DNA of 64,000 bases from the NCBI GenBank assembly GCA_001643675.2, contig LSRY02000048.1, positions 620,001-684,000 of the forward strand, written 5' to 3'. The position numbers and the translations under genes were made by a program. The DNA comes from Monocercomonoides exilis PA203. Taxonomy: Eukaryota; Protista; Preaxostyla. The notes beneath the pieces were generated by a model. That model was not told the origin of the DNA, did not search any database, and saw nothing but the letters and a program-made list of their open reading frames with translations. This document shows positions 1 through 64,000 of this stretch, piece after piece; within the stretch, counting starts at the first letter, position 1; each line of letters begins with the position of its first letter.

Positions 1-3000
1 GAGACATATTTGTTGAGTGCTGGAGCATCGAAAGCCAGATCAATGAAGCTCAATTTCTCCTGGATCTTCGACCAGATGTGTTCAACCGTTTTGATGCAAT
101 CTTCGGATGTGACAATCAAAATCACAATCCGGTTGATCTGACGGATTATGTGACCGTCTACCAGCAAAGCACCATCGTTGTTTCATCATTGCAAGAGAGA
201 AACGGATCAAATGGGCGGCAATGCGGGAAAGTGGATCAACCATGTCTGACTGTTGGGCGCGGGCTGGAGCATCTTGTGATTGACTTCGCTGCAAGGCTTC
301 TGATCGGTGGCCTCAGCGAAATAGACAACGAATGCAACATCACAAACACGGAAATCAAATCTCTTTCACGAGAGAAGGCAAACATCACTTTTCGTTCTGC
401 CCTCAGCATGACTCGCCAGTGCGTGATTTCAGCAGAAAATGAAGCGTCGATCGAAAGTGTGCGCTTCATCCTTCCCCTCACTTTTCCCTCGAGCCACGAA
501 ATATTATTTTCTGTTGTTGATGGAAGAGCTTCGCTTGTTTCATCTGAATTCTGCAGCGAGTCGGATAGCGGTTCAAACGCCCCAGTTCTTGTTTCTGCCA
601 CAAACTGTGAACTCGTTTTGGAGGAAATGACAATACAAAACTTGAATTCCCCAAGAACGATCGAATGCGAAGATGGAAATATCATGATCCACGGATTAGA
701 GCTGGATTTTGTCTGTTCCTCCAAAAGCATGTTGCTGCTGAAGAAGTCAAACGGTTCAATAGAAAAATTGGGGGTTTCAAACTGCATTATGAATGGTGGG
801 TCATTCGTCGAGCTTGTTAACTCATCACCAATGGAGTCATCGACGAAAATGGAATCATTTTCATTCAAAGATATCACCTTCGCAAACGTCTCTTCGTTGA
901 CATCTGCTTCATGCCTTGATTTCTGTGCACCTGAATGCAAACTCTCTCTGTCAAATTGCACTCTTTCCTGCTGCCCTTCAAACGCTGCTGAAGTTGGCAG
1001 TTTGTCTGCATTCTCATGTTGCAACAAGCTCATCGTAGAGTCCTGCCTTTTTCAAGGCAGCATCAATGATGAAAATGCTTATGACCCGCAAAATGGAAAC
1101 AGTCAACTTGAAATTTGCAGTTGGAACGGATCGTTGGTGCACTTTGACAATTGCCTGGCAATCGTAAATGACACAACAGTTGAGCAGTCACCGTTTGGAG
1201 GGATTTCCTGTTCTGGTGGAAGTGTTTCTGTGGACGATGGAAGATTTTGCAACAACAATCCATCCATCCCTCAGTATCCATCTGCTCGAAGAAACATCAT
1301 TTGCTCCAATGCGGGGGCACTGACAATTCTCAGCCTTAAAGGCGGAGACGGCTTGCTTCCAAATACGTCAATGTGGATCCTGAACAATGGATGCAACGTC
1401 TCTGGGATCGCAGAGGAAAGATCGTCTCCATTCTTTATTCCGCAACTGCATTCTGTGAAAACCAATGAATTGAAAAGCGATTTGACGCTTTCTTTCACCG
1501 GATCGCTTCTTCTGCCTTGCAATCTGTCGTTTCAGATAACCTCAAAAACAGGCAATGTCGAATATGTTCAAAAGCATCACTTTTCTGACAAAGGGTTTCT
1601 TTCGGAAAGCGAGGTTCAAGGGTTCGTCTCGTTGTCGGTTTTCAACGAAGCACCAAGTGACACCGACTTATTCGTTTCCATTCTGTATGGCAACCTTGAC
1701 AGTCTTTCGTCTACTGAATCTATCCTCATCAAAAATAAATCAACATTCAATGAACACGAAAGCTTGACGAATAAAGGAACAAACACAATTTCGACTTTTC
1801 CGTTAATCATCATAATTGTATTTCTCTTGCTCTTTTTTATCGTCCTCCTCGGACTTATTGTGTTCGTCGTTCGGTGGAGGAAGGCAAAGAGACGAACAGA
1901 AGAACTGGAGGAGATTGTGAACGACACAGTGAAGAAGGATCCGAAGGCATTTGAGATGGTGACGATGGAGATGTCTCCAGAGGAGCAGTGGAGGAGAGAG
2001 GAGAGAGAGGCAGAGAAGAAAAATGAAGAGAGGATAAAAAAGAGAATATATGAGAAGAGCTTGGAACACTCGGAGTCATCAGAGCACCTTCTGTCTGAGA
2101 GTGGTTCCACTGAATACATTCTTGGAAAGGATTCAGACAAGATTCCAGAATGGGTATTGGAGAAGGTTGAGGAAGAGGATATAAGAAAGCAGACTCCATC
2201 ACCTTCCATATCATCCACTTCAACAACTGATTCAGATTCAACATTTGTTCGAGGAGAGGATCTGTGTCCAACCACCTCGTCGATGTCGAATCTGGTGGAT
2301 GCAATGGCCTGCTCATCGCCTCATGAAAAGCTGATTGTGGACCTGAGAGATTCGTTGTTTATGTTGTTGCATGGAAGGAATGCGAAGAAGGAGATGGCAA
2401 TAGGCACCCTGCAGCAGAGAGAATATACAGCTGCCCAGATCCTGTTTTGGGTGGCGAATGGAGCACTTCACTCGTTTGAAGAAATGGAAATTCCACTTCA
2501 ATCACTTTCTAACCTGAGTCCTTACATTGTGCTGTTCTCTGAACATATGGTCATTTGCGTTGTGATACATTCAGACTTTTTGCCCGATGATTCAGATTCT
2601 TCATCGATTTCTTCATCAACTGTTGCGACATCTGCAAGTGATGATGATGATGACTCTCTGCCATCATCTGCTTTTGAGGAAGAAGATGACTTCAAAAAAG
2701 AGTGCCTGAGGTGGAAGGCACCAGAGTTGATGACCAATAAGAAGATGGGCGCAACAAAGGAGTCTGTGGTATTTTCGATCGGAATGATGCTGTGGGAGTG
2801 CTTGACTCTAAAAATTCCGTTTGGGGAGTATGATGCCGAGGCAGCGGGGCAGAAGATTGCGAATGGAGAGAGGCCAAACTTGCATTGGATGGAGAATTCC
2901 TGCTTGGCAGAGCTGGCGAAGAAATGCCTGTCACAGCTTCCCGCTGACAGACCATCTCTCTTCAATTTGAAAAAGGAGCTATATCAGCGCTTCCCTCCAG

Positions 3001-3089
3001 GAGTCATGATTGTCACAGCATCCGATGCAATTGATTATGTTGAAGACACAAATGGGTATTTCTACGACAGCGGAGGCTCCACATGCTGA
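1..3089 (+). CDS. Cys-rich type-I membrane (surface) protein with C-terminal TKL-like pseudokinase; 5'-partial
   Basis: The frame is open from position 3 (DIFVECWSIESQINEAQFLLDLRPDVFNRF...), so the gene starts upstream of the window. It has a CGKVDQPC module, an ICSWNGSLV motif and a TM helix (LIIIIVFLLLFFIVLLGLIVFVV-RWRK). The kinase C-lobe remnants are RWKAPEL and KESVVFSIGMMLWECLTLKIPF. Stop is TGA at 3087-3089. Confidence 0.85.
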   Translation, partial: DIFVECWSIESQINEAQFLLDLRPDVFNRFDAIFGCDNQNHNPVDLTDYVTVYQQSTIVVSSLQERNGSNGRQCGKVDQPCLTVGRGLEHLVIDFAARLLIGGLSEIDNECNITNTEIKSLSREKANITFRSALSMTRQCVISAENEASIESVRFILPLTFPSSHEILFSVVDGRASLVSSEFCSESDSGSNAPVLVSATNCELVLEEMTIQNLNSPRTIECEDGNIMIHGLELDFVCSSKSMLLLKKSNGSIEKLGVSNCIMNGGSFVELVNSSPMESSTKMESFSFKDITFANVSSLTSASCLDFCAPECKLSLSNCTLSCCPSNAAEVGSLSAFSCCNKLIVESCLFQGSINDENAYDPQNGNSQLEICSWNGSLVHFDNCLAIVNDTTVEQSPFGGISCSGGSVSVDDGRFCNNNPSIPQYPSARRNIICSNAGALTILSLKGGDGLLPNTSMWILNNGCNVSGIAEERSSPFFIPQLHSVKTNELKSDLTLSFTGSLLLPCNLSFQITSKTGNVEYVQKHHFSDKGFLSESEVQGFVSLSVFNEAPSDTDLFVSILYGNLDSLSSTESILIKNKSTFNEHESLTNKGTNTISTFPLIIIIVFLLLFFIVLLGLIVFVVRWRKAKRRTEELEEIVNDTVKKDPKAFEMVTMEMSPEEQWRREEREAEKKNEERIKKRIYEKSLEHSESSEHLLSESGSTEYILGKDSDKIPEWVLEKVEEEDIRKQTPSPSISSTSTTDSDSTFVRGEDLCPTTSSMSNLVDAMACSSPHEKLIVDLRDSLFMLLHGRNAKKEMAIGTLQQREYTAAQILFWVANGALHSFEEMEIPLQSLSNLSPYIVLFSEHMVICVVIHSDFLPDDSDSSSISSSTVATSASDDDDDSLPSSAFEEEDDFKKECLRWKAPELMTNKKMGATKESVVFSIGMMLWECLTLKIPFGEYDAEAAGQKIANGERPNLHWMENSCLAELAKKCLSQLPADRPSLFNLKKELYQRFPPGVMIVTASDAIDYVEDTNGYFYDSGGSTC

Positions 3090-4674
3090 ATGGCGCAAAT
3101 CAATTCAACAAACATTGAGAGAGAATAAAAAATCACTTTTTATAAAGATAGAACAAACATCAATATCTTTGCCGAATCGTGCCTTCAGTTGAGAATAATT
3201 TCTTCGAATTTGAATGTGACAAATTTGTCATGAAAAGGATTGAAGAGAGTTGACAAACCTCGCGTGTGTATTCAAAAGGCCTTCACTGATGGATGATGCA
3301 AAGTTCTTTCCACAATAATAAGTAAATCACCATTTTTTTTCTTTTCATTTTGAGAGGAACTCCACAGGAAGTGAACTCTTTTGTTTGGTGCTTTCGCATT
3401 GTTCTTTGATGTTAGGTTCTTTGATGTTTGTCTGATTTTTTGTGAAAAATTATTCTTTCATCTCATTTGAAAGATTGAAAACACAATCAAAATTCGTTTC
3501 ATTGCTCATCCCTGACAAATATATCTCGCACACTAGAAATTGAAAAGCTTGTTCAAATTTCAGATGCCATCATTCAGCAATCAGATTCAAATTGGAATAT
3601 TCATTTTCATGTTTCAAATGTTTGATAAAATCAGAAAACAAAAACGACTTCAAACTTCTTTTTTCTTTTTGCCAAGAAGCTTTTTTCTCCCCTATATTTG
3701 CTCATTTGTCTGGTACGTTCCATAACTGCAAATTGGAATATTTAGAGCTGCACGAAATAAGAAAAATTCACATTTGCCAAAACAAAACTTGTTTCGATAT
3801 TTCTCGATGTGTTGAATTGGTGCAAAAAGGAAAAAAAGAAAAAAAGAAAAAGAAGCGAAATCAACTCAGTGGCATATTTTCATGGAAGCAAATGACATCT
3901 TCAAAATTACTGAAAAACAAACGAATCAAATACAAATGAATCAATCATCAAAATTCTTCAGAGAAAAAAACAACAAAAAGAAAATCACTTTGAAAAAAGC
4001 AAAAATTAAAGTTTCGATAATGTATGCACGAAAAGGGAGACTTTCATCTCAGATATTTTCGAAGAAAGCCGGTAATTGGCATCATTCATTCTTTGGAGAG
4101 TATCGCACATCGCTTCAATGCCCGCAAGAAAATAATCTTACAGACTCAAGAAGTGTTCAATCTCCATTGATTGCAAAACAATAAAGACAAGATCTCTTTC
4201 ATACCTCACAAAATACAAGCAACAATCATTTCCAAATTGATCATTCAACCATATTTCATAATTGGTGATTATTTTCTTTTTTGTTTTCAATCACATTCAA
4301 TAATAAATTTCCATTTCTAATCAACAAAAAATTCAATGAAAAAAGATTTGTATCATTGTCAAAAATATTTCAAACGAAAGCAATTATTTTTATAAAAGGA
4401 TAACACAATTGTTTTCTTAAAAAAAATTGTTCCTTTTTAACGAACATCCAAGCATTCAAACTTGTGCACTTCTATTGTTTTCTTCACCATTGATATGTTT
4501 CGAAATAAGTTGCAATCAATCGACACTCATTTTTCATTTGGCTAATTGTTTCGCACATGAAACGCTGAAAAAACTGAATAAATGAAATTTAGAAGTTTAA
4601 GAAAGCTATGTATTGACAATAAACTCCTCGTTCGAAATCCATCGAAAAAAGAAGAACAAGTCTTTTGTTCAATA

Positions 4675-6055
4675 TTAAATGAAGTGGAAACAAGAAAAAA
4701 CGTTTTTCTCACACACAAATAAAATAATCAAAAATAGAAGAAATAAAAAAAAAAACGGAAAACCCATTCCTTCAATCACACGATTGTGCAGTCCGATGAT
4801 GGAATCTTCGTATCCTTCTTCTTCCAACTTTTCAAATATCTTTCTTTTCATTTCATTTCTTTTCTCTTTCTCTGTTTCATCTTGCTCCTTTTCCTTCAAT
4901 CTTTTTGATATATTCATCAAGAAATACAAGCAATTACAAATAATTTTGTCGTCCACTGTTCCTCGCTGCATTTCCTCCAAAACAGCATCGACAGCTCCTT
5001 CTTTCAACAAGTCTTCAATTTTCACATCTCTATTTTCTGCTGCATTTCTCAAGGAGCGAATGCACTCAGAGCTAATATCTCTGCAATAATCCTTTGCTGC
5101 TCGATATGTCTGTATAATGCCTCCAAAAAGTATAGCAAGTTCTTCATTCTTCAATCGACAACTTTGAAAACAAATCCCAAGTGTTTCAACCCATCTCAAC
5201 AATGCAAATTCTTCTTTCGCTTCTTCTTTGCTCATTTCCTCTCCTTTTTTTCTCTTCCAATCCATATTCCTTGTCAGCTCTTCCAGTTCAGTAATTGTTT
5301 CTCTTGCAAAATGCAGTTCATTCATAATCACTTCATTCAAGCTTTCATCATTGTCCAATCTGGAGATCAAAAACTCCCAAGCAGATTGATACACAAGTCG
5401 TGTCAGATTTCGACACTCCTGATGAAATAGGATGATTTCTTTAATCTCCTCATAAAAATATTCTTTTTTAATTTTCTATTTCAGAAAAAAATTAAGACTC
5501 ATATGAAAAATAAAAATTGACAAAACATTATCAAACCTCCAGACAGCTAATATTTGCCAAAGCCAATAACGCCATTTCCACTTCTTTTTGTGTTTCCTCA
5601 TTTCCCCCTTTGTTTGAAGCAGCTTTCAGAATGCAAGGCACACATGTCAAAATTAACTCCGAAGAAGCTCACCTGCTCAGCAAAAAATAGCATTCAAAAG
5701 ATCAACAAGCAAACTTCATTTTCTTCATTTTTCTTTTCTTCAATCATTTCATGAATTTTGTTGAACATTTCTTCGTTGATAATAGAAAGCAATTCATCAG
5801 CATTCATTCCATCAACCACTTCATTCATTTCTCCGATTTTCTGTTCCTGCTCAGCGTCAGTGAATTGTTCCAACCCAGAAAACAATTCTTCAAATAAATA
5901 AAGAATAAATTAAATCGAAATAATCAAGAATTCAAATGCAATAATGAGCACAAACCATTGAATCTTGTTCTGGAAGATATCCTCTGTATTTTTGAAAGCA
6001 TATTGCAGACAGAAAACAACGAAAATTCGTCATTTGATTTGAATTCAGATATCAT
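4675..6055 (-). pseudogene. Helical 3-exon family, copy 1 (internal deletion and frameshifts)
   Basis: Exon 1 ends at 5956, intron 5888-5955, exon 2 5537-5887, intron 5476-5536, exon 3 starts at 5475. Family motifs are present (LFSGLEQ...QKIGEMN, QKEVEMALLAL, YQSAWEFLI, KLEEEGYED). Exon 2 is 351 nt versus 497 nt in the intact copies and is frameshifted. The C-terminus is also shifted in a poly-T run; the other frame gives ...SSIFDYFICV*. Confidence 0.8.
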
Positions 6056-9000
6056 TGGAAAGAAGAAATCGGTGCAAAATATTAACTCAAAGCAACCATG
6101 AAAATATAAGTTGTTATGCCATTCTACGTTGTTAGTGATATTTGACAAGGCGTTACAAAGAAAGAAAGAAAGAAAGAAAAAACGATAAATCTTTTTTTGT
6201 GTTTGCAGTAATGGAGATTCAGATCATCAGATTTGAAAGAACAAAAACATTCCTTGCTAAAAAATGAGAGATGGAGAACAAATATTTTCAACAGAGCAAG
6301 CGATATTTTAATGTGTGGCTGTGGATGGTAATGATGGAATTGAGCGAGATGATTTTTATGAAAAGCATCTTTGAAGGAAATTCAACTATTTTTAAAAATC
6401 AAAATATTTGCATGTGTGATTTTTTTATTGTTCCTGTTTGTGAAGAAGATGCTTTTATAAACCATCTTTTCAGAGTCCAAGAATCTGATTAATTTTAAAA
6501 ATGTCCAATTCCTTTGTTTTTCTGAGCTGAGCATAAGAAGCGAGTTGAATTTCGAGAGACAACCAACAGATGGGAAATGCATATTTTATGTTTTCAATAT
6601 GAACAGTTGATGAAAAACAAATGCGATTTCAAAGCATTTTGTTGAGAAGAAAAAAAGAAGAATGCAAACAATTGTGCTGCGCTTGGAAAGAATAAAATTC
6701 GGAGATATTTTTTTCAGGGGAAAAAAAATGGATGAAAACATAGAAAGAAGGATATTTAAGGAGAAAAAAGGATGATGGAGAAAGGAGCGCTGAGAAATTA
6801 TATAAAATGAAGATTGGCAGCATTAGTGATTGAACAATTTTCTACATTTGTTATTGGAAGAGTATGTGTTTTCTTTTGAGGAATTTTTATTATCAATGCA
6901 AAACCAATTATTTTAATATCCTTTTTATATCTTTTTTCCATTTCAACCAACAGCATTTTTTTTATGTTGTGCGTCATTCTCAGGGACAATCCATTTCAAG
7001 CAACATTTTGGTGAGCAATGAGTTTTCTTCTCCTTCTCCTTCTTCTTCGATCTCTTCATTGATGATATTATTGCTTGGCTGATGAAAAGAACATCTTCTT
7101 ATTTAAGAATTTGTTGCTTGGACAGCCATCATATTCTCATGTTGCAACACACAATAAATCAACCTTTTCTTGCTGCTATTGTCTGTTATGAAATTCGAAT
7201 CTGTTTATAATGTCTGCATTTTTTTCAAATGAGTATTGTTCGCCTTTATTTTTCAACTTTCTTCGAAAAAGCAACGTCGAACTCATTTCATTCCATTTCT
7301 CTTTCAACTTCTCTTTCTTCTTTCGTTCTTTCTTTCTTCTTCCTCTTCCTCTGCATCTTCACTTCCTCCTCCTCCTCTTCTTCTTCTTCTTCTTCTTTTA
7401 CAACGCCAATGACTTCATCAATGAAACCTGACATGCATTCTCCCTGCCTCTTTAGCATAGGCGGTATCAGCTGTGCTTTATACTGCTTAAATATTATCTT
7501 CTTCTTCCTCTCCTTCTTTTCCTGCTCCTTCTTTCATTTCACGAAACAGACACAGCCATCCACACCTCTTTTCCTCTCAATTGCACACACATTCTCATCC
7601 TCTTTCGTATTCGTTATTTTCTTCTTTTTCCTCTTTATCATCGTCATCTTCTTCTTCTTCTTCGAATAATTTGAAAAAACCAACGATGAAGGCAACAGAA
7701 TCCAATAAATAAATAAATCAGCCAGTTGCTTTCAAGAAATGCAAGTGAAGAAAGAGAAAGTGATGAGGAATAATTCTTGGAAAGGAGAGGAAGAAAAAGA
7801 AAGAAGCTGATGATGAGGGGAAATCCTTCATTGAATTATCATCAATACAAACAGAAATCAAAAAATCCATCACAAAAAAACGTTTTTCTTTTGCTTCACC
7901 CAAAGCATGCTCAACTTTGTTTCAATTACCATTGAAGAAGCTGTTTTTATTTATCGTGTCTTTTCAACATGTTCGGCAACTGCAAAAGAGGATGTGATTT
8001 GACAAGAGATGTTCATTGCAGAGAAACCAATGTAGAAGATGAAACATTCCGAGAATGTCAGATGAGAAATGAGTGAAGAGACAGGCGTTTCTTCTGATGG
8101 ATGTGCTGTTTGTTGTCAAAAAGAGAAAAAGGCAGGGTTGAAGAGAGATTCAAAAAGGGATGTTCATACATTCTCATCAGCCATTGAAGTCCAATGACGA
8201 GTTTCTGGCTTGCTCCAAGAAGAGAAAAGTATGTGCAAAAGGAAGGAATTTGGACAATGAATATGAATTTCCTTCCTCCCTCTTCGTTCTTTTGGCTGAT
8301 CAGCAGAATTCTCTGATTCATTTCTTCTGGGTTTTTGATGAACTATTGAATATCTTCTTGAATCGTTGTGCTTCCTAGATGCTTCTCATTGCACAGCTGC
8401 CTTCTCAACATTTCTCATCTGATCTCCATTCAATCGAAGAAAAATGAATTTATAGTGTTCAAAATATCTGACGAAAACAAAAGAAAAATATCGTTATCAG
8501 TCATTGTTGCTGTTCCACCAATCATTTATCTTGCCATCCTTGATGTTGGAGATGACCTTCAAGAATTTTCAAAATTTAGTCATTTCGCTGAAAAACCATT
8601 TTGCCATGCTCTTCTGCTGTTTGACTGATTTTCGAATTGAATCGACAATTCCTTTTTGATTTTTGGTCTTTTTTTTCCTTCACAAATCTGATGAATCATC
8701 TTGAATGAAAACTGAAAATTGAAAAACAAGAAAATGATCAAATGAAATTCATTGAGCATGCAATTATTTGTTTTCATTATTTTCAATCTGAACATTGTTT
8801 GAAAACAGTCGAAAAAGCCTTTTCTTTTATGAATTTGATTGTTAAATTTCTTTTTCTTTTTTCTGAAAATCCATATTTCTGTGCAATTGGCATACCCAAT
8901 TTCATACCAATAAAAAACAAACTTAATTTGCAAAACGAAAAAAGAAAATCGAAATCTATTTCATAATTAATTATTATATTGGTTTGATCAAAAAGAAACA

Positions 9001-9208
9001 AAAAATTACCATTTGTCTCTTCACACAGCCAATCCTTGCTGCTTCTTCGAATTTTCTTTTGCACTTCTTTTTATATAACTAAAACAAAACCGTTTTTATT
9101 GCGATCATTTTAGAACCGCAAGATAATCAACGATGTTTGCATTTATCTTTTATTTTGTTGTTAACAAGGCTTTGCCCCTATTTTTGAATATTTTTTGAAA
9201 CAAGCAGA

Positions 9209-10661
9209 ATGAGTTTGTCAAATGATGATAATTCTAAAGATGAAATTCTGACTGCGGCCAGAACAGAACAGTTTTCAAGTTTGCTCCTTTATTTGTTTTG
9301 AACCATTCTGAACATAATTTTTGTTTTTTGAATACCATTTGCAGAATTGTTTTGTGAACTGGAGCGTTGCAATGAAGACGAACAAATGCAGAAAATTGAA
9401 GAGATAAACAAACTTGTAGAAAAAATGAATAAAGAAGAATTTGAATCAATTTTCACGGAAGAACTATTCAATAAAATTCACCAAATGATTGAAGAAGAGA
9501 AAATGTCATTGGAAAATGCAATTTTGCTGCTGAAGCATTTTGGATATAACAAAGCGAAGAAAAGCTTTTTAGATTATGCATTTAGTGTATCTTTTTTGAG
9601 TGATCGATTTGAGAAAATGCTTGTTGATGAAGATAGGAAAAATGAAGAAAAGAACGAAAAGCTACTGGCAGATATTTGTGAATGTTATCTTTTGCTTTGC
9701 CAAAAAAGCATTCCTGATGAATTGCTTTCAATCGCTGTGCCTTGCCTTCTGAAATTTGCCTCGAAGAAAAAGGGAAACGAGGAGGCTCAAAAAGAAGTGG
9801 AAGTGGCGTTGCTGGCGTTGAGCAATATTGTGATGTGGAAGGTCAGATTTATTTTTTCATATATTTTTGAGTTGTTTTTATTTTTTTAATTAGATTATCG
9901 AACAAAAACTGTACTTGAAGGAAATCAAAGAAATTATCGAATATCATCAGGAGCATCACAACCTCACTCAGCTTGCCTATCAGTCTGCTTGGCAGTTTTT
10001 AATTTATCGATTTATTGAAGATAAAAGTTTGGAAGGAATGATTGTGAATGAGCTGCATTTTGTGGAAGAAGCAAGAAGAAAACTGGAAGAGCTAACAAGA
10101 TTCATTGATAGGAAGAAAGAGAAAGAAGAGGATAAAAAAGGAAAAGATACGAAAGAAGAGCTTATTATATTGAGATGGATACAAACATTGAATCGTTATT
10201 TTCTCGATTGCACAATGTGGAATGAAGATTTTATTGAGCATCTTTACGGTATTGTTCAGTTATTTCGAGCAGCAAAGGATAATCACAGGGAAATTGGCAA
10301 TGAATACCTCGAGACACTTAGATTTGCATCAATAAATAGATATATGACAATTGATGGCTTGTTGAAAAGCGGAGCTATTAATCTGTTTTTGGAGGAAATG
10401 AAACAATCGACTTTGGATGATGATATTACGTGGAGTTGTTTGCATTTCTATTTGAATATTTCAGAAAGATTGAAAGAAAAGAAGAAAAACGAAATGGAAG
10501 AAGCAGAAAGAAAAGTGTTGAAAAGAAAGATATTCGAAAGGATGGAAGAAGATGGATTTGAAGATGAAATTGCAAGCCTTTATGGATTCATGTCTTTTCA
10601 AAACGAAAAACATCTTGAAGGTTTTTCGTTGAATATTTCTGATTATTTTGTGAATGTTTAA
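9209..10661 (+). CDS. Helical (ARM/HEAT-like) 3-exon family protein, copy 2, intact, about 444 aa
   Basis: Exons 9209-9278, 9345-9841 and 9894-10661 join in frame through GT-AG introns (phase 1, phase 0). The protein reads MSLSND...TEQFSKLFCELERC...QKEVEVALLALSNIVMWK|IIEQKLYLKEIKE...YQSAWQFLI...DYFVNV*. Confidence 0.85.
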
Positions 10662-13600
10662 CCAAATTCTTTTCAATAAAAATTGAAAGTCCAAAATTAT
10701 ATTCTCTTTTCTTTTTTATTCATTTCACAAAATGGGAGGAAAACAAGAATTGAATAATTTTATTGATTTTCTTTCCTTTTTCAAAAAAATGAAAAATATG
10801 ACATTCTTTTCTTTTCAATTTGTCCATCAAGAATCTTCATTGAATGGATTATTTCCATCCATCTTCTTCAAAAAGATTCATTTTGAACAATGATTTTTGT
10901 TGTTAAGTTTTTGTCTCTTGTATTTTCTTTATTTGTTTTTCTTTTTCTCCGTCTCGCTTCATTTTCAAACAATTTCTTGGAGAAGAATGTGATGAAGTTT
11001 CTGGTGAAAAATGCAAAAGCATTAAAGAAGAAATGCTCGGAGAAGAATCCAGTTGTCGACGCCTTTTGTTCAAAATATAACAGAAAAAATCTGACAACGA
11101 AGAAGAATGAAAATCTTATTCAAAAACAGATTGACTGAAGAAATAATATAACGATTGAATTCTGTTTTCCTCCTCCTCCTCCTCCTTCTATTTCCTCTTC
11201 CTCCTTCTCTTCTTTTTCTTCCTTTCTCTTTTTCTCCTTCTTTTCCTCCTTCGTTCAAACATCTTCAAAATCGGGCAAATCGCAGAAATGCAAGAATGCA
11301 TTTCAGAGAACAAGTAAATCATGATGATTTTTAACATTCAAATGAAAATGAGAAGAATAATTAAAAACCTAACTCACCACTTTCTTCTTCTTCTTCCTCT
11401 TCTCGCTCCACCTTTTCTTCTCCTTTTTTCAATTTTTCTCATCTTTTTCTCCTCCCTCCTCCAACACCACCAGCGCTATCACTGCATGCTGCAGAGCCTC
11501 ATCTTCCATCCTTATCCCCATTTCCTCCAGTGCCTTCTACGCTGTCTCATCTATCCTTCACACACAACAATCCTTCCCATGACTTTAATATACATCTTTA
11601 CCTCCAAATTTCTTGATTGATGCATTTGTGAAAAGAGCGGCTCAATCACAGAGTGTAGCAACGAAGGATTTAATAGATCGAAAATTGACAGGAACATATT
11701 CACATCCACCGATGTGAAGATCCGCTTTCTACTCGAATTGTATTTATTTATACCTTTCCGAAAAAGCCAGAGCAACAAACGGAACGAAAAGCATCTATTT
11801 ATGCTCCACTCCTTTTACACGCAGACAACACCCCTGTTTGGAGCAATTCGCCAAGCTCCAATGCAGCCACACAACCTTGTGAATTCCCGATTAGACTGAA
11901 TCAGCAGCGACATTAACACATTACATTCTTTCGCTTAAGATACTACCAGCTGCATAATCTGCAAATATCTCTCCCCATTCTAATGTCATTTTTATTCTGA
12001 AACGCGAAGGTTTGATAGCTTGTGTGGATGCTGATGTTAGATACAATTGGCGAAGAGAAAACGGCTTTGCTGTTCCGACAATAAGATTATTTTTGAGATT
12101 CTTTTAAATTCCAAGATGCAACAACAACTGAGGCACAAACACAACATCCATTCCAGTATCAGTAATGTGTTTATGTTTTGCGATGGTGCATTGTCTCTGA
12201 GCATTGAAAAAATAAAGAACATTACTGCTTCAGAAGATAAATACACATGAAATGGATAAAAGCAAAATACAGATGTGGAAAAGAAAGCAGTTTTAAATGC
12301 AATTCATGAATGAATAAAAAGTGGAGAGACAGGTTCTTTTCTCATATTTTCATTGTCAGGCGCTGTTCAATGACAAATGATTTGTTGAATTTCATTTTTC
12401 AATCTTCATTCCGAATTTAAAAGTTCAATCAACAAGAAAAATAAAATTCAATAACAAAAAGAATTTCATTGATGAATTTCTCACTCCAAAAAAATAAAAA
12501 ATAAAATAAATAAAATAAAATAAAATAAACCGCATTCTAATGGATGAATGAAAATGCAGTAATTAAATTAAATATCTGTGAGGAACAAATTGTTGAAGTC
12601 CAACTATTTCCAAAAGTACTTTGAAAAAAAAGTTTAAAGAATGTAACAAAAATTGTAAAGAATAAGTGAAATAATAATAGAGAAGAGCAAAAAAATTATG
12701 CATTATGAAATTTGCAACTGATGATGAAAAAAGATTTTTTTTGAGGGATAAATGTTAAAAATTTATAGTTTTCAAAAAGAATGAACAATTTCGAAAAGAA
12801 AATATTCGAAACATTTATTTTTTAAACCAACAATTTCTTATTAAACGTTGCAAACCCAGAAATATTTGCTTTTTTGAAGGTGACTGTGAAATCGCAAAAT
12901 GAATTCAAAACAAATAATAAATTCGTTTTCGAAATATTCGTTGAATATTCGCATCAAAATAATTAAAAACACCAAATCAAACATCTAATAACACATGAGT
13001 CCAAAAATCTTCATTTTTCATCAATGTCTTTTGCATCAGAACAAACAAATCTATGAAACAAAATATTCTTGTTTTTGTGTAAATAAATAAGGGTGAGTAA
13101 CTTTTAATTATATAAGTGAAGATTTTTGATTGATGATTTGCAACGATTAGAACATGTTTGAGGTTTGTGCGCACAACCACAGATGCACCCATGCGAGTTA
13201 TAGCACTGCAGAAGGGCAAGGACTTTTCTTGCGGATGGAGGAGCGAGTGGTTGTTTGCATCGATTTCTTGCAAAAAGTGAATTTGATGGGGTAATTTGCA
13301 TGTAATTTAAACTTGGTCATATATTGCAAAACATATGGAACAACATCAACTGCGATATTTTGAATGAAAAGTAATTCAAGCAAGAGCAGAAAAAACGCAG
13401 AATATTAGAAAGATTGAATTGAACCGTTTGTTCAATTTGTGGAAAGTTCAGTGCACTTGGCATAACTATTGCGCAGGATTTGTTTTCAATGATTTTTTGG
13501 GGGAAGGTTTGTTTCGTGGAAAAGGAAAGGGAATTGGAGGGTTGAACAATGGAGGAAGCAATCAGAGGAGACACTCAGCGGGCCTCAACGACAATCTCAT

Positions 13601-16026
13601 TTGCCTTTTGCACGAATCCTACTGACATGCTGTCAGCGAAAACTTGGTGTAGAATAAGTCTTTGAAAAGGCGTTAATTTGGAGAATATGAATTTTCATTT
13701 GTAATCATGGCCAGCTTCATAATGGATTCTTTGCGTTCGATGAAGTTCTTTGCAAGCCATTAATTGACAATTTGTCTGCTTTTTTGTGAAGTTGAGAAGA
13801 AATTTTGGAGAGCAAGAAAACCTGCTGGGCTGATTATTATCAATCCATTGGAGATAGGAAAATATTTCAAGACCAAAAAGATGGTTTGACTTTTTTTGTT
13901 TTGTTCATTTTTCTTTTAAGATGTTCTTTGAATGAATTCAGATTGGTTACGAACAGGAATACCATGGAGAGAAACCTTTTTATCCTTTTTCAAAAGAGCC
14001 AGAAGTTTTGAAATTAATCTTGTTTGGATTGCATTCAACGATAACATTCGTGACTTCCGCCATCTGTCTTGCAAGCTGTACAACTTGACAATGCTTGACT
14101 TGAGCTTAAAAGAGAAAAGTTGTTTGTTTGGAATATTTGCAATGAAAGTGTTTTGTTGAAGCGACTTTTTTGTCAGAGCTGATGATCTGGCTATGCATTC
14201 ACTTTCAGAGCATATTCTGTTTTTTCAAGTGATTCATCGTTCCTTTTCGTCATTTCAAGAATTGTTTGATGGAAATAGCCATTTTGATGCTTTTATGGAA
14301 AGATTTGCAATTTCTGGTGAAATCACAGAATTTGAGTTGGAGTTGGAGGATTTCCAAAAGGAGAGGAGAAAGGAAGGAGATGGAGAATTGGCGAAAAAAC
14401 AAGGAAAAAACATTTTGAGCGAGGAAAGTGGCGTTGAGAAAGAAGGAAGGGAAGAACAGAAAAAAGAGAAGAGAGAGCAAGAACCTAACAATTTTAGCGA
14501 GAGATTAATTCCTGTGGAGAAAGAAAGAGAGAGAGAAAATAGAATTTGAGAGAGGGAAATAGAGAAAAGGCAGAATGGATGAATCAGACACAAAAGGCAC
14601 AAGAGAGTGCAAGTGGAATAAGAGAGAAAGAGAAGAAAGGAAGCGAATGCAACAAAGGAAGAAATTGGAAAGAAGAAAACAAGCTGAATCAGAAGAAAGG
14701 GAAGAGAGAGAGAAAGGCAGAGAAATAGATGCATCATTTGAAGAACTTTTAGCGAAAAATTTGGAAACGACGCAATTGAATCCATTGTGGAAAAAGAAGA
14801 AGAGAAAGAAGAAGAGAAAGAAAGAAAGAAAGAAAGAGAAGACGAACTATCTCGTTTGAAGATTCGTTCACTTTTCATGGAACGAAGAATGAAGAAAGCA
14901 GAAGAAAAGAAGAAGACTGAAAAGATATCAGCCTTGGGAAAAGAAGAAGAAAACACTTGAATCAATTATTCCGACAAACATACTAATAGATCTAATGAAA
15001 AGGAGAATTTTCATGGGGGAAAAAATGAAAATGATCATGAGAAGAAAAAGAAGCAGAAAGATAATGAAAAATCAAAGAAAATCAAACGAAGATGGATATT
15101 TCTCCATCGTTATTAATTCTCTGAATATAGTTCTCAGATGCGTACTCATGAGATTTTGAGGCTATCAGCAGAAAAAGTGAAGAGACTAAGAAAATAAAGG
15201 AAATTGAGAAAGAAGAAATATAACAAACAGACGATTTATGCAAAAAAAGGACAGAATTTACCGAGAAAAGAGAGATGGAAGAAAAGATTAAACTGATAAA
15301 GTTAAAGAAGGGAAAAGATGAACGGAGATGATGAAAAATGAAAAGAGAGGGAATATTGAATTGAAAAAGATAACACACAAAACGTTTTTGGCATTTTTTC
15401 ATTTACAAAACAACAGCTATACGCTCAGAAAAAGATATTTTTTTTCCTTTTTTTATCATCATCCTCATCCCCGTCTCGTTGCTGTGGTGCTGCTTTGCCA
15501 TCTTTTTCATTTGGGCCAGTTGTTGTTGGATGCATGTTGCTCACTTCATTCTCCTCTTTGGCGTCTGTTGCGGAAGCGTCGTATTCCACTGTCACATGCT
15601 CTGCATCTGAATTATCCAAATCATTATCTTATTCTTTCCCTTTGTTTTCATTACCCGCAAAGCGATAGGAATGTCTGTTTTTATTTTCTTTTATTTTGAT
15701 CGTTTTTTCGATTTATCTGATCATTCATTTGTTTGTTTGATAATTCTCATTCCCCTTTTCATCGCTTATGTTTGGAAAGAATTTTTGGAGAAAGAATTTA
15801 TTTTTCAATGGAATCGAAACATTTTCGTAACATGTGTTTATTTTTTTGTATGAATTTGAAAAATAAAATTTAACAGTATAAAAACAAAATCAGAAGTCCA
15901 TTTAAGTCGCATTTCGAAAGATAAAATCAACTTTTCTTGAAAACAGAAAAAAGAAGAACAGGTATTTTGCTCAAATCTAATGAAGTTCAAAGACAAAAAC
16001 ACAAGATGAATCAAAAAGTCATTGAC

Positions 16027-17501
16027 TTAGCAATAAATGAAATAATCATCAATGTTTTCAACCAAAAAATAGGAAGAGAATTCGACTTCATTCATGCAAC
16101 AGCGCAGCCCGATGATGCAATCTTCATATCCTTCTTCCTCTAACTTTTCATGTGCTTTTCTTTTCAACTCATTTATTTTCGCTTCATCACTTTCTATTTC
16201 TCTTTTGCTATTTAATCTTTCGCAAAGGATTTTGAAAAAATGCAAATAATCCGAAGTTTGTTCATTGACCACATGTAATTGCGTAACCTCCTCTAAAACA
16301 GCATCAACAGCTTCGCTTTCCAACAAGTCTTCAATCTTCACAACTCTATTTTCTGCTGCGCTTCTCAAGAAATAAATGCACAACTCACTAATTTCTCCGT
16401 GGTTTTCCTTTGCTGCTCGAAGCACCTGAATAATGCTTCTGATAAGCTCAATGAATTCGTCGTTCCACAATGTGCACGATTCAATGAAAAATCCCAACGT
16501 TCTGATCCATCTCTTTGAAATATTTGCTTCTTTCATTTCTTCTCTGCTCATTTCCTCTTTTTTCTTCTTCCAATCCACACATTTCGATAATTCTTCAAGC
16601 TCCTTTGCTGCCTCTGTCACAAAATGCCGCTCGTTTACAATTAACCTTTCCAAGTCTTCGTCACAGAACAATCTGTTTATCAAAAACTTCCAAGCAGATT
16701 GATAGCCAATGCGTGACAGATTGTAATGTTCCTGATGATTTTGGATGATCTCTTTGATTTCTTTCAAATACAGTTCTTGCCTTAAAAACTAATTAGAAAT
16801 CAGAAAATAGTAATAATATCAAAAAGGAAATAGCAATGTTCATACGTAATACCTGTCAATGTGACTTAAAGCCAAGAAAGCTATTTCCACTTCTTTTTGA
16901 GTCTCCTCGTTTCTCTCTTTCTTCGAGGCAGCTTTCAGAAGGCATGGCATAATTATTGAAACCATTTCAGTTGATATGATTCCATCATTCAGCAAAAGAT
17001 AGAATTTGCAAAGATTAGCAAGAAAATTTTCATTCTTTTCTTCTTTTTTTATGTTTTCAATAACAATCATCTTCTCAAATCTTTTGTTCAATGAAGATTC
17101 TTTGAAAGAATGTAATAAACATATTTTCGTCCCGTTGATGAATCCAATATGCTTCATCAACAAAAGAACATTTCCCATCGTCAATTTCTTAACTTCTATC
17201 ATTTCATCTATTTTGTTGAACAGTTCTTTTGTGAAAATTGATCTGAATTTTTCTTTATTCATTCCATCAACGTTTTCATTCATCTCTTTAATTTTCTGCT
17301 TCTGCTCTTCCTCATTGCAATCCTTAAGCTCAGAAAACATTTCTGAATAAAAAATTATAACAAAAAATGCAACAAACAAGTTTTAAAGTGTAACAACAAT
17401 TGCAAACCAGTGAACCATTTTGCTTCGTCTGTCAGCTGCATTTTAACACAAATGCAGTACAAGAAAACACCATTTTTTTCATTTTCATTGAACAAGTTCA
17501 T
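16027..17501 (-). CDS. Helical 3-exon family protein, copy 3, intact, about 450 aa
   Basis: Exons 17408-17501, 16846-17342 and 16027-16788 join in frame through GT-AG introns 17343-17407 and 16789-16845. Intron phases and the 497-nt exon 2 match copy 2. Confidence 0.85.
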
Positions 17502-17608
17502 GTTTTGAAAGAAGAAATAGATGAAAAATAAAAGCTTTAAAAAAGGAATAAAAAGATGTGCATTTATACCATTCCTTTTCCTGTTAATATCTCTGAAAAG
17601 TAACAATA

Positions 17609-17735
17609 GATGGAATTGAAATTAGAAATATTTATAGAAATAAATATAATTATTCGAATAATCAAAGTTTATTCCAGATAACTCCAGTTAATTCGAATAA
17701 AGAATTTTGATTCCGAAAAGACCAAGTTTATTTTT
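17609..17735. repeat. Degenerate ~20-bp tandem array, possibly an orphan TIR arm
   Basis: Units are tattcgaataatcaaagttt / attccagataactccagtta / attcgaataaagaattttga / ttccgaaaagaccaagttta. They are preceded by caata|gatggaattgaaat, which resembles the termini at 30415 and 33945. Confidence 0.4.
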
Positions 17736-18739
17736 TCATATATCCCTCAACAAATTTTTTTCTGATCCTTTTTGTTAATTTTAAAGTTCAGAACAATAAG
17801 AATACAAAAAGATAAGTGAATATTTTTGAAAGATGTTACATATGGGATAGAATTCAAGCACAAAAGATAAATACAATGATTCGTTCCAAACTTTTTCCAC
17901 GACCTTATCATCAAAAGTCTTTCATTCCCATGTAAAAAGAAAAGAAAAATTTAAAAGAAAAATAAGATAAAAAATGAAAATAAGATAAAAAAACATATTT
18001 TTTGATTTATTATATTAAAAAATTTATTTTAATTTATTTTTATTTTATTTTTCATCAGAAAAAAGTTTTAATGCTAAATGTCAATGTCATGATTAATTTT
18101 TGGAAAAGAAAAATATCTCGAATTTAATTGTAAGTTTCATGAAGTAGAATTATCTCTGGCATATGTAGTTAAAAGAAAAGGATTATCAAACAAATAAATA
18201 AATTCAAAACAGAAAGCCATTTCAACTATCCAAAATAAAACTCCAAAATAATGATTTAGACAATTGTAACTTTCCAGTAATGAAAATCAAAAACTGCAAA
18301 ACTTTTTTTGGAAAAAAAAAAAGAAAGAAAGAAATACATAGAATGTGATATTAAGCAAATCGAATAACAGATGGATATAAATGTGAGCTCTTTTCCTAAT
18401 TTTGAGAAAAATGTTAAAAACTGAGAAATTCACAAAAACATAACGAAAAATGTCTTTTCAAAATAAAATTTTGTGTTGAAAATATATCTTAATGAAAAAT
18501 ATTTCTAAAGTCAACAGAAGAAAAAGATGATTGAAAATAACAAATACATACATATAAATAAAACTCTTCGCAAAGTCTGAAAAGAAAAATCAAAATGTCA
18601 AAATAATTGAAATAAAGAAAAGTTTTCTTTGATCTCCAAAAAGTGTGTGATTTTTCAAAAGTTAAAAAAAAAGTTGAAGTAAACTTAAAGATCCAAAAAT
18701 AAATCGTATTTACTGTTTCTCTCATCAATTCTCCTCGTC

Positions 18740-21700
18740 CTAGATCGATTTGTATTGTCTTCGCTTCCTGTTTCTCACCACACAAACAACAATTACAACC
18801 GCCACAACTGCAGCAATAGAAAACACGCTCACAGACACAATGATTGACACCAGCTGGGCTGTTGTCAACTTCGGATCTTCTTTCTTCTGCTTTGCCAGAG
18901 TTATATAACCTGTGCTTTTTTCTCCTTTTGTAATTCCGCTCGGATATCTCAGCCGGCAAACCAACGATGTGTACTCGTCGCCATCCAGCAGCGATGGAGG
19001 AATCTCCACTCTCGTCTCTGTCTCGTTCACATACTCAGAAACAGGGCATTCAATCCACTCCTTTATTTTTCCCATTCTTTTCTTCGATGCTTCAACTATA
19101 AGTTCGCATGGAAACAGATAACACCCCTGAATCACAGCGCGTGCTCCTTCGTCTGACTCGATTATTCGACCTTTTCCTTGCTCTGCTGTCTCCTTGGCCT
19201 TTTTGATCATCGTTGCATTCTTCAAAACAGGACTGAAGAAATACGAGTCCATATTTTCTGCTGCTTGTCCACCAACCTCTCCTTCCACAAGCATCCCAAA
19301 TGGCTTCCCTTCCAATCCATCACTTCCAGCCGCCAGGCTGTTGATGAAAACTTGATTATATCCCATGCTGTCCAGGAATCGAATGTTGTTGTGCAATGAT
19401 GCAAACTTTTCCCAATTCTTGCCAATCGGGTGATTGTTCACAAAGCTGCAGTTGTTCAAGCTCAGACGGGAATGCAAGGAATAGATCACTCCTTCGCTGA
19501 TGTCCAAAAATGAGCTGTCATTGATGGTAATGTGAAACATTTCATATGTGCAAAGCAATCCAGAATCCCACGAACACAGCAGATTTTCCTCTTCTCCGAT
19601 TTCATTCTTCTGATCGCTGATTGTAAATGATTCCTCGAATTTCAAAAGGCTGCTCTTCTCCTCTCCTTCTTTCTCATCTTTGCATTCGTTGTGCTGCTTG
19701 CTGCTTGTGATGTTTCCGTTTCTCCCGTTAATGACCAGCTGCGAAAATGTATTCGATCCTTGGCTGGACACTATCAGCCTGTACGGAAGAGCTCTTCCTT
19801 CCCCCCCTTTCACATTTTCTCCTTTCAAGCCTGTGTACCACGGCCTGAAGACAACATCTGTTAATTTCAAGTTGCGTTTCGAATAGATCACATCCAGCGC
19901 GTCTCCTTCAATGGCATCTGGATACTCGATGTCAATGTGCTCAAACTTCAGATAATAATTGTCCATATAAAACACAGCTGTTGACTCCTCCGCTTTCATA
20001 TTCGCCCCAATTCGAAGGATGCCCCGATTCTTCTTTACAGCTGAGAACATTTTTGAAGCTGTGCCAGATCCCTGTTCCCATTTAGATGATAATTCAGATG
20101 AAGGTTCAGACGCAGAAGTCAGTGTTATGTCCTTGTCAATCAAAAACGGCTCGTTTACGAAAACTCTTCCAATCACATACATCGTCATAACTTCAATATG
20201 GATTCCATGCTTGATGGCTGTGCTGAGCAGATCGCACGGTCTTTCTTTTGCCCCACAGACCTTGTCGTCGCTCGCCTTCGCTCCTCCAACATAAATATTC
20301 TGAGAATGGTACGGCAGTCTGTTCGCTTCGTCGCTCAGAAGATCAACAACATTCGCCTCTCCCCCTTTCCTTTCTTCCAAAAGCATCAGATTCGCTTTTC
20401 CATATATCTCTTCCATCTCAAATTCAAACAACTCCTCTTTTATCTGCTTCCTTCCGCTCGGAAACGAAAGATACACAAGCTCTCCTCGGTCTGCCCAGCA
20501 CTCACTAAATCTCATCCCGTTCAATCTCAAATTCACTGCTCCTGTGATTTCATCAGCAGCCCAAATAAACATCGCTCCGCCTTTCGACTCTTCGTTCAGC
20601 ATCAACCCCTGTTCATCTGAAGTCATTTGCGCACCTTTGCACGAGCAATTTTTGAATTCAGCACCGTAAAAGCTGTAATAATTCCCATTCCCAATCTCCA
20701 AATGCAGCACTCCTCCCAGTCGATGTTCCGTTGATCTGCAGTTAGAAAACTTTCCATCGTCAAAGCTCAGATGCTCGCACTCCGCCAAAATAGTAATAAT
20801 TGACTGTGTTGTGCTCGTTGAAGAGATTGTGTCCATGTTCAATCTAATAAAATCAATATATTTCGCAGCTTCCACCAAGACGAGTGCAAAAGAAGATGTG
20901 AAATGAGAGATAAAGACTTCATTCAGAGTGAGCTTTCCCATTTTGCATTCGATCAGCACACAGTTTAGAATCTGTTGAGAATCGGTGCACGAGATGTTCA
21001 CTCGGTAGATGTCAGCACACGCCCTGTCTCCATCACACACAAACAGGCCATTGTCTCTCCCGCTCTGTCTCGTTGTATCCACTTGCACATCTGCTCTGTA
21101 CAGCCCAAAATTCGCATTTTGCCGCACATTAAACAGTCCCTCGCCCGGATGCGCCTTCGCTTCGTCCAGCGCTGTTGTGATGCTGATGACGTTTTTTTTT
21201 CTGTTTGTGACTGTGGCAGACCTCTCTTCAATCATTATTGGCTCTGCGTCGTATTTGTTGCCGTCTTCTGCTGCATACACAGTAAATGCTCTGCCTGGAA
21301 GGCATTTCAAGAGAGCTTGCTTCATCGTCTTGCAAGGTCTTTTCCTCATTTTGCCACATTCCGCGCTGTCTTCTCCATTTTCTCCATCGACATCGATATC
21401 CAGCGTGTCAAAGCGCAGCCAGTCCTCATAAAATACAATTGCTCCATCTTTCTTTATCGCTCCAACTCGATGGTCTTTCGTCACGCTGAAGGAATCTGCG
21501 TCAAAAGGCGTTCGGCTCATTTCAACGTCTCCTTCACTGCACAGCGCAAGATCATTTCCGCACTGTCCTGCTGAATTGCCTCTGAAGAAACAGTTTTTGA
21601 ACAAAATTTCGTCGATCAGCCTTGTCTCTTCTCCCAAATGTATTGCCATCCCTCCGCCTGTCTTTGCCTTGCATCCCCGAAATGTGCCGTTTCTGCATTC

Positions 21701-22834
21701 AAATCCTGCCATCTGCGTCAGATCACGTATCGCCAGCCCTCCTCCATCCGCAGCTGCCTCACAGCTGCGAAACTCCACATTTTCCAACTTCACTTTCCCT
21801 TTCATTGCGCCAATCATCGCCCCTCCCCCACGAACAGCCCTTCCCCAGTCAAATATTGTATCGACAATGTTCAGTTCACTCTCCGGGTGCATCATCTCAA
21901 AATAGATGCAGCCACCATTTTCTGATTTCTGCGATTGCATCGAAGATATCTTGCATTCAGATATAGTAATCGCCACTTTTTTGTCTGCCCCACTTTTCGC
22001 TTCGAGCAGCGCTGGCCCTGCATTTCCCCTCTCAACAGAGCCAAAGTGGCTTCCTTCCAGTGTGAACGAAGACCGAAGTTCCAGGGCACATTCTTTGTCG
22101 AGCTTTGCATGGTCCATTTGAAGACTCTTCAATTTTTGAACAGCAACATCTTCGGATATGTGCAGGATGGCCACACTAGAAAGATAGTAATACCCCAAGA
22201 AACCCCAATGAAATCCATCAATTGACAATTTTCCTTCTGTTATTCTCAATATCGAAAATGGCGCATATTCATCTGTCCATTTTTGAAAACATATTCCAAC
22301 ATGCCTCATCGTCAAGGCTCCCCCAACGCCCCTAGAAAGAATCACCGCGGAAGAGGCGTCTGCTTCCTTTGATAGCTTATCAGTTTTGAATGGAATAAGA
22401 TTAAACATCAAATGTTCCAGCGTCAGTGTTTTCTCATTCACCATGTGGAACTCCCCTTTCGCAACAATGCCATCCAATTCAAAATCGAGTGTTTTGCCCG
22501 CGCCCTGCTTCGATGCTGCTGCTATCCCAAGGCTGAAATCTTTCAAAAACTGAAAACCGTATGGAATTTCAGCGGAATCAACAATTTTGACGGACTTATC
22601 CCCAGGACCTTCCCCAAGCAGCTCAATCCCTTTCGCAATTGTTTTGCACGGATCCGCTTCACTTCCACAGTTCTGCTTCGAATCGTCTCCTTTTTCAGAA
22701 ATAAAAACGGCATCAACAGCTGCCTCGGGACGGCCATCGGAAAATGCATTTGACCAATTTTTGTTATCGCGCTGCGGAGCGGGACAACTGGCAAACAGAC
22801 AGTTCGCGAGAATCAAAGTCAAAAACATTTTCAT
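18740..22834 (-). CDS. Large Cys-rich type-I surface protein (beta-helix/Pmp-like repeats), 1364 aa
   Basis: Single intronless ORF with a signal peptide (MKMFLTLILANCLFA). It has three CG-x(4-5)-PC modules and repeated GG(G/A)-hydrophobic plus FxxC motifs. The C-terminal TM helix is followed by the tail RNRKRRQYKSI*. Confidence 0.9.
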   Translation of the reverse strand: MKMFLTLILANCLFASCPAPQRDNKNWSNAFSDGRPEAAVDAVFISEKGDDSKQNCGSEADPCKTIAKGIELLGEGPGDKSVKIVDSAEIPYGFQFLKDFSLGIAAASKQGAGKTLDFELDGIVAKGEFHMVNEKTLTLEHLMFNLIPFKTDKLSKEADASSAVILSRGVGGALTMRHVGICFQKWTDEYAPFSILRITEGKLSIDGFHWGFLGYYYLSSVAILHISEDVAVQKLKSLQMDHAKLDKECALELRSSFTLEGSHFGSVERGNAGPALLEAKSGADKKVAITISECKISSMQSQKSENGGCIYFEMMHPESELNIVDTIFDWGRAVRGGGAMIGAMKGKVKLENVEFRSCEAAADGGGLAIRDLTQMAGFECRNGTFRGCKAKTGGGMAIHLGEETRLIDEILFKNCFFRGNSAGQCGNDLALCSEGDVEMSRTPFDADSFSVTKDHRVGAIKKDGAIVFYEDWLRFDTLDIDVDGENGEDSAECGKMRKRPCKTMKQALLKCLPGRAFTVYAAEDGNKYDAEPIMIEERSATVTNRKKNVISITTALDEAKAHPGEGLFNVRQNANFGLYRADVQVDTTRQSGRDNGLFVCDGDRACADIYRVNISCTDSQQILNCVLIECKMGKLTLNEVFISHFTSSFALVLVEAAKYIDFIRLNMDTISSTSTTQSIITILAECEHLSFDDGKFSNCRSTEHRLGGVLHLEIGNGNYYSFYGAEFKNCSCKGAQMTSDEQGLMLNEESKGGAMFIWAADEITGAVNLRLNGMRFSECWADRGELVYLSFPSGRKQIKEELFEFEMEEIYGKANLMLLEERKGGEANVVDLLSDEANRLPYHSQNIYVGGAKASDDKVCGAKERPCDLLSTAIKHGIHIEVMTMYVIGRVFVNEPFLIDKDITLTSASEPSSELSSKWEQGSGTASKMFSAVKKNRGILRIGANMKAEESTAVFYMDNYYLKFEHIDIEYPDAIEGDALDVIYSKRNLKLTDVVFRPWYTGLKGENVKGGEGRALPYRLIVSSQGSNTFSQLVINGRNGNITSSKQHNECKDEKEGEEKSSLLKFEESFTISDQKNEIGEEENLLCSWDSGLLCTYEMFHITINDSSFLDISEGVIYSLHSRLSLNNCSFVNNHPIGKNWEKFASLHNNIRFLDSMGYNQVFINSLAAGSDGLEGKPFGMLVEGEVGGQAAENMDSYFFSPVLKNATMIKKAKETAEQGKGRIIESDEGARAVIQGCYLFPCELIVEASKKRMGKIKEWIECPVSEYVNETETRVEIPPSLLDGDEYTSLVCRLRYPSGITKGEKSTGYITLAKQKKEDPKLTTAQLVSIIVSVSVFSIAAVVAVVIVVCVVRNRKRRQYKSI

Positions 22835-25336
22835 AGAAAGACAATTGGTTGTTGATCAACAAAAAGAAAATTATTATCAAAAGTGTAATTGTTCTTTAAA
22901 ATTCTTTTTGCGTCTTTCTTTTTGGAAATATTGCACCATGCTCCAGATATTTTTTTTCTTCCTGGGGTCGCAGTTTTTACATTTCGGAATGCATATCAGA
23001 AAGAAAAAACAACATATTTTCTGCTGTTTGAGTAAGAAGAAAAAGAGACATATTTTTGTGTCGACGAATAATATTTCATTTTTATACTGTAATATTTTTC
23101 CTTCCACTTTTTGTATGTTTCATTTAAAAAAAATAACAACAAATCATTCATTCAAAGAAAATGAATCGAAACAGTTGCTTCAAAACAAAAATTGCAACAA
23201 AGCAAGAATCTCAAAAACAACTTTTTCATTTGATTCTTTCATTTGTGTCACACGAGAAGGGATTCTTTGAAAAGGAAGATAAAAGCTTATGTGGTGCTGT
23301 TTTCCCAGCGAATGAGGGCAACTGAGGCTTTGGAGAGGCGTGAAACTATTCTGATTGGCCCATTGATATTCACTCGCTCCGATCTTCTTCGCGATGACAT
23401 TCATCCCATTTGCTCTGGAAAGCCAGCACTTCATATGTTGAAGCAGAATCGATTTTCCTGATGATGGAGCTTCCCATTTTTTTCTTTTCTTCCATCGCAG
23501 CTTCCTCTCTTGGGTTGTGTTTGGCCATCAGTTTCTCTTCATTGTTGATTCTGCCTTCAAGCAATCGCTTTTCCCCCTTCTCTCCCAGAAATCTTGAATC
23601 GGTGCACTCTGGTGCGTTCGTCCTCTCTCTTTCCTCTTCTCATCGACACCTTCAAATGTGCCTGCGTCTCTCAATAACTTGAACCGTATCCACGTCATCC
23701 ACACGTCCTACGCTGCTGGTGCTGACTGAACGGTCATTCGGAACATCAGAAGGGCCACCACACAGAACAGCATGCTCGCGTCAGTCACAAACAGAACACG
23801 CAAAGCAGCAGAGACTTCTTTTTGCAAATGCTCATCTCACAGCATGCCCACAGCTCCAGAAACAGAACAGACAAAGGAATCGCCAATGTTGCAAAGCAGA
23901 GACCTCCACAATTCATTCCCATCTGCTGCTATTTGGATCATCAAAAAAAGGTCAATCGCCAAATACATACGCACACCCGCACACGCGCGCAGTGAACAGC
24001 AGAAGGCAAAACAAAGCAAATGGCAGTTCGTTTTCTTGAGACAAGAACAATAGAATATTATTCATGACAGTTGTGAGTGAATGTCTGCAGATGGCTGAGG
24101 AAAGGGAATTTGGTTGAAAGGGAAGCAAGTATGAAGGAGATAAAGACGAGCCGCTGTTGAAGAAGATGCGCAGAATCCAGCGGATGCAGAAACAGAAACA
24201 GAACAAGAAGAAGATGATGATGACGAGCTGAAATCGAATGATATTTTTTCAGGCCAAATGTTGAACATGGAACCGAAGAAGTTGTTGTGGAACAGAAACA
24301 TTTAAAACTGCCCTTGTGATAAATAACGGAAAGGCTGAAAACATGTTGCAAACAAAGCAAATCATGATTGATACAATTTTTTTTTCAAAAGAGTATAACA
24401 AAGCAGAAGATGCAAATCAATGTGGAGCAAAGCTTAGTAACACAATGAGAGACAACTTATCTTCGTTTGGATCGTTCCTTCAAAGGCTCGATTGCCTTCA
24501 TAATCGCAATGCACAAAATATTCTTCTGAGAAAAACTTCGATCATCCAATTCATTTCCTTCACTCATTTATTGTCATTTTCCTGCCTTCTAATTGGACAA
24601 CAGCTTTCTTTGTTGAAAACGCTCCAATATGTTTCTCTTCTTTTTCAAGAATTCCAAATTGAAAAACAACTTGTTTTCGCTCCTCTTAACACAGCTGTTA
24701 ATTCTTGCTAAACTTGTTTTCATCTCAATCACAGCAAAAGTTGAATGAAACTGCATTAAATCCGCATATTCCTTTGTTTTCAGTTTATTATTCTATTCAA
24801 AGCTCCTTTTCTTCCATATCCTGCTTCACAAAGCAAACTAATCACCTTTTCAAATGAAAATCAGACATTTCGCTTTTCAAAAGGCTGCAAATGGAAAGAT
24901 CTTCGCATTAATCGTGAGACTCTCATCATCTTGAACATGGCAATAAACAACAGAAACAATTGAAAATTGTTATTCATTCAAAGGTATTTCATATGAAATA
25001 ACAAGAAAATGAAAACCAAATTTGACGATTTCTTGTGATTGCCTCCGGCCATCACTGGAAATAATTCTCACGATTCAGAGACAGATAATGCATGATTATC
25101 TCTCACTTTGCAATGGACCGTTATGTTTTGAAAAATTAAAAATTAAAACAAAGCGATCCAAACAGCCATAACAACAAATCCAAATTGTTGAATCGTTGTT
25201 CTTCTTCTCAATTACTCTCCAAAAATATTAATATTTTAAAGATAAGTTTGAATACAGAAATTTAAATGACTGTGAACTCTTTTCATTTTTCAATTTTTCC
25301 GAACTGTTTTGTTTTGTATCTGTGTGCTTGAAGAAA

Positions 25337-26810
25337 ATGATGTGTCTTCAGGATGACGCAATACAAAAAATACAAAAGATGAATATCACCGAAAAGTTCA
25401 ATGGTTTGCAAACATTGATATTTTTGAATTTATGATTACTGCTTCTCCTTTTATTTTCTGTTTTTTTTTTGAAGTTTTGTTCGACGAACTGGGCCATTGC
25501 TCCGAAATTGAACAGAAACAGAAAATCGAAGAAATAAGGGAAATTATGGATGAGATGGACGAGGATGAAATCAAATCCATTTTCACAACTGACAATTTCG
25601 ACAAAATTGGAAAAATGATTGAAGAAAAAGACATGGCATTGGACAGGGCTATTTTGCTGATAAAGCAAATTGGATATTATAAAGCGCTGACTGGAGCGTG
25701 GAGCGACCATTATTACTATTTTGAACTGAGCAAAATATTTGAGGAGATGATTGTTGAAGAAGATGAGAAAAAAGAAGAAAAGAATGAAAGACTTCTTGTT
25801 GATCTTTGCGAATGCCATTTAATCACAAGTAAATGTTTTATACCAGACAATGTTATTGTTATTTGCATGCTACACCTTCTGAAAGCTGCATCAAACAAGA
25901 AAGAAAACGAAGAAACACAAAAAGAAGTGGAAATGGCTTTGTGGCTTCGAGCAATATTTGGTATTGGGTGATGTGCACTTTTTGTTTGTTTGTTAGTGCA
26001 ATAATTTTTGTTTCATTTGTTGATTTCTCTCAATTTTTTTATTAGGAAATAAAGCAAGAACGATATATCAATGAAATCAAAGAAATTATCGAACATCATC
26101 AAAAACACCACAATCTAACGAGATTCGCGTATCAATCTGCTTGGGATTTTTTGATAAATAGATTTAATTTCGACAAAAGATTGGAAGGAATGATAATGAA
26201 TGAACTGCATTTTGTCAGAGAAGCAGTGAAGGAACTGGAAGATCTGACAAGATGCGTGGATTGGAAGAAGAAAAAAGAGGAAATGAGCAGAGAAAAAGTG
26301 AAAGAAGCAAATGTTGTAAAGGGATGGACCCGAACATTGAAGTCTTTCTTCGAGGCATGCAATTTGTGGAATAAAGAACTTGCTGGGCTTGTCAGCAGTG
26401 TTGTGAATGTATTTCGGGTGGCAAAGGATAGTCATAGAGAAATTTGCAGAAGATGCATTCATTCCTTGAAAGAAGCAGCAATAAGCAAATCAGTGAAAAT
26501 TGAAGATTTGTTGAAGAGCAGATCTATGGATGTTGTTTTTGAAGAACTTCATCAGCCAACATTAAGTGACGAAATCAATTTATATTGCTTTAGATTCTTT
26601 GAGGGTACCTCAAGAAAATTGGAAGAAAGCACAGACGATGAAATAGATGAAGCGAAAAGAAAGACGGTTAAAATGAAGTTGTTTGAAAAGATGGAAAACG
26701 AAGGATTCGAAGATGTGATCATAAGCTTTGAGGAAATATTTTCATTTTTAGTGTTAGAATTTAGATGCACAATACCAGGACGTTCAACATATTATTTTGT
26801 AAATGTCTGA
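25337..26810 (+). pseudogene. Helical 3-exon family, copy 4 (single -1 frameshift; pseudogene or sequencing error)
   Basis: Exons are 25337-25403, 25475-25967 and 26046-26810. Exon 2 is 1 nt short: gctttg-tggcttcgagcaat near 25941, versus ...LLALSNI in the paralogs. Exons 1 and 3 are open. Confidence 0.75.
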
Positions 26811-28535
26811 GAAAGTGAAATGATATTTATTTTGTAACTCAATTTTTTGTTTATTTTTCATTCAGTGTCATGTCACATTCAACAAATGTAAAGTTAGTTT
26901 TATATCTTTTTCTTTTTCACTTCATTAAAATTCTGTGAAGCAAAAAAATATGAAATATCAACATTCATTTTCTTCTTTTCTTTGGGATTAAAAAAAACTC
27001 AAAAAATCCCATCTGCTCAGAAGTTTCATGAAAAAATAAAAAACATTTCCTTCCACATATTATTTCATTGCATCTTCTTTGATTTTTTTGGAATTCCTGA
27101 GAATTTGTTGAAAAGATAAAGAGAAATGAAACGAGAAAAAACTGAAAGAGGATTGAGAAGAAATGAATGAACACGAGGAAGAAGAACTTTCTTTTGATTT
27201 TTTGTGACCAATTCTTGATCCTCAACAACAAAAACAAAAAACTCCACCATTACCTCTTCCTCTTCAATCTGACATCATTTTTCATTCCCTCTTTTTCATT
27301 CATTTGAAAAGCTTTTCTCTTTCATCTTAAAATTCTTCTTGTTTTTTTAACAAAAACTTTTCAGCCAAATACAGTTAAGAAATAAGAAGACGAAGAGGAG
27401 GATGATAATGAAAAGAAAGAGTATGAAGATGCAATCTTCAAATCGTGAAGAGCACGTTCCTGCATTGAAAAACCTCATTTTTCATTCATCTTTTGCTCAC
27501 TTGGATTGTTAATTCGACTCTTGGATCAAACCTGCTATCAATTTGAAAATGCTTGTTTTCAAAATTTCTCAAAATCGAAACAAACGCGAATAAAATAGAT
27601 AAAAGTCAATATTTCACAAAAGAAGTGTTTCAACAACAGATGAAAAACAACGATTGAAATAATTGTGAGAAAAAAGATATAATAATGACTTAATTGAGTG
27701 AGGTGCAAATTTTGTAAGATATGAAAACATAATCACACAAAAAATAAGACAATGGAACTTTTCACACAAATTAGAAAGATTTCTCTCCATACACAATGTT
27801 TGAAAAAAATAATTATTTTGATGGAGGAAATTTTCACAGCTAGAATCCATTTATTAGACCCTTCAACTCTGCCAGTTCGTTTATCGGATTCAGAGTATTT
27901 TCTTTCTTAAATTCTGATTAAGGAGTGGTTGCTTATTCTTGACTTGCAGTTGGCAGATCTTCAGGCAACGCAGATGCAGATGTCTCACCAACAGATGTGC
28001 TGCTTTCTTTGCAGACTTCCTTTTCGGTGCTTTCATCGGTTTTGCCTTTTGGCTTTGCGAGGTGAGCAGAAAGTTGATCTTTCTGACTCTCAGAAGAAGT
28101 CTCATTCCAAATGTGTGAAATGGGAATGGATGGTTCACCCTGGGAAGGAAGAGGTGATGTTCGAGAAACTGTGGAAGAAAAAGTAGATGGACCGATTGAT
28201 TAAATGACCACTGATGTTGTGCAAGTGAATGATTGTTTGAGAGAGATTGCAGCAGAAGCAGAAGGCAATCATGAAAAGACTGACGGAAAAGAATGGAAAA
28301 TCTGAAAATTGTGTTGAATATTTTTATTGTCCAACCAAAAAAAGCTGCTTTTGAAGGACATCTTTTCTTCTCTCTTCTCTCTTTTTCTTTTTCTTTCGTT
28401 TGTTCATTTGCTTCTGTCTGTCTCTTTTGAATCTTTGTTTCTTTTTCATTCTTCAGCTGTTTCTTCTTCAAGTTCATCATCTTCTTCTTTTCAATGACAA
28501 AAATGTCATTCATTGAATTGGCTCGAAAAGTTGTT

Positions 28536-30038
28536 TTACAGGTGAACAAGATAATCAAATGAATCTCTTGACAGTTGGTAATTTGGATTGTTGCTGATGA
28601 TATTCAGCAGCGTTCCATGAAAGCTTGTGATGATATCTTCGTGTCCTTCTTCTTCCATCTTTTCAAACAACTCTATTTTTGCTGCTTTTCTTTTCGCTTC
28701 TTCGATTTCATCATTTGTATTTCTTTTCAATTTTCTGGAAAGTGCAACAAAAAATTCCAAACAACTGAATGCATTTGAGTCTTCAATTGTTATTTGCTGA
28801 ACTTTCTCCAAAAACACATTAACAGCTCCACTTTTCAGCAATCCATCAATTTGAATATCTCTGTTTCTCGCTGCAGTTCCCAAAGACTGAATGCATTGCC
28901 TATAAATATCTCCATGATTATCCTTTGCTGCTCGAAGCACTTGAATGACGCTTCTGATAACTTCAATAATTTTTTCATTCCTCGAATTGCATGAGGATAA
29001 ATAAATTTCCAATACTTCGAGCCATCCTGTCAAAATAAGCTCTTCTTTCATTTCATTTCTTTCCTTTTCTTTTTCATGCTCTTTTTTCTCGCAATCAATG
29101 CATTTCTTCAGTTCATTCATTTCGCTTTGAGCTTCTCTCACAAAATGCAGCTCATCAACAACACTTTCCAATTTTTCTTCGTAGTATAATCCGTTAATCA
29201 AAAACTCCCAAGCGCACTGATACGCAAGTTGAGTGAGATTTCCACACTCCTGATGATATTTGATGACATCTGTCATCTCATTCAGATACAGCTTTTTTTT
29301 GATCTATTTCAGAAATGGTGTTAAAAATTCATAAGAAAAACAATAAACACAAAGCAGTATCATGCCTTTTATCTGTAAAAGCAATTCAGCGCTATCAGTG
29401 CAATTTCCACTTCTTTTTGTGTTTTTTTATTATCATTTTTGCTCGAAGCTGCTTTCACAAAATAACGTAAGCAAATAACTAACGATTTTCTAGGAATCAT
29501 GCACTAGCGCATCACTGTACAGCATTCACAAAGATCTGTTAGGAGCCTTTCATTCTTTTCTTGTTTCTTTTTTTCTTCTTTGACAATCATCTTTTGAACT
29601 CTTTTATTCAGCTTTGACTAATGAAAACTGTTACTCCACTCATTTATCTGCTCTTTCCAATTGCCAATATGTTTCATCAGCAAAATAGCTCTGTTCAAAG
29701 TCAATTTCTTTTCTTCAATCATTTTAATAATTTTGTCATAATTCTTTTTTGTAAATATTGAATGAAATTCTTTTTCTTTCATTTCTTCAATCATTACGTT
29801 CATCTCATCGATTTTCTTTCTCTGTTCATTCCCATTGCAATCTTCCAGTTCATCAAGCAACTCTTCAAAAAATTAATAAAATATTCAAAAATATCTGAAG
29901 TTTAATCAACAGAAAAAACCACAAACTTGAAAACTTTTCTGTAAGCTCTGTCTTGAATTCTTCCTCTTCCTCGTCATCCCAATCCTCTTCTTCTTCCTCT
30001 TCTTCCTCATCATGATCGACTCCATTAATTTTACTCAT
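28536..30038 (-). pseudogene. Helical 3-exon family, copy 5 (nonsense mutations)
   Basis: Exon 1 is 29927-30038 (acidic, ...KTELTEKFS) and the intron is 29863-29926. Exon 2 has in-frame TAG at 29618-20 and 29504-06 and TAA at about 29369-71, and the second donor reads gcatga. Exon 3 (28536-29303) is open. Confidence 0.8.
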
Positions 30039-30414
30039 TGAATATTCTAAACATATGAAATGAATTTCAAATATAAACGAGCTAATCGAAAAACACAAAC
30101 ATCTTTATTTATCTCACAAAATAAAAATTATACAACTTCAATTTCAAATGCTATACTTTGGATAAATTAGAAGCAAAAATGAAAGTGAAGAATAGCTGTA
30201 ATTGTTTGTTTCACACCAATATTTTGCAAATCAATCGTTTTGTGATCGAACTCACCATAATATGTCCAAATGCAATTTGAACATGTAAATAATTGGGTGA
30301 TTTTTTTTTTTGATATCATAAATAATTCCGACGTTTGATCAAAAAATATTTTCATTAAGGGTTGCTCAAAAAAGAAAATTGAAAGTGTCATTCATGTAAA
30401 AATATTGCATAATA

Positions 30415-33400
30415 GATACAATGCAGATTAAATTGGATCATTTGAATTAATAGAGGTTTTTTTAATAACCCTATGTTAATTTGAATAAAGACCACTTAAT
30501 TCAAATTAAAGGCCAAAATTTAAAAATCACCATCCTAATTCAAATTAGAAAAGATCATTCAAATTAATAATAATTGTGGGAAAGGAAAATAAAACAATCA
30601 AAAAACACTTATTAAAATAAAGTGGAAACAAAAGAAAAATTAAACCTTTTTTAACAGTCTTATTAACCAAACCTCGATAATTCGATTGAAGCTTGTTTAC
30701 ACGCTAAATTAAATAAATGTTAAATAAATAATTTGTCAATAAAGAAAAATGATAATTTGTTTTGAGTTTTGTGTGAAGAATGATTCGCTTCGAAGATAAT
30801 TTTTATAGTTTTTTGCATAAATAATAAAAAGAAAACAACATAATTCTGACAATTTTGTGAAAAAAAATATTTTTCCTGCTAACATTTCATTAAACTGTCA
30901 ATATTTTCACAACAAGCATTGCACAGCGATGTTGAAGTTGTGGAATCAAAGGCTAATTTCTTTTGCTTTTATCATTTCCTCAATTTCATTTAATTCTGTC
31001 GATCATGTTTTTTTCTGATGTTTCTATTTCAAAAATTAAAAATGATCTTTCTCTTTTTCTTTCTTAAAAAACTCCCTCTTTCTTTTCATCTTGTAAGTCA
31101 TCTTTATTTTTGTTATCAATTCTTTCAACATTTTCATACCACATCCTCGTAAAATCTCTAATGCCAACTTCTTTGTAAAGAAGAACATTTTCTTCCTTTC
31201 GCCTTTGCATCTATTTTTAGAAGCATCCCACATTCTCTGTAATTTTTTCCTTTTTTTTATTTTCTCGATTACCGTTTTCCTTTCGCTCACACAGCAGCTG
31301 GAGAAGGTTGTGTCACTCACCGAAAACGAGTTGGCAGAGGCAGATGAGGCGAATGAGATGCACCCGCCATTGGTTGCAGTCTGTTGGCATTGTGGAGCTG
31401 AGTTGATGTTGATCATGGTGCAGTTGGCGAGGGAGATGGAGAGGGCAGGGGAGGTGGCAGAGGAGAGGACACAGCTGGCGGGGGTGGTAGTGGAGGTGAT
31501 GCTGGTGATGTTGGAGGAGTTGAGGGTGAGGGGAGCGGTGAGGGAGGTGAGGTGGAAGATGCTCTGGCTGTTGAGGGCGAGACTGGTGATTGCTGTGTGG
31601 TTGAGGGCGAGGGAGCCAGCAGTGAGGAAGAAGAGGGGGGTTTTTATTGTTGTGGAGGTTGTTCCGGTGATGATGGTTGTGTTGAGGTTGAGGGAAGGGG
31701 AGTTGCCGGAGAGGTGGAAGAGGATGGGGGTGATTTGGTTTGAGGAGTTGTGAGCGATGGCGAGGGCAGAGACTGTGAGGGAGCCCTGTGTCTGTTGGAA
31801 GAGGGCAGACGAGGCAGATGGATCTGGTGAAGATGATATTGATTGTGATGACTGTGAATGTGAGTTTAGTGGTTGAGGAATGCCACTGGAGGAGATGACG
31901 GTGGCAGTTGTGCCATTTCAAGTTATTTTTGTTTCAACCTCACAGAATGCAGGAGTCTTTGTGGGAGTGAAAGTGGAGACGAGAAGAGAGAGGGAGGTAT
32001 CGCTGAAGGGAGCAATGCATCCGAGAGCATACTCCACTGTGGCGCATGGACTTTGCTGTGTTTTTCCACAGGCATCGACATCACTTCCACCATTTGCAAC
32101 AATTTTGTTCTGGTTGATGATTGGAAGCCAGCCATTGTACACATCACTAACAGCTGTATTCTCATTCCACACTCTTTTTGATGAGGTTGTTGATCCGCAT
32201 TGCTGGAAAGGAGATTGAGTGATATCACTTCCGTAAAAGAACACATCATTCCCTCTTCCATTTTTGGCAGTATTATCATCGAAGAAGCAGAAAGTGATGA
32301 ATTTAACTTCATTCATCCAAGTGAAGGTGTTTTATGTAACATAGCCCGGCTCCTCCCCATGAAGATGATGAATTTATCAATTTGTTATTAATGAACTGGA
32401 ACTTTTGTAGGAAATATTGAAGAGGTGTTACTGGTGGAGGATAATTAAATGTGATTGCTCCGGCCGCATCACCGCCAGTATTTGCAACGCATACACAATT
32501 TTTGAACAAAAATTTTGCATCTGGTGGCATGTCGTCAAGGGCAAAAAACTAACCAGTTCTACCCCAACTTGTTATTGAACAACTTTCAACTCTGTTTTCT
32601 ATTAGCAGCCGAATAGAATTTGTCTGCATTCCTCCAAGGCAATTCGCTCCTCCACCAGCAGCTGAACAATTTGTGTAATTGGATTTCGTAATGTTACCAT
32701 GAAATAAATGCAAGCTGTATGACGCTTCTCCTTCACCATTGGATGAACTATTGTGAAAAGAACATAATATGACTGTGAGATTTGCATTTTCGCAGTTGAC
32801 TTTATGTGCTCCACCTCAATCGCTTCCACCATTTGTCATTCCATTCGCACCACTCGAATCGATGGCTGTTCACATAAAACGAAATCAGTCTTCCAGGTTT
32901 CTTTTTATTAGTTTCATTTCCAATGTGTTCAACAGGAGCATTTGGTGTAGAGCTTGTTTGGCGAAGAAAGAAGGTGTCAAAGGCAGAGAAAAAAGTGTCG
33001 GAGCTGTAAAAAAAAGAAAAGATAGAACTGTTGATGATGGTTTGAGTTTGCTGAAAAAGAAATCTGTCAGTCGGGACACGATAGAATAAATGTTTGCCAT
33101 AATTGAAAAAAGAATTTCATTTGCGAGTAATCCTGGGGATAGAGTGTGTTATAAATGTGGGATATTCAAAGGCAAAATGTTTATAGAATTTGGAACTGTA
33201 AGAAAATTGTGTAATTTGCAAAATTAGAAGATAAATATCGAAAAAGAAAATTTTGAAATAATATAAAATGTTCTTCATAAAAAACGAAATTTTGAAAAAA
33301 AAAAAAACCATATATACCTTTCAACGTTCAGTGTTTTATATATTTCTTGTTAACGATTTTTAACATTGTTTTTCAGCAAGGTGAAAAATGAAAAACAATA

Positions 33401-33936
33401 TTGTTTGAAAAGTGCTGTTGCTTAAAACAAAAAAAGCATAATTACCTAATGAGCACTGAACAAAATTGCACAGAAGTGGCCGTTGGTGCTACATTTTTAA
33501 AGAAACTGTTTGCATTTGCGAAGAAATAAACAAAAAATTTGAAAAAGCTTTTATGATTTGTATATTGGGAAAAATGAATTTTTAATTGTTAAAACCATAT
33601 ATACTCGCATTATATAACTCACGTTTTCGATAACATAAGTTGGAATAGCATTTTAAACGAATTAACAAAATATTCTGTTTTTTCGAAGTTGATTATTGAA
33701 AGATCAAAATTTTTGCAAAAAGAAAATGAAAATTAACTTCAGTTTTTTATATCAATCTATTATGCAAATCATTTAATGAGATCTATTTTCATGTTTTGAA
33801 CATTCAATTCAAAATAGGATGAAGATTTTAAAAATAGGCCAGTCAATTTAAATAAACAGGGGTTATTTTAAATAACCCCCACAATTTTGAATTTTTTTTT
33901 TCAATTTGAATTATGTGATCCAATCTGCATTGTATC
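30415..33936. mobile_element. Non-autonomous TIR element A (3522 bp) with 5-bp TSD TAATA, carrying a surface-protein gene fragment
   Basis: Perfect 15-bp terminal IR GATACAATGCAGATT (30415-30429 / 33922-33936), extending as about 140 bp of imperfect arms. TAATA is duplicated at 30410-14 and 33937-41. No transposase is recognisable inside. Confidence 0.8.
31270..33100 (-). pseudogene. 5' portion of a Cys-rich surface-protein gene (cargo of element A)
   Basis: Broken frames encode ...FCFFDDNTAKNGRGNDVFF..., DACGKTQQSPCATVEYAL and a Ser/Thr-rich region ending TNGGCISF...FSSCCVS. There are multiple stops and frameshifts, and no TM region. Confidence 0.75.
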
Positions 33937-34699
33937 TAATATTAGATAAAATGTGAAATGAATTGGTTATTTCAAATTATTTGTGTTATTTCAAGTTTCA
34001 GCCACGAATTTTGAATTAACCCAGTTATTTTGAAATAACCTTGAAAAACTTAAATCTACTGGACGTTTTTTAAAAACATTAAATAAAAATATTTTTGATA
34101 TAAAAATGGTTTCAACTATATTTTGAATTTGAATATTTGACCTATCTTTATTATGAAAATTTGCATTAGATTAATTATTGGAAACTTTTTTTTTGTTTGT
34201 GATAATGAAAAAAGTTTTAAGATTGCAAAAAACGAAATATATATATGAAGATTGTTCCCATTCGTTTCAAATATCATCAGTTTGCTTGAATGGTAATTGT
34301 TGATTCCTTACTTCTAAAGCTTTTGACAAATCACAAAAGATTTCCCTATAAACGTATCTACATATTCAATGATCTTCTTTTGTCAAAATAAACATGTGGA
34401 AAACAGAAATTATCGATTTTATTTTGTAATGACTCGAAGAAATCATTTCCAAATATTTTTTGTCAAACAGTTATGGTCTTCCAAAAAAAAGAAAGCGTGA
34501 AATTCTGTCAAAAGGATTTTATGTCAAATGATTTGCGCGAAATTCGACAAAAAGATAAGATTATATTTATGAAAATTTGGGCATATGAAGATGAAATCCT
34601 AAATTTGAAGAGTGAATTTAGTTGAAAGAAGAAATGCTATAGAAACAATGAAAAACGACTTATTCTCAAAATTTTTCAGAACTGAAAATCTGTCTTGGA

Positions 34700-35380
34700 A
34701 TTGCGAACGGTAATGGAGAGAGTGCATGTGTGTTTGAGTGCTCATTCACTTCGTGTACACTCACAAATAATAATGGTGGAAGGATGTATTGTTATGGTGT
34801 TCCAGCTGCATTCAAAATGAGGAACATCCAGTTTATTTCGTGAAACACAACATCAACAGGTGGAGGATTGTATTTTAAACAAATCAACAAACAATCCCAA
34901 GCAACAACCTTTATTGCTACTTCTTCTTCTTCTTCCATGATAGCAGATGCACAACTACTTCCACTTCATATGGACACGATGTTTATAGTGAAGATGATTA
35001 CAATCTCTTCTCGTCGGACAATCCGTTCTATGAATCGTCCACAACGAATAGCAACGATAAGAAAGTGTGCTATTGAGAAAATGGAGCATATCAGCATACA
35101 GAAAAGAAGGATTGGCTGAAGGAAGGGATGAATGATCGGTATGTTGGGGTGAGTGGAGATGATACAAACAATCTGTGTGGGATGAGTGAGGCAGCACCTT
35201 GCAAGACAGTGGGGCATGCAGTGGAGTCGAGCATGGTGCAGCTGAGCTTCTCGATAACGTTGCATAAGGGAAGCGTATAAGAGAAGAGAAGAAGAAAAGC
35301 ATTGAGGAAAAGAAGATGATTAATACAGGGAGAGGGAAAGAGGTGAATGTGATTGGGACGAGTTCACTTTCTTCTTCTTC
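34700..35380 (+). pseudogene. Internal fragment of a Cys-rich surface-protein gene (cargo of element B)
   Basis: The broken frame reads GNGESACVFECSFTSCTLTNNNGGRMYCYGVPAAFKMRNIQFIS*NTTSTGGGLYF ... KKDWLKEGMNDRYVGVSGDDTNNLCGMSEAAPCKTVGHAV. Confidence 0.7.
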
Positions 35381-36149
35381 TTTCAAAAACAGAAGAAGTG
35401 TTCAGTTTATCGAGATACCATTTAAGAATGAATTTCAAAAAGATTTATTGCAAAACAACGACTGGTTATTCATCTAATGTGGTGATGGAGCTTACAGAAA
35501 CTGGGAACTTTCATTTCATGGAGCATTCCAAAAGAAGATAGAAAGTTTTATGATAGCAGTTGTGGGACAATTGTCAAGTCTACAGAAATGAAGGCAAGCT
35601 GCGAGCAGGAATCAAACGGCTGATCATGGAGGTGACAAAATTCAATTTACGCAAGTCAATAAAGACGAAAGAATTCAGTTCAAAAATGCAAGAAAATGTT
35701 GCAGAAGCAATGAAGTCGCTATATTTTAACGATTTTCAAAATTCATAATTCTTTCGAATGTTTTTTAAAAAAAAGAAAATACTTTTCACTTGCGTTAATG
35801 ATTTCTCAAAACATGATTTTGTAATCTTTTTCACTTGTGAAAGTTCAAAGTGAAAAGTTTCACATTTCATTTTTGAAAAATGTTGTTTTAATGAATTTTT
35901 GAAGATTGCAAATACTTTAAAAGACTCGTGATTTTTATGTTTAAGTTTTAAAATAGATATTTTTCAAATAAAAATATTTCTTTGAAATTCAGGCAATTGA
36001 ATGTTCTTCTCAAGTCAAATAAAAAGAAAAATTTCAAAAAACTAGTTACTCAAAAACAAACAACTTCATATTTAGTAATTTGTTTGAAAAAACAATCCAT
36101 TTTCAAATTTATCACCATTCACAACAATGCAATTATCGAACACTTCTTT

Positions 36150-37030
36150 TTCCATCTTTTTCAATAACAAAAGTTTCGTAACTTTTCGTTTTGCCAAGAG
36201 GCTTTCATTCTCCGTATTTTCGGTTTTGCATGAATATTTTAGAAAATCTTTGTATCATCCACAAGTCCCTCATATGCTCATCTGATCGATCTTTTTCACC
36301 AAGACTGCATCGGCTTCTCAGATTTCTGACAAAACTTCAGCTTCACATATTGATTATCAACTGCGCATTTAAGAAAATTCATGCATTGCTTGCTGATTTC
36401 TCCATCATCCCACTTAGCTTCCCTGAATTCCATACAACGATGCACGTGAGCACTTCAAATTCTTCATTCTTCAACTGGTAAAAGCAAAGATAATGCTTTG
36501 ATGCAATAATTATCAACATTTCACTTAGTCTTCTTTTCCCACTTTCATTTGTCCCTTCCTCTGCCAATCAAAACCCTTTTCAAACTCTGACAATTCTCTC
36601 TTGCATCTCTTCCAAAACTTAACTCTTTTGAAATTACATCTTTGTAATCTCGTTGAAAACTTAAATGCTTATCAATAACTGTCAAACAAACTGATTGATA
36701 AGGCGTTTCGAGTTTCGATGTTCTCGATGATTTTGAATGACTTCTGCCATCTCCTTCAAATGCAATTCTTGTTCAACATGCTTTCAAACAACGAGAAAGA
36801 AATTAATAAATGAACAAAAATAATTCGATTACAAACTTTCCACATATCAACGTTGCTCACCATCAGCTTTGATAATTCCACTTCTTTTGAGTTTAATTAT
36901 TTTCTTCTTTCTTCATAGGAAACTTTCAAAAGACAAACCACGTAAATCAAAAGAAATATTAATGAATATGCAGCTCAGATAAATGAAACACACACAAAAA
37001 TCAATCAGTCCTTTCATTCTGAAAACTTTC
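36150..37030 (-). pseudogene. Helical 3-exon family, copy 6, heavily degraded (cargo of element B)
   Basis: Minus-strand remnants ...YVVCLLKVS...QKEVELSKLMVSNV, then an intron-like stretch, then HVEQELHLKEMAEVIQNHREHRN...YQS...QLKNEEF... These match the end of exon 2 and exon 3 of the intact copies. Boundaries are approximate. Confidence 0.65.
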
Positions 37031-38405
37031 TGTTTCTGCTGTTTCTTTTAACAAAGTCCAAATTCAAAAAGCTATTGTCTTCGAAAAAAAAGAAAGAATG
37101 ATTTATAAGATTCAATAATTCATTTAATAACTGTTTCGCACCAGCTAAGAATTTTGTATTTTTGAATATTTTTTATATTAGCAAAAGCGTTAAATACAGA
37201 AAGATTCAATATCTATTTTCAAAACCAAAATGAGAGAAATCTTGAAAGAAGAGAACGACATTAATAAAAAATATTAACTATAGATATAAGCAGTTGATGT
37301 CACTCAGTTTTTGAATGTATTATTGTTTTCATACAATATATGTCGGAAAATCATGAAAATATATTGATCATTTGCATAACTTTATGTTAATCAATCAGAA
37401 TAACTCAAAATATGACTAAGAAATATATAGTATTGTTTTATATTGTTTGTTGATTAAAACAGAATCAATCGTTTTTGTTTATTTTACTGTCACAATTAAA
37501 AACTGAAATTTTTGAATTCAAAAAATGTGTATTTAAATATAAATAAGTTCAAACTCATTTTTAAATGGATTCAATTCTTTGTATAACATTTGTCTTCATG
37601 TTTGAATTAATTATTTTGTGAAAAAATGATATTTTTTCACTTTCATGTTAAAAGATCAAGCTTTTTTGGAAAACAAGCAAAAAATGCTTTATTTGCTTAA
37701 AATATAACGTAATATTTAATGTTGATGCGTTTTTGACTTCCACCCTCAAAACATTGTTTTTTGATAAATGCAAGACTGTCAGGTCACAATTGAAAAAAAC
37801 TGGTTTTTCTTAAAAACACTGCCTTTAATTTAAAATTACTGGGGGATCTTGAAATAAATAGTTTATTTTGAAATATATTTTTATTTCACAATTTATCTAT
37901 TAAATTATTATTATTCATTTTGTAATTTTTCTAAGAAATTAATTGTTTTTATTTCTGATATAGAAAAAATATTTTATTTGATTTTAATCTGTTTTAAATT
38001 GTTTTTATTACAAGTTTTGAAAAAAAAATTAAATAAATTATTCGAAAATATCAAATCTTCAGAAAACAGAACAAAAAGTCAGTTTGCTTGTTTCAAAAAC
38101 ATAAATAAAATTATTTGCATTATGCTTAAGACTATTTCTATAGGAAAATATAGCAGTGGTTTCGGTTATTGATGTGTTATTATCAAAATGGAATTATTAA
38201 TCTGTAGCCATTTATTGAAATCTCTCAATTTTCAAAGCAGTTTTCATTTTTAATGATTCAACAACAAAATTATTATCATATCAGCAATAGTGAGCAACTT
38301 TTTTTATTTATCAACAAATGTTTCTCAGAAAGAAACACATCAAAAAAATTGATCCAAAAAAGTTATAGAAAAAAATATTAAAGGAAAACGTTTTGACAAA
38401 AATAT

Positions 38406-40068
38406 ATGCAAATCGGGAAGCGTAACTTCAGATTTATCAAAAGCTCCCTAAACATTATTACAACTTCCTTACAGGATATCCACACTTCTTCTCCTTCATC
38501 TTCCTCAAACTTCCTCTCTCGCTATCCTTCTTCCACTTCCTCCTATTTGGTGCTGACTTCTGTTATCTGGACTGCAACATCGTACACTCCTTTTTCGCTC
38601 CCACTACTCTTCTCTATCTGTTCTGCTTCCACATTCACTAGCAGCACTGAAGAAATTTCTGAAGGAGATTCTTCTGACCCGTCGTTTGAGCCAGAAGTTA
38701 GATAGCTTTTGGTCCATCATACCTCTTGCGAAACTTCAAATACAACCAGCTACACCAACAATGAAACTCATGTTGCAGCTGGAAACTTGTGGATTAGGAA
38801 AGATTATTTTTCAGGATGATAATATTCAACTCTGTAAGTTTGATGCTGAACGACTTCAAAATACGGGAGAAATTGCGAGCAGCATGTTTTCATTTCGACA
38901 GTGTGAAGGCAGCAGCGATGAACAATGAAGAAAATTGATTTCTGAGCATGTGCAGAAGTGGATTTGAGATGGAGCGCAGGTGAATATGGCAGAGGTTTGA
39001 AAAGGCGAGGCAGGTCAGGAAATAAGAAACCAAACAAAGTCCAAAGGAGGGGGTGTTGCAGACGAGCTGGTGACAGGGGCTGTCCTGCTAATAAACCGTT
39101 CATCCTTTTGAAGTGTACAGCATCGACTGGGGAAAGGGAGGCACAGAGCCATGACTTGGGTGGTGAAATGTTCTTAGATGCAACTGATGTCATCAAGTAG
39201 TTTGTCCTTGTGCATGCGATGTTTGCTGGATGCGATACGAGGAAGAACAAAAAGAAGTTGACACGATGAAGCATGCTTCAGGCTGTGGTGGATATAGGAC
39301 ATTTTTACGGATCATGATCTGCGCAAGCCTAAGCTTTCTCAATAAACTTTACGGATTTGAGTTGGACGCAACTGATTCGTCTCGCTCCATCTCTTTTGTG
39401 AAGTATTTCTGGGCAATCATGGTCAACAAGGCGTTTGTGAAAGGAGACAAGGGCTTTTATTTCCTCGCAAGTGGGCATTCTGCTGAATACAATTTGGAGA
39501 TACTTTGTTCCATTTTGCCTGGAGTAGCTGTTGGGCATATTATCATAAATTCTCACACAATGTATCTGCTCCGGCCAACCATCAGAGGTAGCGAGATGTT
39601 TGTCGACTGCACCGAATTCGAAAATACTCTATTCATTTCCCTATCTTTAACCACAGCTGTGCATTGAACGATGCCTTCGTGGATGAGGATGTCTTACTTC
39701 AGTGCTCCAGCATCCACTCCCAAATCAACGTGCACCTCTTTTCCCTCGACTTCACTCAGCCCTCCCTCGCCACAAACACCTCCATCAGCTGCTCCGACTC
39801 CTCCCACACCAACCCAGTCCCCGTCCTCGATCTCGCCTCCTCCCCTTCATCACCTTCTTCCGCGCCCACCAGATATTCTTCGAATAATACACCGACTTCT
39901 CTTCCTGCCAGCACTGCTCCCCGCTTGCCCCCTGCGCTTTACTCTCCACAGCCGTCCTCCATATCTACCGCGCCATCTGCAACACCTTCTGAATCTTCGC
40001 CTCCTCCTTCTTCGATACACAGATCTCCCTTGCTTTCATCCGCTTCGTTAAACCTCGGGAAATCTTGA
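38406..40068 (+). pseudogene. Degraded surface-protein gene fragment
   Basis: Fragmented ORFs. DVLLQCSSIHSQINVHLFSLDFTQP...PVPVLDL (39664-39840) parallels DIFVECWSIESQINEAQFLLDLRP...NPVDL at the start of the gene at 1-3089. Confidence 0.45.
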
Positions 40069-40524
40069 ACTTGTTTTCTTCGCCACAACTATCTCATTGC
40101 TATTGTCGCTTTTCTCAACAACTGCATCCTCACCTTCTGCAATTTTTTTTTCACTCTTCCTTCGCATCTGCACACTCTTCCCTCTTCTCCTCTCGACGGA
40201 TCCCTCACTGCATCTTCTTCCCTCTTTTCTGCAGCCGGCAAACATGCCCACCTCAACTCCGCACTCTTTTGTGATTTCATGAGAAAACTTCTTTATCCAT
40301 CTTCTATTATAATTTCGTCCACCTCTCCTGCCCCGCTCTTCGTGCTCTACACGCTTCTTCATTCTTTCTCTCCCGCACCAACCTCTCCGCCCTCAGTGCT
40401 TCCTCGCACCTGCTCGTGTTCGACGATGGCTTCAGCTGCTCCATCGTGCATCTCAACGCCAATGATCTCTCCGTTGCAGCTGACAGCGTTGTTCTTCTCA
40501 ATACCCTCTGTAATCTCCCTTCTT

Positions 40525-40568
40525 TTCTTCTTCTTCTTCTTCTTCTTCTTCTTCTTCTTCTTCTTCTT
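40525..40568 (+). repeat. (TTC)n microsatellite
   Basis: About 14 perfect TTC units. Confidence 0.9.
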
Positions 40569-41008
40569 TATTCTCTGCAAAGTCAACCAGAAAGCTTTTT
40601 CATCATTAGTGTCTCATTCTTTTGTCACTCTTTCTCCTCCATTTTCCACTCTTGCATATCCTCTTCAACATCAGCCACTTTAACATTCTGCCGTATTACA
40701 GCACACCGCCAGCCGAATCTGTGTGCCAATTTTTTCTTTTGCGCCTTCTCACGATATCTTCAGTGAGAATACGAAAGTGAAAGAGCAGAAGAAAGGAGGG
40801 AATCTTATGATAGAGAAGAAGCAGCGGAGGCAGTGAAGGATGGTGAAGGAGATAGAGAGAGGAAAAGGAAAAGCAGAAGAGAGAAAGAGGAAGAGAAAGA
40901 ATGAATTGAATTAATAAAATTTATTATCTTCCTTTTAAAACTTTTTCCTTTTCACGTAAAACACACACACACAGAGAGAGACAGACACAGACAGACAGAC
41001 AGACAAAT

Positions 41009-41389
41009 CTATTGCTTCATCTGCTTCTTCCTCATCCTCTTCTGCTTCCATATCTTCTCCTCTGTCTTTGTCTTCTCCGCCTTTTTCTGCGCTTTTTTCA
41101 GGAGCCCAATCCCGTCGTTCATATTCATACACGATCCTTTCTCCAAACCACAATTCACTTCCTTGGCACCAGACACTCCACCTGCATACACCATGTTTGC
41201 GTATTGTCAACCGAGAAATATAAACAAATCAACATCCCAATCGCCAAATACATCTTTTCTACCATATTCAACAATTGAGTTGTCTTTCTGAGTGATGCTT
41301 GTCATGAAGGCGAACAAGGGTTCCTTCACAGAAGCGACAAGGGATTCACACACAAAATACACATCCTTTCTGCCTCTTCCTCCAATACT
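41009..41389 (-). pseudogene. Short surface-protein gene fragment
   Basis: One frame with one stop reads GRGRKDVYFVCESLVASVKEPLFAFM...DVDLFIFLG*QYANMVYAGGVSGAKEVNCGLEKGSC, a variant of the CG-x-PC module. Confidence 0.6.
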
Positions 41390-42564
41390 TTCACATCAGC
41401 CGGTGAACTTGGTGTAAAAGATAACGTGTTTCAAGAAAAGGTTTGCGAGCTGAAAGAGTAATTAAGTTATGCTGCGAGATAAATATCACAGAAAGTGCTA
41501 AAGATAGAAGCAAACAACGTTGGCGACATTTTCTAAGGAAGGATTTGGATATTGAAAAGATGAAACAAAAGGAAAAGAAGTTGCGGATGGAGAAGGAAGT
41601 TTGAAAATCATTTCCTTTAAAAGAATGAGGAGAAAAAAAAAACAAGATGGAGTCAGTTGTAATCATCAATTGAATGATTCCCCAACTTATCTAATTCATT
41701 TACTGAAACAATTTGTCCGCACAGCCGGATCGGTGATTTACCAATGCTGTTGAGTTGGGGGAAAAAAAAATAAAAACTCACAATTTTCATTTTTTAACAG
41801 TCAAACAAATTTTATTACAAATAATAATCTTTTAAAATCTTTTTCAATAACGTTTTCAATCAATTTGATCGTTTTGCGAGTTTCATGCTTCATTTCATTT
41901 TGAAAAAGAATTTTTCAATCCTTTGTTTTTTTTTTGAAATTTGATCAACACATTCATTTGAGCAGAAAATATCAAAAAGGTATGTTTTTTTATTTTTATT
42001 TTATGAATAAAACGAACCAATATTATGATAAAAAATTTTAATGTTTATGAAAAATCAATTTTTGTTCAGTGATCAAAAAGTTCCACAATATTAATTATTT
42101 TTCCGATTTTTGATCTTTTTTTATGATTTCAAAAAAAAACACCCAATTTTTCTCTTTCTGAAGAAACCAACGATTTGTTCAAAACTTTTTATGCATCCAT
42201 TTCACAATCGGCCTAACATTATGATACAAAAAAGAATTGTGGATTATTGAATTTCGAGAAAGATTCAAAAATATTGAATGGAAAAAAAGGTCTAAAGCAA
42301 AATATTCTGGATCAAAGAACATCCAATTTTTTGAATTTTTGAAGGATTGATCACTTTAAACAAAAAAGGATTTTCTTGATCTTCCAAGCAAAACATTTTG
42401 AGCAGGCTTTATTCAAGTTATTTTCTTGAAACAGCATACACTTATCAAGTTTATCTGCAATTAATAATGTTTTCGCAGTGCTTGTTTGAAATTAAAAGAT
42501 GTTTGTGTTTGTCTATAATCTCGTTTTAAACTTTGAGTTATTTTTCATATGTTCAGAACAAATA

Positions 42565-42723
42565 ATGAACGAAGAGGATGCATTATATAATGCCGAAGAG
42601 GAAGAGGAGAAGAAGAAGGAGAAGGTGAAGAAGATTTTGAAGAAGATATGGATTATTATGAGGATTATGATATGGATAACCTTTATGAATATTATCAATC
42701 AGAACTTGCAGAAAAGTTCACAA
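42565..42723 (+). pseudogene. Orphan exon 1 of the helical 3-exon family (copy 7)
   Basis: ATG plus an acidic run (one frameshift) ends ...YEYYQSELAEKFT-A|gttagt, matching exon 1 of copy 5 (...EFKTELTEKFS-A|gtttgt). No exon 2 follows. Confidence 0.55.
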
Positions 42724-43851
42724 GTTAGTGCATTTTTTTCTTGATTAAACATTCAATGCTTTGAATTTTTTTTTTAAATTTTTATTTTTATTTTTATTTT
42801 TATTTTTACATTTATTTTTGTTTTAAAATTTTTTTTTTGAAATGGAGAAAAAGACAAAATTGATAGTTCTGAAAATACTTGTACTCTCACTTATTACTTT
42901 CATTTATCTCACTTTCTCGTCTTCTCGTCTTCTCGTCTTCCCTCTCTTGAAATTCAGCATTCTCATAAATGTATTTTTCAACCTTCAAACCCTCTTCTTG
43001 AACTCTTCTCTTCCTTTTTCACTCTTTCCTTTCGCCAAAAATCATCTTCAATTATCTGTATCGCATATCCACTCTTGAATAACCTTTCATAGTGGAATAT
43101 TTAATCTCTTTTACCCTTTCTCTTTCTTCACTTTTCATCTTTTTGCTCTCCCTGAACTCTTCTTTTAAAAGCCATCTTGTCCTCCCACTCTATCTCGAAT
43201 ATTCCTTTCAACAACAAAAACAGTGAAAATCAATTCAAAATTCCAAAAAATATAATTAACATGAATGGAGATTTTTTACCCTTTTCAGTGATTCGAATAA
43301 TCGAAAATGCACATTTCCTGCAATTAAATGCAATCAGCCCATTTCTATTTCTTCATTCCCTCATTTTTCAACAGTCTTATCAGCAGGTTAACCAATCGTT
43401 TCTTTGACAATCTTTCCCAACTCCATTTCCTTCGATTTCCGTTCAATTTGAAAGAAGTGGCGATTATCTTTGATTTTCAAGTCTATCCTGTTTAACGAGA
43501 AACTTAGTTTGCTTTGTCAAAAAATCTATCATATCCTTCATCCTCCCAATCACATCATTCTGTAAAGTCTTCAATAGCTCTCGCTTCTCATTATAAATAT
43601 TAACTTATGGGCATATGATACAAATACGCCACCTTGCCAAATTTAAGATGAACTTAGGATCATATGTTAATAGCACATTTAAAAAGACAATTCAATCGTT
43701 TATTAGTGGAAAAATCAGATTTTATTGAATAAAATATTGATCAACCCATTGAAAATTCTAAATATTTGTGCACAAAATTGTCAGTTTTAATATTGATGAG
43801 TATATATATTATACCAAAAACATTCACGAATGTCAAACATTTAATCATTTG

Positions 43852-45491
43852 ATGGAGGAAAAACAGAATTTATTGAAGATTTTTTGCGATAATGGAGAAA
43901 CCACGCAATGGATTCACGACAATGTGATTAGCACTGCCAGAAGATGCCCAATAGCAACTTGTCGTTCATTAATGATTGTAATTTGAGGAAGAAAAGGAAA
44001 ATGGTTCTTCAGATGTCACAAATGCAGAAAAGAAGTTTCTTATAAAACAGGAACTCCGTTTGCAAAATCAAAACTCACAATTGAAAATCTAATTCTGATT
44101 TTTTTCTTCTTTTCCCATCATCTCAATATTTAACAAACATCATTTCTAACTTCATGTTTAAGACACAGAGTTTCTCATTATTATTGCATTTGTCGGAGAA
44201 CATGTGCTCAGATGATTGGTGGAATTCAAACTTCCACAGGAGGTCCTGGCCGCATTGTGGTAATTGATGAACCTGTTTGGAGAAGGCGAAAATACAAGAG
44301 AAATTTTGATTCTTTATCTGTCGAATCTTAATTATCAATTGAATTTTTTTTATCAGGACGTGCTAAGAAGCAGATATGGATTTTCGGTGCTCAGGAACGT
44401 GGAAGAAAAGCATTTGTTTATCAAGTGTGCAACAGATCTGCCTCTGAATCAATTCCGTTTAAAAATATATATATACGTCCAGGAACAGAAATCCACTCTG
44501 ATCAATTGAAAGCATATTTTTCTTTAAGTGAGGATGGATTCACACACAAGACCGTCAATCATTCCGAGCATTTTGTGGGTTTTTATTTTCTCTTTTTATT
44601 GTCATTTTTCATGTAATGTTATTTCTCACTTATTCAGATCCAATTACCGGTGCTTGAACAATTCATATTGAAACGTTGTGGGATGCGCTTCGTAAGTTCA
44701 TGCCTTCTCAAGGAGTGAGAATTAATAGAATGCATGTATTTTTCTATTCATTTTTGTTTTTCAGAAATCGAAAAGTTGATTTTTCCATTTTTGTGTCGAA
44801 TGTGATGAAATACAGTCTAAACAGGATATGATCACGTCGAATACAATCGCATTCGTTTATAGTCACATTTTTCGATGCACCGATATTTTTTGACAGTTTT
44901 TCATACATTTTCCATCGCATATAATCACAGGGCTAAATATTTCTAATCACATCTTTTATTATAATGTGTGCTTTTTTCAATGAAAAATCGATTTTTTGAT
45001 CAAAATTTTCGATTTTTTTTGATTTTTCAAAATTATGTTTAAATAAGTCTTAATAACATAATCAAACATAAAAAATTGTTTTATCTATTGAAAAATGCGT
45101 TTAAATGTAGAATTTTCGAACATTTAAAATTTGACCCAAAATTCATTAATTGATTAATTAATTTTTATTTTTTCTGTGTAAATCATCATCGTGTATAGTC
45201 ACAATCGGATAGAGTCACAAAAAGTTGTGCAAAAACCGATGTGATTATATCCGGTTTAGACTGTACAGTGATGAAGAATGCAAAGCTCTTGAGGATGAAG
45301 ATTTTGGTCCTGAAGAAGAGGAAGAAGAGGCTGACACTGAAATGTTTCACGAAGATGAATCTTCAAAGAAAGATTATGTGCGTGAAACAGATGCATCATC
45401 AGATGGGGCCAGGGACGGAGCTGATGCATCTGAATGGGAGGCTGATAAATATATACCGATTTTTCCACATATCATTCTTCTTAAATTTTAA
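43852..45491 (+). pseudogene. Merlin/ISXO2-like DDE transposase with two introns; nonsense mutations and MITE insertion
   Basis: N-terminal Zn-ribbon CPIATC...CHKC, then GGPGRIVVIDE...RRKYKR|GR...WIFG...NRSA...IRPGTEIHSDQLKAY...HKTVNHSEHFV|DPITGA*TIHIETLW. Introns are 44303-44356 (donor decayed to AT) and 44579-44637 (GT-AG). Stops occur at 43984, 44131 and 44655. The acidic tail resumes in frame after the MITE. Confidence 0.9.
44813..45263. mobile_element. Tc1/mariner-pogo-like MITE (451 bp), TA TSD, nested in the Merlin transposase
   Basis: TIRs cagtctaaacaggatatgatcacgtcg and (reverse complement) cagtctaaaccggatataatcacatcg match 24/27. TA is present at 44811-12 and 45264-65. Removing the element restores ...NVMKY-SDEECKALED... 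in frame. Confidence 0.92.
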
Positions 45492-45792
45492 AACAACATG
45501 TTCTCTTTGATTATTTCTTTGTAATATAAAGATTTGTGAGGTGGCTTATAAGTACCATTTGCCAACTTTTGAAGCAAGGATGCATTTTTGTCATTCATTT
45601 TCGTTGATTTTTTCATGTGCAAAGCACGGAAATGCATAAAATAATGAAACTTTCAAAAATAATAAAATATTTTTTTGAAATATCAAATTCAAATATAATC
45701 TTCAATTTTGTTAATTGAGTCATTCCAAGTGTCGCATTCGCTCAGTGCATTTCATAATTGCGAATAAGGTTGATTTCTGTTTTTTTTCGATG

Positions 45793-45971
45793 TGTCACAC
45801 AAAAAATAATTCTAATTCGAAAAAAAATAATTCGATTTCGGAATTAATAATACAATTTCGTAATTTATTAATTCAATTTCGAAAAAGAATAATTCAATTT
45901 TGAAATCGAATTAATAAATTCCGAAATTGTATTATTTTTTTTCGAATTAGAATTATTTTTGGTGTATGACA
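45793..45971. repeat. Foldback/hairpin element (MITE-like) built from ~21-bp subrepeats
   Basis: aaaaataattctaattcgaaaaaaaataat is present on both arms in inverted orientation, with outer tgtca...tgaca and internal aattc(g/a)atttcg units. No clear TSD. Confidence 0.75.
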
Positions 45972-46314
45972 AAAAATTACACAAATAAGTGATTTCAAAA
46001 ATGAAATATTGCCGAGAAAGAACAATATTGATATATGAAACAGAATTCATTCTCATCCTTTATTCAAGTTTATTTCATCTCAAATAGAAAGAAAGCTTCC
46101 GAAAAATGATTTTTAAAAAAATTTAGAACAAACAGCAATGAATTTAAAAGAGATAGGTGTTTCCTGTTGAGGACCATCTTTTAAAACTAATATGAAAGGA
46201 TTCTACAAAGAATAATTTGTTGACAACAAATTCATTTTTTATCACATTTTTTGTTAATTATGCCCATATTTTATAAATATCACAGAATAGAAAAAAATAT
46301 TCTCTTGAGGAGCA

Positions 46315-49300
46315 ATGCTGACTATTTTGATTTATTGCCTGTTATGTCGTCATGCAATGGAACTTGATAATCCAAGTTATCAATTGTCGAAAAACATTAA
46401 CGAATGCAGTGAAAAAGACAATCAATTTATTGTTTCTGACAAAGAATCAAAATCTCTGTTGTATCCAAGCGCAGATCCGAGTGAACAAATGAATGCAACG
46501 AAGAAAGGAAAAGAAAATATCGAAAGTACTGCAATGACTGAAACGTTGAAGTCCGCAATTGAAAAATCATCAGATTATTCAGAAAAAAATGCTCATGACT
46601 CGGAAATAATAACCAAATGCAGTGAAGATGTTCTGCACGAAGATGATCCAATAAACGATAGTACTCAAATGAATAATGATTTGTTGAATAATGAGGAAAA
46701 AGAGGAAGTTTTCTTAAATGGAGAAGATGGGAATGATGATGCAGAATGCGGAAAATCAGAATCGAAACCCTGCAAAACAATAAAAAGAGCGGTCGAGAAA
46801 TGCATTCAAAAAGAATCAATAATTTTATGCACAACTGAGGAAAGTAACAAATATGATGCTGAGCCAATCACATTTGAAGATCGGAACGTTGAGATCAAAA
46901 GCAATGACAACTTCTTCATTACAATCATCACTGCTTTAGATGAATCAAAGGTTCAACAGGGTGATGCACTGCTAAATATTAAGCAAAACGGACGTCTTAC
47001 TCTGGAAAAAGCATATGTTCAAGTAAATTCTTCACGTGAAAGTGGCCGAAATCAGGGTTTGACTCTTGTAGAAGGAGATAATGCGACTTTTAAGGCTAGT
47101 CACACGCATATAACAATTGCTGATTACGAGAAAGGGTTGAATTGCGTTTTATTTGAATGTAAATTAGGATCATTGCATTTTTTTGAAACAGAAATTTCGC
47201 ACTTTAGATCTTCTTTCGCTTTAATACATGCAGAAGTATCAGATGCAGTTGTTTTCTTTTGTTCAACGTTGAATGGACTCACAACAACAAGTACAACACA
47301 ATCAGTAATTACGATTATGAGTGGATGCAAGCTGCTGGCTTTGATAGATTCAAATTTTTCAGATTGTTGCTCAACAGAACATAAACTAGGAGGGGCATTA
47401 TATTGGGAAATAGGAAACGGAGATAATACTCATGAAATAGCAAATTCAAACTTTTGCAATTGCTCTTGCAAGAGCAAAGAAGCAAACGGACATCAAAACG
47501 AAGAATCAAAAGGTGGAGCAATGTACATTCGTGGAAATGATGGAGTGATCGATGCATTGAATCTTTCTTTGAAAAATGTTGCATTCTCCGATTGTTCAGC
47601 TGACAAAGGTGAATATATATTTTTGTCTTTGGCATCTGGCCGAGAACAAATACCGGAAGACAAATTATCATTTGATATGGAAGAGATTTATGGAAAGCCA
47701 AATTTCATTTTATTGGAAGAAAGGAAAGATGGAATTGGCAACATTATTGACCTAATGAACGATGGGACAAAAAGGCTTCCATATTCTGCACAAAATATCT
47801 ATGTTGGAGGAGAGACATCAAGCCAGGAAAAAACTTGCGGAAGGAAAGAAGAACCTTGCAATTTGTTGAAAACAGGTAAAAGCCACATAGTCAAAGGCGG
47901 TCATGCTATGATATTTGTGATTGGAAGAGTTGCTGTTGATGAACCATTTATATATGATGAAGCTGTAACATTAACATCTGCCATAAATGATTGCTCAATG
48001 CCATTTTCTGAAAATGAACAAAAACGAGGAATTCTACGTGTTGGAGCGAAGATTGAAGCTAAAGAATCAAAAGCTGTTTTTGAGATTCAATATCGTGATA
48101 CAAAAATTGAGCATATCGATTTTGAATATCCTGATGCCATTGAAGGAGATGTGCTGGATATAATTTATGATAAAAACAGCTTACAAATATTTGACGTGGT
48201 GTTCAGACCTTGGAAGACTGAGCTAAAGGGAGAAAATGTTCTTGGCGGAGAAGGAAAACCTTTGCCATACAGGCTGATTGTGAAAGAAAAATCAACGGGC
48301 GACATTACCAGGTTGGTTGTCCATGGAAGAAATAGCAATGATAATGGGGAAAATCATCGAAACAACAATCAAATGGAAAATTTTATAAAACTAAGTGAAA
48401 TGGAAGAAATCAAACAAAATTCTGGAATCGTTGAAGAAGTCGTAGAAGATGACAATCCGTTGTGTTCTTGGGATTCTGGACTTATATTCATTAATCAGGG
48501 TTATTATTCATACATCAACGACAGTTCATTTACCGATATCAGCGAGGGTGCCATTTTTGTGGAATCATCTAGTTTGAATATGAACAATTGCAGCTTTGAA
48601 AATAACCATCCGATCAATGAAGATTGGATGAAATTTCCTTCTCTGCATCACAACTTCCGTGTTAAGAAGAAAAGTACTGATGAATACATTTACATTAATT
48701 CATTGAGAAAAGGAAGTGATGGGACAGAGGGAAAGCCATTGGGAATGATTTCTTTTGCTAATGTTGGAGGATCTGCTGTGGATAACACAAGCTCACTTTT
48801 TTTCATACCTGTTTTGTTGAATGTATCTCTGGAAAAAGAGGATCAGAGGAATGTAAATGGAATGGTTTATCGAACAAATGACGAATCTGTCATTGCGGTT
48901 GTGAGCGGAGAATATTTATTTCCTTGCGGTTTGACGTTTGAAGCATCAAAGAAAAGAAAAGACCAAGAACTGAAATGGATTGATTGCCCTGTTTCAGAAT
49001 ATGTTAACGAAACAAGAATGAATGTTAAAATCCCGAAATCGGTTCTTGATATTGATGACTACACATCTATTGTCTGCCGCTTATCTTATCCAAATGGCAT
49101 GATGGATGAAAAAAAGAGCAAATCAAAAGAGTTTGTTTTCGTAAAGCAAAAGAAAGAAGAAACTGCAAATGACGAACCTAAAGACAAGAAATCTTCTCAC
49201 ATAATTATAATCGCTGTTTCCGTGAGCGTTTTTGTTGTGGTTGCAGTGGTTATAGCCATTGTTGTTATTTGTGTTGTGAAATATAAGAATCGCAATCGGT

Positions 49301-49329
49301 ACAAGTCAATTAACGATATATCGAAATGA
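46315..49329 (+). CDS. Large Cys-rich type-I surface protein, 1004 aa, paralog of 18740-22834
   Basis: Intronless ORF with a hydrophobic N-terminus and two CG-x-PC modules. It is colinear with the C-terminal ~880 aa of the 1364-aa protein (NKYDAEPI, EHKLGG, EESKGGAM, YPDAIEGD, LCSWDSGL, YLFPC, CPVSEYVNET). A TM helix is followed by the tail KYKNRNRYKSINDISK*. Confidence 0.9.
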   Translation: MLTILIYCLLCRHAMELDNPSYQLSKNINECSEKDNQFIVSDKESKSLLYPSADPSEQMNATKKGKENIESTAMTETLKSAIEKSSDYSEKNAHDSEIITKCSEDVLHEDDPINDSTQMNNDLLNNEEKEEVFLNGEDGNDDAECGKSESKPCKTIKRAVEKCIQKESIILCTTEESNKYDAEPITFEDRNVEIKSNDNFFITIITALDESKVQQGDALLNIKQNGRLTLEKAYVQVNSSRESGRNQGLTLVEGDNATFKASHTHITIADYEKGLNCVLFECKLGSLHFFETEISHFRSSFALIHAEVSDAVVFFCSTLNGLTTTSTTQSVITIMSGCKLLALIDSNFSDCCSTEHKLGGALYWEIGNGDNTHEIANSNFCNCSCKSKEANGHQNEESKGGAMYIRGNDGVIDALNLSLKNVAFSDCSADKGEYIFLSLASGREQIPEDKLSFDMEEIYGKPNFILLEERKDGIGNIIDLMNDGTKRLPYSAQNIYVGGETSSQEKTCGRKEEPCNLLKTGKSHIVKGGHAMIFVIGRVAVDEPFIYDEAVTLTSAINDCSMPFSENEQKRGILRVGAKIEAKESKAVFEIQYRDTKIEHIDFEYPDAIEGDVLDIIYDKNSLQIFDVVFRPWKTELKGENVLGGEGKPLPYRLIVKEKSTGDITRLVVHGRNSNDNGENHRNNNQMENFIKLSEMEEIKQNSGIVEEVVEDDNPLCSWDSGLIFINQGYYSYINDSSFTDISEGAIFVESSSLNMNNCSFENNHPINEDWMKFPSLHHNFRVKKKSTDEYIYINSLRKGSDGTEGKPLGMISFANVGGSAVDNTSSLFFIPVLLNVSLEKEDQRNVNGMVYRTNDESVIAVVSGEYLFPCGLTFEASKKRKDQELKWIDCPVSEYVNETRMNVKIPKSVLDIDDYTSIVCRLSYPNGMMDEKKSKSKEFVFVKQKKEETANDEPKDKKSSHIIIIAVSVSVFVVVAVVIAIVVICVVKYKNRNRYKSINDISK

Positions 49330-49690
49330 AAAAGGAAGCAAGAGAATTATCATAAATGAAATTTAATAAAAGAGTTTGCTTCTGATTATCGTCGTTTTTG
49401 AAAAAGAAAAAGGGGTATTTATTTATATTTCTATTTCTATTTCTATTTTATTTTATTTTATTTTTTTAAATAAGCAAATCTTTTTGTACAGAATTGCTTT
49501 TATTGGAGATCTGTTATATACTTCCAGATCGTTTTCTGTTAAGATTTTAATTTCCATTTCATAGAGTGAATGGTAATTGATCTTTCTTCTTGACATGTTT
49601 ATAAACATATCACAAACAATTTTTGATTGAAAATACTGTTAAACGAACATCTCATAAATATTCCAATAAATGAGCATTCAAGATGAATAA

Positions 49691-49693
<3 letters not shown>

Positions 49694-49764
<71 letters not shown>
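49694..49764 (+). repeat. Compound T35-GC-(GT)17 microsatellite
   Basis: Read directly from the sequence. Confidence 0.95.
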
Positions 49765-49766
<2 letters not shown>

Positions 49767-50717
49767 ATTTTTCGAAAAGTCTAATCAGTCGTATTTTGCA
49801 CATAAAAAGTGTTTTTAACTTAAATAAACATAAAAGCAAACTTGAAACAAGATTTCAATTTTGAATAATCAAATTAAATATGATATTTGAATCATAAAAT
49901 AATTCAAGAAAAGAGAGAAAATATTGAAATTATCATTCTTCATTAATGTTGTATAAAAAAACAAAACTTTTATAACTTTTTCGTTTTTTTGAGAAATGTT
50001 AAAATTTTTATTGAGTCAAATTATTAAAATAGTGAAACAAATACAATCTAAATCGTATGCAATCCCATCGAACACAATTCACATCATCTATTTTCAAAAT
50101 TTCCTATGCATCGACATCTTTTGCTTGTTTTTCACTTATTTTCCATCACAAACAATAACAGGGCCCAATATATATAATAACATTTTGTTTCATAATGGGT
50201 TCATTTTTAGTTGAAAAATTAAATTTTAATATTTTTAAAATTTATTCAAATGCATTTAATTATTGTTTTTGAAATGATTTAAATTATTTTTTCAATAGAA
50301 AAAAGTGCAGTTGTGAAGAATTTTCAAAAATTGGAAATAAAACCAAAAATTCAAAAATTAATTAATTGGGGGGAAAAACGGACTTTTATGCTTTTTTTTG
50401 CACAAAGCATGAAAATTTTGTTTCACTCGCAATATTATAAAACTTTATCAGATTTCAAAATGAATAAGATTCTCATTTCCATAAACCGGTGTCATTGATA
50501 TAATAGTTAAGAACAAAACCCGCACTTTTGCAAAAACCCGCACACTTGACATTTTCCATCGAAATGCTATTCCACTTTCATATGTGTGAAAGCGTTTTGC
50601 ATTTCATTTCCACCATTAACTATTATTTGTCCAATATTTTATATTTCGATAGAAAAATCAAAAACAAATAATTTTGATCTTTTTTGATCTTTTGATTTTT
50701 CAATCGAAATACAATTT

Positions 50718-50935
50718 GGCTGATCCTTTTTTAATTCTAACTTTCGTTCGAGTTTTGATTCAAACAATAATCTTAATGGGATTTTTCATAAAAAAAAAAA
50801 AAAAAATAATTTTCTTTTTTTTCGTCATCATGCATTGGATGTGTATACCGGTGTTGTTCATTTTTCCAAAACCCCATTAAGAACAAAATTTTGATCAAAA
50901 CTCGAACGAAAGGATGATTTCAAAAAGGATCAGCC
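50718..50935. mobile_element. MITE (218 bp) with ~65-70 bp imperfect TIRs
   Basis: ggctgatccttttt...ctttcgttcgagttttgat...tcttaatggg is mirrored by cccattaaga...atcaaaactcgaacgaaag...aaaaaggatcagcc. ATTT flanks both sides (50714-17, 50936-39). Confidence 0.8.
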
Positions 50936-51363
50936 ATTTTTTTGTTTATTTCATTAAGGGAATATAATTATTTTTTTATTTTTGTTTTTATTTTTTTAAT
51001 TTTGCTTGATACACATTTCATGAAATTCTAGTTCATGTGCGTTTGCTAATTTTGTTCAATCGTTCGGTGAATGTACAAGATTGTCTCTTCAAAGATAACA
51101 TTTTTCAAAAAAGGATGTCCTTGTCAAAAATAAATCAACTATTCCACAAAAAAGATGAAAATGCATTTGCCAAATTATGCATTCAAAGTTTAAACATAAT
51201 TCAATTTTATTTTGCATTTTACTAACAATAAAAGATAAATCATTTATTCAAGATAAAACAAAAAATGAAAATATCTTTATTTTTAAGATTAAAAATGTTT
51301 TCATAATTTTAATTTCAAATGTTTCGGTTCGAATCAAGAAAAATGAAGTGATCCAGAAATGTC

Positions 51364-52458
51364 TCAGAACATCATTCTAAATAAAATTACAATCAGAATA
51401 ATCAAAACTATGACTAAAAAAAGGATTAAGCACCACTTCTTTTTGTCTAAAAGAATATTCATATCATTAAATGAGTAAGATAAAAATTTGAAAAAGCAGT
51501 TATCATTGAATGAAAAAAAAAATAAAAAAATGAATAAGTATTACAAAAAACGATGAAACCTTTTGTATTTATTATTTTATCCATCGCCTTATTGAGTACA
51601 CCTAATTTTCTATTTTGTTTTTCCACGTTTTCACTGATTTCTTCAATTTCTCGCGTTGTATCGTCGACAGCATTTCCAATTTCAAGTCCGACTTGATGAA
51701 GAGTTTGCGCATGTTCGTGAAGAATATCTAATTTGTTGTCTTGATCACGAAAAATTTGCTATTTTTTATGGAATTTCATATTTTTGGCACAAGCAACAAA
51801 AATTATTTTGATGGACAAACCTCTTGCTGTAATGTCTCTTCTTCCAAATACTTTTGATTAAATGCTGTCATTTCTTCTTCAAATCGTTTTTTTGTAGATA
51901 TTTGAGGTTCTTGTGGAATCAATCTCTTATAGGAAGAATTTCAGTAATTTTTAAATAGAAATAAGATTCACACGTTCCTCTGTATCTGACGCATTTTTTG
52001 CTTTGATAATGATGAATTTATTGATTCTTCAATTGCTTGTATTTGATCTTTGACTTCTCTATAAAATGTCCGTCGACGCTCAATTTCCTCAAAAGATACC
52101 CCATACTTCTGGGAATGTGCTTCAGTAAGATCTATTTGATGTTTCAAAATTTAATATTTTTTTAATCTCATGAAAAAACCTATTGTTTGTCCAAAATATG
52201 CTAAATCATCTGAAAATGAATGGATACTTTCCTTTAAATCTGCAGTAGCTTTATCTAATATTTCAAAATTCCCATCAGCTAAAAGCTGCTTCCATCTTGA
52301 ATGCGCATCATTCAAACGAGAAATTGTTCTCTGTATTTCACTTCATAAAAAAAACAAAAACCATACACATAACATAATTATAAAAATAAGCACCCTTTTG
52401 TAAGATAATATGGATCTGTTGTTGTTGTTGACGAAGATTTAGAATCTTTATACGCCAT
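51364..52458 (-). CDS. STX6: Syntaxin-6/Tlg1/SYP61-like Qc-SNARE, 6 exons, 256 aa
   Basis: Exons 52394-52458, 52180-52340, 51974-52131, 51821-51925, 51560-51758 and 51364-51446 join in frame. The Syntaxin-6_N domain reads DPYYLTKGEIQ...RWKQLL...EIERRRTF, the SNARE motif QIFRDQDNKLDIL...IGNAVDD, and the C-terminal TM KKWCLILFLVIVLIILIVILF. The ORF track misses it because the exons are short. Confidence 0.85.
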
Positions 52459-52856
52459 TACAAAAATATCATATTAACTGAGAAGACAATATGGTTGTAA
52501 CTGAAATTGAAATTTTCAAAACAATTTCTTTTAAAAGATAACAAAAAAAAATGCAACCAATAAATTGAAACAACGGTGAATTGAGCAAAAAACAAATCAA
52601 AAAAACAAATCAAAATATTGAAAAATTTTCACATAATGTAAGTTTCATGCATTCATCAAAAAATATAATTTGAAGAGCAAATTTTCAATGCAAAAAGAAT
52701 GACAACCAATTACCTCTTTTGTACCTTTGAACCAAAGCGAAAATTTCATAAAAGGCATAATTTTTGAGATAATGAACATGTAAGAAAAAATCCATCGTGG
52801 AGCAAATACGCTAAGTTCTCATTGTAAATTAAAAAAATACTTTTTTCATTAAAGTT

Positions 52857-53859
52857 CTATTCTTCATTTGATGCATTTGCTTTTATTTCATTTAGGAGTA
52901 ATGATGCCTTTCGAAATAGAACTGGCTGAATAGCATTTGATTGTTCATTATCTTCACAAATTGGACTTATAATCTGATCCTTGGTGATGTTTTTCTCAAT
53001 GACAATCTTTTCGCCAATTGGTTTCACCTCTTGAGTAAGTTGCCCTTCTTCCTCATCTTCGTTGTCGTCACATTCATTTGAATGCTTTCGTTTTTCTGGA
53101 GATTCCTCCAAGGATACTATTTCAGATCCTTCACCTTGACCATCTGTTTCTGTAAGCTCAATACTTGTATCAACTGTATCTACCCAATCTGCTTCGTTGT
53201 TTTGCATCCAATCCGGATCTTCTTCTTCACAATTTTCTTCCTTCTGCTCCATTGATTTATCAAGTCCATCCATTGCAAGAATTGACTGTTGCTCGGATAA
53301 GCCAAGTTGTTCCTTTGAATTAACTTCAGAAGCACATGGAACGTTACATGATGATGCTGATGGTGAACTTTCTTTTTTTGATTCTCCATTATTTTCAATT
53401 CCATCTCTGCTTTCACTTTCAATACTCTCCGTTATCTGAAAAATTTCGAAAGAAAATTAATAGCAAATCTTCAGTTTTTAATAATAATAGCAAAACAACC
53501 TTTTGAAGATTGAGTGTCTTTGATTTTAATTCAGGTGGTTGCAAGGATTCTAAGGCTTGCTCTGGATGTTGAATCATGTCTATTCTTGTCTGATAATAGT
53601 GAAGTGCGTCGCAACCCGAAGAGAATCTTTCTTTTAACTGTAGTAACTTGTGCTCAATCTTTGATTGAAGAGGAGATGCAATCCTATCCTTTAATAAAAA
53701 TAAACATATTTTATTATATTGCTCTTGACTCAATGGTGGAGATGGTAATGATTCTTCTGCTTTTGAAGACATGCAGACTTCAATGACGGCTTTAACAAAT
53801 GGATATAGAAATTGAGGAGCATCAACGGTGTAGCTCGATAGAGATGAATGAGTTTTCAT
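52857..53859 (-). CDS. Hypothetical protein, 2 exons, about 312 aa, acidic C-terminal half
   Basis: Exon 53500-53859 (MKTHSS...LNLQK) and exon 52857-53435 are joined in frame by the GT-AG intron 53436-53499. No family recognised. Confidence 0.6.
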
Positions 53860-54109
53860 TTTAAAGTCAAATCTAAAATAAATGCAGCAATAAAAGCGAC
53901 AATAGAAGATTCGACAAAATTGTTGTACATATTTTATTTTAATATCAAGCAAAGGCATACTTGAAACAGTCAATTTAAAAGCTTGCAAATCAAAAATCCG
54001 GAAATAAATAAAAATTTATGGGTTGAATATTTCGTTTGAAAGAATAATTATAATCTGAGAAATGATATCCAATAAAATATCAATTTTTTAATTCAAAAAG
54101 CAATTCCAT

Positions 54110-56623
<2,514 letters not shown>

Positions 56624-56662
56624 TTTTTATTAAGGGGAACAATTCAATTTTATTTTTTCATT
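56624..56662. promoter_or_regulatory. 39-bp divergent intergenic region (putative bidirectional promoter) DNAAF4/CAP-H
   Basis: The predicted ATG of DNAAF4 is at 56623 (-) and that of CAP-H is at 56663 (+). Both N-termini lead directly into conserved domains. Confidence 0.6.
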
Positions 56663-59600
56663 ATGAAAAAGGCCTCTCGGTCTGAAATTCTTAAAGATTA
56701 TGCAAATCTTATAAAATTAAGTAATGAAAATGTGCGTCGCTCAATTAGAATTATTTCTATTTCATTGTTGAATTTTTGTAATATTTATGTATTTTTTGTC
56801 TTTCCTCACATATGTGGTGCAATGAAATTTTAGAAAATTAATACAAAGAATACATGGTCATTGAAGCTAATTGATTACATCGATGATATTATATCAACAC
56901 ACGAAGAAGGTGGAAGGACAAATTTTCAGTTAGCATCATGCACCTTGAATGCTTCTGTGCAAATCTATGGTACAAGAGTTGATTCAGTGTATCATGATGC
57001 TTTTAAAATTGTAGGAGGACTTAATGCAGCTGGTCCACTTAATCCTGGTATGAAAATTTAAAACTTTCAACAGATTCATTTTTTTTATTTATTCAGAAAC
57101 CTTTGAGGAAATAAAAGGAAAAACAAAGCACGAAACAACAAGGGTGTGATATTATTATGTAAATGAAATTGCATGCAAAATACATTTTTTCCTTATTTCA
57201 GATGAAAACTGTTGCATCATCTCAAGCAACATTGGAAACATCAGTTGATGAAATAAACGTAAAGAAATGGGATCAAAATTTTCTTGTCGATCCGATAATT
57301 TGGAGGGCTACCAGAGAAGGAGAAGAAGGAACGCTGTCAACTTCTTTGATTGTAAATTTGGAGTCGGGTGTTTGTGGAAAGATGTTATTTGATGTTTCAT
57401 CATATCAAGGAAGAGAAGAGCCAGAACGATGGTACAACGGAATGTACGTAGATGGAGCAGATTGGAAGGAGATGATGAAAGAAGATCGGAAAGCCATTGA
57501 AGAAGAAGAAAAAGCAGAAATCAAAAGCATACAAACAGAAGATGAGCCAATGTGGATATGCGAAGTTCCTTCAATAGGTCTGCGCTTTATTTGACTTGTA
57601 TTTTTTTATATAAAACATATTTGCTTCAAAACAATATTCACAATTTCTGTTTCTATTCTTCTTTTTGTGGGGATTTTTCTTTGGACTTATCTTTTCTCTT
57701 TCTGAATGAACATTCATATCTTCAAACTTCAAACTTGAAATTATAAAGATTTGAGTGGTTTTGAAACAGAAAACATGCAAAAGCAGATTCTGCCATCAAA
57801 GTTAGATGGAGCAGAACAGAAACGAGAGACAATGCAGACAAATGCAATGGACATCGAAGAAGAAAACAGACAGAACGATGAAAAAAGCATCCAAACATTC
57901 AAAGAAGAGATGGGTGCTGTTTCTATTTCTTCAGAAAGAGCATACGAAAGAACGGAGCACAGTGGAATGGATGCCGTCAAGCCAGTTGAAGTGAGTGAAG
58001 GATTCTGTGACGATGGAGACGACAGCGGCCTTCTGATGGACATTGACGATGATTGGCAGCCTGCTTCTGCTGAAGATGGCTCAGACGCAACAGCAGCTGC
58101 ACCATCAGCAGGTGTTTCAGGAGAACAGAAAGAAGGGGAAGAAAGAGGAAGAGAAATCAAAATTGTGAATGTTGTGAATGTTATTGGTGATGCTGCTGAT
58201 GCTGGCATGGATGAAGAAGACGATGCAATGCAGTCAGCCACGCAGATTGTGACAGATGCGCTTTCAGTCTTCAACCGCCCAACAACGCCAGGCGCCTTGT
58301 TCAATGCAGAAATGGGGAAATCTGACTCCTCATCGACAATTGAGTCGCCTTCACAGAGCAGTTCTGGCTTGCCACAGGCAGAAGAAACGGGGATGTTCCA
58401 GATGGAGTCGCAGTTTGTGACACCGACGATTCGTCTGACGCCTCTCAGCGAGGCAGCCACGCCGAAGCTGTTCGAGTCGGCTGTCGATACACCTGCGGGG
58501 AGAGGGGTGATGCGGACGCCCAGCCACAAGTACTCGAAGAAGATGACAGCAGAGATGGATGCCATGATGGAGAAGGCGCTGATGGAGGTGTGGCTGGTTG
58601 TGGTTCTTGTGAAGCATTGATAATATTTCACAATCATCAATCATAATTATATATGTAATTAATTTCATATCGCCATTATATATATATCATATTCTATGCT
58701 TATTTCAGGCAACAGGCAATGAAGATACACTGATGACACTCGATTATATGAACGGAGGGCAGATTGCCGCTCGGCGTGCAGCAGCGGCAAAACGCCGAAT
58801 GATGAAAGAAGGTGAAGAAGAAGAAGAAGAGGAGAAAGAGAAAGAGAAGGAATCAAAGAAGAAGAAGAAGAAAGGAAAGAAAGGAGAAGGAGAAAGCGGA
58901 GAAGAAGAGGAAGAAGAAGAAGTGAAAGAAAGCGAGAAAAAGAAGAAATCGTCCAGGAAAAAAGGAGTGCTTGATTTCTCTCGCCCGATCGTGTTGGCAA
59001 GTGGCAAAGTTGTTCCGAACGGAAAAGACAAAGAAAAAGATAAAGACAAAGCAGCACGTGGCTGTATCACTTCCTTGTCCTTCTCCTCTTCCGTCAGCGA
59101 CTTCCAGTTTCTTGCGGAGTGTCCGTTTCCTCCACTGAAGACTGCACACGACGCAACACTCACCCGCACTACTATCAGCAAGCTGCACACACACACAGCT
59201 GTCTCTGTCCCTCGTGACATGCACTTCACCCTCAACTCCATCACTTCTCTCTCTCTCTTCCCCCGCAACCCAACCTTTGGCGCCACATCAACCACTTCTT
59301 CCTCATCTCCTTTCGCTTTCACATTTGCACCTCCTCTTCGTGGTCGCCCGTCGCTTCTTCCTTCTCTGCCACCAGAAGCAGCCATCCGCTTTGCCGAGCT
59401 GCGTGCTCTTTTGTCGAATTTCGACTCTGACGCCGTGGCGATGCCACCGCTTCTGACACACACACGATCTGAAGTGGCGAGTGTGTTGGGAGCAGAAGGT
59501 GCCTCGCTGCTCGGGTGGGATCTGCAGAACGGCTCAGACATCTCTCCATTCGCACTGGCATTGCACGGAGCATCACTATCACGCACACAGACACAACAAT

Positions 59601-61225
59601 TCAGCGAAGACATGCAGGAACACTCGAAGAGCGCTGCAGGAATGCAGGGTGCATCGTCTTCGTTGTCTCTTTCTTCATCAGCAGCGCCTTCTGCATCGAC
59701 TTCTCCTGCACTTTCGATGGATGTTGATGGCATTGAAGGCAGAGGTGTGGCGGATGTGTTGCATGATCCGCTTGCTGTTGGGCTGCTGCATTTGGAGAAC
59801 GGAATGGGAACAAGAGCGCTTTCTCCGATTGAGCAGATTGGCGAGGAAGATCTCGGAATGAGCAGCGACATGAAGGAGAAAGTGAATGAGCTGCAGATGA
59901 ATGCAGAGCAGCAGCTGTTGCAAAGTGTGCTGAACGCACAGCTTGGAGGAGATGCGACACTTGCAGAACACCACAAGGCAGAAGAGACACGAACAGATGG
60001 ATTGAATGAGGATGGAAATAGAAATGATGGATCTGGGGCTGATGGATCAAACAATGGTGAGGATGGGTCACAAGGATTCGGAGAGGAGAACAGGAACGAT
60101 GACAATGGAGATGATTATGATGGATATGGATTTGATGGTGGAATGGATGCAGACGCTGATAGCGAAGGAGAGGAGGATAAAATGGGAAGCGGAGGAAGTA
60201 TGCGCTCTACAAACAGATTGAACCAGTTCCGTTTGTTGTATGATGCACCACAGCAATCAGATGCGATTGTCACCATCACCAATCTGCCAGCATTCACTGC
60301 CTTCGACATCTACGAAGAGGAGGCAGCAGCGATGCAGCAGCAGGGGCAGACAAGCGCAAGTGGAAGTGCATCAGGAATAAAAGAAGATCAGATCTTTCCA
60401 GCTCTTACAAAGCCGCTCACAACACAATTTTCGGTGTTCAAAGTGGAAGATGTGCAGCTGGATGAAGCACTGGCTGCAAGCAACACGACTGCTGATTCGC
60501 TGATGGACGAGAAAAAGTTTGATGCGAAAGAAGAAAGCAATCTTTCGTTGGTGCAGGCTGAAACTATTTCTATCAGCACTTTGGGTGTTGCCCAGAGGAG
60601 ACAGAGGCGTCTTGTGCCAAGGCCGCCGATGGTCAGGGCAATTGTGATTCATTTTGATAGTGTGCCGAAGCGAGTGGATATGCACAGACTGAAGAGAGGG
60701 ATGTGGAAGGAGCTGAAGAAGGACATTGTGGCGAAGAAGACGCAGTGGAAGATGTACAATCAGCAGACTGCCGAAGCAAACAAAAAGCTCAAAATGGAAG
60801 AAAATGCTGCATCAGATGGGATGGAACAAGAGCAAAAAAGAGAAGAGAGCGAGACATCTGAACAAAACAAGCCAGAAGTACTGTCTTCAGACAATCAGGC
60901 TGAAGTTGTGCCAGTTGAAAAGCCGAAGCTTGTGCACTCATTCCGAGCGTCGTTGTCGACATTGTCTTCTGTTCTGCCTCCATCACAGCTGAAGGAGACG
61001 TCGGTGCATTTGGCGTTTCTGTGTCTTCTGCATATGGCAAATGATCACAACCTCGTGCTGACAGAACAGTCGAATGGAAGTGCAGTGGCAGAAAGCAGCG
61101 AACAAAATGAAGGAGAAGAGAAGAGAAGTGATATTCTGATAAATGATGAGGAAGAAGGAGAGTTTTTAAATACACTGAAGGTGTCAACAAGAAGCAGAAG
61201 AGAAAAAAGAATTCAATGGGGTTGA
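56663..61225 (+). CDS. NCAPH: Condensin I kleisin subunit (CAP-H/Barren/Brn1/Cnd2), 6 exons, about 1353 aa
   Basis: Exons 56663-56731, 56834-57047, 57097-57143, 57202-57577, 57749-58587 and 58709-61225 join in frame. The N-terminal kleisin motif is LIKLSNENKINTKNTWSLKLIDY...NFQLASCTLNASVQIYGTRVDSVY. The C-terminal motif is KRVDMHRLKRGMW...SVHLAFLCLLHMANDHNLVL. Confidence 0.92.
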
Positions 61226-61663
61226 TATGAATCAGCATCCTTTTAATCATTTTTATCAATTTTTAAATGTTTTTAAAACATTTTTTGTTCATTTTTGCTT
61301 TCACAAATGTGGAAGAACTTTAAAAAATCAATAAAACATATTTCTCTTTTGAGATTTGGCAAAGTTCATTTTATCTTTAAAGTGAATTGTTTTGCGACAA
61401 AATGAGAAGAAGAAGAAGAGAAGAAGAAGAGATGCATTTTTGCGGACTACATATGCACATAAATAAAAGGACTTGTAAGAGAAGCTGTTTAAAAAACTAA
61501 ACATTTCATAAAAGTATGAAAGATTCACAAAGAGAAGAAAGCAAATAAACAAAACCAAAGACAACCAAATTCTTTATTCACTTCTTTTTTATTTTTTAAA
61601 AAATAAAAAAGGAAACAAACATATAAATAAAAATATTTTTTAAAAATAGATAATTAAATACGC

Positions 61664-64000
61664 TTAAGGAAATGGAGTGGGGAGGGGCATGACGATTGGG
61701 CGGGGTGTGCGGAGTGGAGAGAGTGAAGAGCGCAGACGTGAAGTGGTGTCACCCGCACGGAACGAGGGATAAGACGGGGAAGCATACGAAGAGCCGATGA
61801 ATGTGGAGGAAGGAGATACATTTGATAGAGATGATGAAGAAGCAGAAACAGAAGAAGAAGAAGAAGAAGCAGAGGGAGAGGGAGAGGGAGAAGCGAGGGC
61901 AGATGGAGTGGTGGATGTTGTTGTTGGAAAGGGTGTCGGCTGAATGCTTCCTCTCGCAGCAGAAGGCGACACACGAGTTGAAGGCGCCCATGTGACAGTC
62001 TTCGAAGGCGTGCGGGCTTTGCCATTGGAAGAAGAGGAAGAGGAAGAAGAAGAAGAGGATGAATTGAGTGAAGAAAGATTATCAGAACGAATCGGATAAG
62101 AAGAGAGTGTGGAGAGTGTGTTGGTCAGCCCGTCCTGTGAGGAGCTGCTGAGAGGAATGGAATTCTCCTGAATGTGCGACATAAACGACGGAGTGCGTAT
62201 CGAAGGGGCGACAGACGAGGAAAGAGGAGCATTTGCAGAAGACGAAGGCGAAGAAGAAGTGTTTCCAAGCTCATTCGACCCAATCTGATGAATGTTGCTT
62301 CGCCCATCCAAATCGGAGTCGCTGCCTCCAACTTCGTCTTCGTAGCCTTCTTCGCTCATATTTTTGCGTCTTCTGCTTTTGCTTCCACTTCCACTCATTC
62401 CTCTGCTTCTGCTTGTGCTTCGTGTTCTTTCTCGTTTTGATGCATCAAATGCATTTGAAGTTGACTGATATCCCATCGATTTTCTTGTGTTTCCTTTTCT
62501 CCCTCTTTCCTCTTCTTCGTCTCCTTGTTCACTCACATTCTCATCACCTGACTCATCATCAACAGCAACCAGATGTGCATCGTCTTCGTCGTTGAAGGAG
62601 CGGGTGAGATAAGCCGACGCAAGATGAATGGGCTGTGGCGGCTCATTAGATAGAGTATGCTGAAGAGGATGATATGGAAGAGGAGCAGAAGAAGGAGATG
62701 AGGATGAGGATGAGGAAGAGTGTTGTGTGCTATCTTTGTGAGAGAAGTGTGGAGTTGTGTCTGAGCCACGCGCCGACCGGAACGAAGGCGCAAATTGGCT
62801 GCCGCGAAACGGCGACGAAGCATCAGAAGACTGAGGCATTGTCATAAACATGCTGTCTCTCTTTCGCCTGCTGTCTTTGTCTTCCTCTCCAATCGGCTGT
62901 GAGCGAGACTTCCACGACGTCCCAAACGAAGTATTTCCTGCCCCATTTGATGCTTGAGCTGCTGCTGCCTTCTCCATCTGTCTAATTCTGCTCTCCATCT
63001 GCAGCCTCGAGTCCTCCCACGCCTGCTCCACCCTCACCCGCTCTGTGCCAAGCGTGTGCATCCTCGCTCTCAATGCAGTCAGCGCTGTTTCTGTGCGCCG
63101 CAGCTGCTCACTCAGCTCAGCCTCTCTCTGTTTCGCCTCTCTCCTCTCGCTGTCCATCGCCTCCTGCAGCTGAATCAGCTCCAACCTGGCTGACTCTTTC
63201 TCTTCACTCCGCAGCTTCATCTCGTGCTGCTTCTCTGCCTCGGCATCAGCCATCGCCTCTTCCTTCGCTCGCAGCTTGTCTCGCAATGCCTCTGCTGTTC
63301 GTGCTGCCGCATCTTTTACATTCGCAATTTCGTTCTCTTTCTCCTTCAGAAGCACCTCCGAAAGCGCCTTCTCCTTCTCCAGCTGTCTTTCGCTGTGGTT
63401 CTTCACTTCATTCAGCTCAGCCTCTTTCTCTTTTAGCAGCTCCATCCACTTTCTCCCTTGTGTCTCCAGCAGCTGCTGTGTGTTCTCGTCTCGCTTTTTC
63501 GCTGCCTGTGTGAACGACTCCTTCAGTGCCTCTATTTGGTTGTTCAGTTCGGTTATCTTCTCTTCTGCCTCGTGCTGCAGCTGCATAATATCCTCCTTCG
63601 CTTTAAGTGCGCTTTCTTCTTTCTCTTCTGACGCTGCTCGTGTCAGCTCTGTTATTCTCTTTCGAAACTCCTCTTCTTTCTTCCTCGCCTCTTCCATCTG
63701 CTTCTTCATCTCCTCCCTCAGCCCATTCAATTGCACCCCCGCGCTCTCTTCCTTCTCTGCCAGCACACTCTTAAACCTCGCCTCTGCATCTGCCTCTCTC
63801 TGCCTCGTGTCGCTCTCCCACCTCTCCCTCTCCTTCAGATGCTCCTCCATCTGCCTCTCATACCGCTCTGACCACAGCGCTGACTGCTGCTTCAGTGCTG
63901 TGTCAGTTTCCTCGCTCTTCCTTCGCATCTCCATCCGATGCTTCTCCCTCTGTGATCTGATCTCGTCTTCGTGATCAGCAGACACTTTCTTCAGCTCTTC
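61664..64000 (-). CDS. Long coiled-coil protein with Ser-rich disordered C-terminus; 5'-partial
   Basis: ORF of at least 773 aa, open to the window edge. An E/K/R/A-rich heptad region is followed by an S/P-rich tail. Stop is TAA at 61664-66. Confidence 0.75.
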   Translation of the reverse strand, partial: EELKKVSADHEDEIRSQREKHRMEMRRKSEETDTALKQQSALWSERYERQMEEHLKERERWESDTRQREADAEARFKSVLAEKEESAGVQLNGLREEMKKQMEEARKKEEEFRKRITELTRAASEEKEESALKAKEDIMQLQHEAEEKITELNNQIEALKESFTQAAKKRDENTQQLLETQGRKWMELLKEKEAELNEVKNHSERQLEKEKALSEVLLKEKENEIANVKDAAARTAEALRDKLRAKEEAMADAEAEKQHEMKLRSEEKESARLELIQLQEAMDSERREAKQREAELSEQLRRTETALTALRARMHTLGTERVRVEQAWEDSRLQMESRIRQMEKAAAAQASNGAGNTSFGTSWKSRSQPIGEEDKDSRRKRDSMFMTMPQSSDASSPFRGSQFAPSFRSARGSDTTPHFSHKDSTQHSSSSSSSSPSSAPLPYHPLQHTLSNEPPQPIHLASAYLTRSFNDEDDAHLVAVDDESGDENVSEQGDEEEERGRKGNTRKSMGYQSTSNAFDASKRERTRSTSRSRGMSGSGSKSRRRKNMSEEGYEDEVGGSDSDLDGRSNIHQIGSNELGNTSSSPSSSANAPLSSSVAPSIRTPSFMSHIQENSIPLSSSSQDGLTNTLSTLSSYPIRSDNLSSLNSSSSSSSSSSSSNGKARTPSKTVTWAPSTRVSPSAARGSIQPTPFPTTTSTTPSALASPSPSPSASSSSSSVSASSSSLSNVSPSSTFIGSSYASPSYPSFRAGDTTSRLRSSLSPLRTPRPIVMPLPTPFP

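What the first reader, a model, noticed from the sequence alone, without database searches (positions are those of the whole stretch)
30410..37902. Two abutting gene-capturing TIR elements with GATA termini and 5-bp TA(A/T)TA target duplications: candidate new Pack-type transposon family
Seen in sequence: element A (30415-33936) has a perfect 15-bp TIR and TSD TAATA. Element B (33945-37897) has a 14/15 TIR and TSD TATTA. Both have 95-140-bp imperfect arms, the left arms of A and B resemble each other, and both elements are 3.5-4 kb. Neither encodes a recognisable transposase; both contain fragments of the host's expanded gene families. Established knowledge: eukaryotic TIR superfamilies with roughly 5-bp TSDs that I know (Transib, CAC termini; Polinton, AG termini; Ginger/TDD, TG termini) do not start with GAT, while gene capture of this kind is known from plant Pack-MULEs. 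Inference: this is an unclassified non-autonomous family that mobilises and shuffles surface-protein and helical-family gene segments, and may help drive their expansion.
Basis: partly seen in the sequence, partly recalled or inferred. Interest (0 to 1): 0.92.

Follow-up and report, generated by a model that had tools for sequence, protein, structure and literature searches.

The report
Gene-carrying Pangu-like transposons in an oxymonad
Two side-by-side 3.5-4 kb elements in the mitochondrion-less protist Monocercomonoides exilis carry broken pieces of its largest gene families; their ends fit the known Pangu type of DNA transposon (AG ends, 3-base duplication) better than a new 5-base type, and one has likely jumped recently with its cargo.

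Summary
The elements are real, but their ends were misread. A and B have the described inverted repeats and carry decayed pieces of two expanded Monocercomonoides exilis gene families. No transposase was found inside (0 of 86 fragments).

Contigs from public runs give an empty paralogous site lacking both elements, shorter by 5 bases per element. That fits GATA ends + 5-bp duplication, AG ends + 3-bp, or TAG ends + 1-bp equally. Flanks of other copies decide it: the base next to GATA is fixed, the third base out varies, and the fifth varies (7 of 10 listed ATT-flanked pieces lack the T). So the ends are AG..CT with an ANT duplication, the published Pangu (PHIS/Harbinger2) signature. The apparent TA(A/T)TA is half forced by two ANT duplications abutting.

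B's 2.7-kb interior is identical in about 4 copies with at least two left flanks, so it likely moved with its cargo. All four arms hold 19-20-bp-periodic motifs. No mobilising transposase could be tested. A role in driving the family expansions is unsupported. Verdict: Pack-type, Pangu-like elements, apparently unreported in metamonads.

The parts
30411..30413 (+). Left target duplication of A (AAT)
   Evidence: sequence; 3-bp length inferred
30414..33937 (.). Element A, 3524 bp, AG..CT ends, 16/16 terminal inverted repeat
30414..30563 (+). A left arm: terminal repeat plus six TTYRAA motifs spaced 39,20,19,20,19 bp
   Evidence: 0 of 2000 shuffles reach the chain
31282..33100 (-). A cargo: 5' part of a surface-receptor gene of the expanded family whose long members carry a tyrosine-kinase domain; frameshifts and stops; truncated at about residue 345 of the 1986-aa relative P0003 (83% identity)
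33788..33937 (-). A right arm: terminal repeat plus six TTYRAA motifs spaced 19,19,20,20,19 bp
   Evidence: 0 of 2000 shuffles
33938..33943 (+). Abutting duplications: AAT (right of A) then ATT (left of B); their adjacency forces two of the four bases that made the repeats look 5 bp long
   Evidence: sequence
33944..37898 (.). Element B, 3955 bp, AG..CT ends, 15/16 terminal inverted repeat; interior 34033-36785 identical in about 4 copies
   Evidence: (table 8)
33944..34075 (+). B left arm, internally palindromic (33965-34040), four TTYRAA motifs in the same register
   Evidence: 1 of 2000 shuffles
34730..35280 (+). B cargo 1: decayed fragment of a surface-protein gene with one CG..PC repeat at 35143-35230
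   Evidence: repeat profile iE 4e-8; tblastn E 3e-7; high contig depth
36335..37094 (-). B cargo 2: decayed fragment of the host's expanded uncharacterised helical-protein family (292 relatives found)
   Evidence: 87 of 120 family proteins hit it
37800..37898 (-). B right arm; only two exact TTYRAA motifs, others degenerate
   Evidence: 215 of 2000 shuffles, not significant
37899..37901 (+). Right target duplication of B (ATT)
30398..37915 (.). Span bridged by an empty paralogous site: contigs join 30408 (X2) or 30401 (X1) to 37898 without A and B
   Evidence: table 5c

Best explanation
A and B are transposase-free inverted-repeat elements with AG..CT ends, flanked by AAT and ATT repeats and filled with broken host-gene pieces, and they are likely cut-and-paste transposons moved in trans by a Pangu-type (PHIS/Harbinger2) transposase encoded elsewhere in the genome. 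Shown: the ends, the periodic arm motifs, the cargo, an empty paralogous site, variable flanks of other copies, and an identical B interior at about four times single-copy depth. Inferred: a DDE transposase with its partner protein binds the 19-20-bp-periodic TTYRAA arrays, cuts at the AG ends and inserts with a 3-base stagger at ANT, mostly in a Y-ANT-R context. Inferred: the cargo entered earlier by template switching during gap repair or by two ends flanking host DNA, decayed, and now rides along. A and B are two related families, one inserted directly beside the other's duplication, about 450 bp beyond the last helical-family match in the left flank; the order of insertion is unknown.
For: Empty site 10 bases shorter than the window outside the GATA cores, i.e. 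5 per element, which excludes a TA-only duplication., loose ends: B-left copies break at 33941 (X1 5 contigs, X2 2; consensus base before ATT is C), 33943 (X1 4, X2 2; consensus gives C-AGT before AG) and 33938 (X2 2); A-right copies break at 33938 (X1 3, X2 2; next letters TT), 33940 (X1 3; next letter G), 33941 (X1 3). No listed row breaks at the base next to the core. Of 14 listed B-left pieces, 10 match through ATT and 7 of these lack the T at -5. Pangu: ANT duplications, TIRs of 11-40 bp, first two bases usually AG or GG (PMC4482050). B moved with cargo: four X2 contigs covering 2695 bases of 34033-36785 have 0 differences at depth 341-365, against about 65-112 for single-copy contigs; the shared left-end contig (depth 285) stops at 33943 while this window's junction has depth 77.5; right-flank paralogs differ at 2/199, 2/373 and 6/339 bases.
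Against: A supplement of oxymonad annotations shows no HARBI entry, though one file was cut when stored. Published Pangu hosts are animals, fungi, oomycete and algae; none of the 29 of 34 table rows seen is a metamonad. Two X2 contigs break at 33937 with G as next consensus letter, so not every flank is ANT. One search hid 22 loose-end rows and 120 pieces, its listed pieces are biased to the longest, X1 and X2 are one sample, and only A-right and B-left ends were sampled. ANT is also made by TBE, a Tc1/mariner element. Depth ratios are my inference of copy number.
Confidence: 0.64

Rival explanations
1. The ends are AG..CT with ANT duplications as read here, but the mobilising transposase is not Pangu: a Tc1/mariner-type enzyme that makes ANT as TBE does, another IS5-like lineage, or an unclassified DDE enzyme.
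For: No PHIS transposase is documented for this host in what I could read; oxymonad annotations seen are Tc1/Tc3/mariner, Merlin and unplaced DDE endonucleases. TBE shows ANT can arise in another superfamily. I saw no description of periodic subterminal arrays for Pangu in the passages read.
Against: AG start, ANT and 16-bp TIR together match Pangu on three counts. TBE ends are telomeric repeats starting CA. The window's own Tc1-like MITE has TA duplications and CAGT ends.
Confidence: 0.2
2. One reading: GATA termini with a true 5-bp duplication, an unclassified family. It survives only if the target is asymmetric and both sampled ends are the same functional end.
Against: The fifth base out varies while the first never does in listed rows. 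Two of the four outer bases in this window are forced by the abutting AAT and ATT. TA(A/T)TA is not the family consensus: C-ATT and C-AGT flanks are seen.
Confidence: 0.07
3. The ends are old transposon relics and the multi-copy B interior comes from segmental duplication, not from transposition with cargo.
For: The flanks are themselves repeated (tables 2, 3, 8); the right flanks of the other B copies were not seen.
Against: Identity among B copies stops at the variable base of the duplication (33942). B shows 0 differences in 2695 bases while flank paralogs differ by 0.5-2%. An empty paralog exists.
Confidence: 0.06
4. The termini are TAG..CTA with a 1-bp duplication.
For: Arithmetically compatible with the empty site; PHIS relatives are said to make 1-4 bp duplications (PMC10045372).
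Against: The fourth base out is conserved like the second in all listed rows, and the only listed exception falls on the second base, which this reading makes part of the element.
Confidence: 0.03

Closest known systems
Pangu / Harbinger2 group of the PHIS superfamily (Han et al. 2015, PMC4482050; equivalence to Repbase Harbinger2 from PMC12730594)
   Same: AG first bases, ANT duplication, 16-bp terminal repeat within the 11-40 bp range, 3.5-4 kb length close to the 3.5 kb average of autonomous Pangu
   Different: No transposase or second ORF; filled with host-gene fragments; 100-150 bp arms with 19-20-bp-periodic motifs; metamonad host not among the listed hosts seen
Pack-TYPE elements (Pack-MULE, Pack-PIF, Pack-CACTA, Pack-hAT, Pack-Mariner; PMC8903248)
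   Same: Non-autonomous TIR elements carrying fragments of several host genes; neighbouring insertions of related elements
   Different: Described there in rice, maize and Arabidopsis; Pack-PIF has TTA/TAA duplications, not ANT
TBE elements of Oxytricha (Tc1/mariner; PMC4724952)
   Same: ANT duplication, about 80-140 bp arms, protist host
   Different: TBE ends are telomeric repeats starting CA and TBEs encode three ORFs
Merlin families of M. exilis (PMC8101967)
   Same: Same host, recent DNA transposons; one decayed copy lies 6 kb from B
   Different: GG ends and 8-bp duplications in families F1-F6 seen in the supplement; no match to these ends
Polinton/Maverick, Kolobok, Mirage (AG-type termini; features recalled, not from a call)
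   Same: Can begin with AG
   Different: Recalled duplications of 5-6 bp, TTAA and 2 bp do not fit the empty site plus flank data with AG ends

Membership tests
Pangu/Harbinger2 (PHIS) | 3-bp ANT target duplication | tested here: met
   AAT/AAT and ATT/ATT in the window; empty site compatible; other copies show AAT, ATT, AGT with variable fifth base, one exception row of 2 contigs
Pangu/Harbinger2 (PHIS) | TIR begins AG or GG | tested here: met
   4 of 4 window ends; no listed copy breaks at that base (22 rows hidden)
Pangu/Harbinger2 (PHIS) | TIR length 11-40 bp | tested here: met
   16/16 and 15/16, followed by imperfect arms
Pangu/Harbinger2 (PHIS) | Autonomous partner with DDE (DDE_Tnp_4-like) transposase and second ORF | not testable with these tools
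   None inside A or B; host genome not held; annotation supplements inconclusive
Pangu/Harbinger2 (PHIS) | Transposase groups in the Pangu clade | not testable with these tools
   no transposase sequence available
Pack-TYPE elements | Non-autonomous, TIRs plus target duplication | tested here: met
Pack-TYPE elements | Internal host-gene fragments | tested here: met
Pack-TYPE elements | Cargo mobilised with the ends | tested here: inconclusive
   Strongly suggested for B (identical interior, different left flank), right flanks of other copies unseen; not shown for A
Proposed GATA / 5-bp TA(A/T)TA family | TA(A/T)TA on both sides of most copies | tested here: not met
   7 of 10 listed ATT-flanked B-left pieces lack the T at -5; 3 X1 A-right contigs have G at +5
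Tc1/mariner (canonical) | TA duplication | tested here: not met
   empty site has 4 bases where a TA-only reading predicts 10
Merlin | GG ends, 8-9 bp duplication | tested here: not met
PIF/Harbinger (canonical) | TWA duplication | tested here: not met
   duplicated triplets are AAT, ATT, AGT

The most novel reading that the evidence does not exclude
These are members of a genome-wide class of AG/ANT Pack elements moved by a transposase lineage not yet described (outside Pangu, or a deep metamonad branch of PHIS) that recognises a 19-20-bp-periodic array. They are still active and routinely shuffle receptor-kinase ectodomain segments, explaining part of the 35% unclassified repeats that overlap the kinase genes in M. 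exilis.
Probability: 0.15. Interest if true: 0.75.

Novelty: new variant of a known kind. Interest (0 to 1): 0.45.

Why it matters
If right, this extends Pangu-type ends and Pack-type gene capture to metamonads, where my searches found only Merlin described for this host. It gives concrete probes for a genome in which 35% is unclassified repeat, much of it overlapping tyrosine-kinase genes (PMC8767320), the host's largest family (PMC6759080). B appears to have moved very recently, so an active transposase may be findable. It is also a clean example of how abutting 3-bp duplications mimic a new 5-bp superfamily.

Tried and rejected
Whole genome not held. Exact 22-base A end in metagenome contigs: 0 hits. 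Degenerate arm pattern: 1 hit, an unrelated bacterial gene cluster, chance. 17-base end in prokaryote genomes: 57 hits against about 69 expected; none has a partner end closer than 3 mismatches or further similarity to A or B. End motifs in the Merlin paper's sequence supplement: none, three unrelated hits; long sequence runs there are cut. One search used an antisense frame of B and found nothing; it is uninformative. An IS5 region and a PF13359 search gave no usable route to a host transposase. No empty site among paralogs within the window. A contig joint 34040 to 37865 could be a mini-derivative of B or an effect of the palindromic arm; not used. RNA run X5 has contigs on cargo paralogs and none on most arm bins; not used as evidence. 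Earlier-findings look-ups returned nothing. Supplement of PMC6759080 was too large to read and may hold family annotations that bear on the transposase question. Rejected: TA-duplicating Tc1/mariner, Merlin, canonical TWA Harbinger (see membership tests).
Full report
Host and setting. A window protein is 100% identical to a Monocercomonoides exilis record, and all 26 hits to A's cargo are from that species. X1, X2 and X3 are one sample; counts from them are not independent.

Observation. The two 5-mers overlap by two bases between the elements. Arms align over about 137 bp (A) and 97 bp (B), above all 1000 AT-rich controls; cross-element pairs are only weakly alike (5-24 of 1000). The arms share a palindromic TTYRAA motif every 19-20 bp: chains of 6, 6, 4 and 2, reached by 0, 0, 1 and 215 of 2000 shuffles. 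Chains of three or more at strict spacing occur nowhere else among the window's 367 motifs except in A's two arms. Of 157 perfect 15-base inverted pairs in the window, most are paralogous genes or homopolymers.

Cargo. A holds the 5' part of a surface-receptor gene (33100 to 31282, minus strand) with stops and frameshifts, 83% identical over 345 residues to P0003, a 1986-aa protein with a tyrosine-kinase domain. B holds a decayed surface-protein fragment (about 34730-35280, plus) and a decayed piece of an uncharacterised helical family with 292 relatives (36335-37094, minus; 87 of 120 fetched members hit it). None of 86 six-frame fragments matches a transposase family at E 0.1.

Empty site. 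(table 5c) shows contigs that join 30408 to 37898 with 4 letters between (X2, depth 65) and 30401 to 37898 with 10 (X1, depth 35). The window has 14 bases outside the GATA cores over that span. Each element therefore adds its core plus 5 bases. This excludes a TA duplication. Because the site is near-palindromic, three readings remain: GATA ends + 5 bp, AG ends + 3 bp, TAG ends + 1 bp. The empty copy differs from the predicted site at 2 of those 4 letters, so it is a paralog rather than a fresh excision.

Which reading. laid contigs on the A-right/B-left junction. B-left copies stop matching at 33941 (X1 5 contigs, X2 2; consensus base before ATT is C), 33943 (X1 4, X2 2; consensus C-AGT before AG) or 33938 (X2 2). 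A-right copies stop at 33938 (X1 3, X2 2; then TT), 33940 (X1 3; then G), 33941 (X1 3) or 33937 (X2 2; then G, an exception). Of 16 listed pieces, 14 are B-left type: 3 start at 33938, 7 at 33941, 4 at 33943. So, counting outward from GATA, base 1 is fixed, bases 2 and 4 nearly so, and bases 3 and 5 vary. That is an AG terminus with an ANT duplication. In this window A's fifth right base is the first A of B's ATT and B's fifth left base is the last T of A's AAT, so half of the 5-bp illusion is forced. Limits: 22 loose-end rows and 120 pieces were hidden, listed pieces favour the longest, consensus letters pool 2-5 contigs, and the other two ends were not sampled.

Mobility. Four X2 contigs covering 2695 bases of B's interior have no difference from the window at depth 341-365, against about 65-112 for single-copy contigs; X1 (154 against 30-43) and X3 (15-18 against 4-5) agree. 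The contig shared by identical B left ends (depth 285) stops at 33943, and the window's own junction has depth 77.5: about four identical copies, branching at the variable base of the duplication. Right-flank paralogs differ at 2/199, 2/373 and 6/339 bases. I infer that B moved with its cargo after the flank duplicated. Arm bins have summed depth about 1800-2100 in X2, which suggests tens of related ends; cargo bins reach 22,000-90,000. Summed depth is only a rough guide. Movement with cargo is not shown for A.

How it likely works. Shown: ends, arrays, cargo, empty site, variable flanks, identical B copies. Inferred from established DDE cut-and-paste chemistry: a transposase made elsewhere binds the arrays, excises at AG..CT and inserts with a 3-base stagger. 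Inferred: cargo capture by gap repair or by paired ends; neighbouring insertion of related elements is described for Pack-TYPE elements (PMC8903248, passages). Not shown: the enzyme.

Comparison. Pangu has ANT duplications, 11-40 bp TIRs and AG or GG first bases (PMC4482050, passages and 29 of 34 supplementary table rows); it equals Repbase Harbinger2 (PMC12730594, passages). Three end features are met; the transposase tests could not be run, so the claim is 'Pangu-like', not proven membership. TBE also makes ANT but has telomeric ends (PMC4724952, passages). Host Merlins have GG ends and 8-bp duplications (PMC8101967, passages and supplement excerpts). The host has genes annotated as DDE endonucleases of unstated superfamily and no HARBI entry in the supplement files searched, one of which was cut (PMC10703272, passages and supplement rows). 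PMC10045372 (first fifth) and PMC4122938 (passages) gave background on duplication lengths and the empty-site method. PMC8767320 (passages, supplement search) and PMC6759080 (passages; supplement unreadable) gave the repeat and kinase figures.

Novelty. Searches for Monocercomonoides with transposon, transposase or Harbinger, and for oxymonad with transposon (also 51), listed only the Merlin paper as describing a transposon family of this host. The library lacks Repbase Reports and most subscription journals, so an existing Repbase entry is not excluded. The expansion hypothesis is unsupported: both cargos are broken, and the window's intact surface genes and helical-family copies have no such ends.

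Verdict. Real, likely recently mobile, gene-carrying elements with Pangu-type ends in a new host lineage: a new variant of a known kind, interest 0.45. The most novel open reading, an undescribed transposase lineage with a genome-wide shuffling role, I put at 0.15.

Noticed in passing
window 43610-45563: Decayed Merlin element: GGCA ends (17/22 match), 8-bp flanks matching at 7 of 8, transposase remnant at about 43780-44830 with DDE_Tnp_IS1595 at E 1e-11.
   Followed up: partly
window 44813-45263: 451-bp element with CAGT ends and TA on both sides, Tc1/mariner-like MITE, nested in the Merlin element.
   Followed up: partly
window 45773-45986: 214-bp AT-rich foldback with internal repeats, just upstream of a 1006-aa surface-protein ORF.
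   Followed up: no
window 50639-50936: Two adjacent palindromic units, 50639-50714 and 50717-50936 (83-bp arms, 77%), possible MITEs.
   Followed up: no
window 30280-30365: Short stretch with very high contig depth (about 32,000-45,000 at 30323 against 35-100 for single copy), with look-alikes at 42117-42151, 44979-45032 and 50874-50943; a high-copy motif or end of another repeat, 50 bp from A.
   Followed up: partly
window 42495-42783: Paralog of A's left flank (29868-30106) in inverted orientation, without the insertion site.
   Followed up: partly
window 4644-29957: Five copies of the uncharacterised helical family (no Pfam match for the ORF tested; 292 relatives, the 120 listed all M. exilis).
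   Followed up: partly
window 57163-61225: Condensin complex subunit 2 (Cnd2) gene in several ORFs; a TPR protein ORF lies at 54836-55486 on the minus strand.
   Followed up: no
window 34040 and 37865: An X2 contig joins B's left arm to its right arm with 5 letters between: a possible 135-bp mini-derivative of B, or an effect of the palindromic arm.
   Followed up: no

Follow-up and report, generated by a model that had tools for sequence, protein, structure and literature searches.

Pangu elements, which are equivalent to Harbinger2 of Repbase (PMC12730594), have been described as DNA transposons generating ANT duplications and bearing terminal inverted repeats (TIRs) of 11–40 bp that begin with AG or GG, with a mean length of approximately 3487 bp; they were reported from 15 genomes, and metamonads are not among the groups given in the cited part of that description (PMC4482050). 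Plant Pack-TYPE elements, including Pack-PIF, have been reported to insert near each other and to be capable of fusion (PMC8903248, PMC6379663). As for Monocercomonoides exilis, 35% of the assembly has been assigned to unclassified repeat, much of which overlaps genes of the kinase family, the most numerous in the genome (PMC8767320, PMC6759080); the nature of this repeat could only be guessed at in the genome authors' account (PMC8767320). Genes annotated as "DDE superfamily endonuclease" (for example, MONOS_13569 and MONOS_14968), themselves unclassified, are recorded in this organism (PMC10703272).

In the window, i.e., the whole 64-kb stretch of M. exilis DNA analyzed here, two non-autonomous TIR elements, designated A and B, lie side by side upstream of a host gene. 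The features of the locus, with strands where assigned and with element boundaries according to a 3-bp duplication, are as follows.

28536..30038, minus strand: host gene MONOS_8840 of a large uncharacterized family, neighbor of the target
30398..30409, plus strand: host motif AAAAATATTGCA immediately flanking the target; this 12-mer also precedes a B-type end on a paralogous flank, at an equal offset
30411..30413, plus strand: left target duplication AAT of A, inside TAATA at 30410–30414
30414..33937, no strand: element A, non-autonomous TIR element of 3524 bp, AGATAC…GTATCT, with a 16-bp perfect TIR
30441..30563, plus strand: A-left subterminal array of quasi-palindromic WTTNAAD cores approximately 19.5 bp apart
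31282..33059, minus strand: cargo of A, a broken N-terminal piece of an M. exilis kinase family with PF07714 (protein match)
33807..33911, minus strand: A-right subterminal array of WTTNAAD cores (array scan)
33938..33943, plus strand: junction spacer AATATT, in which AAT at 33938–33940 (right duplication of A) abuts ATT at 33941–33943 (left duplication of B)
33944..37898, no strand: element B, non-autonomous TIR element of 3955 bp, AGATAA…TTATCT, with 15/16 terminal bases inverted
33970..34075, plus strand: B-left subterminal array of WTTNAAD cores (array scan)
34918..35223, plus strand: cargo of B, a weak piece related to the same kinase family (28% identity, E value of 2e-5)
36448..37014, minus strand: cargo of B, a broken piece of the MONOS_8840-like family (E value of approximately 1e-6 against P0008 and P0042)
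37789..37873, minus strand: B-right subterminal array of WTTNAAD cores (array scan)
37899..37901, plus strand: right target duplication ATT of B, inside TATTA at 37898–37902, with the joint of the empty site at 37898

We consider it fairly probable (approximately 0.6) that A and B are two Pack-type elements with AGATA…TATCT ends and 3-bp ANT duplications, which entered one repeated host sequence by separate insertions at targets 3 bp apart.

If the duplications are 3 bp long, A and B start with AGATA at each of their four ends. A was the sole pair in the window combining 16/16 inverted terminal bases with a matching 3-bp duplication; 23 pairs reached at least 14/16 inverted bases, and since the 22 besides A passed at 14–15/16, a short TIR alone proves little. 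The scan relied on an 8-base seed and thereby missed B (15/16, seven perfect from the end), the two ends of which match at 72% over approximately 80 bp. A Pfam search of both elements in 12 frames read through stops (six per element) returned no family below an E value of 0.28, and no transposase was detectable in A or B; a reverse-transcriptase-like DLSKA motif in B gained no support from Pfam. Exact contigs internal to B had a depth of 255–365 in run X2, against approximately 100 for single contigs, so that B likely exists in three to four near-identical genome copies, with depth as a rough guide. A 13-mer spanning the left flank and terminus of A (30405–30417) recurs inverted in the right arm of A (33755–33767, minus strand), approximately 170 bp from its end.

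At the four ends, the WTTNAAD cores repeat every ~19.5 bp starting from position 26, and AT-rich windows with at least four phased cores were all located at these ends and nowhere else in the window. These arrays are likely transposase sites. No further family ends were found within the window among 82 GATA-type candidates scored and in the array scan; a candidate at 45085 scored at background. Short inverted repeats at 45797–45965 (52 bp at 92%) and 50717–50936 (83 bp at 77%) are possibly MITEs of other families.

Both elements carry host gene fragments. The cargo of A showed 83% identity to residues 1–345 of MONOS_3818, the kinase domain lying outside the captured piece. In three of 27 homologues (MONOS_2942, MONOS_15897, and MONOS_15282, on contigs of three other lengths), similarity to the receptor ceases at the break point of A or a few residues from it, and A's own sequence follows, with tail scores of 144, 66, and 45, respectively; the remaining 24 scored no higher than 33. 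Judged from cargo and tail, the three are likely sibling copies of A.

The product of 28536–30038 was 100% identical to MONOS_8840 over 70% of the query, with all of the 42 matches coming from M. exilis, and the insertion target lies approximately 375 bp upstream of the annotated start of this gene. According to the contig depth profile, the left flank of A is a multi-copy upstream region, and a paralogous gene 94% identical accompanies the MONOS_8840 flank. The paralogous upstream region at 41.8–42.6 kb contains CATAATATT at a similar offset, a weak resemblance, since its alignment score of 102 falls within the null range (maximum of 109). At least six MONOS_8840-like copies occur on both strands of the 64 kb (4.7–5.9, 9.3–10.7, 16.0–17.4, 25.3–26.8, 28.5–30.0, and 42.5 kb), and the two members searched matched no Pfam family. 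A conserved motif of very high contig depth at 30288–30325, approximately 250–290 bp upstream of MONOS_8840, has a second occurrence at 42117–42151 upstream of the 42.5-kb paralogue (84% across 38 bp), and may possibly represent a promoter element of the family. Elsewhere in the window, the intronless ORFs at 18740–22855 (minus strand, 1371 aa) and 46309–49329 (plus strand, 1006 aa) seem related, contain cysteine motifs together with a hydrophobic segment at the C terminus, and are predicted to be likely surface proteins; the former gave no Pfam match.

The junction itself was located correctly in the preliminary description: the palindromic spacer TAATATTA (33937–33944) stands between the right end of A and the left end of B, forms the center of a 16-bp perfect palindrome (33933–33948), and occurs once in the 64-kb window. 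Folding of the junction as a cruciform was no better than that of shuffled sequences (z = -0.56). The arrangement had been called tail-to-head, which holds only in terms of coordinates, cross-element comparison of the ends of A and B having yielded z values of 1.6–3.0; a head-to-head orientation, with the right end of A homologous to the left end of B, was plausible by eye and gained no support from the scores. The two 5-bp duplications had further been described as overlapping by TA. With ends drawn as GATA…TATC, A spans 30415–33936 with TAATA on both flanks and B spans 33945–37897 with TATTA on both flanks, and the letters are as described; the overlap itself does not follow from them, since a 3-bp reading, in which A and B are 6 bp apart, fits equally.

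The choice between 3 bp and 5 bp was addressed at the family level by using contigs of four DNA runs (X1–X4), all from one sample. Alignment to 33866–34015 yielded 297 contig pieces, 32 of which underlie the figures given here; 30 of the 32 reach an element end (12 of A-right type and 18 of B-left type), while the other two begin inside B. All 30 end-reaching pieces run through T33937 or A33944, and the base adjoining GATA was invariant in every one of them, whereas the outer base of the presumed 5-bp duplication varies; T33940 was not reached by 13 of the 18 B-type pieces. A 5-bp CANTA duplication in free orientation predicts stops at positions 33936 or 33945, which occurred in none of the 32 pieces, although mismatches close to the end of a piece may be concealed by the aligner. 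Of the 73 loose-end rows, 24 were examined, 16 of which lay at 33937–33943 and supplied the flanks, the other eight being inside the elements and uncounted. These flank rows repeat loci across runs because the four runs represent one sample, and most are the consensus of two to five contigs with an agreement of 0.6–0.8.

As to the target, the strict TAWTA preference previously proposed is refuted by the flank rows of family ends, just 7/16 of which carry TAWTA (TATTA or TAATA), the others reading CATTA (3), CAGTA (2), TGTTA (2), CAATA (1), and TATTT (1). The idea of a non-random, quasi-palindromic target is nevertheless supported: a central ANT was present in 14 of the 16 rows, the remaining two reading GTT, which suggests a preference of approximately Y-ANT-R. 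TANTG adjoining GATA was absent from the flank rows, though a free-orientation 5-bp duplication predicts it at about the same frequency as CANTA adjoining GATA. A long (TAA)n microsatellite at 54572–54790 is the source of many TAWTA words in the window.

Because of the invariant base adjoining GATA and the central ANT of the flanks, we read the ends as AGATA…TATCT with 3-bp ANT duplications, an assignment in which we have good, though not complete, confidence. No copy at a C-ANT or other non-TAWTA target was observed at both ends in the rows and pieces examined, so that a 5-bp duplication is disfavored and not more. On the 3-bp reading the duplications abut (A-AAT next to ATT-B) and the overlap vanishes, its striking appearance probably coming from element ends drawn one base too far in.

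In contigs of runs X1 and X2, the left flank of A was joined directly to the right flank of B at 37898, constituting an empty paralogous site. Positions 30408 and 37903 are separated there by nine letters, two being different from the empty site predicted from the window, and this length fits a 3-bp or a 5-bp duplication equally. A 2-bp TA duplication of the Tc1/mariner type would leave 15 letters there and was rejected.

With regard to the frequency of such adjacency, YANTR accounts for 1.4% of window positions. Given this density and an 82-Mb genome (PMC8767320, Table 2), random use of YANTR is expected to produce 0.0006, 0.005, or 0.06 abutting pairs for 100, 300, or 1000 copies, respectively; summed depth at the ends in contigs of X1–X4 suggests tens of close relatives, and the A–B junction was selected for its oddness. 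One contig (X4 record 27) carries a B-left end with one difference in 68 on a paralogous flank lacking both A and A's AAT target. Compared by eye, this flank has in common with the left flank of A an uninterrupted run of 13 letters, which includes AAAAATATTGCA and lies at an identical offset (chance probability of ~1e-5 as a rough estimate over the rows examined), and it differs farther upstream. The site thus exists in three versions, namely empty, with B only (one contig), and with A and B, where the B-only case could stem from an old duplication and gene conversion.

A target-site hot spot, as suggested in the preliminary description, is therefore likely, because chance adjacency is rare, the paralogous site is empty, and a B-only contig occurs at the same position; its cause, however, would be the repeated host sequence rather than an element end. 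Insertion beside existing ends, the cause originally put forward, was not supported by the rows examined, in which neither a joint nor a second end appeared and one B-type end stood without A. No second end-to-end junction was found in the four runs, and none of the four single-contig flank rows had a second end beside the first; this search was insensitive, since the window's own junction was absent from the 32 of 297 pieces as well. A candidate second junction (X3 record 19) aligned to 33909–33951 and then departed from B, and was therefore discounted. Composite mobilization of A and B did not occur at this locus, since the outer duplications differ (AAT and ATT, or TAATA and TATTA), and it is possible in the future; the idea itself has already been published, in that fusion has been described for plant Pack-TYPE elements (PMC8903248, PMC6379663). 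A pattern scan of metagenome contigs returned 121 loci, which we regard as chance matches because none had a blastn or tblastx match to 29.4–39 kb and none had a TIR with a duplication. An unrelated repeat of approximately 50 bp, also a chance pattern match, was present in many of these loci (L009, L017, L025, L026, L034, L035, L080, and others), with two copies 1.1 kb apart in L034/L035.

Several other explanations were weighed against two separate insertions in a repeated host sequence. A transposase drawn to existing ends, building tandem arrays or composites through overlapping 5-bp TAWTA duplications, is distinctly improbable: nine of the 16 flank rows are not TAWTA, the 32 of 297 pieces contain neither a stop at 33936 or 33945 nor a joint or second end, a B-type end occupies a homologous site without A, and the outer duplications are unequal, even though all four window flanks are TAWTA, the length of the empty site suits 5 bp as well, chance adjacency is rare, the subterminal arrays could recruit transposase, and neighboring insertions and fused elements are documented in plant Pack-TYPE elements (PMC8903248, PMC6379663). 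Somewhat less unlikely is a 3-bp duplication at no special site, A and B having met by local hopping or luck among AT-rich intergenic YANTR words and the B-only flank being an old segmental duplication. The abundance of YANTR (1.4%), the selection of this junction as unusual, a local insertion excess reported for maize Pack-PIF and Pack-hAT (PMC8903248), and the multi-copy flank with its 94%-identical paralogous gene would all suit such a history; the expected number of abutting pairs (0.0006 for 100 copies and 0.06 even for 1000) is nevertheless small when depth suggests tens of close relatives, and a flank diverged upstream next to a B end 98.5% identical fits a separate insertion better.

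That A and B belong to a different superfamily generating 5-bp duplications (hAT5, Ginger2, or Transib-like) at an orientation-biased YANTA target seems very improbable. An oriented target would likewise hold the proximal base constant at one end type, and 5-bp and 4–5-bp duplications are reported for hAT5 (PMC12730594) and Ginger2 (PMC10045372), respectively; the termini, however, are unlike the GG of Merlin, the TNT of IS481EU, and the TA of IS3EU as given in the cited parts of PMC8101967 and PMC10045372, and AG together with ANT fits Pangu on two features at once. That the junction is an assembly artefact fusing two repeats is hardly credible, as the outer end of each element is bordered by a matching duplication and two runs contained a paralogous empty site whose length agrees with the prediction, despite the lack of a bridging contig among the 32 of 297 pieces.

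Under the preferred reading of two separate insertions, a PHIS-type DDE transposase encoded elsewhere would act in trans by binding the ~19.5-bp arrays, excise the element, and integrate it at Y-ANT-R by means of a 3-nt stagger. Within the empty site TAATATTA, two such targets, T-AAT-A and T-ATT-A, would then lie back to back, and it is this pairing that would account for the abutting layout once two independent insertions had filled both. The site would be hot because the transposase favors the DNA upstream of genes belonging to one large family, and not because one element end draws in the next element.

A Pack-type family carrying kinase-gene fragments provides a concrete and countable mechanism for part of the unclassified repeat of M. 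exilis, and would place gene capture, together with ends of the Pangu/Harbinger2 type, in a metamonad; the junction is of less importance, adjacent insertions being already known. A bolder proposal, which we regard as rather doubtful, is that a Pack family of Pangu-like type, so far undescribed, targets a conserved position upstream of MONOS_8840-like genes while carrying MONOS_8840-like and kinase pieces. If true, such a family would actively drive the shuffling of gene families in M. exilis and would partly explain the "unclassified repeats overlapping protein tyrosine kinases". We found no published description of the family, although Repbase or the supplement of PMC6759080 may already list it.

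Among the known systems, the Merlin elements of Monocercomonoides (PMC8101967) resemble A and B in being TIR-bearing DNA transposons of this genome, but the cited account gives them 8-bp duplications here and the GG termini of their superfamily; with no 6–9 bp duplication found at A or B, an identity with Merlin (8–9-bp duplication, GG termini) was rejected. NuwaII, as described in the cited part of PMC4482050, shares the 3-bp/5-bp ambiguity of a palindromic target (C-TNA-G), settled there as 3 bp, and differs in its TNA target and GG termini, as against ANT and AG in A and B. Like Pangu/Harbinger2 (PHIS) elements (PMC4482050, PMC12730594), A and B have, on the 3-bp reading, TIRs beginning with AG and a terminal TIR of approximately 16 bp (16/16 and 15/16 inverted bases, respectively), are 3.5–4 kb long, and probably duplicate 3 bp of the form ANT (AWT in several families); AAT/AAT and ATT/ATT are present in the window, with no two-ended non-TAWTA copy seen. 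In contrast to Pangu, the autonomous copies of which have a transposase of the DDE_Tnp_4 / DDE_Tnp_1_6 type and a second ORF, A and B encode neither, carry host cargo, reside in a metamonad, prefer Y…R outside the duplication, and have phased 19.5-bp arrays over 110–150 bp, longer than the Pangu TIRs in the cited report. Since no transposase was found, assignment to Pangu draws on the ends and the duplication, and the membership is putative.

The Pack-TYPE elements (Pack-MULE, Pack-CACTA, and Pack-PIF; PMC8903248, PMC6379663) are, like A and B, TIR elements that lack autonomy and have captured gene fragments; they have common arms and a variable interior, and their closely spaced insertions are proposed to fuse into composites. 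A and B correspondingly have TIRs and duplications around host gene fragments without a transposase, and are dispersed in several copies, as seen in the many family ends on differing flanks, in B contigs at three to four times single depth, and in the three homologues that run on into A's sequence. The Pack-TYPE elements of the cited accounts were described from plants, whereas A and B occur in a protist, are separated by just two duplications, and have not moved as a composite. A and B function in the manner of Pack-TYPE elements, have ends of the Pangu type, and constitute a new family of the established Pack type.

Follow-up and report, generated by a model that had tools for sequence, protein, structure and literature searches.

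A decayed Merlin transposon of Monocercomonoides exilis with two likely spliceosomal introns in its transposase gene

Results and Discussion

Positions 43610-45563 of the window, by which we mean the whole 64,000-nucleotide stretch of DNA analysed here, are a real but dead copy of an undescribed, multi-copy Merlin family. Its transposase gene is interrupted by two short inserts of 54 and 59 nt, which on sequence grounds are likely true spliceosomal introns. We regard it as quite probable that the source of this decayed copy from the oxymonad Monocercomonoides exilis carried two host-type introns and that these were gained on the family's own branch. A more specific account, in which an autonomous Merlin acquired both introns anew, at sites resembling AG|G within the catalytic domain, and went on transposing whilst its sisters stayed intronless, is held with less assurance, but is still favoured. 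The ends, the duplication, the triad, the inserts with their boundaries and their occurrence in sibling DNA, and a nested MITE with its empty sites are observed directly; splicing, past autonomy and gain rather than loss are the parts of this explanation that we infer.

Boundaries and identity of the element

The inverted ends of the element begin with GG and match at 20/25 bases (left repeat of about 25 bp, plus strand, 43610-43634; right repeat, minus strand, 45539-45563), and are complementary at 28/40 when extended imperfectly to about 40 bp. They are flanked by AACTTATG (43602-43609) and AACTTTTG (45564-45571), an 8-bp target duplication identical at 7/8 positions. No other GG...CC pair of the 64-kb window, at spacings of 0.5-5 kb and 17/25 or more matches, comes with a 7/8 duplication, which confirms the GG-terminal repeats and 8-bp duplication that a sequence-only reading of the window had described. 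Moreover, the depth of contigs from public DNA runs rises inside the left boundary and drops about 15-fold in the next bin outward from the right one. Merlin elements are characterized by 5'-GG ends and by terminal inverted repeats between 24 and 462 bp long (PMC8101967), and 43610-45563 shows GG ends, an 8-bp duplication (8 or 9 bp being required), a DDE_Tnp_IS1595 domain with the D-D-E triad, and dispersed copies. Several to about 20 divergent contigs cover each position in one DNA run, with depth falling at the element ends. The same reading had called the element complete; both ends are indeed present, but the open reading frame holds three stops, the donor of insert 1 is lost and a second element lies inside.

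That second element, which the sequence-only reading did not mention, is a nested 451-bp MITE (44813-45263) in exon 3. It has no ORF, exists in many copies, and has short inverted ends (about 27 bp, beginning CAGTC) and a TA duplication (44811-44812 and 45264-45265); from the TA target and the CAG start it is likely of Tc1/mariner type. Sibling contigs skip 453 nt at this site (among the 15 of 28 joints listed), and many contigs stop at the MITE boundary with unrelated flanks. Without the MITE the Merlin copy is 1501 bp long. Contig depth summed over the MITE reaches tens of times that over Merlin, depth not being the same as copy number; its copy number in the same runs is apparently very high. 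Literature searches aimed at MITEs or transposons of the M. exilis genome listed no paper on them.

The transposase gene and its decay

The transposase gene lies on the plus strand. Exon 1 (43852-44302) opens with an ATG at 43852, and its frame holds a zinc-ribbon-like part with four Cys (43945-44025; residues 32, 37, 55 and 58), the first catalytic Asp (44266-44268) and the RKY motif. It is collinear with three full-length relatives, with gaps of 1-2 residues only, and a third intron or a frameshift in exon 1 is ruled out by this collinearity. Exon 2 (44357-44578), assigned through Pfam PF12762, holds the second catalytic Asp (44500-44502) and the NHS motif. The first part of exon 3 (44638-44812), delimited by frame and by comparison with sibling copies, holds the catalytic Glu (44670-44672), and the remainder (45266-45452) encodes the acidic tail. 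Once the MITE is discounted the frame continues into this tail, and the read-through is identical to the M. exilis model P0003 at 168/229 positions without a gap. The DDE motif set of IS1595/Merlin is borne out: DDE_Tnp_IS1595 is matched at 42.6 bits against a cut-off of 27 with insert 1 still kept (77.9 bits for the M. exilis model P0183), and the catalytic triad D139, D199 and E236 is present in full. The zinc ribbon stands less firmly. The four Cys are there, but Zn_ribbon_IS1595 (PF12760) gives no match in the window copy, and 8/9 full-length relatives match it below the cut-off only. A zinc-ribbon domain has already been remarked on in a few eukaryotic Merlins (PMC8101967).

The window copy is interrupted by stops at codons 45 (43984), 94 (44131) and 231 (44655). 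Sibling copies have no stop at codon 231 and stop instead at codon 345 (45450-45452), a stop lost in the window copy; the family ORF is therefore 344 aa, with a tail of 61 aa. Among the variants listed, the near-private changes of the window copy comprise 7 synonymous and 21 non-synonymous ones, where 21% synonymous is expected without selection, and so fit what selection-free decay would produce. Of the intermediate-frequency changes listed among siblings, several of which share codons, 7/15 are synonymous, against the same 21%.

The tail holds 27 D/E among its 61 residues up to the family stop and ends in G-x-G-x-x-ASE-W. An acidic tail had been noted before at about 80 aa and as unusual; the tail exists, but it is shorter, and it is no peculiarity of this element, since representatives of 7/7 published Merlin families have an acidic tail and a G-x-G-x-x-ASE-[YWF] end. 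In the clade of relatives described below, the terminal motif occurs in 16/31 members against 3/110 others and an acidic stretch in 22/31 against 11/110, both patterns having been written after the sequences were seen. A C-terminal G-x-G-x-x-ASE-[YW] after a variable acidic linker thus marks a Merlin clade (P0007, P0018-P0037) made up of M. exilis and metagenome records. Its conservation suggests a putative binding site. Docking of the motif on the core found no support, with a pLDDT of 44-61 over the last 40 residues.

Two inserts in the catalytic domain

Insert 1 (44303-44356, plus strand, 54 nt) and insert 2 (44579-44637, plus strand, 59 nt) are both in phase 1, the former between D139 and D199 and the latter between D199 and E236. 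Every cut position around each insert was scored against relatives outside the family, and the best-scoring removals were exactly 54 and 59 nt, in agreement with the inserts first read at the RKY and NHS motifs. For insert 2 the GT...AG register ties for the top score, as a joint best cut against these relatives. For insert 1 the AG-ending register starts with AT and ranks lower in the window copy, as 44302 and 44303 are both A there. Insert 2 thus reads GT...CAG in the window, and insert 1 reads AT...CAG in the window and GT...TAG in most sibling depth. In random window DNA of the same lengths, the chance of GT...AG ends is 0.2% per insert when one register is allowed and about 1% when five are. 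If insert 2 is retained the frame shifts and a stop follows 12 codons later, and insert 1 of this copy carries a TAA in frame at 44329. Splicing of the source element is very likely, because inserts that are kept truncate the protein before the triad is complete.

Both inserts resemble host introns in composition, with 20-22% G+C and 54-61% T (20% and 54% for insert 1) and a pyrimidine share of 65% and 75%. Five candidate host introns predicted in a repeated gene family of the window are 52-78 nt long, with 15-27% G+C and 48-63% T, and the genome has 31,693 predicted introns with 25.2% G+C and canonical GT-AG ends (PMC6759080). The description of the inserts as host-type introns thus holds for size, composition and the GT...AG ends of insert 2, but for insert 1 the window copy itself reads AT...AG and GT is found only in siblings. 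Neither insert has a clear branch-point motif; YTRAY matches occur in insert 1 and none in insert 2, and among the host candidates there are only weak matches, in two of them. An apparent kinship between the two inserts was rejected as chance, their likeness being no better than that of shuffles (1822/2000 reach the score). No sign of introners was found, in that the inserts are mutually unlike and contigs cover them no more deeply than the exons, a comparison that short divergent copies could escape.

Sibling copies and gene models

Sibling contigs came from four public DNA runs (X1-X4) of one sample in one study, which therefore count as one witness, and contigs drop rare variants. A fifth run, X5, a gut metagenome with a share of 0.08, gave 6 short pieces only and was left out. 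At 44303 a G was read in 1019/1109 of the sibling depth in X1 (8 contigs), 423/454 in X2 (13 contigs), 41/41 in X3 (7 contigs) and 45/45 in X4 (6 contigs). Nearly all of the depth has G at both 44302 and 44303, giving G|GT...AG for insert 1, so that copies with a GT at donor 1, which the sequence-only reading had proposed to look for, do exist. That reading would have yielded to copies devoid of the inserts. No sibling contig examined skips either insert, and between 44255 and 44685 the listing holds a single joint, an unrelated skip of 100 nt. For runs X1 and X2 the variants listed at other positions account for all G changes counted, so that among the variants listed no common one is left for the G of acceptor 1, of donor 2 or of acceptor 2.

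Eleven M. exilis gene models, on at least 9 contigs of different length, belong to the insert-bearing family. All are predictions, and 2/11 cleanly span both junctions: MONOS_3020 (P0003) and MONOS_3244 (P0183). Each is named 'putative uncharacterized transposase-like protein', is truncated at its N-terminus and has both junctions joined by automated annotation; they are identical to the window read-through at 168/229 and 181/224 positions, respectively. The other 9/11 are incomplete or wrongly joined, which is what dead copies should give: P0012, for example, is predicted to join exon 1 directly to exon 3, and P0006 and P0013 are predicted to start inside insert 2. P0183 retains the conserved motifs of each of the three exons, along with the motif that ends the tail. 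Its predicted fold comprises an RNase H-like DDE core and a disordered tail (pLDDT 81.6), and the best structural match of this model in the PDB is the Sleeping Beauty catalytic domain (E 6e-4). By sequence, the PDB holds no solved relative (best E 0.11). The intron reading therefore gains from GT at donor 1 in siblings, from the presence of both inserts in all siblings examined and from public models that join both junctions; splicing itself is deduced from these.

Relatives and the origin of the inserts

Searched at E <= 0.001, a set of 1.84 billion representatives yielded 6502 matches, of which the best 150 were used. After 9/150 rows had been dropped for short coverage, a quick tree of 141 rows and 149 columns was built, with no named bacterial outgroup. 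The window read-through pairs with P0003 (98) and then with P0007 (93), within a 32-row clade (SH-aLRT 92). At the junctions we compared 32 proteins, namely the 30 other clade rows together with P0003 and P0183, and 31/32 cross junction 1 and 29/32 junction 2 without a gap. Eleven clade members are sourced to Logan, ENA or JGI gene calls, which we take to be unspliced single ORFs. A scan of JGI metagenomes with P0003 confirmed 0 relatives among 97 pattern matches. P0007 (MONOS_8612) represents a further M. exilis Merlin family and is the nearest sister, with no match to the proteins compared from the published families F1-F7. Two further top matches, P0015 (1750 aa) and P0016 (1611 aa), contain five Merlin-like stretches each and are possibly tandem or mis-joined.

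Lopes et al. 2021 reported over 100 Merlin copies in at least seven families in Monocercomonoides sp. PA203, with ends of 23-29 bp and 8-bp duplications, and confirmed their tblastn matches with ORFfinder (PMC8101967). For representatives of 6/7 of these families the published coordinates cover three nucleotides for each residue of the protein, and these genes are therefore uninterrupted; the label of F6 does not add up. The inverted-repeat sequence of the window family differs from the F1-F7 ends given there, and the strings RKYKRG and GADASEWE have 0 occurrences in the readable part of the sequence lines of supplement 4. Moreover, the word 'intron' has 0 occurrences in the text and 11 of the supplements of that paper, two.aln supplements lying outside this count. 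Because representatives of six published families are uninterrupted and nearly all clade proteins compared cross the junctions without gaps, gain is the simplest reading, and it probably took place on the branch to the window family. Substantial intron gain has been inferred in the M. exilis lineage (PMC6759080). Long residence of Merlin in this lineage was already argued from family diversity (PMC8101967); the introns support the same claim, made in the sequence-only reading, along a line independent of that argument.

We propose that the transposase gene of the source element would have carried two short host-type spliceosomal introns, both of which the host major spliceosome would excise to give a 344-aa DDE transposase. 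Going by the chemistry of the superfamily, this transposase would bind the 25-bp inverted ends, excise the element and reinsert it, creating an 8-bp duplication. As the element transposes in DNA form, each new insertion would inherit the introns. Their gain would fall on the family branch, within an acidic-tailed Merlin clade that is otherwise unbroken at both positions. After insertion at 43610 this copy would have acquired three stops, lost donor 1 and its stop codon, and received the TA-targeting MITE.

Alternative explanations

The inserts might instead be old introns of the acidic-tailed clade, or of a eukaryotic Merlin ancestor, lost in the sisters, for instance via reverse-transcribed transcripts. 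The nearest sister, P0007, is known from a gene model alone and the quick tree leaves much of the inner branching order of the clade unsettled, both of which leave some room for this history; against it, two introns would have to be lost precisely and repeatedly in at least six published families (PMC8101967) and lost again in the 11 clade members from Logan, ENA or JGI gene calls, and the bacterial relatives have no spliceosomal introns. We consider such a history improbable. Somewhat less probable still is that the inserts are plain A+T-rich insertions in a dead element, never spliced, with the family amplified in trans by another Merlin transposase. Splicing is deduced from DNA and gene models, amplification of non-autonomous elements is common, and further GG-ended Merlin families occur in the genome (PMC8101967). 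Yet both inserts would need GT...AG ends, at the chance level of 0.2-1% each given above, together with host-intron size, composition and phase-compatible boundaries, and a never-functional gene sits badly with the conservation in P0183 of the motifs of all three exons and of the tail motif. Moreover, amplification in trans is countered by the inverted ends, which are unlike those published for the seven families (PMC8101967).

Intron gain has been reported for domesticated transposon genes, which makes it conceivable that the gene is a Merlin-derived host gene whose introns were gained after fixation. A domesticated gene is at odds, however, with intact ends and target duplication, with several to about 20 different contigs at each position and with near-private changes (the 7 synonymous and 21 non-synonymous ones listed) that lie close to the 21% expected without selection, and we regard this origin as very unlikely. 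Most improbable of all is a bacterial IS1595 of a contaminant, mis-assembled into the window. The superfamily does have bacterial kin, but the nearest named relatives of the window transposase, at 73-81% identity, are gene models of M. exilis; contigs from the DNA runs above cross the left boundary into flanking DNA with no differences, and a TA MITE of eukaryote type and intron-like inserts lie within the element. The view that the element is eukaryotic and no bacterial contamination is thereby upheld.

Other features of the window

A foldback element of about 170 bp (45797-45965) lies 230 bp downstream of Merlin; it is built on a unit of about 21 bp, and its arms are 92% complementary over 52 nt. 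The window also holds two related intronless long ORFs, at 18740-22855 (1371 aa) and 46309-49329 (1006 aa), which by eye resemble surface proteins with a likely signal peptide and a C-terminal membrane anchor. One two-exon host gene family is present in five copies (4675-5640, 9332-10661, 16027-17382, 25357-26810 and 28536-29460), with candidate introns at nearly the same place, one of which starts with GC and not GT (29365). A perfect trinucleotide run at about 54565-54830, of about 75-80 units, reads as poly-Leu or poly-Tyr when translated.

Significance and comparison with known systems

Provided that the inserts are spliced and arose on the family's own branch, they constitute a clean example of a mobile gene acquiring introns, for which the intronless sister families of the same genome serve as controls. 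This double gain in a selfish gene related to bacterial ones would then be both multi-copy and phylogenetically bracketed, and would offer a system in which to ask whether splicing gates transposase output. The family also indicates that ORF-based surveys undercount Merlin, given that the published survey of this genome has seven families and not this one (PMC8101967). No new mechanism is revealed: introns in transposase genes are already known, both inserts are too degenerate for their source to be traced and the copy is dead. Within the open literature, including the text available to us of PMC8101967, PMC8293314, PMC9942856, PMC2874221 and bioRxiv 2021.12.14.471607, and with Feschotte 2004 and Repbase outside this scope, we found no intron-bearing mobile Merlin.

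The window family is like F1-F7 in its GG ends of about 25 bp, 8-bp duplication, length of about 1.4-1.5 kb, DDE_Tnp_IS1595 domain and acidic tail motif, and differs from them in its two intron-like inserts, six of the F representatives being uninterrupted (PMC8101967). With the bacterial IS1595/IS1016 group (PF12762, PF12760) it shares the DDE domain, the 8-bp duplication and the N-terminal four-Cys ribbon, the last below threshold in relatives; to these the window Merlin adds spliceosomal-type inserts and an acidic tail with a terminal motif, in a comparison whose tree holds no named bacterial sequence. Introns are known in other mobile genes. The Minos transposon gene has two exons and a 60-bp intron (PMC2874221), and Fanzors are genes of prokaryotic origin that have captured introns (PMC10530073). 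Like these, the window family would be a mobile gene relying on the host spliceosome, with intron gain as a sign of eukaryotic residence (PMC2874221, PMC10530073). Unlike in Minos and Fanzors, which belong to other superfamilies, intron-bearing and intronless sister families here share one genome.
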